NCBI GenBank assembly: GCA_002104905.1
Contig: MCFE01000233.1
Location: forward strand, 1 to 64,000
From: Basidiobolus meristosporus CBS 931.73
Taxonomy: Eukaryota; Fungi; Basidiobolomycota
Length of the DNA: 64,000 nucleotides
Direction of reading: 5' to 3'
This document shows positions 1-64,000 of the stretch, in pieces; position 1 is the first letter of the stretch; each line of letters opens with the position of its first letter. The notes beneath the pieces were generated by a model that saw only the letters and a list, made by a program, of their open reading frames with translations, searched no databases and had not been told where the DNA came from. Position numbers and translations under genes: made by a program.

Positions 1-1430
1 GGGTACTTCTGTCTATGGAGGACTTTATCCCTGAGTAGTAACAGAGTTTTCCCAGATCAGACATCTTGAACTCCTTAGATAGGCTGGATTTAGTCTCTTC
101 TAATGTTTCCAGGTTATTAGTGGCTATAATAAGATCATTCACATATAGAGCTAATAGAACTGGAATTGATCAATCTGGATTATAGCAGATACTACATTAA
201 GTACTCCTTCAGAACCTCAATGATTCCAAATAAGAATATATCTTGCAAATCCTGGCACTTATTTACTGTTTGAGACCATTTAGAGTTTTTTAAGCCTGCA
301 CACCAAATGGGGGTTATCTTGGTCAGTAGACCCATCAGGCTGGTCCATGTACACAACTGCATTAGACTCCCCATTCAAAAAGGCAGTTTTTATATCCATT
401 TGATGGATAAAAATCTATTTTTGGTTACAATAGTCAATATTAATATGATAAAATTAAGCTTGGCTGTTGGTGCAACAATCTCAGTACAGTAAAGTACTTT
501 TGCTTGAAAGTATCCTTTGGCCACAAGTCTTGCTTTGTATCTATCCATTGTATCATCAGTTCAGTACCTGTCTTGAAGACTCTTCTGCATCCAATTGATT
601 TTTAGCTGATTGGTAATTTGAGTAAGTACCAAGTTTGATTTTCCATCAGGGCCTGATACTCCTCAGTCTTTGCAGGTCTCCAAAACTCTGTCTGAGGGCT
701 ATTTATGGCCTCTTTTATAGTCTGGAGCTCATCAATATGGACTGAACAGACATAGGCTACATTTGTACCATCAATAATACAGTAACTTAGGCTATTTCTG
801 GTCTGGTTCGATCTCCTGGTCTGCAATACTGAAACACTCACTTATGAAATATTCCAGGGCACTGATGCTGGCTGAATCATGGTTGTTAAGTTCTTTGGAG
901 TGAGAAAGCTTCAATGCTTTGCTCTGCTTAAATCCTGATTATTAGTGGACTTGAGATCAGATTGTTGTCATATTCTGCTGTCATTTTTTACCAAGATTCT
1001 GAGTTTTCATCAAACAATACATTCCTGCACTTGCTCAGCTTCTTTGCTTAAATATTGTAGAGTTTGTATGGTTTACTCTCATTGCAGTGACCCAAAAATA
1101 TGCATTTTACACTTTTTGACATAAACTTTGACTGAATTCTGGGCAGTTTCTTGGCATATGCTGTACACCCAGATATTCTTAGATGTCCTGCACTTGATAT
1201 GTATCCATACCATGCTTCAGATGGAGTGGAAATACAAAGTGATCTGTTATAACTCCTACTTCTAAGATATAGAGCTGTGGCAACTGATTTGTGGTAATGG
1301 AAATATGCAAGGTATAATCATCTCCACTGTCCAAGTGTATTTGCTTGATTTTTTTACCAGTTGCTCTTTCCATTATGGGTATAAGCTCCCTGAGCTTAGA
1401 CAGAGCTTCTTCCATTCTATGCATGAAGTT
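1..1430 (-). mobile_element. Degenerate Ty1/copia fragment (integrase C-terminal part to RT N-terminal part), running off the window start
   Basis: Colinear nucleotide similarity to the copia pol at ~40850-42420; remnants such as EAINSPQTEFW..EEYQALMENQTW and LLTKITPIWCAG; many stops. Confidence 0.8.
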
Positions 1431-1431
1431 G

Positions 1432-1560
1432 AGGTATCTAACTATTGAGTCTGGAAGGTGAAGTTGAAGGTGCTGCTACAGGAAAGAGGCTCTTGAGATA
1501 TAGCTCAGCAATAAGAAGCCTCAGAGTTTCAGAAGAGAGCATTTTGAAAAATAATTTGGC
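1432..1560 (+). mobile_element. Short inverted copia gag N-terminal fragment
   Basis: Reads WKVKLKVLLQERG, matching YQGWKVQMKMLPQERGLWDIV of the copia gag at ~43850-43900 (opposite strand). Confidence 0.6.
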
Positions 1561-1849
1561 CAAGTGAGTGTATCCAATTAGGATCAGGTGTCAGGATCCT
1601 GCAATGAGGCCATTATATTGCCAGCAGCTTTGAATTCTTGAACCTCTGCACAATATTATGACAGGATTGTGAAGGTGCTTTGCTATTTTTACTGCCAAGT
1701 AAAGTAATATACTTGATGATGCTCCAAGGGTCTTTTAGCAGGACATGCATGCAATTCAGTGAACCTTAATGTAGCCTGCACTTGCTTGAGCAAACTTAAC
1801 TGGCCAATAAATGCAATTGTTTCATATGGCACACCTGCATAGGCCGTAA

Positions 1850-2493
1850 GATCTCACCATCAGCAAATTACCCCTGGTGAACCAACTGATGAAGGCCAAA
1901 TGAGAGTACCTCCATTGAAGAAGCCTTTGGCAAGTAAAATAACACACCAGTACATAGTGCTCTAGGCTGATTTTGTAACATTACCTAGTGCAAGTCATTA
2001 TGGCTAAGCTACAGCACTGTACTCATCAGCCAGGATGCAAAACACTCACTACAAGTATGCAAATGGCAAGACAATTGTAAACAAGGAAGGAGTACAGGTG
2101 TGCAAAGTATATCACTGCCAAAGGCTTTGGTTATGGTCACTGTGAGAAGAAAAATTAGAAGATGATGCAATAGTGATGAATTGCTATAATTTATCAAAAT
2201 ACCAACAACCCAAACTTTACTTGGCAATCCGCATCAATCAATTGCAAACCAATGCTAACTAAGTATTTGATACAAGTACTAACAAGGTTGTCCCAAACTT
2301 GAGACAGAACCCTTATATATAAGCACCCTGCATTTGTATACATCATCTGTAACACCAATGCAGCTGTTTGTTTTGTCTTGCAGCTACCTTATGGGTTGCA
2401 TGCTAGCTTTAACACCTTGTCCAATCACTAAAATGAGGGACTTACTTGCTCAATAGGCAAAATGAGCTACTGGATGGCAAGTCAAGTAGCTTG
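1850..2493. mobile_element. Internal fragment of the PIF/Harbinger-like family, cut by a copia LTR
   Basis: Similar to 38660-39300 and to 14390-14640 / 24670-24930; stops at GTAGCTTG where the copia LTR begins. Confidence 0.7.
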
Positions 2494-2832
2494 TGTTGTA
2501 AGAGGCTTGGAGATATTGGAAATGATTGGGAAATCAAGTACATTATACGGTTTTCACTCAATGATTTAATTTATGTAAGAGTACTATTAATACATTTAAA
2601 TGGCCCTGGCATAGCAACAAGAAAACTATGCCTAGGAAGATGCCAGGAGTATATGTACAAGGTTTGAGGCTGTTTGGACAACTTTGAGAAATTTCATGTG
2701 CTGATGTGTTGGTAAAGTATTCTAAGTGTATCTCTATAAGGAACTTGGTCAATATTCTTTAAGATTTGTAGGAAATGCTCAAAGTGACTAAGTTAGGTAA
2801 ATATTTAGGTGGAATTATAAACCCTTACAACA
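2494..2832 (-). repeat. Copia 3' LTR
   Basis: TGTTGTAAG...CTTACAACA inverted termini; homologous (diverged) to the LTR at 43992-44339; adjoins the RT/RNase H remnant. Confidence 0.8.
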
Positions 2833-3740
2833 CTCAGACTCAACTGAATGTTCATACTGACTAGTCCTAATTGTGGCCCAAGATATTGAAAATTGTCTCT
2901 AGCATATGGCTTGATGGATATATCTGCAATCATTTCATCTGTAGGACAGTGAGACAAGTTGACTAAGTTACTCTCTACTGCTTCATCTATTTTGGTGTGT
3001 CTAATATCTATGTGTAGTTTAGCACAAAGAGTTGAATTTCTACCTAATTTATATATCCTTGGTTATCTTGAAATAGAGTAATAAGTGCATTTTGAAATAA
3101 GCCCAAGCCTTTAAACAGCTTTCTTGACCACATTACTGCCATTGCAACTTCACAGGCAGCCAAATACTCTGCTCCAGTAGTGGAAAGTGCTTTGGCTGGT
3201 AATTTCTCGAGTTCTGTGAAATTGCTCCGTTACAGTAATAAAATGTATATCCTGTGGTGGATCTTCTGACTTCTGAGCTTTGCCCCAATCAGCATCAGAG
3301 TATCCCACAGGATTCTGCTCTGGGTCTCTATAGGTGTATCTTAAGCAGATACCAGCAATTTCTTTTGGGTATATAAAAAGCCACTTAACTACTTCAATAT
3401 GATCAGATCCACAGTTCTGATTATGCTGGCTGACAACTCCTACCAATTCTGAGGTATCTGGACATATTCCAGTAATAATATACCTCAGACTGCTGACCTT
3501 CAGTTCATTGCAGAATCCTGGACTCTCAGATGGCAACAAGCTCCCTAGATATGGTTTGGTCTTGACCAAGCTAAGATTTGTCTCAGATGGTGAAGCTGCC
3601 AGTTTACAATCTTCCATATGGTACTTCTTGAGTATATCTTGTATAAACTTGGACTGGCTTAGGGTGATAAGTGGTACAGGACAGTATTCTATGACAACAA
3701 AATCCCAAAACCAATATTGCACACATTCCTATATTTTGCC
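2833..3740 (-). mobile_element. Degenerate copia RT C-terminus / RNase H
   Basis: ORF 3150-3722: LSQSKFIQDILKKYHMEDCK...GYSDADWG, typical copia RT/RH motifs. Confidence 0.8.
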
Positions 3741-4074
3741 ATTTGCTATTTTGCACATAAAAGAAAGCTCAAGAAATTCCAGCTTTGAAAGACAAAAGCT
3801 GAAGACCCCGCATATCAATCCATCAGAGATTATTATACCTTGCAGAACACCCAGTAGCCAGTACATATTTCAAAAGACAGCTCATTTGAAGTGGTAATTA
3901 AGGAGGTATAAGCTGAAGAGTCATTTATTCTTATATTAGCACTCTATATTTAGGTTTACTATGGAGACTTTGATTGCATGTAACTTTCAAACTAGCCAAT
4001 AGATTTTGTGAGATTTTACAGGTGCTGCACCTATGTCCAATCTACTTCACTGCAGAATGTTAGCTTTGTATCAC

Positions 4075-4260
4075 AGGTATTGCTTGCATGTTGTGCATCA
4101 ATGTTGAAAACTTAGTCAACTTCACTCCATTAGTGAATATAGTACCCAAACTGATTCTCCCTAACTAAAACAAAACAAATCCCAGTTATGGCTTATTTTA
4201 TCTCATCTCAGAATCTATCTTTAGCTGTCACACATGATCAACTCTCATGTAGCCATTACA
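4075..4260. repeat. Unclassified dispersed repeat, second copy at ~27800-27987
   Basis: Shared text such as CTCAGAATCTAT(C/T)TTTAGCTGTCACAC(A/C)TGATCAA. Confidence 0.55.
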
Positions 4261-4504
4261 TTATCAACTTATCCACCAAGCCTTCCCAAGTGACTAGTCA
4301 TCTGAGATCTGTCCAACAACTTGGCAGTTGCCAAGACATCAGCTGATTAATGATGCAATTTTCATTTATCTAATGCACCCATTAATACCTAAACAGATTT
4401 CAACTAGTCCAGTCTCTTGGCACTTATTAATCAACTTGATCAAAAAAGCATAAATAAGTTTACTGAACCTTTTGGTAAATATGTATCACAACAAAATTAA
4501 GATT

Positions 4505-6515
4505 CCATACAAAAAGTATTGTTATGATCCCATCAAAAGGCCATCAAAAATTCTAAGCCCCATGACTTGGAGGTTTTGATTGCATCAGGACACCATGCAA
4601 AGACTGTCAAACAATAATTGCACCCCAGATAGCACAAAAAACTTAGTCAAAATTTTTCATCACAACATTACTAAAGTGGCTTTTAATTGGTTCTCTGCCA
4701 ATTTTCTCACTTTGTAATCCCAGACACTCTATGACCTCCTGCATTTGTGTGCATTGATTGGCAATTGCCTCTTTCTCACACTCCTTACTACCTGACTCAA
4801 CCATTTCTCTTACTTTTTATGCATACAATTTGATTTATTTTTGTTGAAACTTCATTTGTACCTCAATTCCCAATTGTAGCTACCTATAAAAGTCTCTATA
4901 CCCTCTGCTAACACTAAGCCCAACCCCACAATCAACAAGTAACTCCATTAAAATCTGCCACTCAATAAGTATTTCTGCTGTAATACTCTGTTTCCATGAC
5001 TTTGGCAGGAGCCCTGCAGGTTTATGCCACTGCTCATTGACTGGTTCCCAAATGTCCTAGTCTTCAGCCAGCACTGCAAGGTCTAGCTCCTCATCTGCCA
5101 GTCTTTGTAATAAGCCTGTGCAATATTCAAGTGTGTTTTCTTGAGCACTGCTCATGAAGAAGTGCTGCAACCTCTTGGTGTGCCTATTAATGTTCCAATA
5201 TTCCACTGAAGGCATTATGATAACCTTTTGAGTGCTTGATGTTGTACATTGTCTGTCACTAGGATATCCACTCTGCCAACAATGGAGAACATGGTGGCTT
5301 CAGTATACAAGTTGCCTTTCTCTGTAAACTCATCCACCTCACTGGAGTGTAGCCCAACTGGCTGTCATTCCAACTCTTTTGAGAACAGCTATTTTCTTGT
5401 TGGTAATTCTTCTTTGCTATGATGGGATTCAGTCAGTTCCAGGCTTACAGAATTAACCGGCAAGAACTGCAGCATTTTTTTCATGCTTCCTTTTCTCCCA
5501 CTTGGGTAAACTTTTCCCCTTTACCTTTTCCTTTATCACTGCCAGGTCTTTCACTGCTACTTTGTCTGAGTGCTTCTTGTATTGAACTACATTTTCTCCT
5601 TGAAAAATACTGCTCTGATACATCTGTTTTGGCCTACATGTCCCTTGCTGGCACTCTGTGGGCAACCTGCCACTTCTTTCCCACTTGTTCTGAGTTCTCA
5701 GCCCATGATATAACAGGCTCCTGAGGTAGCTGCTTTTTTCTATCACTGCCAGGTTCCTCACTGCTATTTTTACTGAGTGCTTCTTGAGTAGAACTACACT
5801 TTTTCCTTGGTAATGTTGTGCTGGTGCATCTGTGTCTGCCTGCTTTTCCCTTGTCAGCACTCTTCCAGCTACATGATGTCTCATTGATGCTTGTTTGAAG
5901 CTTTTGGACCTGCTTGTAATGGGCCCTTGAGGAAGCTGCTGGTTTTCAGCCATGGCACCTTTGTTCTTCTGCCTTTGATTGTTTCTGCTACTCTTAGGAT
6001 ACCTTCTTAGCATACCAATGCTGGCCCAAAATCCATTTGCATGTTTGCTTGCAGGATAATGCTAATGGAACAAGTCAAGGGCAGTCTACTTAGGCTTGAG
6101 CTCCTGATGGTCCCATGGTATGCTGGCCTTAAGGTGTTGGCATGCTAGACTTCTAACAGCCTCTTGAATATTAGCCCACTGATCATCATTGCTCTCAATG
6201 GCTTCACAGGTCTTCAATGACTTGTGATTTTTAGTTTTAGGTATGAGCTGACAACATACTTGCTAATATGGGTGGTGGTGATGATATGAGGGCCACTTGC
6301 TGGTTTGCAACTGAAGGTACTGCTTTTGCTACATTCTCATCTGCCTCAGAATTATGGACAGCTTGCAACTCCACAGAGATTCCCAATTGTCTGCTTGACC
6401 AAGAGCCTGAGGAGTCCACAATATTCCCTTCAGTGGGCACACTGTCCACAGGGCCTTTTTTAGTTGTAGCCCTGCTTGTTGCACTGAATGTCAAAGCAAG
6501 CTGTTGTCCATCAGT
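4505..6515 (-). mobile_element. CACTA/Mirage-like transposon, ORF2 arm with degenerate terminus (inverted copy)
   Basis: Reverse-complement match to 45100-47172; CCATACAAAAA at 4505 resembles the CCCTA(C/T)GAAAAA terminus; ORF2 remnants 5453-6013 and 6237-6593. Confidence 0.7.
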
Positions 6516-7522
6516 TGTAGTGGGGTCACAGTAACATCCACTGACAGATGTGCTCATTCCCATATTTTTCACTTCCATATTTTCCGCTTCCATATTTTTC
6601 TACTACCCTTATTTTAGTCTTATCTTATTTGTCTTACTTGATCAGTTCCATTCCATAAGCCAGCTGACCATCACACCCACTTACCTTATTGCATATGTCA
6701 TCCCTCACTTGAAGTAAGATTACTTGATGTAAGTGCTTCCATATTCAGCAGGTACCAATGCTAGTACCTGTGACACATGACCAAACTGTGTTACCATCTC
6801 TAATGTCTTCATACCGTATATGGTAGCACTATGTTTCAAAGGTTACAGAATTCAGATTCCTGATTGGTTGGGTGTGCTGTTCTTTTTAGAACCCTCCAGC
6901 ACCTACTTAGAACATTTTAAACTCATTTTGATATCCTTCAGATTATGATTTGACCTCTGGAACCTTCTGAGACACCATGATTATTAATTGTTTAGCCAGT
7001 AAGAAAAGCATACAAGGGAGGCAATCCTGCAACAATAAATCATCATCCCTTGTATCATTATACCAACTTGTTGATTGGTGTGCTCACTGCTACCTGCTGC
7101 CACCTGAACTCCAACCTTTGACCACAGGACATTTGCAAGCAACTTTGCTGACAGCTAACTGACCTTGGAGGCACTACTTATGAGGAATAATCAGAGTAGG
7201 TATCTTTTATTATATTTGATTCACTCACAAGTCTGTTTTTATACAAGCAAAGATACTTTTCTGTCTTTGTAACTATAGACCACAGGTGCATTCTTATCAA
7301 GTCAAAAGTGGTGGGGCTTAAAGTTGTATTGAATTTGGAAGATTTAGTACACTGTCATTGCAAAGGTCACTGAACCCAGCACATACTTTTGTTTGCACAC
7401 CAACCAATTTAGGGATTGTAGCTCAATAGTTTTCTCTTGACAAGCTTATGGCATTACTCCCCTTCACCTTAGAGTGGAGATATAACACAAGAATTCCTAG
7501 CAAGCTTTTGCCAGAGGTTGCA
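6516..7522. repeat. Orphan ~1 kb LTR-like repeat, copy 1
   Basis: TGTAGTGGGG...GAGGTTGCA (TG..CA); homologous over its full length to 37402-38396; no internal domains attached. Confidence 0.55.
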
Positions 7523-9284
7523 CTTGGTGAGCACCCTACACACAAAACACTTGAGAAGTGTTGGACATATATCTCCCTTAGGCCTATGCCCTATGAAAAA
7601 ATATTTGGTCCCATCAGTGGATCCAATCTGGATCAGCCATCAAGATCCCATCAGGTGACCACTATAGTAATGGCAGCTTGAGATTAATAACCATCTACAC
7701 AATCTTGTGACAGGATCACAATGATGTATTGCTAATTTAACAGCCAAATAATGCCGACAAAATATAATGGTGTTTATGTGGTTCTTTGCCAAGTGTGGCA
7801 TGGCATTGTTGTGGTCTTAGTATACTTTACAACTCTTTGAGTGCATCTAACCAGCCAATACATCCAATTGCCTTATATGGCAAAAATATGACAATGTTTT
7901 GACAGCCTCTTTGCAAGCCTCTAATGGTATTATCATGGTAGTATGCTGGCCCACAGCCAGTTCTGTATAATGCTACTGTACCAATTTACCAAATGGTATT
8001 TCCTTTTTCTACCTCTCCTTGCACAATTGATATATTCCACTGTAGATTCACCCCTCTTCATTTGCTTACCCCCCACTACCTTAGATATTCCACATATAGC
8101 TTGAATCAAAGACTACTATGGCTTCCTGCTTATTAACCTCCACAAACTTGCACACCTGCCACAATTGACATACTTCTATCACCTCAACTTTACAGCTTTT
8201 TAGTGTGATGCTTCAAAGTTAGCATATATCTTGTATTACTGGCAACATATACATCTTGCAAACATATGCTTGGTTACCACCACCTCTGCCATGAATACCT
8301 CCCGAATATCTGCAATAAACCTTTTGGTATTTAGCCAATATGTTCCTTCTCCCTGCTGGATTCTAGCCCCCCTTATAGGTGCATTCTGGCTCTTGTTCAT
8401 ATGAATTCTGTATTGAATGGTGTAGAAATTGGCTTGTGACCAATAGAAATTTGGCATACCATGATAGAGTTTTCCTAGTAAAAACTAGTTGCCTGTTGCA
8501 CCCAACCCAAACTTGCATTACTTAACTGATTTCCCACATTCTGGGGCCGCTTAGCTTCTTAATGCCATAGGCATAGGTGCCACCATGTGCACATATGTCC
8601 TCAGGATTCTCTAACTCTTCCTGGCTGTCCTCCATGTGCCACTCATCACATCTATGACAGACTTGAAGGTAATATTCCTGATGAATTTAGGATATAGTAG
8701 TACCTGCAACTTGACTTGTCTTCCAGTTTCCCCACACATCCCAATCATAGGAAACTCCCAACAGGTGAAGCAAGGTCCAATATTCTCAACACAGCAAGCA
8801 AAATGAAGTAGCAAATGGATACTGTGGCAGCAGAAATTCACTCATTCAGCTTTATGTCTGTATTATAGCCACTCAAATCACATCACAAACATTACACACA
8901 AACGCTGTAGATGTGTCAAGTTGGTATTGGTAATCTGCTCCTAGATAAATATTCCTACAATGTCCACATATGACTCCCAATGCTTCCAATGTACTCTTAG
9001 TAGAAATGGCTTCAGAAGGCCACTTGAATAAATACATATCCAGTTCAACCAGTGCTTGCTCTAGTATTGTTGCATATGTGTATGAATATTGATTGGAGCC
9101 TGTGAGAAGTACCTGGGGTAGCAGATACTCTGTAATATATTGCCAATTCTTTCAAATTTCTCCTGTATCTAAAAGGGCTCATTTAGCTTGAAGTGCCCCA
9201 TGTGCAACTTGGTCATCAGTGTGGGGATATTGTTGTAAAGTAAATGCATTGCACCCAGTGGAAAGCTTATGATTCAACAGATAC

Positions 9285-11973
9285 TAGACTTGTTCCATTA
9301 TACCATGCCAGGGGCGCAGCTCAATCCGCAATCTCTAAGAACAATTAGACACAATATTATAGCTACCAGTAGGCAGGATTGCTATTGGATAATTTTGCAC
9401 CATGTGGGACAATCTTGCACAATATGGCAAAGTCTGACACAATGAGGTTGGGATGGATGATTGCACCAACTTGTAATGTTAGCATCACATGCGCAATTGG
9501 ATACAGCTATCATGGTAGGTAAAATCTAATATTTGGATAGATTTCTTGAATTTAAATAGAAATAAATGCCAATCACACTATAAACTACATTGATACCTAA
9601 CATTTTGATTACCATCACTCCAATTAGATGGTATTTCAGCAGTTAATTGGTCCAAAAGTATCCTGAAGCTGTCAGCCCCCAATTAGCTCTTTGACCAATA
9701 CACTGTTCTGGTAAAGGGTGTTGGCGTACTCTGGACTGATGTGTGCCGGCACACTGTGGTTGCAAGAGATGGTAGGGAATCCAGCAAGGTGTGCTGGCGT
9801 GATCTGGATGATGTTGCTCGTGGTCTGTATTCTTCCTCCTGAAGCTCACCATCTGACTCCTCAAGGTATTCACTTACCCTCTGTCTGATACTTTGGGGCT
9901 GTTGCCTGGATGAGTCCTGTGTATATTGCTCTTGGAAGCCACTTAGCTCTACTGATATATCATGTAATACATTAGTCATTTGAGGCAAAAACTTGTTCAA
10001 AATCTTTGGGGCTGTTGCCTGGATGAGTCCTGTGTATATTGCTCTTGGAAGCCACTTAGCTCTACTGATATATCATGTAATACATTAGTCATTTGAGGCA
10101 AAAACTTGCTCAAAATCTCATTGTTCCCCAAAATTGAGGCACAAACAGACACATCCAGCCTGCACTGTGCAAATTGCACTCAAAATTGCTACTGCATAGC
10201 TTCCCTATCAGATCCCCTCACTCTCATCTCATTCTTAATTTCAATACTTGTCTTGTTGTTGATCTTCTTACATCCATCTGCTGGCATCTGGATGTAGAGC
10301 TTATGCCACAGCCTTCTACTCAGGTTCTTCCATATCTGTTGACTCTCTGAGATATCTAGTTCTGCTAGATTAATGAGTAGTGCCAAAATATCTGTATGAA
10401 GGCTCATTATAGAAACTTGGCCCATACTAAAATCATTTGGAAAGAACTCAAACAGATCCAACTTTAACTTCACTGGTCCGGACTGTGCTTGTGAGCTGGG
10501 GGATGAGTTTTGTCTGGGCTGTACTAAAGATGAGTTGAGACTTGGTATGGGGACCATAGTGTTGGATTTGGATACTTGCACAGTGGTGTATTGGCATCAG
10601 CCTGGTCTTACAAGAAATATATATGAACACTGATGGGATTTTGAGTTTTCCCTATATTTTGCATGATGCATCTTGGATTGCATTGATATGGACTGGATCC
10701 CATCAAACTCAGATTTCCTATTTAATTATAGACTTGTGAGTAAAGCATCAATAAAAATACTAATTCATTGTTTGAGGACAATTTTTGGAACATAATGATG
10801 CAATACATGGCAATTAATGGAGATTTAACTATAATCATGGAGTATCAGATAAAAAAAGCTCATTGTGCCAAATTGAATCAATTCACCTCAGTCCAATCAC
10901 CTACCAGTTTTAATTTGACTTACTCATTTGAATGGTCTTTTCTCATCAATCTTATCACTACCACTGGATTTCCCTTTCACACACCAGAGGAGATCTATAC
11001 CCAGCACTGCGGACCATCCACCCCAATCTACTTAAGGAGATCACTTGTTAAGCTTCTTGGCTATTGCAAGAACTATTGCCCCATAAGGTTTCATCCCACC
11101 ATCTATGGCAACAAAAGTCCTGGAAGCTTTCATTCCTAGCTGACAGCTATGGAGAACCACCTTGCAGAGGACATGGATAACTTTGAGCAAGGTTGGAATA
11201 CTAGCTTCAGAAGCTCCAATAGACTTCCATATACCAGAGTGTTCAGCAACAGGTTCCATAAAAGAAGTATTTTGGATACCTTCCCAGTCAGCAATAACAG
11301 ACCTTGAAGAGGGCAGAGGCACTTTTATTCAGGCAAGTACAAGGCACACTGTGTGAAGTTTCAAGAACTGTCTGACATTGAGGGTAACATCATCTGGTTT
11401 AGTGGGTCATTTGCTGAATGTAGGCATGACAAAGCACTCTAAGTAGTAAATCATCCAGAATTCAGTAGAGTGGAGAAATGTATGGCAGGCTTGGCTTGTA
11501 TAGGAGAGGATTGTTGGAGATTAGGATGTATTACAGCATATAGGATGCTAAGGAATGGTGTGCTTAGTATGAAGCAGAAACTCTACAATGAGATATTTAA
11601 TCATTTCAAAGTGAGAGTAGAGTCTACATTTGGATATCTGAAGAGATTCAGCCTATTGGTTGGTAAATACAGACAAAAGTCATATATAGGAGAAAACAGC
11701 AGAATAGGTAAAATAGCTAAGATACTTATCAATGCTTGGTATACTCATACAAGAAGGGATCCACTGAGAGAAATGTGTCTGGTTCATTATAAAGAGTAAA
11801 TAAAGCAAGGAATGCACTATTCTGAGCAACATAAGTAAGATTAAATAAAACTACTAGTAAACATATCTTACCACTGGCATTATGGTAGAGATTATAGTGC
11901 CATAGCATGCCAGATTGATCCAGCTCTATAAACAGGCTGGCACTATGTGGCACTATCCAACTGAACAAGTCTA
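9285..11973 (+). mobile_element. PIF/Harbinger/ISL2EU-like transposon copy 1 (both TIRs, internally deleted)
   Basis: TIRs TAGACTTGTTC...GAACAAGTCTA; DDE_Tnp_4-like transposase remnants 10768-11799 (+); Myb/SANT-like ORF remnants 9683-10581 (-); subterminal TAGTGCCA/TGGCACTA motifs. Confidence 0.85.
9891..10116. repeat. Tandem duplication, 2 x 113 bp
   Basis: 9891-10003 and 10004-10116, one mismatch seen; single-copy in the sister elements at ~24190-24270 and ~37110-37220. Confidence 0.85.
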
Positions 11974-13889
11974 CTTCTTATCTTAAGTATCTCCAGTTTG
12001 CAATCAATTTCATATTCTGGCTAATGGCTTGTAGTTTGTTAACTTTGCTGCAATTGCATGCTAACTTCTGTAGGTTTGCTTTGTGGAAAGATAATGATCT
12101 TAGCATTGGTGTTTGGGTAATAATCATCTGTGAGAGTTGTGGAGTAAGTCCCCAAGATCTCACACATTCAACAGCAATACTGTTCATTGTACCCAGCAAA
12201 GCCAGCTATCTTGCCAATGACTGGAGCATCCTTGAAGCAGATATTAATATGCACTTTGACATGATGGCCATTGACTGTTATCCAGCTGGAAAGCATACAA
12301 ATTTCATCCAGCAATGGAGACAGTTAGCTATCCCAGCTGGACAGTGATTTAGGCCCTGATACCAGTGAGACTACCATCAGATTTTGGCTCTGATACCATA
12401 AGATATGTGGCAGATTTAGGTTGATGAGAATCAGTGGCCAGCAGGATTTGCTAACAGAGAACTTATTTAATAAGAATCCATCAAGTGCCAAGGCAAATGA
12501 CTGCTCCTACATGTCTTCAAATGAGCCCTTGCTTTTTAGCTGTTTGTAATATTTGCCATCAAGTATATCAGATATCTTTGCGCTTGATTGATACTGAGTG
12601 CAGTAGTTTACAGCTTCACAATATTTGTTGGACTGCACAAGCTTCTTTATGTGGGGTATTACCAGAATATATCCAGAGTGTGAGCAATGCTTTCCCCCAA
12701 TGGTGGTGAACTCCTGACAAGTTGGACACCATGCAATGGAGGCATTTTCTGAGGTGAGAGCAATCACTCTGCATGCCATATTCACAAGGCTGGGGTGAGC
12801 ATAAAGGCATCACAAACTCTCCTGACTCAGTTTGCACAAGATGAGAGGTATGGCCAGATGGTGTTATAGAAGTATCAAGTGGCCGGCAAAATATTGTGGT
12901 TCAGTAGTGACTGGTGAATGTTCAAATATTACTTGTGTGGCAAAACACTGATCATGATCCTTGAAATACTTCCTATACTGTCTGCATGCTTCATAGCTTA
13001 GAGGCTTGCTACAATAGCAACATGGTCTCTTTTCTTCTCTCTTATAGTATCAAATCAAAGTAATCTTGTCCATGGGCAAACTGTTTGACCATGAACAATG
13101 CCATGCTATTTTATCTCTTTTTTGTCAATACACATGTAAGTTTAAGACAGTCTCATAGTTGAGACATTGCACCTACATGAATATAAGATTCAATGATAAG
13201 CTACCATGGTAAGCTTCATAAATAAAGTTGTGCCATCACATACACACCTATATGTAACACCATTTCCTCTTTTGGTTTGACTCACTTCCATATGTGTGCA
13301 GCCAAAAATAAAGCAAAGTTGTCTGGTTCCCAACCAAAACCTACCACTGACAGCAGCAGAAGAATGGTTAGACAACAGCTTGCTTTGACATTCAGTGCAA
13401 CAAGCAGGCTACAACTAAAAAAGGCCCTGTAGACAATGTGCCCACTGAAGGGAATAATGCAAACTCCTCAGGCTCTCAGTCAAGTAGGCAATTGCAAACC
13501 TCTTTCAGGCTTCAAGCTGACCAACATACTCAGGCAGACAAGAGTGTAGCAAATGCAGAACACTCAGTTGAGGACCAGCAAGTGGCTGTCATAACATCAC
13601 CACCACTCATATTAGCAAGTATGTTATCAGCTCATACCAAAGCATTAATGAGGCAAATAGCTGCAGTAGCTGATAGGATAAATGCAATGGCCCAGAGAAA
13701 TCAGGAAATAGTCCAGAAACAGGATGAGCAAATAATACATGTAGAGCAATCAATATCCCAGGTAGAGAAAGCAGTTTTGTTGCTGCAAAGTAGGAGCTCG
13801 AGTAGCTCAATGTCACAGTCAAGAATTGAGCCATTTCACAAGTTAACAGCAGAGGAAAACCATACAATCTTTGAAGTATAACAACCATG

Positions 13890-14362
13890 CTCAAAGATAA
13901 AACCTACAGAAAAATATATCACGGCATGGGAGGGAGACAATGTGGTATTTGTACAAAAGCCTATCTGGCACTATCAGTGCTTTGTATAGATCTTACTTTA
14001 GGGCAAATGATTTTATATAGTGCCAGATAGTACCAGTGGACTAAGATAGTGCCATGCATTTTTGTGACATGTTACAGGCCACAGGAGCTAGATTCAGAGT
14101 GCCATGGGTATTGAGTACCTGATGCATAACTAAATCCTTTTGTGCTCTTACACATCCTGCACAACATTGATCCACAAAAAAACATCAAAAGATGGATTTT
14201 CTCCTGCATCATAGGTGCAACACAGGGGCTGCTTTGCATGAAGTGGCAGAACTATGTTTCATACTCTGTGGCCAAGGATAGGTTTACTTGGCCTCTCTGG
14301 CACATTATGGCATCATTTGGGACTCATGGCTCAATGTGGCACTATCCAACGGAACAAGTCTA
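13890..14362 (+). mobile_element. Non-autonomous relative of the Harbinger-like family (one TIR visible)
   Basis: Ends GGCACTATCCAACGGAACAAGTCTA, matching the end at 11950-11973; rich in TAGTGCCA motifs; interior unrelated. Confidence 0.55.
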
Positions 14363-15427
14363 TTATTTGTCATGATCCAAACCATGCATTTTTTTTGCAA
14401 TCCAAATTAAGCCATTGCAAATCAGTTATCACTAAACTTATGATATAAGTAATATCAAGGTAGTCTCACCTTTGAGACAGAACCCCTATCAGTAAACACT
14501 CTGCATACATATATATCATCTGTAACACCAGTGCAGCCATTTGATCTATTTACACTTATCCAATTGATTCCATGCTAGCTATGACTCCTTGTCCAATCAC
14601 TAGGATCTGGGCAAAATGGGTTATTTGAAGGTGAATCAGGTAGCTTTTGTACTGGTCAAAGAGCCAACAGGGGGCTGGGCTTCAGGATACCTTTGGATGT
14701 ATTAACCACTGAGATGCCATCCAATTGGAGTGATGGTAACCAAAATGGTAAGTATCAGTGTAGTTTATAGTGTGATACGCATTTATTTCCATTTACATTC
14801 AAGAAACATATCCAAATATTGGATTTTTCCTACCATAATAGCAGTATCAGATTGGGCTTTTGATGTAAGCATTATGAGTGGGCGCAATCATTTGTGCCAA
14901 CCTTATCATGTCAGATTGTGCCATAGTGTGCAAGATTGTCACACATGGTGCACAATTGTCCAAGAGCAATCAAGCCTACTGGTAGTTAAATATTGTACCA
15001 GATTGTTCTTAGAGACTGCAGATTGTGCCATGTGCCCTGGCTCAGTACAATGGAGTGTTACAAGTCTTGGTATAAGAGTTGTAGAGGAATAGGGAGTTTA
15101 GCTAGTATTGTACTCACTAAAACTTGAATTGATCTTTATTGAGATCCCAGCAGCTCCTTATATACATTTTGCCAGATAAATTGCTGACTAATTGTATTTC
15201 CTAATGTAGGCTGTGGCTGATGACTCATTTGATTGCATCATCATCACCCAATAAGATCCTACCTAATATATCTATTTCTGTCTGATAAGGATCTGCCAAT
15301 TCATTTGCTAACTAATACTACAGATCATACTGATATAATGATAACCCAAACATATAACTAATTGATTTGACTAAAAATTGATATAACTTAAACATACAAG
15401 CGGCAGATCATAACAGGAGCAAGTCCA
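14363..15427 (-). mobile_element. Right arm of a Harbinger-like copy, with a solo LTR inserted in its TIR
   Basis: Matches 39010-39726; the terminus CAATGGAG|CAAGTCCA is split by the solo LTR. Confidence 0.75.
15056..15415 (-). repeat. Solo LTR of Ty3/gypsy family A
   Basis: Reverse complement of the LTR at 17059-17426; TGTTAC...TAACA; 4-bp TSD GGAG at 15052-15055 and 15416-15419. Confidence 0.9.
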
Positions 15428-16394
15428 ATATTCAAGAGGCCATTTGAAGTCAAGCACACCATCACCTTAAGGCTGGCATACCATGGGACCATCAGGCACT
15501 CAAGGCCAAGCAGAATGTCCTTGACTTGTTCAACATGCATTATCCTGGATTAAAATGGGCAAACATATCTTGGGCCAGCATTGGTAGGCTAATAAAGTAT
15601 TGTAAGACTAGCAGAAGCTATCAAAGGCAGAGTACAAGGGAGCCATGGCTAAAAACTAGCAGTTTCCTCAAGAACCCATTACAAGCAGTGTCAAAAGCTC
15701 CAAACAAGTGTTAAAGAGATATCAGGTAGCTGGAACAGTGCCAATGAGAGACAAACAGGCAGACATGGATACACCAGCACAACATTAAGCAAGGAAAAAG
15801 TGTAGTACCACCCAAGAAGCACTCAGTCAAAGCAGCAGTGAAGGGCCTGGCAGATATAAAAACCAGCAGCTTTCTCAGGAGCCTGTCACAACTACAGCTG
15901 AGAGTTCAAAGTAAGAGGCAAAGAAGCATCAAGTTGGCAGGGGAGTGCTGGCAAGGGACAAGCAGGCCAAGACAGATGCATCAGAGCAGAATTTATCAAG
16001 GAGATAATATAGTTCATTACAAGAAGCTCTCTGAAAATTAGCAGTGAAAGACATGGCAGTAATAACAGAAAAGGCATAGAAAAATATGTCTACCCAAGCC
16101 TGGGACAAGGAAGCATACAAAGAAAAACTGCAGCTCTTGCCAATTAACGCTGTAAGCCCAGAGCAAACTGAATCTCATCTTAGCCAAGAATAATTACTAA
16201 CAAGAAAACAGCTGTTTTGACAAGAGCTGCAAGTGCAGCCAGCTTGGTTACTCTCTAGTGGGGTAGATGAGTTTACTAAGAAAGACAATTTGTTAGCCGC
16301 AGCCTCCATGTTGTCCATTGTTGACTGAGTGGAGTTCCCATTGACAGACTAAGAACTCAGCCATGGAAATAGAGTGGTACAGCAGAAATACTTG

Positions 16395-17058
16395 TTGATT
16401 TCAAGATGTTGTATCCATTGTGTAGCTTAAGTATTGAATCCAAGCAAGTTATATATGGGCAATAGGCAATAGGGCTTCAATCAACTATTTGGTAGAGTGT
16501 TTCATCCTGTACCACAAATTTGCTGGCTTCATCCCAGATTATCATCTTAATCTCTTCATCCACCTCAATAGGAATGGCTTGCTCCTCCAAGTACTTTGGT
16601 AAAAGGCAAGGCCATTCTGATTCATGCACTAAGTTGAGTTATGCAACTTGTTCTAATCTTGATAAGCCATTAGCAACCATGTTGTGTTTCACAGGTCAGT
16701 AGACAATCTCCAAATTAAATTGCTGAGTGTATTCACTCCATCTTGTCATTCCTCTAGCAAGTACTGTCTGAGCAAATATATACTTGAGGGAGGCATGATC
16801 AGTCTTCACAGTGGATTTGACTCCTTCAGTTTAGCCTCTCCATGTCTTCAAGCAGTGTATTATGGCAAGCATCTCCTTCTCAAGCACTGCATAGTTTTGT
16901 TCTGCTGAGTTCAGTTTCTTGGACTTGAAGGCAACAGGGTAGTCCTTTGCCTTGTGTTCTTAGCTCAACACTCCATCAATCACATCATCTGAAGCATCTG
17001 TCCACAGAGTAAACACTTTTCTGAAGTCAGGTGCTCCTAGGCTTGGCAGCTTAGCAAG
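16395..17058 (-). mobile_element. Inverted fragment of Ty3/gypsy family A (RNase H to pre-integrase region)
   Basis: Reverse-complement match to ~19700-20350. Confidence 0.85.
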
Positions 17059-17426
17059 TGTTATGATCTACTGCTTGAATGTTTAAGTTAGATTGGTTTT
17101 TAGTCAAATCAATTAGTATATGTTTAGGTTATCAGTATATCAGTATTATCTATCAAATCAGTAGCATTAGTCAGCAAATGAATCAGCAGATCCTTATCAG
17201 ACAGAAATATATATATTAAGTAGGATCTTATTGGGTGATGATGATGCAAGCAAATGAGTCATCAGCCACAACCTACATTAGGAAATACAATTAGTCAGCA
17301 ATTTATCTGGCAAAATGTATATAAGGAGCTGCTGGAACCTCAATAAAAATCAGCCCAAGTTTTAGTGAATACAATACTAGCTAAGCTCCCTATTCCTCTA
17401 CAACTCTTATACCAAGACTTGTAACA
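17059..17426 (+). repeat. 5' LTR, family A
   Basis: TG..CA; about 16 substitutions versus the 3' LTR by manual count (~96% identity). Confidence 0.95.
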
Positions 17427-17484
17427 TTGGTAGCAGCAATAACCAGAAACCTCCCTCCTGAAGAAAGAAGAAACCACCCTCAAG

Positions 17485-20400
17485 ATGTTGGACAATCAAG
17501 AATGGAAGAATGCCATGCAGCAAATCCTGGCCCAACAGCAACAGTTACTCCAGATCCTGAGCCAACAGCAACAAGGAATGACTACCATGGCTCAGAACCA
17601 GCAAAGCCCTGTTAAGAGCAACTTTAGTGTGAAGGTCAACCAGTACCATGGCAGAGTCAATGAAAACCTGGGAACTTGGCTCTTCCAGATTGAAGAAGCT
17701 TTTAAAGATAAAGGAATTGCTCCAGAAAGCAAGTTGCATTATGCAGCTTCTTACCTGGCAGATGCAGCCTTACAGTGGTACCACAACAAGATCAGGTCAG
17801 CCACTATGATGGGATGCTCTACAATCTCTTCCTGGGATGAGTTTGTGTCAGAAATTCAGGATGCTTTTGAACCTCCACACCAGCAGACACTACTAAGAAG
17901 GAAGTTAAAGACACTCAGACAGAAAGGAATGGTTCAAGAATACATCTATGAGTACCAATGTCTACTTTGACAAATTGATACAATGGACCCCCTGGATCAA
18001 GTTGAATACTTCATTGATGGGTTGAAAGAAGGAACTCGCAAGGAAGTGAATTATCAAAGACCTCAGACAATAGAAGAAGCCATCAAGATTGCCATAGACT
18101 ATGACTCAGCTATGTTTGGAGTTGGGAAGCCTACAGTGACTAATCAGAAAAGCTACAATCATTATGAAAGAAGACAGTCAGAAGCAGTACCAATGGATAT
18201 AGATGCTATGCAGAAGAATCCTACCTCAGAAGAATGTAAGAAGAAAGGACTTTGCTTCATTTGCCACCAGCAGGGACATATTGCAAAGCACTGCCCTCAG
18301 AGAAGAAATGGACACCAGCCATCAAGAACCTTTAACCGTCTTGAGGCCATGGAGCATAGTAACATGAAGGATGAGCTTGAAGAAGACTCAGAACTCACCT
18401 TCCACATGACAGAAGAATACGTATCCCAGATGACCTCAAACTCAGGAAAGCTATTATACTTGAATGGAGTAATCAATGGAGTACCTGCCAAGATCATGGT
18501 TGACTCAGGAGCATTGCATGAGTACATGTCAGAGCAATTTGCTTTGAAAGCTGGAATCAACTTGGAACCTACCAAATCAACTTCAGTCTCCACAGCTGAT
18601 GGGAACTCCCACATAATCAACTGTATTACCCAGCCAGTAAGAATGAAGATCAATGACTATGAAGAAGACCTACAGGCTTATATATTTGGGAACTGCAAGT
18701 TTGACCTTGTACTTGGAAAAACCTGGCTATTCTGTTGTAATCCATCAATCAACTGGAGGACTCATGCTACTCAGATCCAAAAAGACAACAAGACCTATGA
18801 GCTATTACCTGCCAGGCTGGATTTCAACTTGGTCAATTCCAGTGTGTGTGAGACAAGTGAACTTAGTAAGACACCTTACAGAATGAGTCCATTGGAATTG
18901 GAGGAAATGAAGAGACAAATTGATCAGCTATTGGAGCAAGGATACATCAGGCCCAGCAAGTCACCCTGGGGAGCACCAGTGCTTTTTGTGAAAAAGAAGG
19001 ATGGAACACTTAGGATATGCATTGCCTACAGAGCCCTGAACTCAGTTACCGTCAAGAATAAGTACCCCATACCTTGGATTGATGAGCTTTTGGACCAACT
19101 TAATGGAGCCACTATATTCAGCAAGATTGACCTCATGTCAGGATACAACCAAATTAGGGTGAAACCAGAAGATATTCCTAAGATAGTATTCAAGACCAGA
19201 TATGGGCATACAAGTACTTAGTCATGCGTTTTGGCCTCACCAATGCCCCTGCAACATTCATGACGCTGATGCAGACTCTCTTTCAGGAGTACTTAGACAA
19301 GTTTGTGATAATCTACCTGGATGACATATTGATATACAGCAAGACAGAAGAGGATCATGTAGTGCACACTGAAAAGGTCTTGAAGAAACTAAGAGATAAC
19401 AAGCTATATGGCAAGCTAGCCAAGTGTGAATTCTTCAAGGAGCATGTTGAATACATGGGACACATAGTGACTAGCACAGGAGTAACCTTAGACCCAAAGA
19501 AGGTGGAAGTAATCAAGAATTTGAAACAGCCCCATAGCATATCAGAGCTCAGATCATTCCTTGGAATGGTTTCCTATTATCTGAGATTTGTCAAGTTGTT
19601 TGCAAGTATTGCAGCCCCTTTAACTGATATCCTCAAGAAAGACAATACCTACAAATAGGTCATAGCTTGTGAGACTGCATTCCAGACGCTCAAGAATGAA
19701 CTTGCTAAGCTGCCAAGCTTAAGAATACCAGACTTCAGAAAAGAGTTAACTCTGTGCACAGATGCTTCAGATTATGCAATTGGTGGAGTGCTGAGCCAAG
19801 AACACAAGGGAAAGGACTACCCTGTTGCCTTCAAATCCAAGAAACTGAACTCAGCAGAACAAAACTATCCAGTCCATGAGAAGGAGATGCTTGCTATAAT
19901 ACACCATTTGAAGACATGGAGATGCTATATTGAAGTAGTCAAATGCACTGTGAAGACTGATCATGCCTCCCTCTAGTATATATTTACTCAGAAGGTACTC
20001 TCTAGAAGAATGACAAGATGGAGTGAATACATTCAGCAATTTGACCTGGAGATTGTCTACTGCCCTGGAAAAAACAACATGGTTGCTGATGCCTTATCAT
20101 AATGAGATCAAGTTGCACAACTCAACTTGGTGCATGAATCAGATTGGCCTAGCCTATTACCAAAGTACTTGGAGGACCAAGCCATTCCTAATGAGGTGGA
20201 TGAAGATATCAACAAGATAATCCGTGATGAAGCCCACAAATTTGTTGTACAGGATGAAACACTCTACCAAATTGTTGATGGAAGCCCTATTGCCTATTGT
20301 CCTTATGTTGCTTGCCTGGATTTAATACATAAGCTACACAATGGATATGGATATCTTGGGACTGAAGGAACCTATAGCCTTGTGAAGACCAGAGCATGGT

Positions 20401-21395
20401 GGCCTAGAATGAAGCAAGACATTGAGAAGCTAGTACAAACATGCCCAAACTGCCAAATCAATCAAGGCCAGCCACAAAGAATTGCCAAACTCTTCCCTTT
20501 GGAGCCTGTAAGACCATTTGAGAGATGGGGAATTGACTTTATTGGAAGACTGCCAACTACCAGGAAATGCAACCGTTGGATCCTAGTAGCAATTGACCAT
20601 GCCATTAAATGGCCAGTTGCTAAAGCTGTACCAATAGCCAGTGAACAAGAAGTTGCAAGTTTCATTTACCATGAGATCCTGATGAAGTTTGGATGCCCTG
20701 TGGAGATCTTATCTGATAGAGGAGCAAACTTTATGGCAAAGATATTAGAGGCTTACCTGGGAATGCAGCAGATCAGGCACTTGAAAACCTTGGCATATCA
20801 CCCCAGAACTAATGGGGTCACTGAGCAGTTCAATGGATTATTTGGAAAAATGCTGACCAAGCATGCAAATGGAGTTGTCAGTAGATGGGATGAGTATATA
20901 GACCAAGCACTCTTTGCATGCAGAGTCAGAGTACACAACACCACCCAGCAATCACCATTTTACTTAGTGTATGGATGTGAACCAAGGATTCCAGGAGATC
21001 TCACACAACCCAAGCTTACAGATGCCTTAGAAGATGAATTTAGTCAGCCAAGTAGACACCAGCAACTGGAACAAAGATGTCAAGAGGCACAGACCAAAGT
21101 ATCTCAAAGCGCAGAAAAGATGAAGCAGAGATTTGATAAGACTATAGCACCAGAAGCATTGACAGTTGGGAACTTTGTATTGCTTAGAAACAACACTTGG
21201 AAGAAGTTTGAGCCACAATGGACAGGACCACTCAAGATCATCAGAGAATGTCCATTTGCAACTTACCAACTGGTGGACAAACAAGGCAATATCCGGGAAG
21301 ACTTAGTGCATAGGGACAGACTCAAGCTTGCAAGACTTGCTGATAATACTGAACCATCAAGATATTGGTATCACAAGAAAAGAGATTCAGGATAA
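17485..21395 (+). pseudogene. gag-pol of family A, broken by stops, frameshifts and an apparent deletion between protease and RT
   Basis: [14 protein letters not shown]; IMVDSGA; IYLDDILIY; CTDASDYAIG; WGIDFIG, ILSDRG and TNGVTE integrase motifs; no chromodomain visible. Confidence 0.9.
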
Positions 21396-21420
21396 CCCTC
21401 TCAACTGTAGTAAGGGAGAA

Positions 21421-21788
21421 TGTTATGATCTGCCGCTTGAATGTTTAAGTTAGATCAGTTTTTAGTCAAATCAATTAGTATATGTTTAGGTTATCAGTAC
21501 ATCAGTATTATCTATGAAATCAGTAGCATTAGTCAGCAAATGAATCAGCAGATCCTTATCAGACAGAAATAGATATATTAAGTAGGATCTTATTGGGTGA
21601 TGATGATGCAATCAAATGAGTCATCAGCCACAACCTACATTAGGAAATACAATTAGTCAGCAATTGATCTGGTAAAATGTATATAAGGAGCTGCTGGAAC
21701 ATCAATAAAAATCAGTTCAAGTTTCAGTGAATACAATACTAGCTAAACTCCGTATTCCTCTACAACTCTTATACCAAGACTTGTAACA
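21421..21788 (+). repeat. 3' LTR, family A
   Basis: Direct repeat of 17059-17426, preceded by the PPT. Confidence 0.95.
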
Positions 21789-21986
21789 ACAGCACTTATA
21801 AAATGTTGCCAAGTTGGATCCCATTATTTGGTAGTAAAATTAGCCAAACACCATTGTGATCCCATCATAAGATTGTTAGAAGGTTCACTAATTCCAAGCT
21901 GCAGGTATTATGATGGTCTCTAAACATGATCATGACAGCTGATCCAGATTGGATCTACCAGCAGGACCAAATCACTCTTCATAGGG
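21789..21986 (+). mobile_element. Terminal fragment of a CACTA-like copy
   Basis: Matches the reverse complement of 7589-7760 and 26100-26272; ends TTCATAGGG. Confidence 0.65.
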
Positions 21987-24900
21987 TATAAGCTATTGAC
22001 CAGAATATTTAGTTAATTGGGGACTGAAGTTACTTAATATAGGGGGTATCTATTGAAGTAAAATCTCTCCACTGGGAGCAATGCATTTGCTTTTCAATAA
22101 TATCCCCATACTGATGACTAAGTTTTGCCTGGGGCATTTCAAGCTAAATGAGCCCTTTGAGGTACAGGAGAAACTTGAAAGAATTGGCAGTATATTGCAG
22201 GGTATCTGCTACCCAAAGTACTTCCATGTGCTCCAAGGAATAGTTATGCACATATGTAACTATACAAATGCTAGGGCTGAATGAGCTAGATATGTATATT
22301 TTCAAGTGGCCTTTGGAAGCCATATCTACTAAGAGCACTGAAAGCATTGGGGGTCATAGGTTGACATTGTTGTAACACTTATCCAGAAATACATCTCCAA
22401 TGCCTAGTTGAAGCATCTACAGCTTTGATGCAAAGGAGTTTGAGGCAGATTTTGAGCTGCTATACTGTAAGCATGAAGCTGAATGCATATATCTCTGCTG
22501 CTACTATATCCATTCTCTACTTCATCTTGCATAGTGTGTGGAGAACATTGGGCCTTGCTTCTGTTGAAATATTGGAATATTTGGTATCATTCAGCAGCTA
22601 AAAATTTACTTAACAATTCCAGACTAGTCTTAGTCACAGTAGGACTCATCTACTGCCTTAACTTTGCCACTTTCTCCAGATATATGATCTTATGTTTATT
22701 CCCCTATAGTCAGGATAAATTAGCACTATTACCAAACATTATGTACTAACCCTGAAACTGCTAGAGAATGCTCCTGAATATTGAGAAACCCTCCCTACTT
22801 AGTGTTACAGCTGTATTACTTCTCTACCCAGAGTGCTTTGTCATGCCTACTTCCAGCAAATGGTCCACTTGACCAGATGATGTCACCCTCAATGTCAGAC
22901 AGTGCTTGAAACTTCATGCAGTGTGCCTTGTATTTGCCAGGATAAAAGTGCCTCTGCCCTCTAGAAGGTCTGTTAATCCTGACTGGGAAGGTATCCAAAA
23001 TACTGCTTACATGGAACCTGTTGCTGAACACTCTGGTATATGGAAGTCTATTGGAGCTTCTGAACCTAGTATTCTAAGCTTGCTCAAAGTCATTCATACC
23101 CTCTGCAAGGTGGTACTCTGTTGCTGTCAGCTGGGAATGAAAGCTTTTAGGACTTTTGTTGCCATGGATGGTGGGATGAAACCTTGTGGGGCAATAGTTC
23201 TTGTAATAGCAGATAAGCTAAACAAGGGATTTCCCTGAGTAGACTGGGGTAGATGGTTCACAGTACTTGGTATAGATCTCCTCTGGTATGTCAAATGGAA
23301 ATCAAGTGGTAGTGCCGGGGTGAATGAGAAAAGACCATTCAAGTGAGTGAATTGTATTAAAACTGGTAGGTGATTGGGCTGAGGTGAACTGAAGTGATTT
23401 GGCGCAATCAGCTTTATTTATCTGATTTTCCATGCATTATGATTAAATTGCCATCAATGGCCATATATCCCATCATCATGTCACAAAAATCATCCTCAAA
23501 CAGTTACTTAGTATTGTTATTGATGCTCTACTCACAGCTCTATGATTAAATAGGAAATCTGCAACTTATAGGATCCAATCCATGTCAATGCAATTCATGG
23601 TGCATCATGCACAATATATGAAAAATTCAACAATCACATTAGCTTTCCTATATATTTCATATAAGACCAGGTTGATGCCAATACACTACTTTATAAGTAT
23701 CCAAATCAATCACTATGTTCCCTATACAAAGTCTCAACTCATCTTCAGTACAACGCAGACAAAACCCATCCCCCAGCTCACAAGTGAGGTCCAGACTGGA
23801 GAAGTCAATGTTGGATCTGATTGAGTTCTTACTGAGTGATTTAGTATGGCCCAAGTGACTATGATGAGCCTATATACAGATATTTGGGCACTACTCATTA
23901 ATCTAGCAGAACTAGATATCTCAGAGAATCAACAGAGATGGACAAAGCTCAGTAGAAAGCTGTGGCATGAGTTCTACATCAAGATACCAGCAGATGTATG
24001 TAAGAAGATATATAACAAGACAAGTTTTGAAATCAAAAATGAGCAGAGAGTGAGGGGATACTGTGAGGAAGCCATGCAGAAGCAATTTTGCATGCAATTT
24101 GCACAGTACAGGCCGGACACGTCAGTTTGTGCCTGATCTTTGGGAACCAAAGAGAATTTTAATGTGTTTTTGCCTTAAATGATTAATGTATATATGATAT
24201 ATTAGTAGAGCTAAGTGGCTTCCAAGAGCAATATACACAGGACTCATCCAGGCAACAGTTCTAATGTATAAGACAGAGGGTAAGTGAATACCTTGATGAA
24301 TTGGAAGGTGAGCTTAAGAGGAAGAATACAGACCACATGCAACAGCATCTAGATTGCACCAGCATGCCTTGCAGGACTCCTTACCATCCCTTAGAACTTC
24401 AGCATGCCAGCGCTTGTCAGTCCAAACTACACTAATACCCTTCACAAGAGCACCCCGCATCAAGTCAATGTGCTTTGGGTCAATGCATGTGCTCCACCAG
24501 AACTTGCCAAACTGCTCATTTAGCCACAAGCCCATTAGAGCAGGCCAGGTCATGTCAACAAGAAGCATCACATCAAACTCAGCCAAGGGCCATACCAGTG
24601 CATTAAGTCACGCCTGCATGTTTCATTGTATAACTCTTGTTTCTCTTGAGCCAAACAGCACATTCTTTTGCAACCCAACTTGAGCCATTGTAAATCAGTG
24701 ATCACTAAATCTTTGATATAAGCAATATCAAGGTTGTCTCCTATTTCAGACAGAACCCCTATAAATAGACACCCTGCATGCATATGCATCACCTGTTACA
24801 CCAGGCAGCCTTTTGATCTGTTTTACACCTACTGGGTTGGTTGTGTGCTAGCAATGACACCTTGTCCAATCACTAGGCTCAGGGATTTATTTGCTCCATG

Positions 24901-26272
24901 GGCAAAATAGGATATTTGAGGGTGAATCAGGTAGCTTGTGTATTAGTCAAAGAACTACTTGGGGGCTGGCAGCTTCAGGATACTTTTGTACCTATTAACA
25001 ACTGAGATACCATCCAATTGAAGTGATGGTAACAAAAATGGTAAGTATCAGTGTAGTTGATAGTGTGATTGGCATTTATTTCTATTCACATTAAAGAAAC
25101 ATATCCAAATACCTGATTTTACCTACTGTAATAGGGGTATCCAAGTGCCCATGTTATGCAAACATTATGAGTTGGTGCAATCATCCGTGCCAACCTCATT
25201 GTGTTGGATTATGCCATAGTCTGCAAGATTGTCCCACATGATGCAAAATATCCAAGAGCAATCCTGCCTACTGGTAACTATAATATTGCACCCATTTGAT
25301 CTTGGAGAGTGTGGATTGTGCTGCATGCCTTGGCATAGTACAATGGACCAGGTCTAATCAGTTAAAAAATGCAAAGTTGGGGTGGGTGCAAAAAGCAATT
25401 GATTGTTGTTGGGAAAGCTTTAACAAAGTATGAAGGAGTTCTCCTGGTCGCAAGCCAAATTCTACACCATCTAATCTGGTACTTAAACAAGCAAGATCCA
25501 GAGTGCACCTACAAGGGGTACTACAATCCAGTAGGGATCAGGGATATATTGACCAAGTACCAAGAAGTTCTTGGTGGATATTCAGGAGGTATTTGTGGCA
25601 GAAGTGGTGGCAACAAAGAATATGTTTTCAAGTTATACATTTTATCATTAATATAACAGGTATGGCAACTCAGCAAGTATCACACTATAAAGTCACAAAC
25701 TTGTGGTGATAGAAGTGTGTCAATTGTAGCAAGTGTGTGCTTATATAGAGGTTAGTAAGCAGGAGGCCATAGTTCATTTTTCATTCAAACTATATGTGGA
25801 ATACCCAATGTAATAGTGGATAAGCAAATTATGAAGGTTAATAGTAAAGTGGAATATACAAATGGTGCAAGGGGAGAACAAAAAAGAGAATATCATTTGG
25901 TAAGTTGGTGCAGTATTATAATCCAGAACAAGCAGTAGGTTACTGTACTCCCATTATAATGCCAGGAAAGATTTGCAATGAGGGCATCAGAACATTGTCA
26001 AGTTTCTTGCTATAAAAGGCAAATGGATGTATGAAGGGAGCATCAAGACTACTGGAATACTATGCATTTCTCATCAGAAAACTGCTGAAATGCTGCTGGT
26101 CTTCCTACTCTATTTGGCAGTAAAATTAACAAAATGCTGTCACAACTCCATTATAAGATTGTGAGGATGGTCAATAGTTCCAAGCTACCAGCATTATGAT
26201 GGACTTATTGCAGGATTCAGATGACTTATCTGGATCAGATCCACCCCCTGGACCAAGTTATGTTTCATAGGG
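21987..26272 (+). mobile_element. CACTA-like copy (transposase middle and C-terminal part on +), containing a Harbinger-like copy
   Basis: MHLLFNNIPILMTK remnant (22081-22284); resumes at 25357, matching the reverse complement of ~7750-8530; ends TTCATAGGG at 26272. Confidence 0.65.
22810..25356 (-). mobile_element. PIF/Harbinger-like copy 2 (transposase-side end lost)
   Basis: ILDTFPVRINRP...FQALSDIEG...GSRHD remnant (22816-23031); Myb-like ORF remnant 23846-24136 (+); right end TGGACCAGGTCTA. Confidence 0.8.
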
Positions 26273-27097
26273 CACATAAGTGGATTTCAATTGGTCCTCT
26301 ACCAATTCTCTGACTTTCTCATCACATACACTCAATCACCTCCTATATTTGTGTAAATTGATGGCTATTGCCTCTTTTTACACTTCTTACTTCCGTACTT
26401 GACTGATTAACTTACACTTTACTCATACAAGTTGATTTATTTCCATTAGAATTTCAGCTGTGTCTCAATTGCCAGTTGTAATGGCCTATACAAGTCCCTA
26501 TATTCTACACAGATATTGAGTCCAGCCTTACAGTCATCAAATAACTTCATTAAACTCACTGTTCAACCAGTATATTTGCTGTAACACTCTTTTTCCATAA
26601 TTTTAGTAGGAACCCTGTAACTTTATGCCACTGTTCTTCCTTTGGTACTCATATGTTCTGTTCTTCAGCTGGCACTGCAAGGTCTAGCAACTCATCTGCC
26701 AGTCTTTGCAATATCAATTGCATATACTTGATCACTTCTCCAGAAGAAGAGCTGCAACCTCTTAGTGTGCCTACCAATCGTCCAAAACTCTACAGTTGAC
26801 ATTAAGATACTCTTATGAGCTCTTAACAATGTTGCTTTGTCTGTCAATGGGATCTCCACTCTCTCTGCAATAGAGGGTGTGGAGGCAGGGGTAAATCAAT
26901 GGCTTTTCTCTGTAACCACTCTACCTCACTGGAGAGTAGCTCAATTGGCTATGCTTACAAATCTTGAGAGCACAGCTGTGACCTTGTTAGTATATTTTTT
27001 GGCTATGATAGAATTCAGCCTGTTCTGGGCTAAGAGCATTTATAGGTGAGAACTGCAGCTTTTTGTACACTTACCTGTGACTGGCTTGGGTAGACTT
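26273..27097 (-). mobile_element. CACTA-like ORF2 arm fragment (inverted)
   Basis: Reverse-complement similarity to ~46190-47030 and direct similarity to 4670-5450. Confidence 0.65.
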
Positions 27098-27440
27098 TAT
27101 GGTGTATTACTGACTGTACTTTGTGAATGGGAGAGCTTGTAGGTCAAGTCAGTACCACTTGGCTCAGAATTACTTCCAATAGAAGGTAGCAAGCTGATAC
27201 AGACTTGTATTTATTCCGTCCAAATCTTCCTGTCCTCTCCCTTGGTTCAATTGGATAGATATATATATATCACTTGGGGGGCTTAGATAATAGACAATGT
27301 GCTATAAAATAAGGGTTTGCACACCTTCCTGTTATGGTAACTGCTCTAATTAGATAAGGGCAGGGATAGGAGGAAGGACATGTGGGGGAATCACAGGGAG
27401 GATACTGGGGGACTTTGGATAGGACTCTGGGGAGAGCTCT
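27098..27440 (-). repeat. Truncated, older copy of the family B LTR
   Basis: Matches the first ~340 bp of 27988-28372 with several substitutions. Confidence 0.8.
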
Positions 27441-27789
27441 TTTGGTTGGTTCTAGTTCAACAAATTGGGTTGGAGATCCAAAAATTTAAAAATATTTTCA
27501 TCTATCCGAGAAAAGAATTTGGTTGGTTCTAGTTTAACAACTTAGGGGTTGGGAATCCAAAAGTTTGAGAAATATTTTCATCTATCCGAGAAAAAAATTT
27601 GGTTGGTTCTAGTTTAACAAATTGGGTTGGAGATCCAAAAATTTAAAAATATTTTCATCTATCCGAGAAAAAAATTTGGTTGGTTCTAGTTTAACAACTT
27701 AGGGGTTGGGAATCCAAAAGTTTGAAAAATATTTTCATCTATCCGAGAAAACTTTTTTGGTTGGTTCTAGTTTAACAATTTAGGGTTAG
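27441..27789. repeat. Tandem array of alternating 77/80-bp units (A-B-A-B plus a partial unit; ~157-bp dimer)
   Basis: Unit starts TTTGGTTGGTTCTAGTT at 27441, 27518, 27598, 27675 and 27756; A has ATTGGGTTGGAGATCC, B has CTTAGGGGTTGGGAATCC. Confidence 0.9.
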
Positions 27790-27987
27790 TCAGACTTTTT
27801 TCTTGTTGCTTTTACCTGTTGTTGTGCATCAGCATTTAAAACTTGGCAAATTTCACTCTGTTAGAAAATCTAGTACCATTACTGATTTTCCTTAACCCAA
27901 ACATAACTAATCCCTGTTATGGTTGATTTTATCACTTCTCAGAATCTATTTTTAGCTGTCACACCTGATCAATATTCATGTGGTCAT

Positions 27988-28372
27988 TGTGGGTTATTAC
28001 TGACTGTACTTGGTGAGTGGGAGAGCTTGTAGGTCAAGTCAGTACCACTTGGTTCAGAATAGCTTCCGATAGAAGGTAGCAAGGTAATAAAGACTTCTGT
28101 TTATTTTGTCCAAATCTCGTTGTTCTTCCTGGTTCAATTGGGTAGATATATATATCACTTGGGGGCTTAGACAATAGACAATGTGTTATAAAATAGGGGT
28201 GTGAACACCTTCCTGTTATGGTAAGTGTTCTAACTAGATAAGGGCAGGGATAGGAGGGGAGGACGCGTGGGGGAATCATAGGGAGGGTACTGGAGGACTT
28301 TGGGTAGGACTCTGGAGGGAACTCTTGGGAGAACTCTTGGGCAAAGAGTGGGTACTATATTGAGTACTCACA
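27988..28372 (-). repeat. 3' LTR, family B
   Basis: TGTGGG...CTCACA imperfect inverted termini; direct repeat of 34353-34738. Confidence 0.9.
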
Positions 28373-28416
28373 TATCCCGGGGGTTAAGTGGGAGCTTTGT
28401 CCTCAAAGTTCTTTGA

Positions 28417-29610
28417 CTAACTTGCTTCTCCAGGATTGATTCTGTTTACGGAGCATGGGGAGTCACCGTAGTACCATTGCTGGTTGTCACTTGCGAGGGG
28501 ATCGCAGGCGAGTACCTGATACCATTTGGTGGCAGAGTGGGGTGCGGCCTGTGTTGCTCGAGGGATGTTTTCCACAGAGCCAAATAGTTGGCAAACCATA
28601 GGGTTCTGGGTAAGTTCCTCGGGAGGGTCAGAGAACGAGAAAAGGTGCAATAGCGCAATAAAGTCTTGCTTCTTTATCTTGCAAACGTTATTGGGGCTTG
28701 TCCTTTTTGTGTTCAATATGACGGCGGGGGACCTTTTGAAGAGGGCGTACACTCGGTTGGCAGTCACCTGTTATTGATAACAAGTTTTTGCTTCTTCCGA
28801 GACATATTGTAGTTCTTCCGTAGAAACTGTGGCGCGATTGAGGCGCTTTTGTACTTGCCTCATGGTTTCTACAGAATCCGCAGCGGTTTCTTCGGCTTCT
28901 TGGAGTTGGACTTCGTACTGATTCCTGAGTTGTCCTATGGTAAACCACTGTAATAGTTGTAACACAGCAACTCGGTGGATTGCATGGGTTAACTGGCCGG
29001 TGTATTTAATCCGTTTGCGTATCTTCTCTAAGATGGTTCCTTCTTGGAAATGTGGTTCAAGATGTTCGCAAATTTCTTGGAGGAGTCCTTCAATCGGGAG
29101 TTCTACTTCTGGTGCTCTTGCAGCTTGTACCAGGTCTGCGTATACCTCAACAACCGTGGTACCTATTAATGGCAAGTATGCAACAAAACAGGGGGGCTCT
29201 CGAGGTCTTGTGAGGGCGCAACAGTTGATTCCTTGTGTCTTCTGTCTGACTGTGTCCAGTATGGATACAGGAATCAGCGCGGCGTCCTTCTCCTTAATGA
29301 TCAAGGAACCTCCTCTTAGGTGGTACACGGTCTTCTTGGGTAGTATCTCCATGCTTTGTATTGGCGTGGGTAACTTGTCTCGTCCCTCTCTGATTGTGTC
29401 TTGTATTAGTGTGACTGCTCCAGCAAACGACTCTTCATAGGTGGCTCTCGTCGTACGTAACGCTTGTACCATATCTCTTAACACTTGCAGGTCGGTTTTG
29501 TTTTTGATATCATCTTGGTTCTTGCTAGTGGGAGGGGTATTGCCAGTTTTGGGTGAACTGTTTCCTTTGGCGCCTTCCATATGCATTCTTTTGTTCTCCC
29601 CTTTGGGCAA
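28417..29610 (-). pseudogene. ORF3 of family B (~397 codons, one in-frame TAA at 28771-28773), unknown function
   Basis: ORFs 28771-29610 and 28417-28767 are in the same frame (TAT CAA TAA CAG GTG ACT); coiled-coil-like stretch; no hydrophobic leader or TM seen. Confidence 0.6.
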
Positions 29611-29715
29611 ACTCCCTCGCGCATATTATTTGTACCTATATTGACTAAAATCTCCTCTAATAAACTTCGAATGTATCCCGTGTCTTCCTCTATCCTTGTC
29701 CTGATAATCGTTTAA

Positions 29716-32700
29716 TCACACTTTGGTCTCAGTGATGATCGGTGGATCATGATGAAACGGTTTCAGATGGGCTGGCGCTACGTTGCTGATTGTCTTATTA
29801 TTCAGGGTGATGTTGGACTTTGGTCCGTGGTCCGAACTGATAACGGTGCATGGGCCAATCCATCGGGGTGTAAATTGTGGGCGGAACTTGAGGCCTGCAA
29901 CGGTTTGGTTGTACCACACCTTATCGCCTGGTTTCCACTTTCGTCTCGTTTGTTTCTCATTTTTGGGTGGAGGGGGAAGGTGCTTGTTAACATTTTTGAA
30001 TACTTTTATGTATAGGTGGGCGATACGGTGTATCAACCTTTCTATATAGTCGTTATGTGTAGTCAGGGGGACACCTTCCATTGTCAATCCAGCTTCCTCC
30101 CGCCACTTGGGTCTTTGTCCATATAGGATTTCATATGGGGAGAAACCCGTTGTTTTATTTGGTGTGGTGCGCATTGCTAGGAGTGTCAGTGGGAGCAGCT
30201 CGGCCCATGATTGGGGAAGTTCCCAGTGAAGCTTCTCCAGTATGCGGCAACACATCTGGTTCATCCTCTCGGTTAATCCGTTAGTCTGGGGGTGATACGC
30301 GGCCGTGAAGACTTGTTTCACGCCCATCATTTTACACAGGTGGGCCACGGTGTCATTCAGGAAGGAACCACCATTGTTGGACAGGAGTATCTGAGGATAT
30401 CCGTGTTGGCAGATGAGGTGTTCTAGAATGAATTGGGCGGTTGTCTTCTGATCTTTATTGAGGACGGCTTGGGCTTCTACCCACTTTGAAAAATAATTGG
30501 TAGCAATTATTATGTATCATTCTCCTTTCTTTGTTTTCATAAAGGGGCCAACAAAGTTGATCCCTACTCGGTGGAAGGGCAGGTCAACCGGTATTGGTGC
30601 TGTTGTCCCTATCTTCTGACTCCGGTTGAATCTTTTGCAAGTGGTGCATCTTTGTAACGTATTTGTAACATTGGTCATCATTTTTCGCCAATAAAACGTT
30701 TTTCTTAACATCTTATATGTTGTTAGGGGGTTAGCATGTCCTAATGACATATGTCTTTCTTGTATGATTTCTTCACGGGCTGCTAGTGGGGGTACCTTGG
30801 CTCTGGACTGTCATTGGAGGAACCATAGTTGATTTTCTTGTACTTCGTACTGACACCATTTCCTTCGAAATTCTCTCTTCTGTTTGCTTGTAACAATGTG
30901 TTTGGGATACCTCCCTTTCTTTTTAAAGCAGATTACGTCCTCGTACTCATCACTGACATGTATTTGGCAAACAGGATAGCGACTGAGGAAGTCTGCGTCC
31001 TGGTGTTTCTTGCCAGCGTGGTGAATTATTTCAAAGTCGTATTGCTGTAGTTGTAGGGCCCAACGTGCTAGTTGGCCGGTAAAGTCTTTAGTTTTCATCA
31101 GCCAGACTAGTGCGCTGTGGTTCGTTACTATTGTGAATTGGCGACCATGTATGTATGTATGGAATTGTTTAATTGAATAAACAACAGCCAGACATTCTAT
31201 CTTGGTAGCGGGGTAGTGGCGTTCGTGTTTGTTTAGCAAACGGCTCACGTAACCAATTGGGTGGAATTTGCCGGGTTGGTGGTATTGTCCCAGTACGGTG
31301 CCTATACCAGTGAGGCTTCCATCACAGTTAATAAAAAATCTCGCATCCCAATTGGGAAATTGTAACACTGGCGGTGACGTCAGGGAATGTTTCAGCTGAT
31401 CGAATGCTCTCTTTTGAGGCTCTGACCATACAAAACACTGGCCCTTTTGCGTCAATTCGTATAGGGGGGCTGCTATTGTTGCGAAGTTTTTGACAAAGCG
31501 GCAATAGTAGCCGGCTAATCCTAGGAATCCCAACACTGCATTAATGTCCTTTGGTGCAGGTGCATTTTGAACGGCTTTCAGGAGTGACGTAGATGGGTAT
31601 ATTCCATCTGCCGAGATCTTATGGCCCAGGAACAACAATTTTGTATACAGGAAATGGCACTTCTTGGGATGTAGTTTGAGTTGGTTCTCAAGGAGTGATG
31701 TCAGGATACATTGCACATTGTGTATATGTTCTTCTACATTGGGGGAATATATTGTGATGTTGTCCAGATACACAAGGGCGCATTCCCATTGTAGATTTCC
31801 TAGCACCTTGTTGATCATCCTTTGGAATGTAGCGGGGGCATTGCACAAGCCAAAGGGTAGTCGGTTCCATTTGTATAATCCAAACAATGTTATAAAAGCG
31901 GTTTTGGGTCAATCTTCCGGGGCTACTTCTACTTGCCAATACCTGGAGATTAAGTCAAGAGAGCTAAAATATTTAGCTCCGATTAATCTGTCCAAGAGGT
32001 CGTCTATTTGCGGTAGCGGATACACGTCCTTCCAGGTGACGGCGTTCAATTTCTGGTAGTCAATGCAAAAGCGTCGCTTTCCGTCTTTCTTTGGGACTAT
32101 CACTACGGGGGAGGCCCACGGAGACTGGCTCTCTGTAATGATGTCGTCTTTTAATAAAGTTTCAATCGTCTCTTTGATATAGTCTGTGTCAATTTTCAAA
32201 TTCCTATAGGCTTTTTGCTTGATGGGGTATTTGTTGGCGTGGTGGATTTGGTGATATACCCCAGGTATATGACCAATTACTTGGTTCTTAGAGAATACTC
32301 GGGCAAGCGGACGTATTCCTTCTAGGAATTTGTCTTGTAACGTAGGTGGTAGACCAGGGTCCACATCTAGTTTGGGGAGTTCTTCTTCTGGTTCTTTGTT
32401 TGGAGGTGGTCCTTGGTCATTTCTGTTGACTTCCTCTAAGTTTAACAATGGCACTCCTCTAGGCAATGTCACCGTGTGTTGCCCGTTGTTAACCACTAAG
32501 CATTTCAGGCTTTGCGTTTCAAATTTCGGTGGTATCCATACTTTAGGGATCAAGATTCCTTCCAGTTGCTTGGATGCTTTTGCTTGTTGAATACGCTATT
32601 GGTGTTTCTAATGAGATCACCGTCTCACTGACGGGTGGTATTTTTATCACCTTTCGTGTGATGATCAGAGACTGCGACGGTTTCACCTCTTCAATTGTCA

Positions 32701-33440
32701 CACTGTTGCTACGCGCCTTGCTCTCATCGGTGATATGAATCAGTGGGATACTCTTGGTATCCCACCTGAGTTCAGATGCACTGTAAAGTATATCCATCTT
32801 ATGTTGGATAAACCAACTCTCGCCAATGAGTAAGTCGTTGGCTGTGACGGGTAGGACCACGACATCTTGGCGTATTATCAAGTTGCCTAGCCAAATGGGG
32901 CAATTAGGCACCACACCTACCGTTGTATCCAGTTGGTCATTCGCTAGCCGTACTTGAATGGTGTCGTTGGGGACTATATTTAGTTTTAGACGTTTCGCTA
33001 ATGACTCTGACATGATCAACGTAGAGGATCCTGTGTCGATAAGGGCAAGAATCTCCTTATTCTCTATACGTACCTTTACGTATGTACCTTTATTCAGTTT
33101 TTGCAGGACCGTCTGGTTGACATGGAGGGTCGTTATCTCCTTCAATCCCTCTATCAGTTCCTTGACTAGAGCCAGGGCCAGTCCCAGTAAATTGGTTATT
33201 GGGAGGGTTGCCTTGGTTTGCTCTAGTACCTTCATTATGGGGAATAGGCCATGGGAAGACGTGCTAGCGTTCTTTGTTTGCTTTAACACTTCTTCCCAAG
33301 GTTCATTCCGTACTTCTTCACCTAATTCTGCGCTCTTTCCTTTTGACAGAACCTCTACTACAGGTTCCTTTGCCTCCTCTCTAGAAGCATCATGTCAACG
33401 CTTCTTCTTCCGCACTTTGATTGTCCTGACCGGAGGGCTT
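29716..33440 (-). pseudogene. pol of family B (protease, RT, RNase H, integrase), inactivated
   Basis: In-frame TGA stops, a frameshift near 32550, and Asp-to-Asn changes in YLDNI, GINF, ATNYF and LSNNG. Confidence 0.9.
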
Positions 33441-34311
33441 AGATTGACTGAGTCCCGTTGGCCTCCTGGCGAGGGACTCTGTCTTTTGACGCCTTCTTCT
33501 CTTTTGTGTCCGGTACGGCTTCTCTTCCGTACCGTTTTTCACATTCATGGGCCTGGTGACCTACTTCTCCACACACATAACACAGATACTGTTGTCGTGG
33601 TTGTTCCATCTGTTGGGTCAGGACTTGAACCTGGGCCTTTAGATCTACGACAGCTTCCCAGAGTTTATCACCTTCTTTGGGGACTTCTTGGACATTGTTG
33701 ATTGAGAGTTCTTGGACCTTTCGCCGTAATTCCTCTAACTCACGGTCTTTTGGGGAGGCAATTTTTCCTTTCTTACGGGGGATCCCTGTCCTTCGATCAT
33801 TTGTATCACTATAGGGTAGCCCCCATAGCAAGATGACCCCTTGTACTTGTTCGACCAACTCTTGCAACATTTTACATCCCTGTTGTTCTTTGGACGCCCT
33901 ACGTCTTATTTTGTCGTCTAAGCCCATGATGTAATACCTCATGAGCTGTCGTTTGGCAATTTTGTCCTTTGGGAGACATCGAACTTGTTGGAGAAACAGT
34001 TCAGTGTAGGCTTCATAGCTTTCACTGCTTTTCTTCCGCAAGGACAGTAGAAGGGCTTTGTAGTGGTATCCTTGGGCATATAGAAAGCGTGTCTTGTAGG
34101 CTTCTTCTAGTGCATCCCAGTTGTCTTTGACTGCATCTTCCAACCCATAATGCCATCGCCATGCTGACCCTTCCATATGTCTTGCAAACTCTCTTACTTT
34201 CTTATCGTCGTCCCATCCTGCATCAACCGCAACTCTCTCAAACTTATCGAACCACTCAAGGGCTTTCTCTCTCTTTCCCTTGTATGTTTTTAGTTTGATT
34301 GTAGTAGTCAT
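33439..34311 (-). CDS. Gag of family B (retrotransposon capsid plus CCHC knuckle)
   Basis: 290-aa open frame: ALEWFDKFERVAVDAGW...AWRWH, CYVCGEVGHQAHEC. Confidence 0.85.
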   Translation of the reverse strand: MTTTIKLKTYKGKREKALEWFDKFERVAVDAGWDDDKKVREFARHMEGSAWRWHYGLEDAVKDNWDALEEAYKTRFLYAQGYHYKALLLSLRKKSSESYEAYTELFLQQVRCLPKDKIAKRQLMRYYIMGLDDKIRRRASKEQQGCKMLQELVEQVQGVILLWGLPYSDTNDRRTGIPRKKGKIASPKDRELEELRRKVQELSINNVQEVPKEGDKLWEAVVDLKAQVQVLTQQMEQPRQQYLCYVCGEVGHQAHECEKRYGREAVPDTKEKKASKDRVPRQEANGTQSI

Positions 34312-34332
34312 TACCTCACTTGTGCTTATTTC

Positions 34333-34350
34333 CGCAGAGACGGCACCAAA
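34333..34350 (-). other. Primer-binding site of family B, probably tRNA-His
   Basis: Minus strand TGGTGCCGTCTCTGCGG shortly after the LTR end; complementary to a ...GAGACGGCACCA tRNA 3' end, resembling eukaryotic tRNA-His. Confidence 0.6.
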
Positions 34351-34352
34351 TA

Positions 34353-34738
34353 TGTGGGTTATTACTGACTGTACTTGGTGAGTGGGAGAGCTTGTAGGTC
34401 AAGTCAGTACCACTTGGTTCAGAATAGCTTCCGATAGAAGGTAGCAAGGTAATAAAGACTTCTGTTTATTTTGTCCAAATCTTGTTGTTCTTCCTGGTTC
34501 AATTGGGTAGATATATATATCACTTGGGGGGCTTAGACAATAGACAATGTGTTATAAAATAGGGGTGTGAACACCTTCCTGTTATGGTAAGTGTTCTAAC
34601 TAGATAAGGGCAGGGATAGGAGGGGAGGACGCGTGGGGGAATCATAGGGAGGGTACTGGAGGACTTTGGGTAGGACTCTGGAGGGAACTCTTGGGAGAAC
34701 TCTTGGGCAAAGAGTGGGTACTACATTGAGTACTCACA
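34353..34738 (-). repeat. 5' LTR, family B
   Basis: Direct repeat of 27988-28372. Confidence 0.9.
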
Positions 34739-35428
34739 TATCCCAGGGGTTAAGTGGGAGCTTTGTCCTTGAAGTTCTTTGACTAACTTGCTTCTCCAGG
34801 ATCAATTTCGTTTACGGAGCATGGGGAGTCAAGAAGAAGGATGGACACTTAGAATGTGCATTGACTACAGAGTTCTCAACTCAGTTACCGTGAAGAATAA
34901 GTATCCCATACCTTGGATTGATGAGCTTTTGGACCAACTCAATGGAGCCACTATATTCAGCAAGATTGATCTTGTGTCAGAATACAACCAGATTAGAGTG
35001 AAGCCAGAAGATATCCCTAAGACAGCATTCAGGACCAGATATGGACACTACAAGTACTTAGTCATGAGTTTTGGCCTCACCAATGCCCCTGCAACACTCA
35101 TGACTCTGATGCAGACTGTCATCTAGGAGTATGTAGATAAGTCTGTGATAATCCACCTAGATGACATATTGATATACAGCAAGACAGAAGAGGATCACAT
35201 GGTGCACATTGAAAAGGTCTTGAAGAAGCTAAGAGAGAACAAACTAGACTTGTTCTGTTGGATAGTGCCACATAGTGCCATCCTGTTTATGGTGCTGGAT
35301 TGATCTGGCACTCTACGGCACTACTTGGCACCATGACTTCTACCATGATGCCTGTGGTATGATACAGTTACTGGTAATTTTACTCAATCTTACTTATGTT
35401 GCTCAGAATAGTGCTTTCCTAGCTTTAT

Positions 35429-36312
35429 TTACTCTTCATAATGCTCCAGACACATTTCTCTCAGTGGATGTCTTCTTGTATGAACATACTGTGCATTAAT
35501 AAGTATCTTAACTATTTTACCTATTCTGCTGTTTTCTCCTATATATGACTTTCCTCTGTATTTACCTGCCAATATGCTGAATCTCTTCAGATATCCAAAT
35601 GTGTGCTCTACCCTTACTCTGAAATGGTTAAATATCTCATTGTAGAGCTTCTGCTTCCTGCTAAGTACACCATTCCTTGACTTCCTATAAGCTTCAATAC
35701 ATCCTAATCTCTGACAATCCTCTCCTATATAAGCTAAGTCTGCCATACATTTCTCCTCTCTACTGAATTCAGGATGATTCTCTACCCAGAGTGCTTTGTC
35801 ATGCCTACTTCCAGCAAATGGCCCACTAAACCAGATGATGTTACCCTCAATGTCAGACAGTGCTTGAAACTTCACACAGTGTGCCTTGTACTTGCCAGAA
35901 TAAAAGTGCCTCTGCCCTCTAGAAGGTCTGTTAATCCTCACTGGGAAGGTATCCAAAATACTCCTGATATGGAACCTGTTGCTGAACACTCTGGGATATG
36001 GAAGTCTATTGGAGCTTCTGAACCTAGTATTCCAAGCTTGCTCTAAGTCATTCATACCCTCTGCAAGGTGGTTCTCCATTGCTGTCAGCTGGGAATGAAA
36101 GCTTCTAGGACTTTTGTTGCCATGGATGGTGGGATGAAACCTTGTAGGGCAATAGTTCTTGTAATAGCAGAGAAGCTTGACAAGGATCTCCTTGAGTAGA
36201 TTGGGGTTGATGGTCCACAGTACTTGGAATAGATCTCCTCTAGTGTGTCAAAAGGAAATCCAGTGGTAGTGATGGGATTGATGAGAAAAGACCATTCAGA
36301 TGAGTAAGTCAT
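35429..36312 (-). pseudogene. DDE_Tnp_4-like transposase (~295 aa ancestral, one frameshift near 36180)
   Basis: ILDTFPVRINRP, YSGKYKAHCVKFQALSD, GSRHD, MADLAYIG, YNEIFNHFRVRVEHTFGYLKRF; copy 1 reads through the frameshift site (PIYLRRSLVKLL). Confidence 0.85.
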
Positions 36313-36671
36313 ATTAAAATTGGTGGATGATCATATTAAGGCGGTTTGAATCGATTTGGTATGATCCACCTTATTTATCTGATTTTTAATACATTATGGT
36401 TAAATCTCCATCAATTGCCATGTATCCCATCATTATGTTGCAAAAATCATCCGCAAACAATGCCTTGGTACTTTTATGGATGCTTTAATCATAGGTCTTT
36501 AATCTAATAGGAAATCTGCAATTGATGTGATCTGATCCATGTCAACACAATCCAAGATGCATCATGCATAATATATGGAAAATTCAACAATCACATTAGT
36601 TTTCATATATATTTCATATAAGACCAGGTTGATGCCAATATACTGCTGTATAAGTATCCAAATCCGTTGCT

Positions 36672-37401
36672 ATGGTCCCCATACCAAGCCTCAAGTCATC
36701 TTTAGTACAACCCAGACAAAACCCATCCCCCAGCTCACAAGCATGGTCTGGACCGGAAAAGTTGATGTTGGATCCGTTTGAGTTCTTGCCAAATGATTTT
36801 AGTATGGCCCAAGTGTCTATGATGAGCCTTCATACAGATATTTGGGCACTACTGATTAATCTAGCAGAACTAGATACCTCAGAGAGTCAACAAAGATGGA
36901 CAAAGCTCAGTAGAAAGCTGTGGCATGAGTTCTACATCAAGATGCCAGCCAATGTATGTAAAAAGATATATAACAAGACAAGTATTGAAATCAAGAATGA
37001 GCTGAGAGTGAGGGGATTTGACAAAGAAGCCACGCAGGAGCAATTTTGCACACAATTTGCACTGTACAGGCCGGACGCGTCCGTTTGTGCCTCAACTTTG
37101 GGAACCTAAGAGATTTTGCCTCAAATGACTAATGTACTACGTGATATATTAGTAGAGCTAAGTGGCTTCCAAGAGCAATATACGCAGGACTCATCCAGGC
37201 AACAGCTCCAAAGTATCAGACAGAGGGTAAGTGAATACCTTGAGGAGTCAGATGGTGAGCTTCAGGAGGAAGAATACAGACCACAAGCAACATCATCCAG
37301 ATCACGCCAGCACACCTTGCTGGATTCCCTACCATCTCTTGCAACCACAGTGCGCCGGCACATGTCAGTCCAGAGTACGCCAACACCCTTTACCAGTACG
37401 C
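36672..37401 (+). pseudogene. Second ORF of the Harbinger-like element, Myb/SANT(trihelix)-like
   Basis: RWTKLSRKLWHEFYIKMPANVCKKIYNK resembles the W..I...L.......CK.KW Myb/SANT pattern expected for the Harbinger accessory protein; one stop; then interrupted by the LTR-like insert. Confidence 0.55.
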
Positions 37402-38396
37402 TGTAGTGGGGTGAGAGTGACACCCACTGACAGATGTGCTCATTCCCTTATTTTCTACTTCCCTATACATCTACTACACATATTTTAGTTTTATCCCATT
37501 TGTCTTACCCAATCAGTACTATCCCATAAGCCAGTTGACTATCACACCTGCTTACCTTATTGCATAAGTTACCCCTCACTTTATGTAAGATTACTAGCTA
37601 TAAGTACTTCTATATTAGGCAAGTACCCGCGCCAGTACCCGTGACACATGATCAGCTTGTGTCACCATCCCTACCATTTCCATACCATATATGGTATCCC
37701 CATGTTACACAGGTCTCAGAATACTGCTTCCTGATTGGTTGGATGTGCTGTGCCTCTTAGAACCTTCCGGCACCTACTTAGAACATTCTTAGGTCATTCT
37801 GATGTCATTAAGATTTCTATTGATCTCTGGAACCTTCTGGAACACCATGATTAGTAATCACTTAGCCAGTGAGAAAAGTATATAAGGGAGGCTATCCCTC
37901 AACAATAAATCATCATCCCTTTTATCAATATACCAACTTGTTGATTAGTGTGATCACTGCTACCTGCTGCTACCTGAACTTCCAACCCCAGACCACAGGA
38001 CACTCCCAGGAAACCGTGCTGACAGCCAACTGACCTTGGAGGCACTACTTGTGAGGAATACTCAGAGTAGGTATCTTTTATTATATTTGATTCTTTCCTA
38101 AGTTTGTTCTTGTACAGGCAAAGATACTTTTCTGTCTTTGTAACTATTGACCACAGCTGCATTCTTATCAAGTCCCTGCTGGTGGAGTTTACAGTTGTTT
38201 TGACTTTGGAAGCTTTAGTACATTGTCATCTCAAAGGATGCTGAACCCAGCACATACTTTTGTTAAGATGCCAACTAAGTTGGGGATTGTAGCTCAATAG
38301 TTTTCCCTTGACAAGCTTGTGGCTTTATTCCCCTTCACATTAGATTAGAGACAGAACCCAAGTATTCCTAGCAAGCTTTTGCCAGAGGTTATTGCA
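37402..38396. repeat. Orphan ~1 kb LTR-like repeat, copy 2, inside Harbinger-like copy 3
   Basis: TGTAGTGGGG...GGTTATTGCA; homologous to 6516-7522; no clear TSD. Confidence 0.55.
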
Positions 38397-41300
38397 CCCA
38401 GTGAACACCCCACACACAAAACACTTGAGAAGTGTTGGACATATCTCTCCCTTGGACCTATACACCACCACAACGCCCTGCATCAAGTCAACGTGCTTTG
38501 GGTCAACGTGTGCGCTTCAGAGCAAAACTACAAGAACTTGCCAAACTGCTCATTTAGACACAAGTTCATTGGAGCGGACCAAGTTGCGTCAACTTGCAGC
38601 ATCACATCAAACTCAGCCAAGGGCCATCTCAACACGTCAAGGCGCACCTGCGTGTGCTGTTGTGCCTGACCATCAGCGAGTTACTTCTGGTGAACTGACT
38701 GATGATGACCAACATGAAGTGCCTCAACCACTGGAGCCCTTGGCAAGTAAAAGAACGTGTCAGTGCGTGGCACTACAGGCCAATTCAGTTGGTTCAGTCG
38801 GAGCAATTCAGCGTGGCCAAGCTGTAGCATTGCACTCATCAACTAGGAGGCAAAATACTGACTACAAATACACAAGTAGCCAAGATGATAGTCAGCCAGG
38901 AAGTAGTATAGGTGTGCAAAGTGAGTCACTACCAAATGCTTCAGTAGTAATCCCTGTGAGAAAAAAACCCAGGAGAAGATGATACAATTGCTTTGAATTG
39001 CTCACATTTGTAATGATCCCAACAACCCTTTTTTTTTGCAATCCAAATTGAGCCATTGCAAATCAGTAATCATCAAATTATTGATATAAGTAATATCAAG
39101 GCCATCTCACATTTGAGACAGAACCCCTATAAATAAACACCCTGCATATATATACATCATCTGTAATACCAGTGCAGCTATTAGATCTGTTTTGCACCCA
39201 CACAATTGCTTGCGTGCTGGCTATGACACCTTGTCCAATCACTAGGATCAGGGATTTACTTGCTCAATGAGCAAAATGGGATATTTGATGGCAAATCAGG
39301 TAGCTTTTTTAGTAGTCAATCAGCCAATTGGGGGCTGCCAGCTTCAGGATACTTTTGGACCAATTAACCACTGAGATACCGTCCAATTGGAGTGAGGGTA
39401 ACCAAAATGGTAAGTATTAGTGTAGTTTATAGTGTGATACACATTTATTTCCATTTACATTAAAGAGACATATCCAAATACCGGATTTTACCTGCCATAA
39501 TGGCGGTATCCAATCGCGCATGTGATGCAAACATTACAAGTTGGCACAATCATCCATTCCAACCTCATTGTGTCAGATTGTGCCATAGTGTGCGAGATTG
39601 TCCCGCATAGTGCAAAATTGTCAAAGAACAATCCTTCCTTCTGGTAGCTATAATATTGCGCCCAATTGTTCTTTACAACCACGGATTGCGCCGCACACCC
39701 TGGCATGGTACAATGGAACAAGTGTACTATATGGCAAGCTAGCCAAGTGTGAATTCTTCAAGGAGCATGTTGAATATCTGGGACATATAGTGACTAGCAC
39801 AGGAGTGACTTTAGACCCTAAGAAGGCTGAAGTTATCAAGAACCTGAAGTAGCCCCATAGCATATCAGAACTCCAATCATTCCTTGGAATGGTTTCCTAT
39901 TATTGGAGATTTGTCACGTCCTTTGCAAGTATTGCAGCCCCTTTAACTGATATTCTCAAGAAAGATAATACCTATAAGTGGGACATAGCTTGTGAGACTG
40001 GCTTCCAGATGCTCAAGAATGAACTTGCTAAGCTACCAAGCTTAGGAATACCTGACTTCAGGAAAGAGTTTACCCTGTGTACAGATGCTTCAGATTATGC
40101 AATTGGTGGAGTGTTGAGCTAAGAACACAAGGGAAAGCACTACTCAGTTGCCTTTGAATCCAAGAAACTGAACTCAGCAGAACAAAACTATCCAGTGCAT
40201 GAGAAGGAGATGCTTGCCATAATACACTGTTTGAAGACATGAAGATGCTATATTGAAGGAGTCAAATGCACCGTGAATACTGATCATGCTCTGCTCAAGT
40301 ATATATTTACTCAGAAGGTACTCACTAGAAGAATGACACAACAGAGTGAATACATTCAGCAATTTGATTTGGAGATTGTCTACTGCCCTGGGAAAAACAA
40401 CACAGTTGCAGATGCCTTGTCAAGTTTAGAACAAGTTGCACAACTTAACTTTGTGCATGAATCAGATTGGCCTAGCCTATTACAAAAGTACTTGGAGGAG
40501 CAAGCCTTTCCTAATGAGGTGGATGAAGAGATCAAGAAGATACTCTGGGATGAAGCCAGCAAATTTGTGGTACAGGATGAAGCACTCTACCTAATTGTTG
40601 ATTGAGGCACTATTGCCTGTCCCACAAAATATGAGATATCTGGACATGTTCCAAATATAATATACATCAGACTGCCAACCATAGATTGATAAGGAAAGTC
40701 AGCGCTTTCAGATGGCACCAAGCTCTCTTGATATGGTTGAGTTTTGACCAAGTTAAGGTTTGTCTCCATTGGGGTAGCTGCCGGTTTACAGTCTTTCATT
40801 TGATACTTCTTTAGTATATCTGAATATACTTGGATTGGCTTAGGGTAATAGTCTGGGTACTTCTGTCTATAGAGAACTTAATCCCTAAGTAGTAACTGAG
40901 TTCTCCAAGATTGGGCATCTTGAACTCCTTAGATAGGCTAGATTTAGTCTCTTCCAATGTTTCTAGGTTATCGGAGGCTATAATAAGATCATCCACATAT
41001 AGAGCTAATAGAGCTGGATTTGCCCTATCTGGCTTATAGTATATACTATAGTCAGCATTACTCCTTTTGAAACTCAAAGATTCCAAATAAGAATCTATCT
41101 TGCAATTCCAGGCTCTTAGTGATTGTTTGAGACCATATAGTGACTTTTTAAGCTAGCTCGCAGACCAAATGGGTGTTATCTTGGTCAGCAAACCCATCAG
41201 GCTGGTCCATATACACATTCTCATCAAGTTTGCCATTCAAAATGCAGCTTTTACATCCATTTGATGAATAAAAAACTTATGTTTGGCTTCAATAGCCAAT

Positions 41301-43978
41301 ATTAATCTGATGGAATTAAACTTGGCCACCAGTGCAAAGGTCTCACTATAGTCAAGTCCTTTTGCTTGAGAGTATCCTTTGGCCACAAGTCTTGCTTTGT
41401 ATCTTTCAATTGTAGCATCAGCCTTGTATTTTGTCTAGAAGACCCATCTGCATTCAATTTATTTTTGGTTGATTGGCAATTTGACTAAGTCCCAAGTTTT
41501 ATTTTCCATCAGGGCCTGATATTCCTCAGTCATTGCAGATCTCCAAAACTTTGTCTGAGGGCTATTTAGGGCCTCTTTTACAGTCTAGGGTTCATCAATA
41601 TGGACTGAATAGGCACAGGCTAAGTTTGTACTCTGATTGATATAGTAATTTGGGCTATTTCTTGTCTGATTGGATCTCTGGGCATTCAATACTGGAATAG
41701 TCACTTTTAGGATATTCCTGGGCACTGATTCTGGCTGAAACACAGTTGTAGTGTCCTCTGGAGTGAAAAAACTTTCATTGTTTTTCTCTGAATCAATCCT
41801 GACAATTGGTGGAATTAAGATCAGATTTGGCATCATCCGATGTCATTTTTTGTGAAAATTTTCAATTTTCATCAAACAACACATTCCTGGGCTTAATTAG
41901 CTTCTTTGCTTTGGTATTGTAGAGTCTGTATGCTTTACTCTTATTGCAGTAGCCCAAAAATATGCATTTTACACTTTTTGGCTCAAATTTTGACTAATTT
42001 CTGGGCAGTTTCTTGGCACATGCTTTACACCCAAATATTCTTAGATGTTCTGCACTTGGTCTGTACCCATACAATGCTTCAAATGGAATAGAATCACAAA
42101 GTATGCTGTTATAACTCCTATTTTTACAATATACAGCAGTGGCAACTGATTCTGCTCAAAAGTCATAGGATAATTTTTGATCATGGATCATAGATCTTGC
42201 CATATCAATTATTGATCTGTTGGCATGTTCTGCTACTCCATTTTACTGTGGGGAGTATGGTACAGTAGTCTCTGGCTTTATCAAATAAATTTTGCAGAAG
42301 TGGATGATGCGTTTTGAGGTATATTCTCCATCATTGTCAGAGGGTATTTTCTTAATTTTTCTCCAGTTTCTCTCTCCACCATGGCTTTGAGCTCCCTGAG
42401 CTTAGACAGAGCTACTACCTTTCTCTCCATGAAGTAGACCCATCTGTATCTTATATAATCATAAATAAAAGCAATCAAATACTTCATCCCGCCTAAGGAT
42501 TAATTTTGCATAGGTCCCCACAGATCTGAGTGAATTAGATCTAATTTTTTCCTAGTTTTGATCAACCCAGAGCTCTTGAACAGTTGTCTGGCTTGTTTCC
42601 CATATATGCAGGCTTCACAGTGCTCCAAACTAGCTGGGGAATCAGTTTCTACTCCAGAAACTAGCTGATCTTTGATCATTTTGCGCAAATAATCAAAATT
42701 GATGTGCCCAAATCTCCAGTGACAAAGCATTAGTGTTTCTTCACTTAAGTTACTTATATTGGCTTCCAAATATGATGGAATATAAGTCAACTTGTATAGA
42801 TTCTGATCTCTGATACCCAAAGCAATATGAGCACCATTTTGATCAGTGATCTTGCATCCAGAATTGTCAAAGCTGAAACTGAGTCCTTCAGTTGTTGCCT
42901 TGCTTACAGATAGTAGGTTCTTGGCTATTTCTTGTACATAAAGTACTTCTTTAAAGGTCAGTGTATGGCTTCTTTCACTGCTTCTTAGGCTTACTTGGAT
43001 AGTTCCTTCTCCCACTGCATCAAGTGTTCTATTGACACCCATGAAAACCTTCTTAATTGGAGTTTCTTGATATTGGGTAAAAGTTCTTTTTGGCGTGAAA
43101 AGTGTTGAGATGCTCCAAAGTCAGTGTACCACATCTGAGAATCCTTGTTTGTGGTCATACTTAGTGCATATATGAATAGTTGATCTTCAGTTGTTGCAGC
43201 ATTTCCATATTCAGGCTTCTTTTGCTGATTATCTCTCTTTTTGAGGCACCAGTCTGATATGTGTCCTTTCCTTTTACAGTAGCTGCAAAACAGGTTGCTG
43301 TTGCCTTTGTAGGGTCTTGTGTAACTCCTTTGTTGGTTCTCACTGCTTATTAAAGCATTTTCTTCTTCCTTCTTATTGGTGCTTGATTTTCTTAATTCTT
43401 ATCCAAGAGCCTTCCATATATGAAATTTTAGGTCAGATCTTCAGTTCTGGACTCTAGGGCTGCTAGAAGGCCCTAAAACCTGTCTGTCAGGCTATTCAGG
43501 ATGGTAACTATCACATCCTCATCAGCAGTTGGTACACGCATATATTCCATCTCATCTACCAGCAGGGTAATTCTGTAAATTAGATTTATCATTTCTTCTC
43601 CTGGTTGCATCTTTGTAGTAAAGAATTTTTGTCTCAGATACATTTTCTTAGCAGCTGAACATGACTGGTACGTGTCTTCTAATGCCTTCCAGGCATTCTT
43701 TGCCATTTTTGCTCTTGAGCATTGAATTAGCAATTTGTCTTTAACATTAAGGCAAATGCAGATAAAGGCACTTTGTTCTTTCTTCTGGTGCTTTAAGGCT
43801 TCCTTTCACATGTTTTTAGGAGGGCATTCTTCTCCCAAGACAATATCCCAAAGGCCTCTTTCTTGTGGCAGCATCTTCATCTGCACCTTCCAACCTTGGT
43901 AGTTAAATCCATCCAACTTTTCAGCAGGGGGGAAATTCCAGTAATAGCAGTAGTAGACATTGCAGAGAGTGACTGCTT

Positions 43979-43991
43979 GGGGCTCATAACC
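43979..43991 (-). other. Copia primer-binding site
   Basis: GGTTATGAGCCCC directly after the LTR terminal CA, a motif typical of fungal copia elements. Confidence 0.7.
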
Positions 43992-44339
43992 TGTTGTAAG
44001 TGTCTTGGAGATATTGGAAGTGATTGGGAGGACAAGTAAATTATGTGGTTTCACTTAATGATTTATTAAATGTAAAAGTAGTGCGTATACTTTTACATGG
44101 TCTTGGCATAACAAACACATAGAATAGGTTAAGGAAGATCCCAAGAACATGTGTGCAAAGTATGAGGCTGTTTGGACAACTTTGAGAATTTTTATGTTCT
44201 GGGTACCTAGTATTTTGGTGAAAATATTCAGAGTATATCCCAACAAGGAATTTGGTCAGTATTCTCTAGGATCTGAAGGTAATGATCTAAGTGACTAAGT
44301 TAGGTGAATATTTAGGTGGAATTACAAGCTTTTACAACA
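43992..44339 (-). repeat. Copia 5' LTR
   Basis: TGTTGTAAG...TTTACAACA. Confidence 0.85.
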
Positions 44340-44399
44340 TTCTTGGCATTTTTCCAAAGGTGTTGTCTCATTGCATAATGGTTTTTGCTGGGCTCATAC

Positions 44400-47172
44400 A
44401 GGGCACTGTTGTTAGGGAAGTTGGGCTAAGAATCCATTGGTGAGCTTGCTTCTTCAGAGCTATCACTCTGCGTGCCATATTCAGAAGACTGGGGGGAGCC
44501 TAAAGGTGTCACAAACTCTCCTGAGTCAGTATGCGCAAGGTGAGAAGTATGAACAGATGCTGTTATAGAAGTATCAAGTGAGTTGCAAGATATTGTTGGT
44601 ACAGTAGTGACTGGTGACTGGTCCAATTTGACTTGTGTGGCAAAGCACTGGCTGTGATTCTAGTAATACTTCCTATGCTGCCTGTGTGCTTGATGGCTGA
44701 GAGGTTTGCTACAATAGCCAGATGGTTGTTTTTCTCTTCTATTATGGTGTTGAATCAAAGTAGTCTTGTCCATGGGGCAAGCAGTTTGACACTCAACAGT
44801 GTAACACTATTATATCACTTTTTTGTCAATACTCATGTGAGCTTAAGACAGTCTTGTATTTGAGACATTGGGCCTACATGAATATAAGATTCAATGATGA
44901 CCTGCCATAGTAAGCATCATAAATAATGCTGTGGCATCACGTACACACATATATGCAACAGCATTTCTCTTTGGGCTTTACTCACTTCCATATATATGCC
45001 GCTAAAAAATAAAGCAAACTTGTCTGGTTCTTAACCAAGCCCTACTGCTAACAGCAGCAGAAGAATGGTTGGACAACTGCTTGATTTGACACTCAGTGTA
45101 ACAAGCAGGGCTGCAACTAAAAAAGCTTTATGGACTGTATGCCCACTGAAGGAAATAATGTGGACTCCTCAGGCTCTCTGTCAAGTAGGAAACTGGGAAT
45201 CTCTGCAGAGCCACAAGCTGACCATATTCCTGAGGCACATGAGAATGTAGCAAAAGCAGTACCTTCAGCTGAAGACCAGCAAGTGGCCATCATAACATCA
45301 CCACCACCTGTATTAGCATATATGCTGTCAGCTCATGCCAAAGCACTAATCAGGCAAGTAGGTGCAGTGGCTGATAGGATAGATGGAACAACCCAGAGGA
45401 ATCAGGAAATAGTCCAGTAACAGGATGAGTGGATAAAAGGTTTAGAGCAATCAATATCCCAGGTAGAGAAAGCAGTATCTTTGCTGCAAAGAAGGAACTT
45501 AAGTAGCTCTGTGTCACAGCCAGGAATTGAGCTATTTCCTGATGTAACGGCAGAGGAACATACCAAGACCGTAAGGCCAGCATACCATGGGACCATCAGG
45601 AACTCAAGGCTCAGCATAATGCACCTGACTTGCTCCACTAGCATTATCCTGGATATGAACAAGCAAATGGATTTTGGGCCAGCATTAGTTTACTAAGAAA
45701 GTACCTTAAGAATAACAGAAATTATCAATGGCAGAAGAACAAGGATATCATGCCTAAAACCAGCAGCTTCCTCAAGAGCCTGTTACAAGCAGGGTTGAAA
45801 GCTCCAAAGAAGTGTCAAAGAGGCATCAGGTAGCTAGAAGAGTGCCAATAAGGGAAAAGCAAGCATACACAGATGCACCAGCACAACACTTACCAAGGAA
45901 AAGGCATACTTTTACTCAAGAAGCACTCAGTCAAAGTAACAGTGAAGGACCTGGCAGTGATATAAACAAGTGGCTACCACAGGAGCCCTTCACAGCATTG
46001 GCTGAGAGCATGAAACAAGTGGGAAGGAAGCATCAGGTTGCCTGCAGAGTGCCAGCAAGGGACAAGCAGGCCACTACAGATGCATCAGAGCAGCATTTAT
46101 CAAGGAGTAAGCATAGTTCAATACAAAAGGCACTCAGACAAAGCAGCAGTGAAAGATCTGGCAGTGATAAAGGAAAAGGTGAAGGGGAAGAGTCTTCCCA
46201 AGCCAGAGACAAGTAAGTGTGAGAAAAAAGCTGCAGCTCTTGACGGTTAATGCTGTAAGCCTGGAACAGACTGAATCCCCTCATAGCCAAGAAGAATTAG
46301 CAACAAGAAAACAGCTGCTTTCACAAGAGTTGGAAGCGCGGCCAGTTGAGCTACACTCCAGTGAGGTAGATGAGTTTGCAGAGAAAGGCAATTTGTATAC
46401 CACAGCCTCCACATCCTCCATTATTGACAGAGCGGAGATCCCACTGACAGACAGAATAACAATGTCAAGAACTCAAAAGGGTATCATAATTCCCTCAGTT
46501 GAATTTGGAACATAATAGGCACATCAAGAGGCTGCAGTACTTCTTCAAGAGCAGTGCTCAAGAAAATGCACTTGAATATTGCAAGGACTGATTGCAAAGA
46601 CTGGCAGATGAGGAGCTAGACCTTGCAGTGCCAGCTAAAGACCAGGATGTATGGGAACCAACAATTGAACAGTGGTGTAGAGCCATATGGTTCCTGCTAA
46701 AGTCATGAAAATGGAGTAGTACAGCAGAAATACTAATTGAGTGGTGGATTATAATAAAGTTACTTGTTGAGCGTGGGGTTGGGCTTGTTGTTAGTGTAGG
46801 GTATTGGAACTTGTAGAGGTCAGTGCAATTGGAAATTGAGTTACAACTGAAGTTTTGACAGAAATAAACCAATTTGTATGCATGAAAAATAAGAACATTG
46901 GATGAGTCAGGAAATAAGGAGTGTGGAAAAGAGGCAATAACTAATCAATGAACACAAATATAGGAGGTATTTGAGTGTCTAGGATCAGAAAGTGACAGAA
47001 TTGGCAGAGAACCAATTAAAAGCCACTTATGTATTGTGGTGATGAAAAATTATGACCAAGTTTTTTGTAATGGTCTTTGCATGGTGTCCTGATGGGATTA
47101 ATTCCTCTTAGTTGCAGTATTTAGTACTGTGACAGCCTGTTGATGGGATTGTCATAGTAATTTTTCATAGAG
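44400..47172 (+). mobile_element. CACTA-like copy: transposase N-terminal stub (-), shared intergenic region, ORF2 (+) and terminus
   Basis: 44430-45420 matches 12760-13780; ORF2 remnants 45130-46515 contain a ~69-codon internal repeat; ends TTTTTCATAGAG. Confidence 0.7.
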
Positions 47173-49158
47173 TAGGGTTCCTGCTCAGGTCAAGGACATT
47201 GGCAGGAACCCTTTGGCTTTATGCGGTACATAACCTATAGGAGTCTTGCTAGGCCTTCTATACATGTTGTACTGTTTTAGCTCTAGTGCATTCAATTAAA
47301 AGCATATATTTGACCCTGAAGTATATGAGGCTGAAGGGTCACTGTTCTTTCATCCAATACTGTAGTGCTACTTTGAATGCACCAACAGTAGAGTATTCTT
47401 CCCTCATGAAGTATGCAATGAACCTTTCTGGCAGCATCCTACTGTACCTATCATACCTAGAAGTTACACCCATCCAGCATTTCCACAGATGTAAATATTT
47501 CATTTATGGTAGTAGCAGACATTTTGAGAGCCACAGCTTGGGGCCTATATACTATTGTAAGAGCTTTCAAGACATCAGAGGTGATTGGGCAAGCAGGCAA
47601 AATTTATGGTCTGAACCTAATGATTTATTAAATATAGAAGTTGTGTAGGTACTCTAACGTAGTACTTGTAAAGCACACTTACAGCAACTAATACATCCAG
47701 TGAAGTATTGAGTGATAGCCAAACAATATGCTAGTCCCTCAGGTCACATAAATCTACTCCAAGACCCTCCTATCATTGACTTGGTAGCAGGTTCATCCCA
47801 CTGTTTATCAGTGTGAGAATGTTTGATGGTAGTTTTAGTATTATTTCATACAGTGACTTCCTAGGGCTTGTAACCCATAGAGAGAGTCTTTGAGCCTTTA
47901 AGCTGACATGGAGAGTAAGCCTACTTTTTGCTTTCACTTGGCAACTTGTGGGCTGTAGACATGGTGCCCTAGCTTTTGCAACAAAGGTTCTAAGGGCATA
48001 TGCACAAAGGCAGTGGAGTTGGACCATATGAGGAATTTAAATCTTCAGGGTATCTGCAGTTTTTCTTAAAATAATTGACTTGCTCCATAATTTTGAAGAA
48101 TTATGATGATGTCAAGTGCCTGATTATGACCAAAGTTGACCTGGATATCACTCTAAAGTATCAAACATTTATCTACTGAACTAGCACCAAGAGGTACTAT
48201 GCACAATGACACTATGGCACAAGTCAACACAGTTGGTCAATGCAATATATGATTTTGCTCAAGCACTGTTGTCATTGCAAATTCTGGTAATATGCAAAAT
48301 TAAAGACAGGTTAAATTTAAATTTCTTGCTGCTTGGAGTCAATTTATGCAGATTGACTTCAGCCCAAGTATGCTTTACTCTAAGCTAGTCATTGATATTT
48401 GCATATCAGAGTATTGTCAGATTCCAACTTCTAGATTTAAAGATCACAGATAGCTCATGCAAGTTAGGTAAGTAGTGCACCATTATTTGGAAACAGCAAA
48501 CTGGCTAATCATCCACCTTTAGGGCACAAATCAGCTTCAGGTTACTAGGACAGAGCATTGGCCATTATCTTTTAGTGGTATCCATAGATAGAGAGCTAAC
48601 TATGAGATTACTGGTGTGGTTGCTGGTGCTTTGCTGATAGTGTTCAGATTCCACCATTGCTGGCCAAATTAGAGCCTTGAGCAAAATATATGACCAAAAA
48701 CCTAAGCAAATGTTCCTACAGGTTATGTATACACATTAGCTGTGAAAGCACTGTTACTATTCATTCAAACAATCACTCCACTGTTGTATTTCCCAGGCTG
48801 CCATATGAGAGTTATTTTTGCTGAATTGGCAATCTGATCACATATATGCAAAGGCTACAAAATTGGTGTGAAGGAAACTGCACTAAACACAATATATAAT
48901 GCAAGCCCAAGCTAGCCAATCATTATTCACGCGGATCAATATATGAATGTAAAGGAATGCAGCACTTACCACCAATCTTCAATAGATTAAGGGAGCAATG
49001 GTTGACTGTTTGTAAGAAATAACGGCGATTTTCCGAACGGTAATCGGGCATGCAAAGCTGTACACTCCTGCAGATGGCCTACATTACTTGTTCAGTCGAT
49101 ACTTAATCTGCTAGGGGCTGTATGCGAGCCTCTGAACCTTGTTCTTCTCTAAGACAAT

Positions 49159-51624
49159 ATGCCTGAAGACAGCTTTGCGCACCAAAGGGAAGATACACTA
49201 TGTTTGCCGGAAAAAGAACTACACATTTCCACAGAGATCCCTGGTGACGCAAGTGTTGGCAGTGATTTTACTGATACCACACTTCAGGCATATGCACCCA
49301 ACCAAAAGAACCCAGATTTGAGTGGCACGTTCCCAGTGTATTCACCTACACAAAAGTCGAGCGAGGGGAGGATTCATAGTATTCACACCACAAAAGAAAT
49401 CTTGACAGATAAGCGCAAGTTTGGCTACGTGGGGTTGTGCTCCTTGGTGCTATCTGAACTTGAAAGCTCCCTCTTTGAAGATTCGGAATCCAGCGGGGCG
49501 AGAGGAAGCTGGGTAAACTTCTCGAATAGGCTTCTACAACGCCTCTTCAAGCATATGGAGATAGAAAAAACGGGCAAGTATCCATTTCATATTCATCCAC
49601 CATGTCATCGCTGCAGACAGTCACTAATCCCTCCCGACGACCCTCTCAGAGCAAGCAATGATATATCAGCTAAAATCGCATGAACTTCTCTCACAGGACA
49701 TGTGTAAATGTCTGGTTGACGAGGGGAGAGACCTTACGGTTGAGGCGCTGCCAAGTACGCCCGATTCCTCCACTTTCACCGAAGTTCAAAACTCAATCAT
49801 CGTAGACATTCGATGGACCGTTATTTGCGATCTGTTCCTACTCTGCATATCCGACGGCATGTATGACTCTAGGGCTCGTGTATTGCTCAAACGGGTAGCG
49901 GAGCTGTTTGAGCTGCCCTGGCCTGAGGTGGTTTACCTCGAAAAAAGCATCACGCAGCAGCTGCAACTCTATGAGGTGGCCGAGACGTTGAAGCATGACC
50001 GTGAATCATTGGAACGCAACAAGCAATTCAAAACCAAGAGACTAGTGTTGATGGGACTAGCGGTGACAGGTAGTTCTCTTCTTGCGGCTTTCAGTAGCAC
50101 AAAAGCTAAAATTCCACAGGGGGTAGTCTAGTCCTGGGCCTATCTGCTGGGCTATTGGCCCCCTTGATAGGCGCGGGATTGGGTGCGGCATTCACCGGCC
50201 TGGGGGTGGGTGGGACCACTGCATTTTTGGGAAGCACAGGCGGCATTGCCTTAATCACCACTGGTGGCGCCGTGACTGGGGCTGGTGAGTGCACACCAGG
50301 ATTTAGACTCACGTAACAACTAACCCATGACTGCCTTGATTTAGGAATGGCTGGTATGTTTCTGATTCATGTATCTCGGTTACTGTGTGGTGACTGAACT
50401 GGAGTTGGTAGGCTTTAAAATGGCAAGAAGAACCAGGGGTATTAGCGTATTCCAGTTCGTTGCACAACAAGATCACAAACGCACCAATGTGCTTATTACC
50501 ATAAGCGGATGGCTCGCCACGGACGATGATGCGACCCTTCCATTTTCGACCGTCGATGCCAACTACGGTGATCACTTCAGTCTATCCTGGGAACCAGAGG
50601 TCTTGAGAGAGCTTGGCAATGCCCTGAAGCTCATTGCCGGCGAGGTAGGGTCACACTTGTCACACAGGCCTCCAAGCCGCCGTCTAACAACGTTTTCCTT
50701 TCCTAGGTTGTTAGCTTTGCCACTCAGCAAATCTTACAGCATACTATGCTGCATGCCCTGTTGGCCGCGTTGGCGTGGCCATTAGCCCTCACCAAAATCG
50801 GATACCTGATCGATAATCCGTGGTCGATTGGGCTGGACAAAGCTCAGAAAGCTGGCCTGGTATTCAATCAACTTTGACCAACAGGTTCTCAGCAGGCGCC
50901 TATTAATCAAATTCCCATTAGGTACTGGCTGACACTTTACTTAATCACGTTCAAGGCCACCGGCCTGTGAGCCTGGTTGGGTTTTCACTGGGTGCTAGAG
51001 TAATCTTTTACTGCTTGCTGGAATTGGCTCGAGTCAATGCATACGGCATCGTGGAGGACGTCTTTCTGTTTGGAACACCCGTCACCGCCAGCACAAAACA
51101 ATGGAAGCAGTGCGCCGGCGTTGTGTCTGGAAGATTCGTGAACGGCTACGTGAAGAGTGATTGGGTTCTAGGTGAGTACACAAAGGCCAGCTGCCCCTAC
51201 ACCCCACTAACACCCCACTTTAGGGTTTTTGTATCGAGCAAGTGCTGCTGGACGCCCGATTGCTGGCCTGCGGCCCATTACCGATGTTCCCAGATTGGAC
51301 AATGTTGACCTTACGGACATGATTAATGGCCATTTTCAGTATCGGCCAAGCATGCCTCGGCTGATGAAGAAAATGGGCATCCAGGTCACCAGTGAGCAAT
51401 TTGAGGAACCAGAACAAGACGCCAAGGAGGCCCCGTCGCCGCTAAAACAGAGGCTGATAGTGGAGGATGATATGGAAAAAGTCCGGATGGAGCTGCTGGC
51501 CGTTGGGTGCGAAGTAAAGGAGATCAAAAGCACCCTGCCAAAACTTGTTGTGGAGAACGATGATACAGTGCATAATGCTAGCATGAATCTGGCATCTCCC
51601 CAGCCGGTGCGCTGGCGCCGTTGA
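49159..51624 (+). CDS. MIL1: Mil1/TMCO4-like (DUF726) alpha/beta-hydrolase-fold membrane protein, multi-exon
   Basis: YDSRARVLL; Gly-rich LSAGLLAPLIGAGLGAAFTG segment; SLVGFSLGARVIFYCL; VVSGRFVNGY; GT-AG introns; TGA at 51622-51624. Confidence 0.85.
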
Positions 51625-51829
51625 TCCTCTGCACCACATAATTAGCCAGGAAATCGATATGTACCATAAAAATGATATATGTATAACGCAGCTACTTTAT
51701 TAGTACTAAATTGGTGTTCTGACACCACACACCACTTCTAACAGCATTGGCATCCTGTTTCGGAAAACATAATATAAAATACACTAGCGGCTACAGATAG
51801 GTATAGAGAGATAAGGTCACACGCTAGTC

Positions 51830-55371
<3,542 letters not shown>

Positions 55372-56400
55372 CACCTCGAGAACGACTAATAAATACGAAG
55401 GAGTAAGAGCTGTATCTTCGTGGGTATGAAAGAAACGACAACGGTCAAGGATATAATTTCAGATGGCATTCCAAGTAAAATAGCGGCAAGCTATATAAAT
55501 GTTCATGCGTTATCCCCTGAGGGAATGAGTCAAACCAATTTTTGGTGCGTGAACAGATTTAATCTACATATGTTACATTTTACCCAAAGATTTTTGAGTG
55601 AACTTCGGCTTTGCACTGGTTGTCCACAGTTGGACCACGACTACAATACCCTGATAACCCAATCGTCGTCTAGCTTTGATTTTTCCTATATTGATTATCG
55701 TACAACAATCCAACAAGGGGAAGTATTTGTGACTTTTATTATTAGAAGGAACGCCAATTTCTTTTCTAGAACCTAATTAACATATTCACAGGGATCGTCA
55801 TCAAAGACAAAGAAGCTTCGTCGCAGCAAACCTAGTTTAAGACTAGCTCTGGTGAATGATAATGACGCCACAATTGCAAAGTATTCAGCATACCACGGAA
55901 TCTAGCAACGTTTAGGAGATGCTATCAGTAAGCACCATGGCAAACTCCGTGGCTCATGACGTTATTCCCGATGAGACAATCAGAAAGACCTGGAGGATCA
56001 CTTCTCACTTTCTCAGGGCTAAGACTCATTTCATTATATAGATGTTCTGGAAATTACGTGTGTGGTACGACCACTAGAGTATGGAAATATCAATCAGACA
56101 ATCAGTATTGCCCTGATCATCTCACAATAGATCTTTGAAACATGGCTGTATGCGTTTTTCCATTATGCTTGATCACTAAGTTACCTGAATATGTGATGCT
56201 AAATGGCTCAGTATAAGATAGATTGGAGTCCCGGTTAGTGAGTTGCAACTGTCATCAATTTCAGGCAATAGCTTCTTGTTTTCCAGAGTGCTTTGAAGTT
56301 GGTTCATTTTCACCTTGGCCAAGTAGAAGAGCAACTCGAACGGACATATTGAATTCCGGTTGATCCACAAAACTTTAGTAGGCAGTTATTACCGTTTAAT

Positions 56401-59400
56401 ATGGTTGAGCTGGAGACGGTAAATCTGAGTGATATCACAAGATTTGATAATAGTTACCTTCAATCCACGGAGGAGGACATCACCCAAGAGGATTGTTGGG
56501 CTGTTATTACCTCTTTTTTTGAAGAAAGAGGCGTAGTTAGGCAGCAATTGGATTCATTCGACGAATTTATCCAAAACACTATCCAGGATATCGTAGACAA
56601 GAACTCAGAAATAGTCATAGAATCATCGAGCGGGTGCGACTCGACTATCGTAAATAAACTCGAGTCGGTATATTTGCTTGGTTTGTTATCAACATTTTGC
56701 TTCCTAGATTCAGTATCAAATTCAATTTGGGCAAATTTATCTCTCAAAGCCAACAATAACTGAGGCAGATGGCAGTACTAATTCTATATCTCCAAACGAA
56801 GCACGTTTACGTCAATTAACGTATGAAGTTATAACAGTAGCAACAGCATAACAATATCGCTATAACCTACGAAATTTTCCATAGGTACTCGGCACCCCTT
56901 TACGTTGATATGAAGAAACGCATTTCTCCTGGTACCAACGAGGCAAAAAACTCCCAACTGTTAAGGAAATCCTCCACTGGCTATTCAAAGGACCAATATG
57001 ATAAGATGTTTATCGGAAAGGTAAGTTGGTTGTGATGATAACTTCTGGAATGACTAATCGTCATTTTACCGTTTGATGTACAGATCCCCATCATGTTACG
57101 TTCCTCTTTCTGTGTTCTTACAGGGCTGGATAGAGCTGATTTTCATAATCTCGACGAGTGTCCTTATGATCAAGTGTGTATATATCAGATTTTTCTTTAA
57201 TACTTATGTTAATGAATTTGAATAGGGAGGGTACTTCGTGGTAAATGGCTCAGAAAAGGTGCTTATAGCGCAAGAGCGAACAGCAACAAATAAGGTGTTC
57301 GTTTTTGCCAAGACCCCACCATCACCCTACAGTTTTATTGCAGAGGTCAAGAGTGCTACATCCCGAGGACATTCACTGGTGAATCCTGTTCTGGTCAAAA
57401 TGTTGGCGAGCAATACAAGCAAAGGGGTAGGTACGATATTTTATATTCTACTTAGCGTAGATGGCTAATTACTCTCTAACAAATTCAGATATCTGGACAA
57501 TACATACGCGTCAACCTACCATACATCAAGCAAGAAATTCCTGTTGTGATCGTATTTAGGGCTCTAGGAATCTTGGCAGATAAAGATATATTGCAGTACA
57601 TATGTTACGACAAGAATGATTCGCAAATGCTAGAGTATATGAAACCATGCATTGAGGAAGCCTTTGTTATTCAGGAAATGAACGTAGCATTGGATTTCAT
57701 CGGACGAAGGGGCCACTATGTAGGAGTTAGCAGTGAAAAAAGAATTCGGTAGAATATGAAATTCCATCTTTGTTCGAGATTGACACTCAACTATCAATAA
57801 TCTAGACATGCTAGTAGTATACTACAAAATGAATTTCTTCCGCATATGGGTATTCAAGCCTACAATCAAACTAGAAAAGCATACTTCCTCGGGTATATGG
57901 TGCATCGGCTGCTTTTAGCATCTTTAGGAAGGCGTGAGTTAGATGATCGCGATCATTATAGCAACAAACGAATGGATCTAGTAGGACCGTTGCTAGCAAT
58001 GCTATTTCAAACATTGTTTAAAAAATTATCCAAAGATATTGGAAAGTACATTGGTAAATGCATTGAATATAATCGTGACATCCGACTGACATCAGCTGTA
58101 AAATCGAATATCATTACAAACGGGCTGGTATATTCATTAGCCACTGGAAACTGGGGTGACCAGGCTAAGCAGTTGCAAGCAAGAACGGGTGTATCACAAG
58201 TATTGAATCGCTACACGTTCGTCTCTACATTATCGCATTTGCGCAGGTGCAACACCCCAATTCACCGTAATGGCAAACTCACAAAACCACGTCAATTGCA
58301 CAATACGCAATGGGGAATGATATGCCCAGTAGAAACGCCTGAAGGGCAAGCCTGCGGTTTGGTCAAAAATTTCGCATTAATGGCATATGTATCTGTTGGT
58401 TATCCACCGGGAGATATTTTCGACCTGCTAGAAGAATTAACAATGGAAAATTTGGAGGAGGTTTCGAAGGAGGACCTTGTGGATACTACCAAAGCCTTTG
58501 TGAATGGAATATGGGTAGGAATTCATCATGACCCCACCTCGTTGATGAATATTTTACGACACGCCAAACACCAAGGGTATATCAGTCCTGAGATCAGCAT
58601 TGTGTATGACTATCGAGACCAAGAACTGCGGATTTTTACCGATGCAGGTCGAATCTGTCGCCCACTATTCGTTGTCGAAGATAACAAATTGCGAATAACA
58701 AAAGGAGACATACGCTCCTTGCAGAATGGAGAAAATACTGAAGGACCTTTTGGCTGGCCCGAGCTTATTACTAACGGTATTGTCGAATATATTGACACAG
58801 CTGAAGAGGACTTTGCGCTTATTAGTATGACTCCTGAAAATATGCGCGGAATCAGTAATCGTCATGAGACGGATATTGAGTTGGAGAAAATGTCCACTTC
58901 AAATCATCAACTGTGGACACATTGTGAGATTCATCCGAGCATGATTCTTGGCGTTTCAGCAAGTACAACTCCATTCCCTGACCATAATCAATCTCCGAGG
59001 AATACCTACGGTGCAGCGATGAGCAAGCAAGCAATTGGTACACATCTAACTAATCATCTTTTACGTATGGACACCAATTCCAATACGTTGTACTATCCCC
59101 AAAAGCCATTGTGTACCACCAGATCTATGGAATACCTACGATTTCATGAGTTTCCGACTGGACAGAATACTATTGTGGCTATATTATCCCACGGAGGCTA
59201 CAATCAAGAAGATTCTTTAATAATGAACCAAAGCAGTATTGATAGAGGTCTATTCCGGAGTACTTATTACCATAGTTACATGGATCAAGAGAAGATAAAT
59301 GGTATCATCACAAATCAAAGATTTGAAAACCCTGATCCAAACACAACGATAAGAATGAAGCCTGCAGGGTACAATTGGATAGACGATGATGGCATGGTGA

Positions 59401-60471
59401 TTCCCGGTACGAGAGTATCTAACGATAGTGTCATCATTGGGAAAACGATGCCAATCCCGAATGGCTCAGAGGAATTAGGACTCCGCACCGAAGACCATAA
59501 GAACATCGATATAAGCACGACAATCAAGATGAGTGACTCAGGAATTGTTGATAGAGTGATGCTGAGTACAGGTCAGGACGGGGTGAAACTTGCAAAAGTT
59601 CGAGTTCGAAGTACTAGAATACCTCAAATTGGCGACAAATTTGCCAGTAGACATGGGCAAAAAGGGATTATAGGTCTGGTATATCGACATGAAGACATGC
59701 CGTTTAGTCAAGAAGGGATCGTTCCTGATATTATCATTAACCCTCATGCGATCCCCTCGCGTATGACAATAGGACATTTGGTTGAATGTTTACTAAGTAA
59801 GGTTTCGGCACTAAGCGGTAGTGAAGGAGATGCTACACCGTTTACTAGTGTTAGTGTTGATGCAATCTCCGAAGCCATTCAAGCCTTTGGTTATCAAAAA
59901 CGGGGACTGGAGATATATTATAATGGTCTAACCGGTAGAAAACTGGAAGCACAGGTATTTGTAGGGCCAACCTACTATCAAAAATTGAAGCATATGGTGG
60001 ACGACAAGATCCATAGCCGTGCTCGGGGACCCCTTCAAATCTTGAGTCGTCAACCGATTGAAGGAAGGAAGAGAGAAGGAGGGCTTCGATTCGGAGAAAT
60101 GGAAAGAGATTGCATCATATCGCATGGCATGGCATTGTTTCTGAAGGTAGCTTTCCTTCTCCATCTACTTGATACTATTCAACGATATAACAATCATGAT
60201 AGGAGCGACTTTGTGATGTTTCCGATGAATACAGGGTTCATATATGCGATTTATGTGGCCTCTTGGCAATAGCGAACCTCCGAAAAAACACTTTCGAATG
60301 CCGTAGCTGTAGAAATAATACGAGGGTATAATCATATCGCGTTTAGATTTTGGTTGAATTCTAACATGTTTTATGCCCTAGATTTCTCAAGCACTGATTC
60401 CTTACGCGTGTAAACTATTATTCCAAGAGTTAATGGCGATGAACATATCTCCACGTATAGCGGTTGCCTAA
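56401..60471 (+). CDS. RPB2: RNA polymerase II second-largest subunit, intact but unusually divergent (probable paralog); about 8 introns
   Basis: [60 protein letters not shown]-terminal [24 protein letters not shown]; exons join in frame; TAA ends at 60471. Confidence 0.95.
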
Positions 60472-60661
60472 GGTTTTCGGCAATGATTGGAAATGCAATT
60501 CTAGAAAGCAGTAAGCTCACAAACACCGTATATATGTAAATTTCGCTGTTATGATCACAAGCCCCAGGTAGAGAATGAAACATATTAAAGGAAACAACAA
60601 ACAGCGACATGTAAAAGAAACAATGGCCCCAACAATTTAGTAAACTGTATTGATGTGAGAG

Positions 60662-61732
60662 TTAATTTGAATCTGGTTTTTCGAATCGAAGGAAATCAAC
60701 TTCTATATCAACGGACTTTTTCTTATGGAATTTGTACATCGCGGGAACATCAAACTGTGGATGAAGTTTAACAACTATTCGAATAGAGTAGCAACGATGA
60801 CCTTACCTTTAATTCAGCAACCACTTGGCAAGTAACTCCCCACTCCTTGGCTTTCTTCATGATGTGCTAGAAAATGATTTTAGTAAACTTGGCTTAATCA
60901 ACATCAAGAAGAGAAGTACTTACTTCCCTAGTGGATGTTTTATGCAGAGAATATACAGCCTTGTTAGCGAGCTGAAAGTATTTATCCAGAAATCCCGGAT
61001 GATGATCAGTCAATATTCACGATGACAGCCACTTAAAGCCAACCTCACCTCAATACCACGCTTCAGAAAAACCATATCGATGCCAGCATTGTTTTTCGTT
61101 CCAAATGGAGGGTTCATAAGGATAGTGTCAAGTTTACCACGAAAACGCTTGAGCAAATCCTCGTCTTGGCTGGCCAGATCTATGTTAATTAAATCCATCT
61201 CTATTTCCAACTCTTCGCAGTTTTCTTGTGTGATAGCTAAAGCGTCAGGATCAATATCAAAACCAACGTTATATCTAGGAAGGAATACGTTAATTTAAAC
61301 GAGCTGTAGCTTTGGTCTCAGCTTGAAAAATATTTACTTACGCGGAGCCCATCATCTGAGACGCAATGCTAACATCCACCCAAGAATAAAAGAGAGGATA
61401 GGGTTTAATGGACTTGTAAGCAACTTGAATGAACACTTGGTAGAATGCATCGAAATCAAGATGTACCTTAAAATTCCACAGCCACAACCGAAATCACCTA
61501 CGGCTTTATCTTCGATATCTTCGTATGAGTTCTGGGCTGTATAAAGCATCCTGGCAGCTAAATGTGGAGTGGTAGGATATTGCTCGAACTGGATTTTCGG
61601 GTTGTCTAAACCATCGATGGAATCAGCACGAAAGTTATAACAGGAGCACATCTCGAAAAAAAACTATAGAGACAGAGTCTTACCGAACACTGCAACTTCC
61701 TGCAAATATCCTTCGAGTTGTTTGAGCTTCAT
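60662..61732 (-). CDS. METTL5: METTL5-type 18S rRNA N6-adenosine methyltransferase, multi-exon
   Basis: MKLKQLEGYLQEV..FDNPKIQFEQYPT; DFGCGCG SAM motif; MNPPFGTKNNAGID; YSLHKTSTR; YKFHKKKSVDIEVD. Confidence 0.9.
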
Positions 61733-62139
61733 TCTACAATCACTTCAACAGTAGGAAATCACTGTGGTTGTGGTGTGGAGGCGGATGAAACCAGTAGGTA
61801 GCATCCAACGAACACGGATTATTTTTTTTTTGATTTCGACGGAGCGACGTAAATTTAGTTAAATTGCACCCACTTGAGCAAAGTAATTCTTTATTATAGT
61901 CATGCATTAGGCGTATGGATCATGTTGAGATGAGAATGAATGAAAATCGGTTAGGATCGTCGTTTGAGTAACGTCAAGTGCATGTTCACATGATGGCAGA
62001 GTGCTGCGACTTGTAGGAATTGGGAACAGATACTTGCATGGTAAGTATACCACAGGCTGTACAGATTCATGGATGTAGTGATATTTTATGGGATATAGTG
62101 TCAGGCTAGCAGTGATAAGAATATATTAGGGTATTAGTA

Positions 62140-64000
62140 TCACTGATGACCTTGAAGAATAATATCAATGCAGTTGTTAATAAATTCCTTCTTGATGGTC
62201 ATGTCCATACCAAAGTAGCGGGATAGCTCGTCCCGAACTTGTTTTTTGGTAATCGACATGAGGTTAGCTGTGGAGAGGATCTGTTGGACCTCGTCCATAA
62301 TCTCCTGATCAGTTGGTAGGTTGGAGAGAGCGCCACCACGACCACCCACACCTTGCATCACCGGATGATATTCATTCACGTTGGCACTTGATGTGTAAGG
62401 AGGCACACTGGACGCGTTGCTTGCTCGAGGTCGTTGCCTGGAAACCTCAGGTGTGGCAGCTCCTCGATTACGAGAGTAGTCTCTATACTCCGATCGAGCA
62501 GCCGAATGAGCCCTGGAGCCTCTATCTTTTGAGTGCGATTGCCCGCGCAGTGACGTTGGGTAAGGGGAAAGGCTCTGAGCAGAGTGAGGAACAGGTGTGA
62601 CGGAACGCCCTCGTCCTCCTGATGAGTAATACGGGTCTACTGAGCCATGAACCGAAGGTGATGGCATACTAATGTAACTCAATCCCTCAGGGCCACGAGA
62701 TTTCGACCGACTGTAGGATTGACCAGAGCCTTTGGAGTCGTGTGAAACGTAGGTATCGGCCTCCCATAACTCCTGCTCGTAGTCGCCCCATTTCTTCAGT
62801 GGCACTGAGGCGGGGTCGAACTTCTCTTCACTCGAAACATGAGCCACCTTGCCTTTTTCGCCAACGACCACGCGGGTATTACCCCACGAGAAGTCATCGA
62901 AATGCCAGAATGCGTACACGGGAAGGAAGAAACTGAAGATGGGGAGCGACAGCAGGTACACGATCATCCAGCCGATATGCTGCCATTGCCGCTTAATCAG
63001 GAAGATGAAGATCTGGAGCCCGTAGATCGCTACGAGCATGATGATGGAGATTAGTTGAAACGACGAGGGATCGGTGATGCATTTGTACAACAGGTAGCCT
63101 AGGTAGAAGCACTGCACCGGCATGATGATGGTGGAGAGCAGATCGACGAAGACAACAAAACGCATGGAGAAGCAACAGAAGCCGCACAAACGTGGGAGAT
63201 GTAGAAGCTCAGCAAGGTTGTGAATGGTCGAGTTGATCCAACGACGACGCTGTGACAGTAGCACTGACCATTCGTCTGGCGCGTTCGTCTGGCACTTGGC
63301 ATCAGGCGTGAACGTCATCTTGTTGTAATTGAAATGCTTCAGCATCAAGGTGGTCAGATACCGATCCTCGCCGAGGGATAGCAGGTTCTTCTTGTGAAGA
63401 GTATCTACCTTGTTCTCCGAATAATCCTCAATGATGATGTTGGCGATCAACAGAGGCTGATTCTTTGTCGGAGTACGGAAACGATACATGCAGAAGCATC
63501 CGGGCAGACAGGTGACCGAGCCGAACAATGACTCGAATGCCTTGCTCAGATGGTGGGAAATGAAGTACTCGTAAACCTGGATCATCGTTATGTACGAGGC
63601 TTTGGCGTTGAGCAATTGGGTCTCACCGCAGAGACCCATGATTTTCGAGTCGTTGAGCATGCAGGAGACCATTCTATTGAGCGAGTCCGGCAAGACGATT
63701 GTATCCGCATCAACCATCAGCACGTACTCGTAGAAGTAAGGATCGACACCGATGACATTCTTGATTTGGTGGTACATCTCGAGTTCCAATGGACTCATTT
63801 CGCTGTTGAAGTGCACCTTGTTGAAGAACTGCATCAATATCAGCTGCGAGTCACGTTTACCTCGGTTCCCTGGTCTTGAGCGCTCTGAAGGCTTCCCAAT
63901 CTTCACCACGACGAGGTAGGGAACAGCGTGGCCGGAGCATTCGTACAGCCCAGTGTAAACCTTCGCCATGTTCAGCTGCTGGTTTCCTTCACCGAGCGCC
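62140..64000 (-). CDS. CHS: Division-II chitin synthase (class V/VII-like, C-terminal DEK-C domain), 5' part outside the window
   Basis: [39 protein letters not shown]; terminal DEK-C-like [28 protein letters not shown]. Confidence 0.93.

Follow-up and report, generated by a model that had tools for sequence, protein, structure and literature searches.

Basidiobolus meristosporus CBS 931.73 carries, beside a canonical RPB2, an intact and fast-evolving paralog of this gene which, judging from sequence comparison, keeps the catalytic residue set of the second-largest Pol II subunit and is constrained between isolates. The paralog lies in the window, the whole stretch of 64,000 nucleotides analysed here (contig MCFE01000233.1, assembly GCA_002104905.1). 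We consider it probable, at about 60%, that it encodes a selectively maintained alternative second-largest subunit, which would form a variant Pol II. In fungi, RPB2 is regarded as a housekeeping gene present in one copy and serves as a standard marker for phylogeny. The second RPB2 of B. meristosporus is 34% different in protein sequence yet kept under selection, against differences of 0.2-3.8% in the fungal RPB2 duplicates reported earlier (PMC1599754). A literature search turned up no description of a divergent second RPB2 in fungi, Basidiobolus included.

Gene structure and assignment to Pol II Rpb2

The exons join into a full-length protein without a stop, exactly at the coordinates proposed in the initial annotation (56401-60471). 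The translation was 100% identical to the NCBI model product, which bears a generic name, in the protein database comparison. The 3543-nt coding sequence (CDS) is stop-free, and all nine introns, of 52-64 nt, have GT-AG borders. The gene is composed of the following parts:

56401..60471, + strand: divergent RPB2 paralog, whole gene; 10 exons, 1180 aa (P0001)
56401..56418, + strand: exon 1 of the gene model
56419-56472, + strand: intron 1; 54 nt, in frame and open
56473-56649, 56714-56820, 56885-57020, 57084-57173, 57226-57426 and 57489-57748, + strand: exons 2-7; protrusion and lobe, with introns at ancestral fungal positions
57806..60146, + strand: exon 8; 2341 nt, covering the lobe end, fork, external domains, hybrid-binding region and wall
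60203..60325, + strand: exon 9; four zinc cysteines at 60245-60310
60382..60471, + strand: exon 10; the intron before it is ancestral in fungi and was lost from the canonical Basidiobolus copy

Since intron 1 could be read through in frame, the model is least secure at the N-terminus. A copy of the paralog from another isolate (sequencing runs X4 and X5, from another sample and study) differs within intron 1 by indels at two positions (56448 and 56455) and by a substitution of the acceptor base itself (56472), which fits a non-coding status of this intron. Exon 8 is without four introns that the canonical Basidiobolus copy has.

The Pfam domains Rpb2_1 to Rpb2_7 are all present and collinear, with E-values from 1e-15 to 3e-133 and scores somewhat under those of the canonical copy. 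Against PDB chains, the paralog scored 1019-1104 bits with Rpb2, about 650 with archaeal Rpo2, 531-572 with RPC2, 450-456 with NRPD2 and 303-314 with RPA2; by these scores and by the tree described below, its affinity is with Pol II Rpb2 rather than with the second subunits of Pol I, Pol III or Pol IV/V. Its identity to fungal RPB2 is 61-66%. Orthology to plant NRPD2 was ruled out, as the paralog branches inside fungal RPB2 and its NRPD2 score is less than half of its Rpb2 score. Like canonical fungal RPB2 (S. pombe 3h0g_B, S. cerevisiae 1i3q_B and the canonical Basidiobolus protein P0002), the paralog is full length with seven collinear domains, has the same catalytic, NTP-binding and zinc residues, and shares seven introns. 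It differs in being the second copy in its genome, on a branch about nine times longer, and in being 36 residues shorter, in variable loops and the acidic N-terminus.

Age, placement and selective constraint

The expectation that this gene would not be the only RPB2 was borne out: the canonical copy P0002 lies on contig MCFE01000432.1 of the same assembly, and the case of a sole RPB2 in a fast-evolving lineage is thereby excluded. P0002 is 66% identical to the paralog and carries none of its unusual substitutions. In the protein database, nothing was more than 65-66% identical to the paralog except its own product, and at 50% clustering the paralog shares a cluster with ordinary RPB2.

In a site-heterogeneous maximum-likelihood tree, the paralog came out as sister to P0002 (support 92/58); the terminal branch measured 1.32 for the paralog and 0.15 for the canonical copy. 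AU tests rejected an origin before the non-flagellated fungi (p = 0.0023) and, under the site-heterogeneous model, a grouping with Dikarya (p = 0.008); a placement outside the clade of the canonical copy and Kickxellomycotina was not rejected (p = 0.20). FastTree, run under a simple model with 112 sequences, joined the paralog to the base of Dikarya (support 17); since this is the grouping that the AU test rejects, we took it for a model artefact. On these trees the paralog is best placed, with moderate support, as the sister of the canonical Basidiobolus RPB2. Introns and shared derived residues were considered as independent proof of sisterhood and found uninformative: the shared introns are ancestral, and only two residues are uniquely common to both Basidiobolus copies, fewer than are shared by chance with some other taxa.

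A relative-rate count against the fungal consensus gave 210 paralog-specific and 47 canonical-specific changes (chi-square 103, p = 3e-24), and by sequence divergence the paralog has evolved about 5-9 times faster than its canonical partner over its whole length. The two copies differ at 64% of third codon positions, which indicates that synonymous sites are saturated and that the paralog is an old duplicate. Seven of its nine introns occupy ancestral fungal RPB2 positions, pointing to duplication at the DNA level and not to a retrocopy. A viral or retrocopy origin was rejected on account of these spliceosomal introns and the 61-66% identity to fungal RPB2.

The copy in runs X4 and X5 is 89% identical to the paralog across the whole gene. 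The indels listed for this comparison are all intronic (12 of 12), and six further indels exist. Over the first 430 bp, which include 302 coding nt, the two copies differ by 23 synonymous, 4 non-synonymous and 13 intronic changes, corresponding to a dN/dS of roughly 0.05 for a sample that holds 40 of the 459 differences between the two copies. These alignments indicate that the paralog is under purifying selection between isolates and is not decaying. A recent duplicate with dN/dS near 1 is excluded both by the age of the duplication and by the ratio of about 0.05 in the first 430 bp.

Altered and retained residues

Motifs were checked against 111 other full-length fungal RPB2 sequences and the PDB Rpb2 chains of S. 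pombe, S. cerevisiae, K. pastoris and mammals. The motif changes described in the initial annotation all hold against the fungal sequences and the yeast, fission-yeast and mammalian Pol II chains, and a sharing of these substitutions by the canonical RPB2 of relatives is excluded by this comparison, P0002 carrying none of them. The stretches concerned are as follows, in yeast numbering:

57957..57980, + strand: YSNKRMDL for (F/Y)GKKR(L/M)DL; G402S and K403N; the Gly is invariant
58257..58295, + strand: fork loop 2, PIGR(D/E)GK(I/L)AKPRQ altered; G503H, D505N and A509T, with R512 kept; the Gly is invariant and the Ala 99% conserved
58323..58346, + strand: CPVETPEG for CPAETPEG; A525V, with E529 kept; the Ala is 99% conserved
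58998..59039, + strand: RNTYQSAMGKQAMG region, altered; Q770G, S771A, G774S and M778I, with R766, Y769, K775 and Q776 kept
59187..59216, + strand: metal-B pair; E836/D837 kept, flanking Y830H and S831G changed
59631..59666, + strand: K979/K987 stretch, unchanged; adjoining residue T989I
59976..60014, + strand: YQKLKH region; YQRLKH to YQKLKH, R1094K (the Arg is invariant), with HMVDDKIH kept
60063..60083, + strand: switch 3, GRSRDGG to GRKREGG; S1123K and D1125E; the Asp is invariant

In the (F/Y)GKKR(L/M)DL motif, the Met is not specific to the paralog, as the canonical Basidiobolus copy has Met too. Within the RNTYQSAMGKQAMG region, the three replaced residues Gln, Ser and Gly do not vary among the 111 fungal RPB2. 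Six of the substitutions (G503H, Q770G, S771A, G774S, R1094K and D1125E) alter residues that are also invariant in the human and yeast structures, and fork loop 2, switch 3 and the stretches adjoining the NTP-contacting R766/Y769 and the metal-B pair all hold changes of residues identical from yeast to human.

The catalytic set was rightly described as kept: R512, R766, Y769, E836/D837, K979, K987, R1020 and the four zinc cysteines are found at the aligned positions. The QSPRN stretch is unchanged, and the elements facing Rpb1 are retained, among them switch 3 and the clamp and anchor regions (80% identity).

Among the 351 columns that are invariant in the 111 other fungal RPB2, the paralog departs from 29 and keeps 92%; the next worst taxon, Allomyces, departs from 11, and the median is 0. 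Measured on this alignment, the motif changes exceed chance or ordinary lineage variation by far. Changes affect 8% of invariant columns, 26% of columns conserved at 95-100%, 39% of those at 80-95% and 76-84% of variable columns, and this steep fall with family-wide conservation suggests that an Rpb2-type constraint acted along the long branch. The changes in conserved columns, 89 in all, are spread evenly across all eight domain blocks (chi-square p = 0.56). A focus on contacts with the transcription bubble and hybrid, as proposed at first, is therefore not borne out, and the emphasis on these elements amounts to a pick from a gene-wide pattern. The description of a retained, neofunctionalised paralog survives in its first part, the gene being retained, old and constrained, but not in its second, since the even spread fits general relaxation equally well as adaptation.

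Proposed role of the paralog and alternative readings

The paralog is thus best explained as an old DNA-level duplicate of fungal RPB2 that was kept in the Basidiobolus lineage beside the canonical copy; after duplication it accelerated some 5-9 times over its whole length with the residues for catalysis, NTP binding and zinc retained, and purifying selection on it is strong at present. We propose that its protein would stand in for canonical Rpb2 in part of the Pol II pool, with Rpb1 and the small subunits presumably common to both forms of the enzyme. The variant Pol II would carry altered second-shell residues near the active centre (in fork loop 2, after R766/Y769, beside the metal-B pair and in switch 3), may differ in elongation, backtracking or bubble handling, and would probably be used at a low level or under particular conditions. 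The known system closest to this mechanism is the actinomycete rpoB(R)/rpoB2 (Nonomuraea gerenzanensis), a 'mutant-type' second beta subunit beside the wild type in a large genome, which is believed to replace the wild-type subunit within one shared core enzyme and so to alter the enzyme's properties, and in some actinomycetes the second rpoB controls antibiotic production and adaptive metabolism (PMC5431353). That system differs in being bacterial, tied to rifampicin resistance and secondary metabolism, and accompanied by functional data.

Codon bias is weaker in the paralog than in the canonical gene (Nc 57 vs 49; GC3 0.40 vs 0.45), which fits lower expression. No RNA run was among the listed sequencing runs that match the paralog. 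In run X3, the kind of which is a guess, three short identical pieces fall at the 3' end of the paralog, one of them extending 6 nt into intron 8.

The weaker codon bias would also suit a redundant duplicate under relaxed selection, which would have no distinct function and drift slowly to loss, tolerated as Basidiobolus keeps many overlapping genes. Consistent with such redundancy, the conserved-column changes are unfocused over the domains (chi-square p = 0.56), and Basidiobolus is noted for overlapping paralogs, e.g., EF-1alpha and EFL (PMC3281927). Nevertheless, we regard this reading as unlikely: the 3543-nt frame and nine correct introns are intact despite synonymous saturation relative to the canonical copy, 92% of the invariant columns are kept, and within the first 430 bp the differences from the other isolate are mostly synonymous (23, with 4 non-synonymous), the listed indels all being intronic. 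A truly redundant copy would be expected to have been lost long before such divergence was reached.

It is just as doubtful that the paralog belongs, as second-largest subunit, to a separate fourth nuclear polymerase, which would have a largest subunit and possibly further subunits of its own and, like Pol IV/V, might produce non-coding RNA for the silencing of CpG-mutated repeats. Equally improbable is the related reading that Basidiobolus has independently evolved a specialised Pol II-derived polymerase, with the paralog as its second-largest subunit, for one transcript class, e.g., non-coding transcription of CpG-mutated repeats or a spore/zygospore programme; if true, fungi would have in this enzyme an equivalent of plant Pol IV/V or of the development-specific Pol II of ciliates. 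Plant NRPD2 and the Oxytricha RPB2 paralog likewise come from duplicates of Pol II subunits (PMC5312943, PMC2834690), and the alteration, around the active centre, of residues invariant from yeast to human would suit a polymerase of this kind. Large repeat blocks with a CpG o/e of 0.01-0.12 occur in the window and indicate that a CpG-directed genome-defence process exists in B. meristosporus. These CpG-stripped blocks end near 48 kb, at least 8 kb from the paralog, whose CDS has a CpG o/e of 0.90 (0.88 in the canonical CDS) and a TpA/ApT of 0.72; its GC-to-AT excess is modest (533 vs 423). Since the CpG content is normal, repeat-directed CpG (RIP-like) mutagenesis does not account for the divergence of the paralog, and the link with CpG mutagenesis or silencing that the initial annotation had suggested is not upheld. 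Points against a fourth polymerase are that the paralog is 66% identical to Rpb2 and far less diverged than NRPD2 (about 1100 vs 456 bits), and that it lies among housekeeping genes, none of its neighbours being an RNAi or methylation partner.

The plant NRPD2/NRPE2 subunits of Pol IV and Pol V resemble the paralog as duplicates of the Pol II second subunit that exist beside RPB2 and have changed conserved sites. They differ in origin, which is independent, the paralog being nested inside fungal RPB2, and the paralog matches NRPD2 at 456 bits as against about 1100 for Rpb2. Outside plants, the development-specific RPB2 of Oxytricha trifallax is likewise a lineage-specific divergent duplicate beside the housekeeping gene (PMC5312943). 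Known for Oxytricha are stage-specific expression and the duplication of several other Pol II subunits; the two origins are again independent.

The Oxytricha paralog is expressed only in macronuclear development and has been proposed to bind dsRNA and not to transcribe (Khurana et al. 2014, as summarised in PMC5312943). With this precedent, the Rpb2 fold of the Basidiobolus paralog might be reused outside transcription as an RNA- or protein-binding factor, which we hold to be less probable still. Its catalytic, NTP-contacting and zinc residues and the Rpb1-facing elements are all kept, which counts against a non-catalytic role that would not need them, and even for Oxytricha a transcription role is held to be more parsimonious in PMC5312943.

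The flanking genes of the paralog encode DUF726, a GH31 glucosidase, a small methyltransferase, a class V chitin synthase and RPL19e, and no biosynthetic cluster was found within 10 kb on either side; a self-resistance gene in such a cluster is therefore not supported. Fork loop 2 and the residues directly before it, which we take to correspond roughly to the end of bacterial rifampicin cluster I, are altered in the paralog. The unchanged QSPRN stretch contains the Gln that is presumably an amanitin contact, and we know of no inhibitor that acts through the altered Rpb2 residues. A resistant spare Rpb2, active when a natural inhibitor or an own metabolite blocks the canonical enzyme, could explain the changes at fork loop 2 and has a parallel in the rifampicin-resistant rpoB(R) of Nonomuraea, some actinomycetes having a second 'mutant-type' rpoB that forms a second RNA polymerase (PMC5431353), but with the intact QSPRN stretch and the cluster-free neighbourhood against it, we consider it the least probable reading.

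Should the paralog assemble into Pol II as the alternative subunit that we favour, it would offer a natural experiment on which active-centre residues can be changed in a working enzyme, and it might represent the first fungal case of polymerase specialisation by subunit duplication. For phylogenetic work, any genome-derived 'RPB2' of Basidiobolaceae needs a check for paralogy before use in trees. Against the forward RPB2 primer for this family, the paralog shows 4 mismatches and the canonical gene 1, which partly explains why the paralog went unnoticed.

Identity and motif changes of the divergent RPB2 gene

Comparison with the protein database showed that the 1180-aa product of the divergent RPB2 gene exactly matches P0001, which NCBI titles 'beta and beta-prime subunits of DNA dependent RNA-polymerase [Basidiobolus meristosporus CBS 931.73]' and nothing more specific; the window covers the opening 64 kb of contig MCFE01000233.1 (assembly GCA_002104905.1).

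56401-60471, forward strand: divergent RPB2 gene (the paralog), 10 exons and nine GT-AG introns of 52-64 nt
56419-56472, forward strand: its intron 1, 54 nt, in frame and stop-free, which could be read through as coding

All seven Rpb2 domains were detected in P0001 by Pfam. The best solved-structure matches were Pol II Rpb2 chains (1019-1104 bits), while archaeal Rpo2, RPC2, plant NRPD2 and RPA2 all scored well below them. The initial annotation had read through the open intron 1, making its N-terminus 18 residues longer than the database model. In another isolate (sequencing runs X4 and X5) this stretch carries indels and its last acceptor base is altered (G56472T), which fits the intron status of 56419-56472. 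An AG 3 nt downstream of 56472 could act as acceptor instead in that isolate.

The protein was examined in an alignment of 112 full-length fungal RPB2 proteins from a homology search, and yeast numbering was transferred from ungapped PDB alignments; residues 360-540 take an offset of +20 and residues 700-1130 one of +38. R512, E836/D837, K979, K987 and R1020 all land correctly, which checks this numbering. Every motif change in the initial annotation proved real in both kinds of alignment.

Changes in the divergent protein (yeast residue, yeast position, paralog residue)
G402S, K403N
Fork loop 2: G503H, D505N, A509T
A525V
Q770G, S771A, G774S, M778I
R1094K
Switch 3: S1123K, D1125E

The catalytic and structural residue set is intact in the alignment, as had been claimed. 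One item of the initial list, the Met of KRMDL, occurs in the canonical Basidiobolus copy too and is not specific to the paralog. Beyond the changes already listed, Y830H and S831G adjoin the metal-B pair and T989I directly follows the unchanged 12-residue stretch that holds K979 and K987, all three changes being at sites invariant elsewhere. Altogether, of the 351 columns at which the other 111 sequences show no variation, the paralog departs at 29, compared with 11 in the runner-up taxon and a median of 0. Going by published Pol II structures, R766 and R1020 would contact the NTP, Y769 would lie at the backtrack site, and fork loop 2 would sit at the downstream fork; this loop and the residues just before it presumably correspond to the end of bacterial rifampicin cluster I.

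The canonical copy and the origin of the duplicate

The prediction that this gene is not the sole RPB2 was confirmed by P0002 (1216 aa, contig MCFE01000432.1, locus L001), annotated in the same assembly as the Pol II second-largest subunit. It is 66% identical to the paralog, and every motif checked in it has the standard form. In a 24-taxon maximum likelihood tree under a site-heterogeneous model, P0002 was the sister of the paralog (support 92/58), with terminal branches of 0.15 and 1.32, respectively. AU tests rejected an origin that predates the non-flagellated fungal radiation (p = 0.0023) and a grouping with Dikarya (p = 0.008), and tolerated a placement immediately outside a group of canonical Basidiobolus and Kickxellomycotina (p = 0.20). 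FastTree with all 112 sequences put the paralog elsewhere on an unresolved backbone with support of 17. The safest statement from these trees is that the duplicate originated among the zygomycete-grade fungi; the simplest placement of the duplication is within the lineage of Basidiobolus.

Seven of the nine paralog introns lie at positions common to Basidiobolus, Calcarisporiella, Rhizophagus or Syncephalis RPB2 genes. Intron 9 (60326-60381, forward strand) is an ancestral C-terminal phase-0 intron, also found in Rhizophagus and Syncephalis RPB2 and lost from the canonical Basidiobolus copy, while four central introns of that copy are absent from the paralog, leaving a single 2341-nt exon. These shared and ancestral positions indicate that the paralog stems from a duplication, at the DNA level, of a fungal gene rich in introns, and the intron pattern excludes both a retrocopy and a virus-like gene. 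Third codon positions of the two copies differ at 754 of ~1180 codons, which marks the duplication as old.

Fungal RPB2 duplicates in earlier reports differ by 0.2-3.8% at the protein level (PMC1599754), and our literature search found no divergent RPB2 paralog described for Basidiobolus or for other fungi. The Basidiobolaceae forward primer gRPB2-7F targets MGKQAMG (PMC13370150); at its site (window 59019-59038) it has four mismatches to the paralog and one to the canonical gene. PCR-based work on this marker would therefore be prone to overlook the paralog, which helps explain why it escaped marker studies.

Rate and pattern of sequence change

Measured against a consensus built from 110 other fungi, the paralog has 210 private changes and the canonical copy 47 (chi-square 103, p = 3e-24). 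The paralog's change rate rose from 8% at invariant columns through 26% at 95-100% and 39% at 80-95% conservation to 76-84% at variable columns; because it tracks family-wide conservation, the long branch was not a neutral phase. Among columns at least 95% conserved, 89 of 578 were changed, evenly across the protrusion, lobe, fork, external domains, hybrid-binding/wall and clamp (8-20% per block, heterogeneity p = 0.56). Changes do occur in the bubble and hybrid elements stressed in the initial annotation, yet at a level that does not exceed that of other regions, and this even spread weakens the case for targeted remodelling. To judge from the sequences, the burst may have been either adaptive or a spell of relaxed constraint.

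The X4/X5 contigs, derived from a different sample and study and listed under the same species label, span the gene from end to end with about 89% identity. X5 shows 460 differences plus 20 gaps across 4219 bases, with transitions outnumbering transversions about 3 to 1. All 12 indels among those listed are intronic (introns 1, 2, 3, 4, 6, 8 and 9), and the first 40 substitutions (56414-56830) comprise 23 synonymous, 4 non-synonymous (in three codons) and 13 intronic changes, giving a dN/dS of roughly 0.05 for that stretch. Synonymous sites differ by about a third between the two isolates. Mostly synonymous differences and intronic indels show that the gene is conserved as a protein-coding gene in both isolates. 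The source genome itself showed no further copy sharing at least 80% identity. Across 56382-60600, the X4/X5 sequences differ by about 11% at the DNA level despite the shared species label, and upstream of 56382 the similarity between the two isolates ends. More than one species may be represented under the name B. meristosporus.

The window alternates sharply between CpG-poor blocks (1-28000 and 34001-48000; CpG o/e 0.01-0.12, TpG/CpA excess 1.3-1.5), which resemble the outcome of repeat-restricted CpG-to-TpG mutagenesis of a methylation- or RIP-like kind, and gene islands (28-34 kb and 48-64 kb; CpG o/e 0.5-0.95). The paralog lies in the latter island, and its CDS CpG o/e is normal (0.90, canonical gene 0.88), so repeat-directed CpG mutagenesis does not account for its divergence. 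The suggested tie between the gene and such mutagenesis comes down to their co-occurrence in one genome.

Candidate role, neighbourhood and expression

A selectively maintained alternative second-largest subunit is the best-supported reading of the gene product. Most likely it would take the place of canonical Rpb2 in Pol II, pair with the same Rpb1 and small subunits, and bring altered second-shell residues to the surroundings of the active centre. The closest functioning parallel comes from some actinomycetes, in which an additional, 'mutant-type' rpoB gives rise to a second RNA polymerase that differs in its regulatory behaviour (PMC5431353). Among eukaryotes, plant NRPD2 and a development-specific Oxytricha RPB2 paralog are precedents (PMC5312943). 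Each arose independently of the Basidiobolus gene. A separate Pol IV-like enzyme and a non-transcriptional role are possible at lower odds, as are a drifting redundant copy, in a genus noted for keeping functionally overlapping paralogs (PMC3281927), and a toxin-resistant spare.

The gene neighbourhood is ordinary and also includes RPL19e.

Upstream: DUF726 gene; GH31 glycosidase with trefoil domain
60662-61732, reverse strand: small MTS-type methyltransferase gene, immediately downstream
62140-64000, reverse strand: class V chitin synthase with myosin motor head, after the methyltransferase gene

The run searches listed no RNA run. In run X3, whose type is a guess, three short segments match the gene exactly close to its 3' end; one of these extends 6 nt into intron 8. 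Codon bias is weaker in the paralog (Nc 57) than in the canonical gene (Nc 49), which hints that the paralog may be expressed below it.
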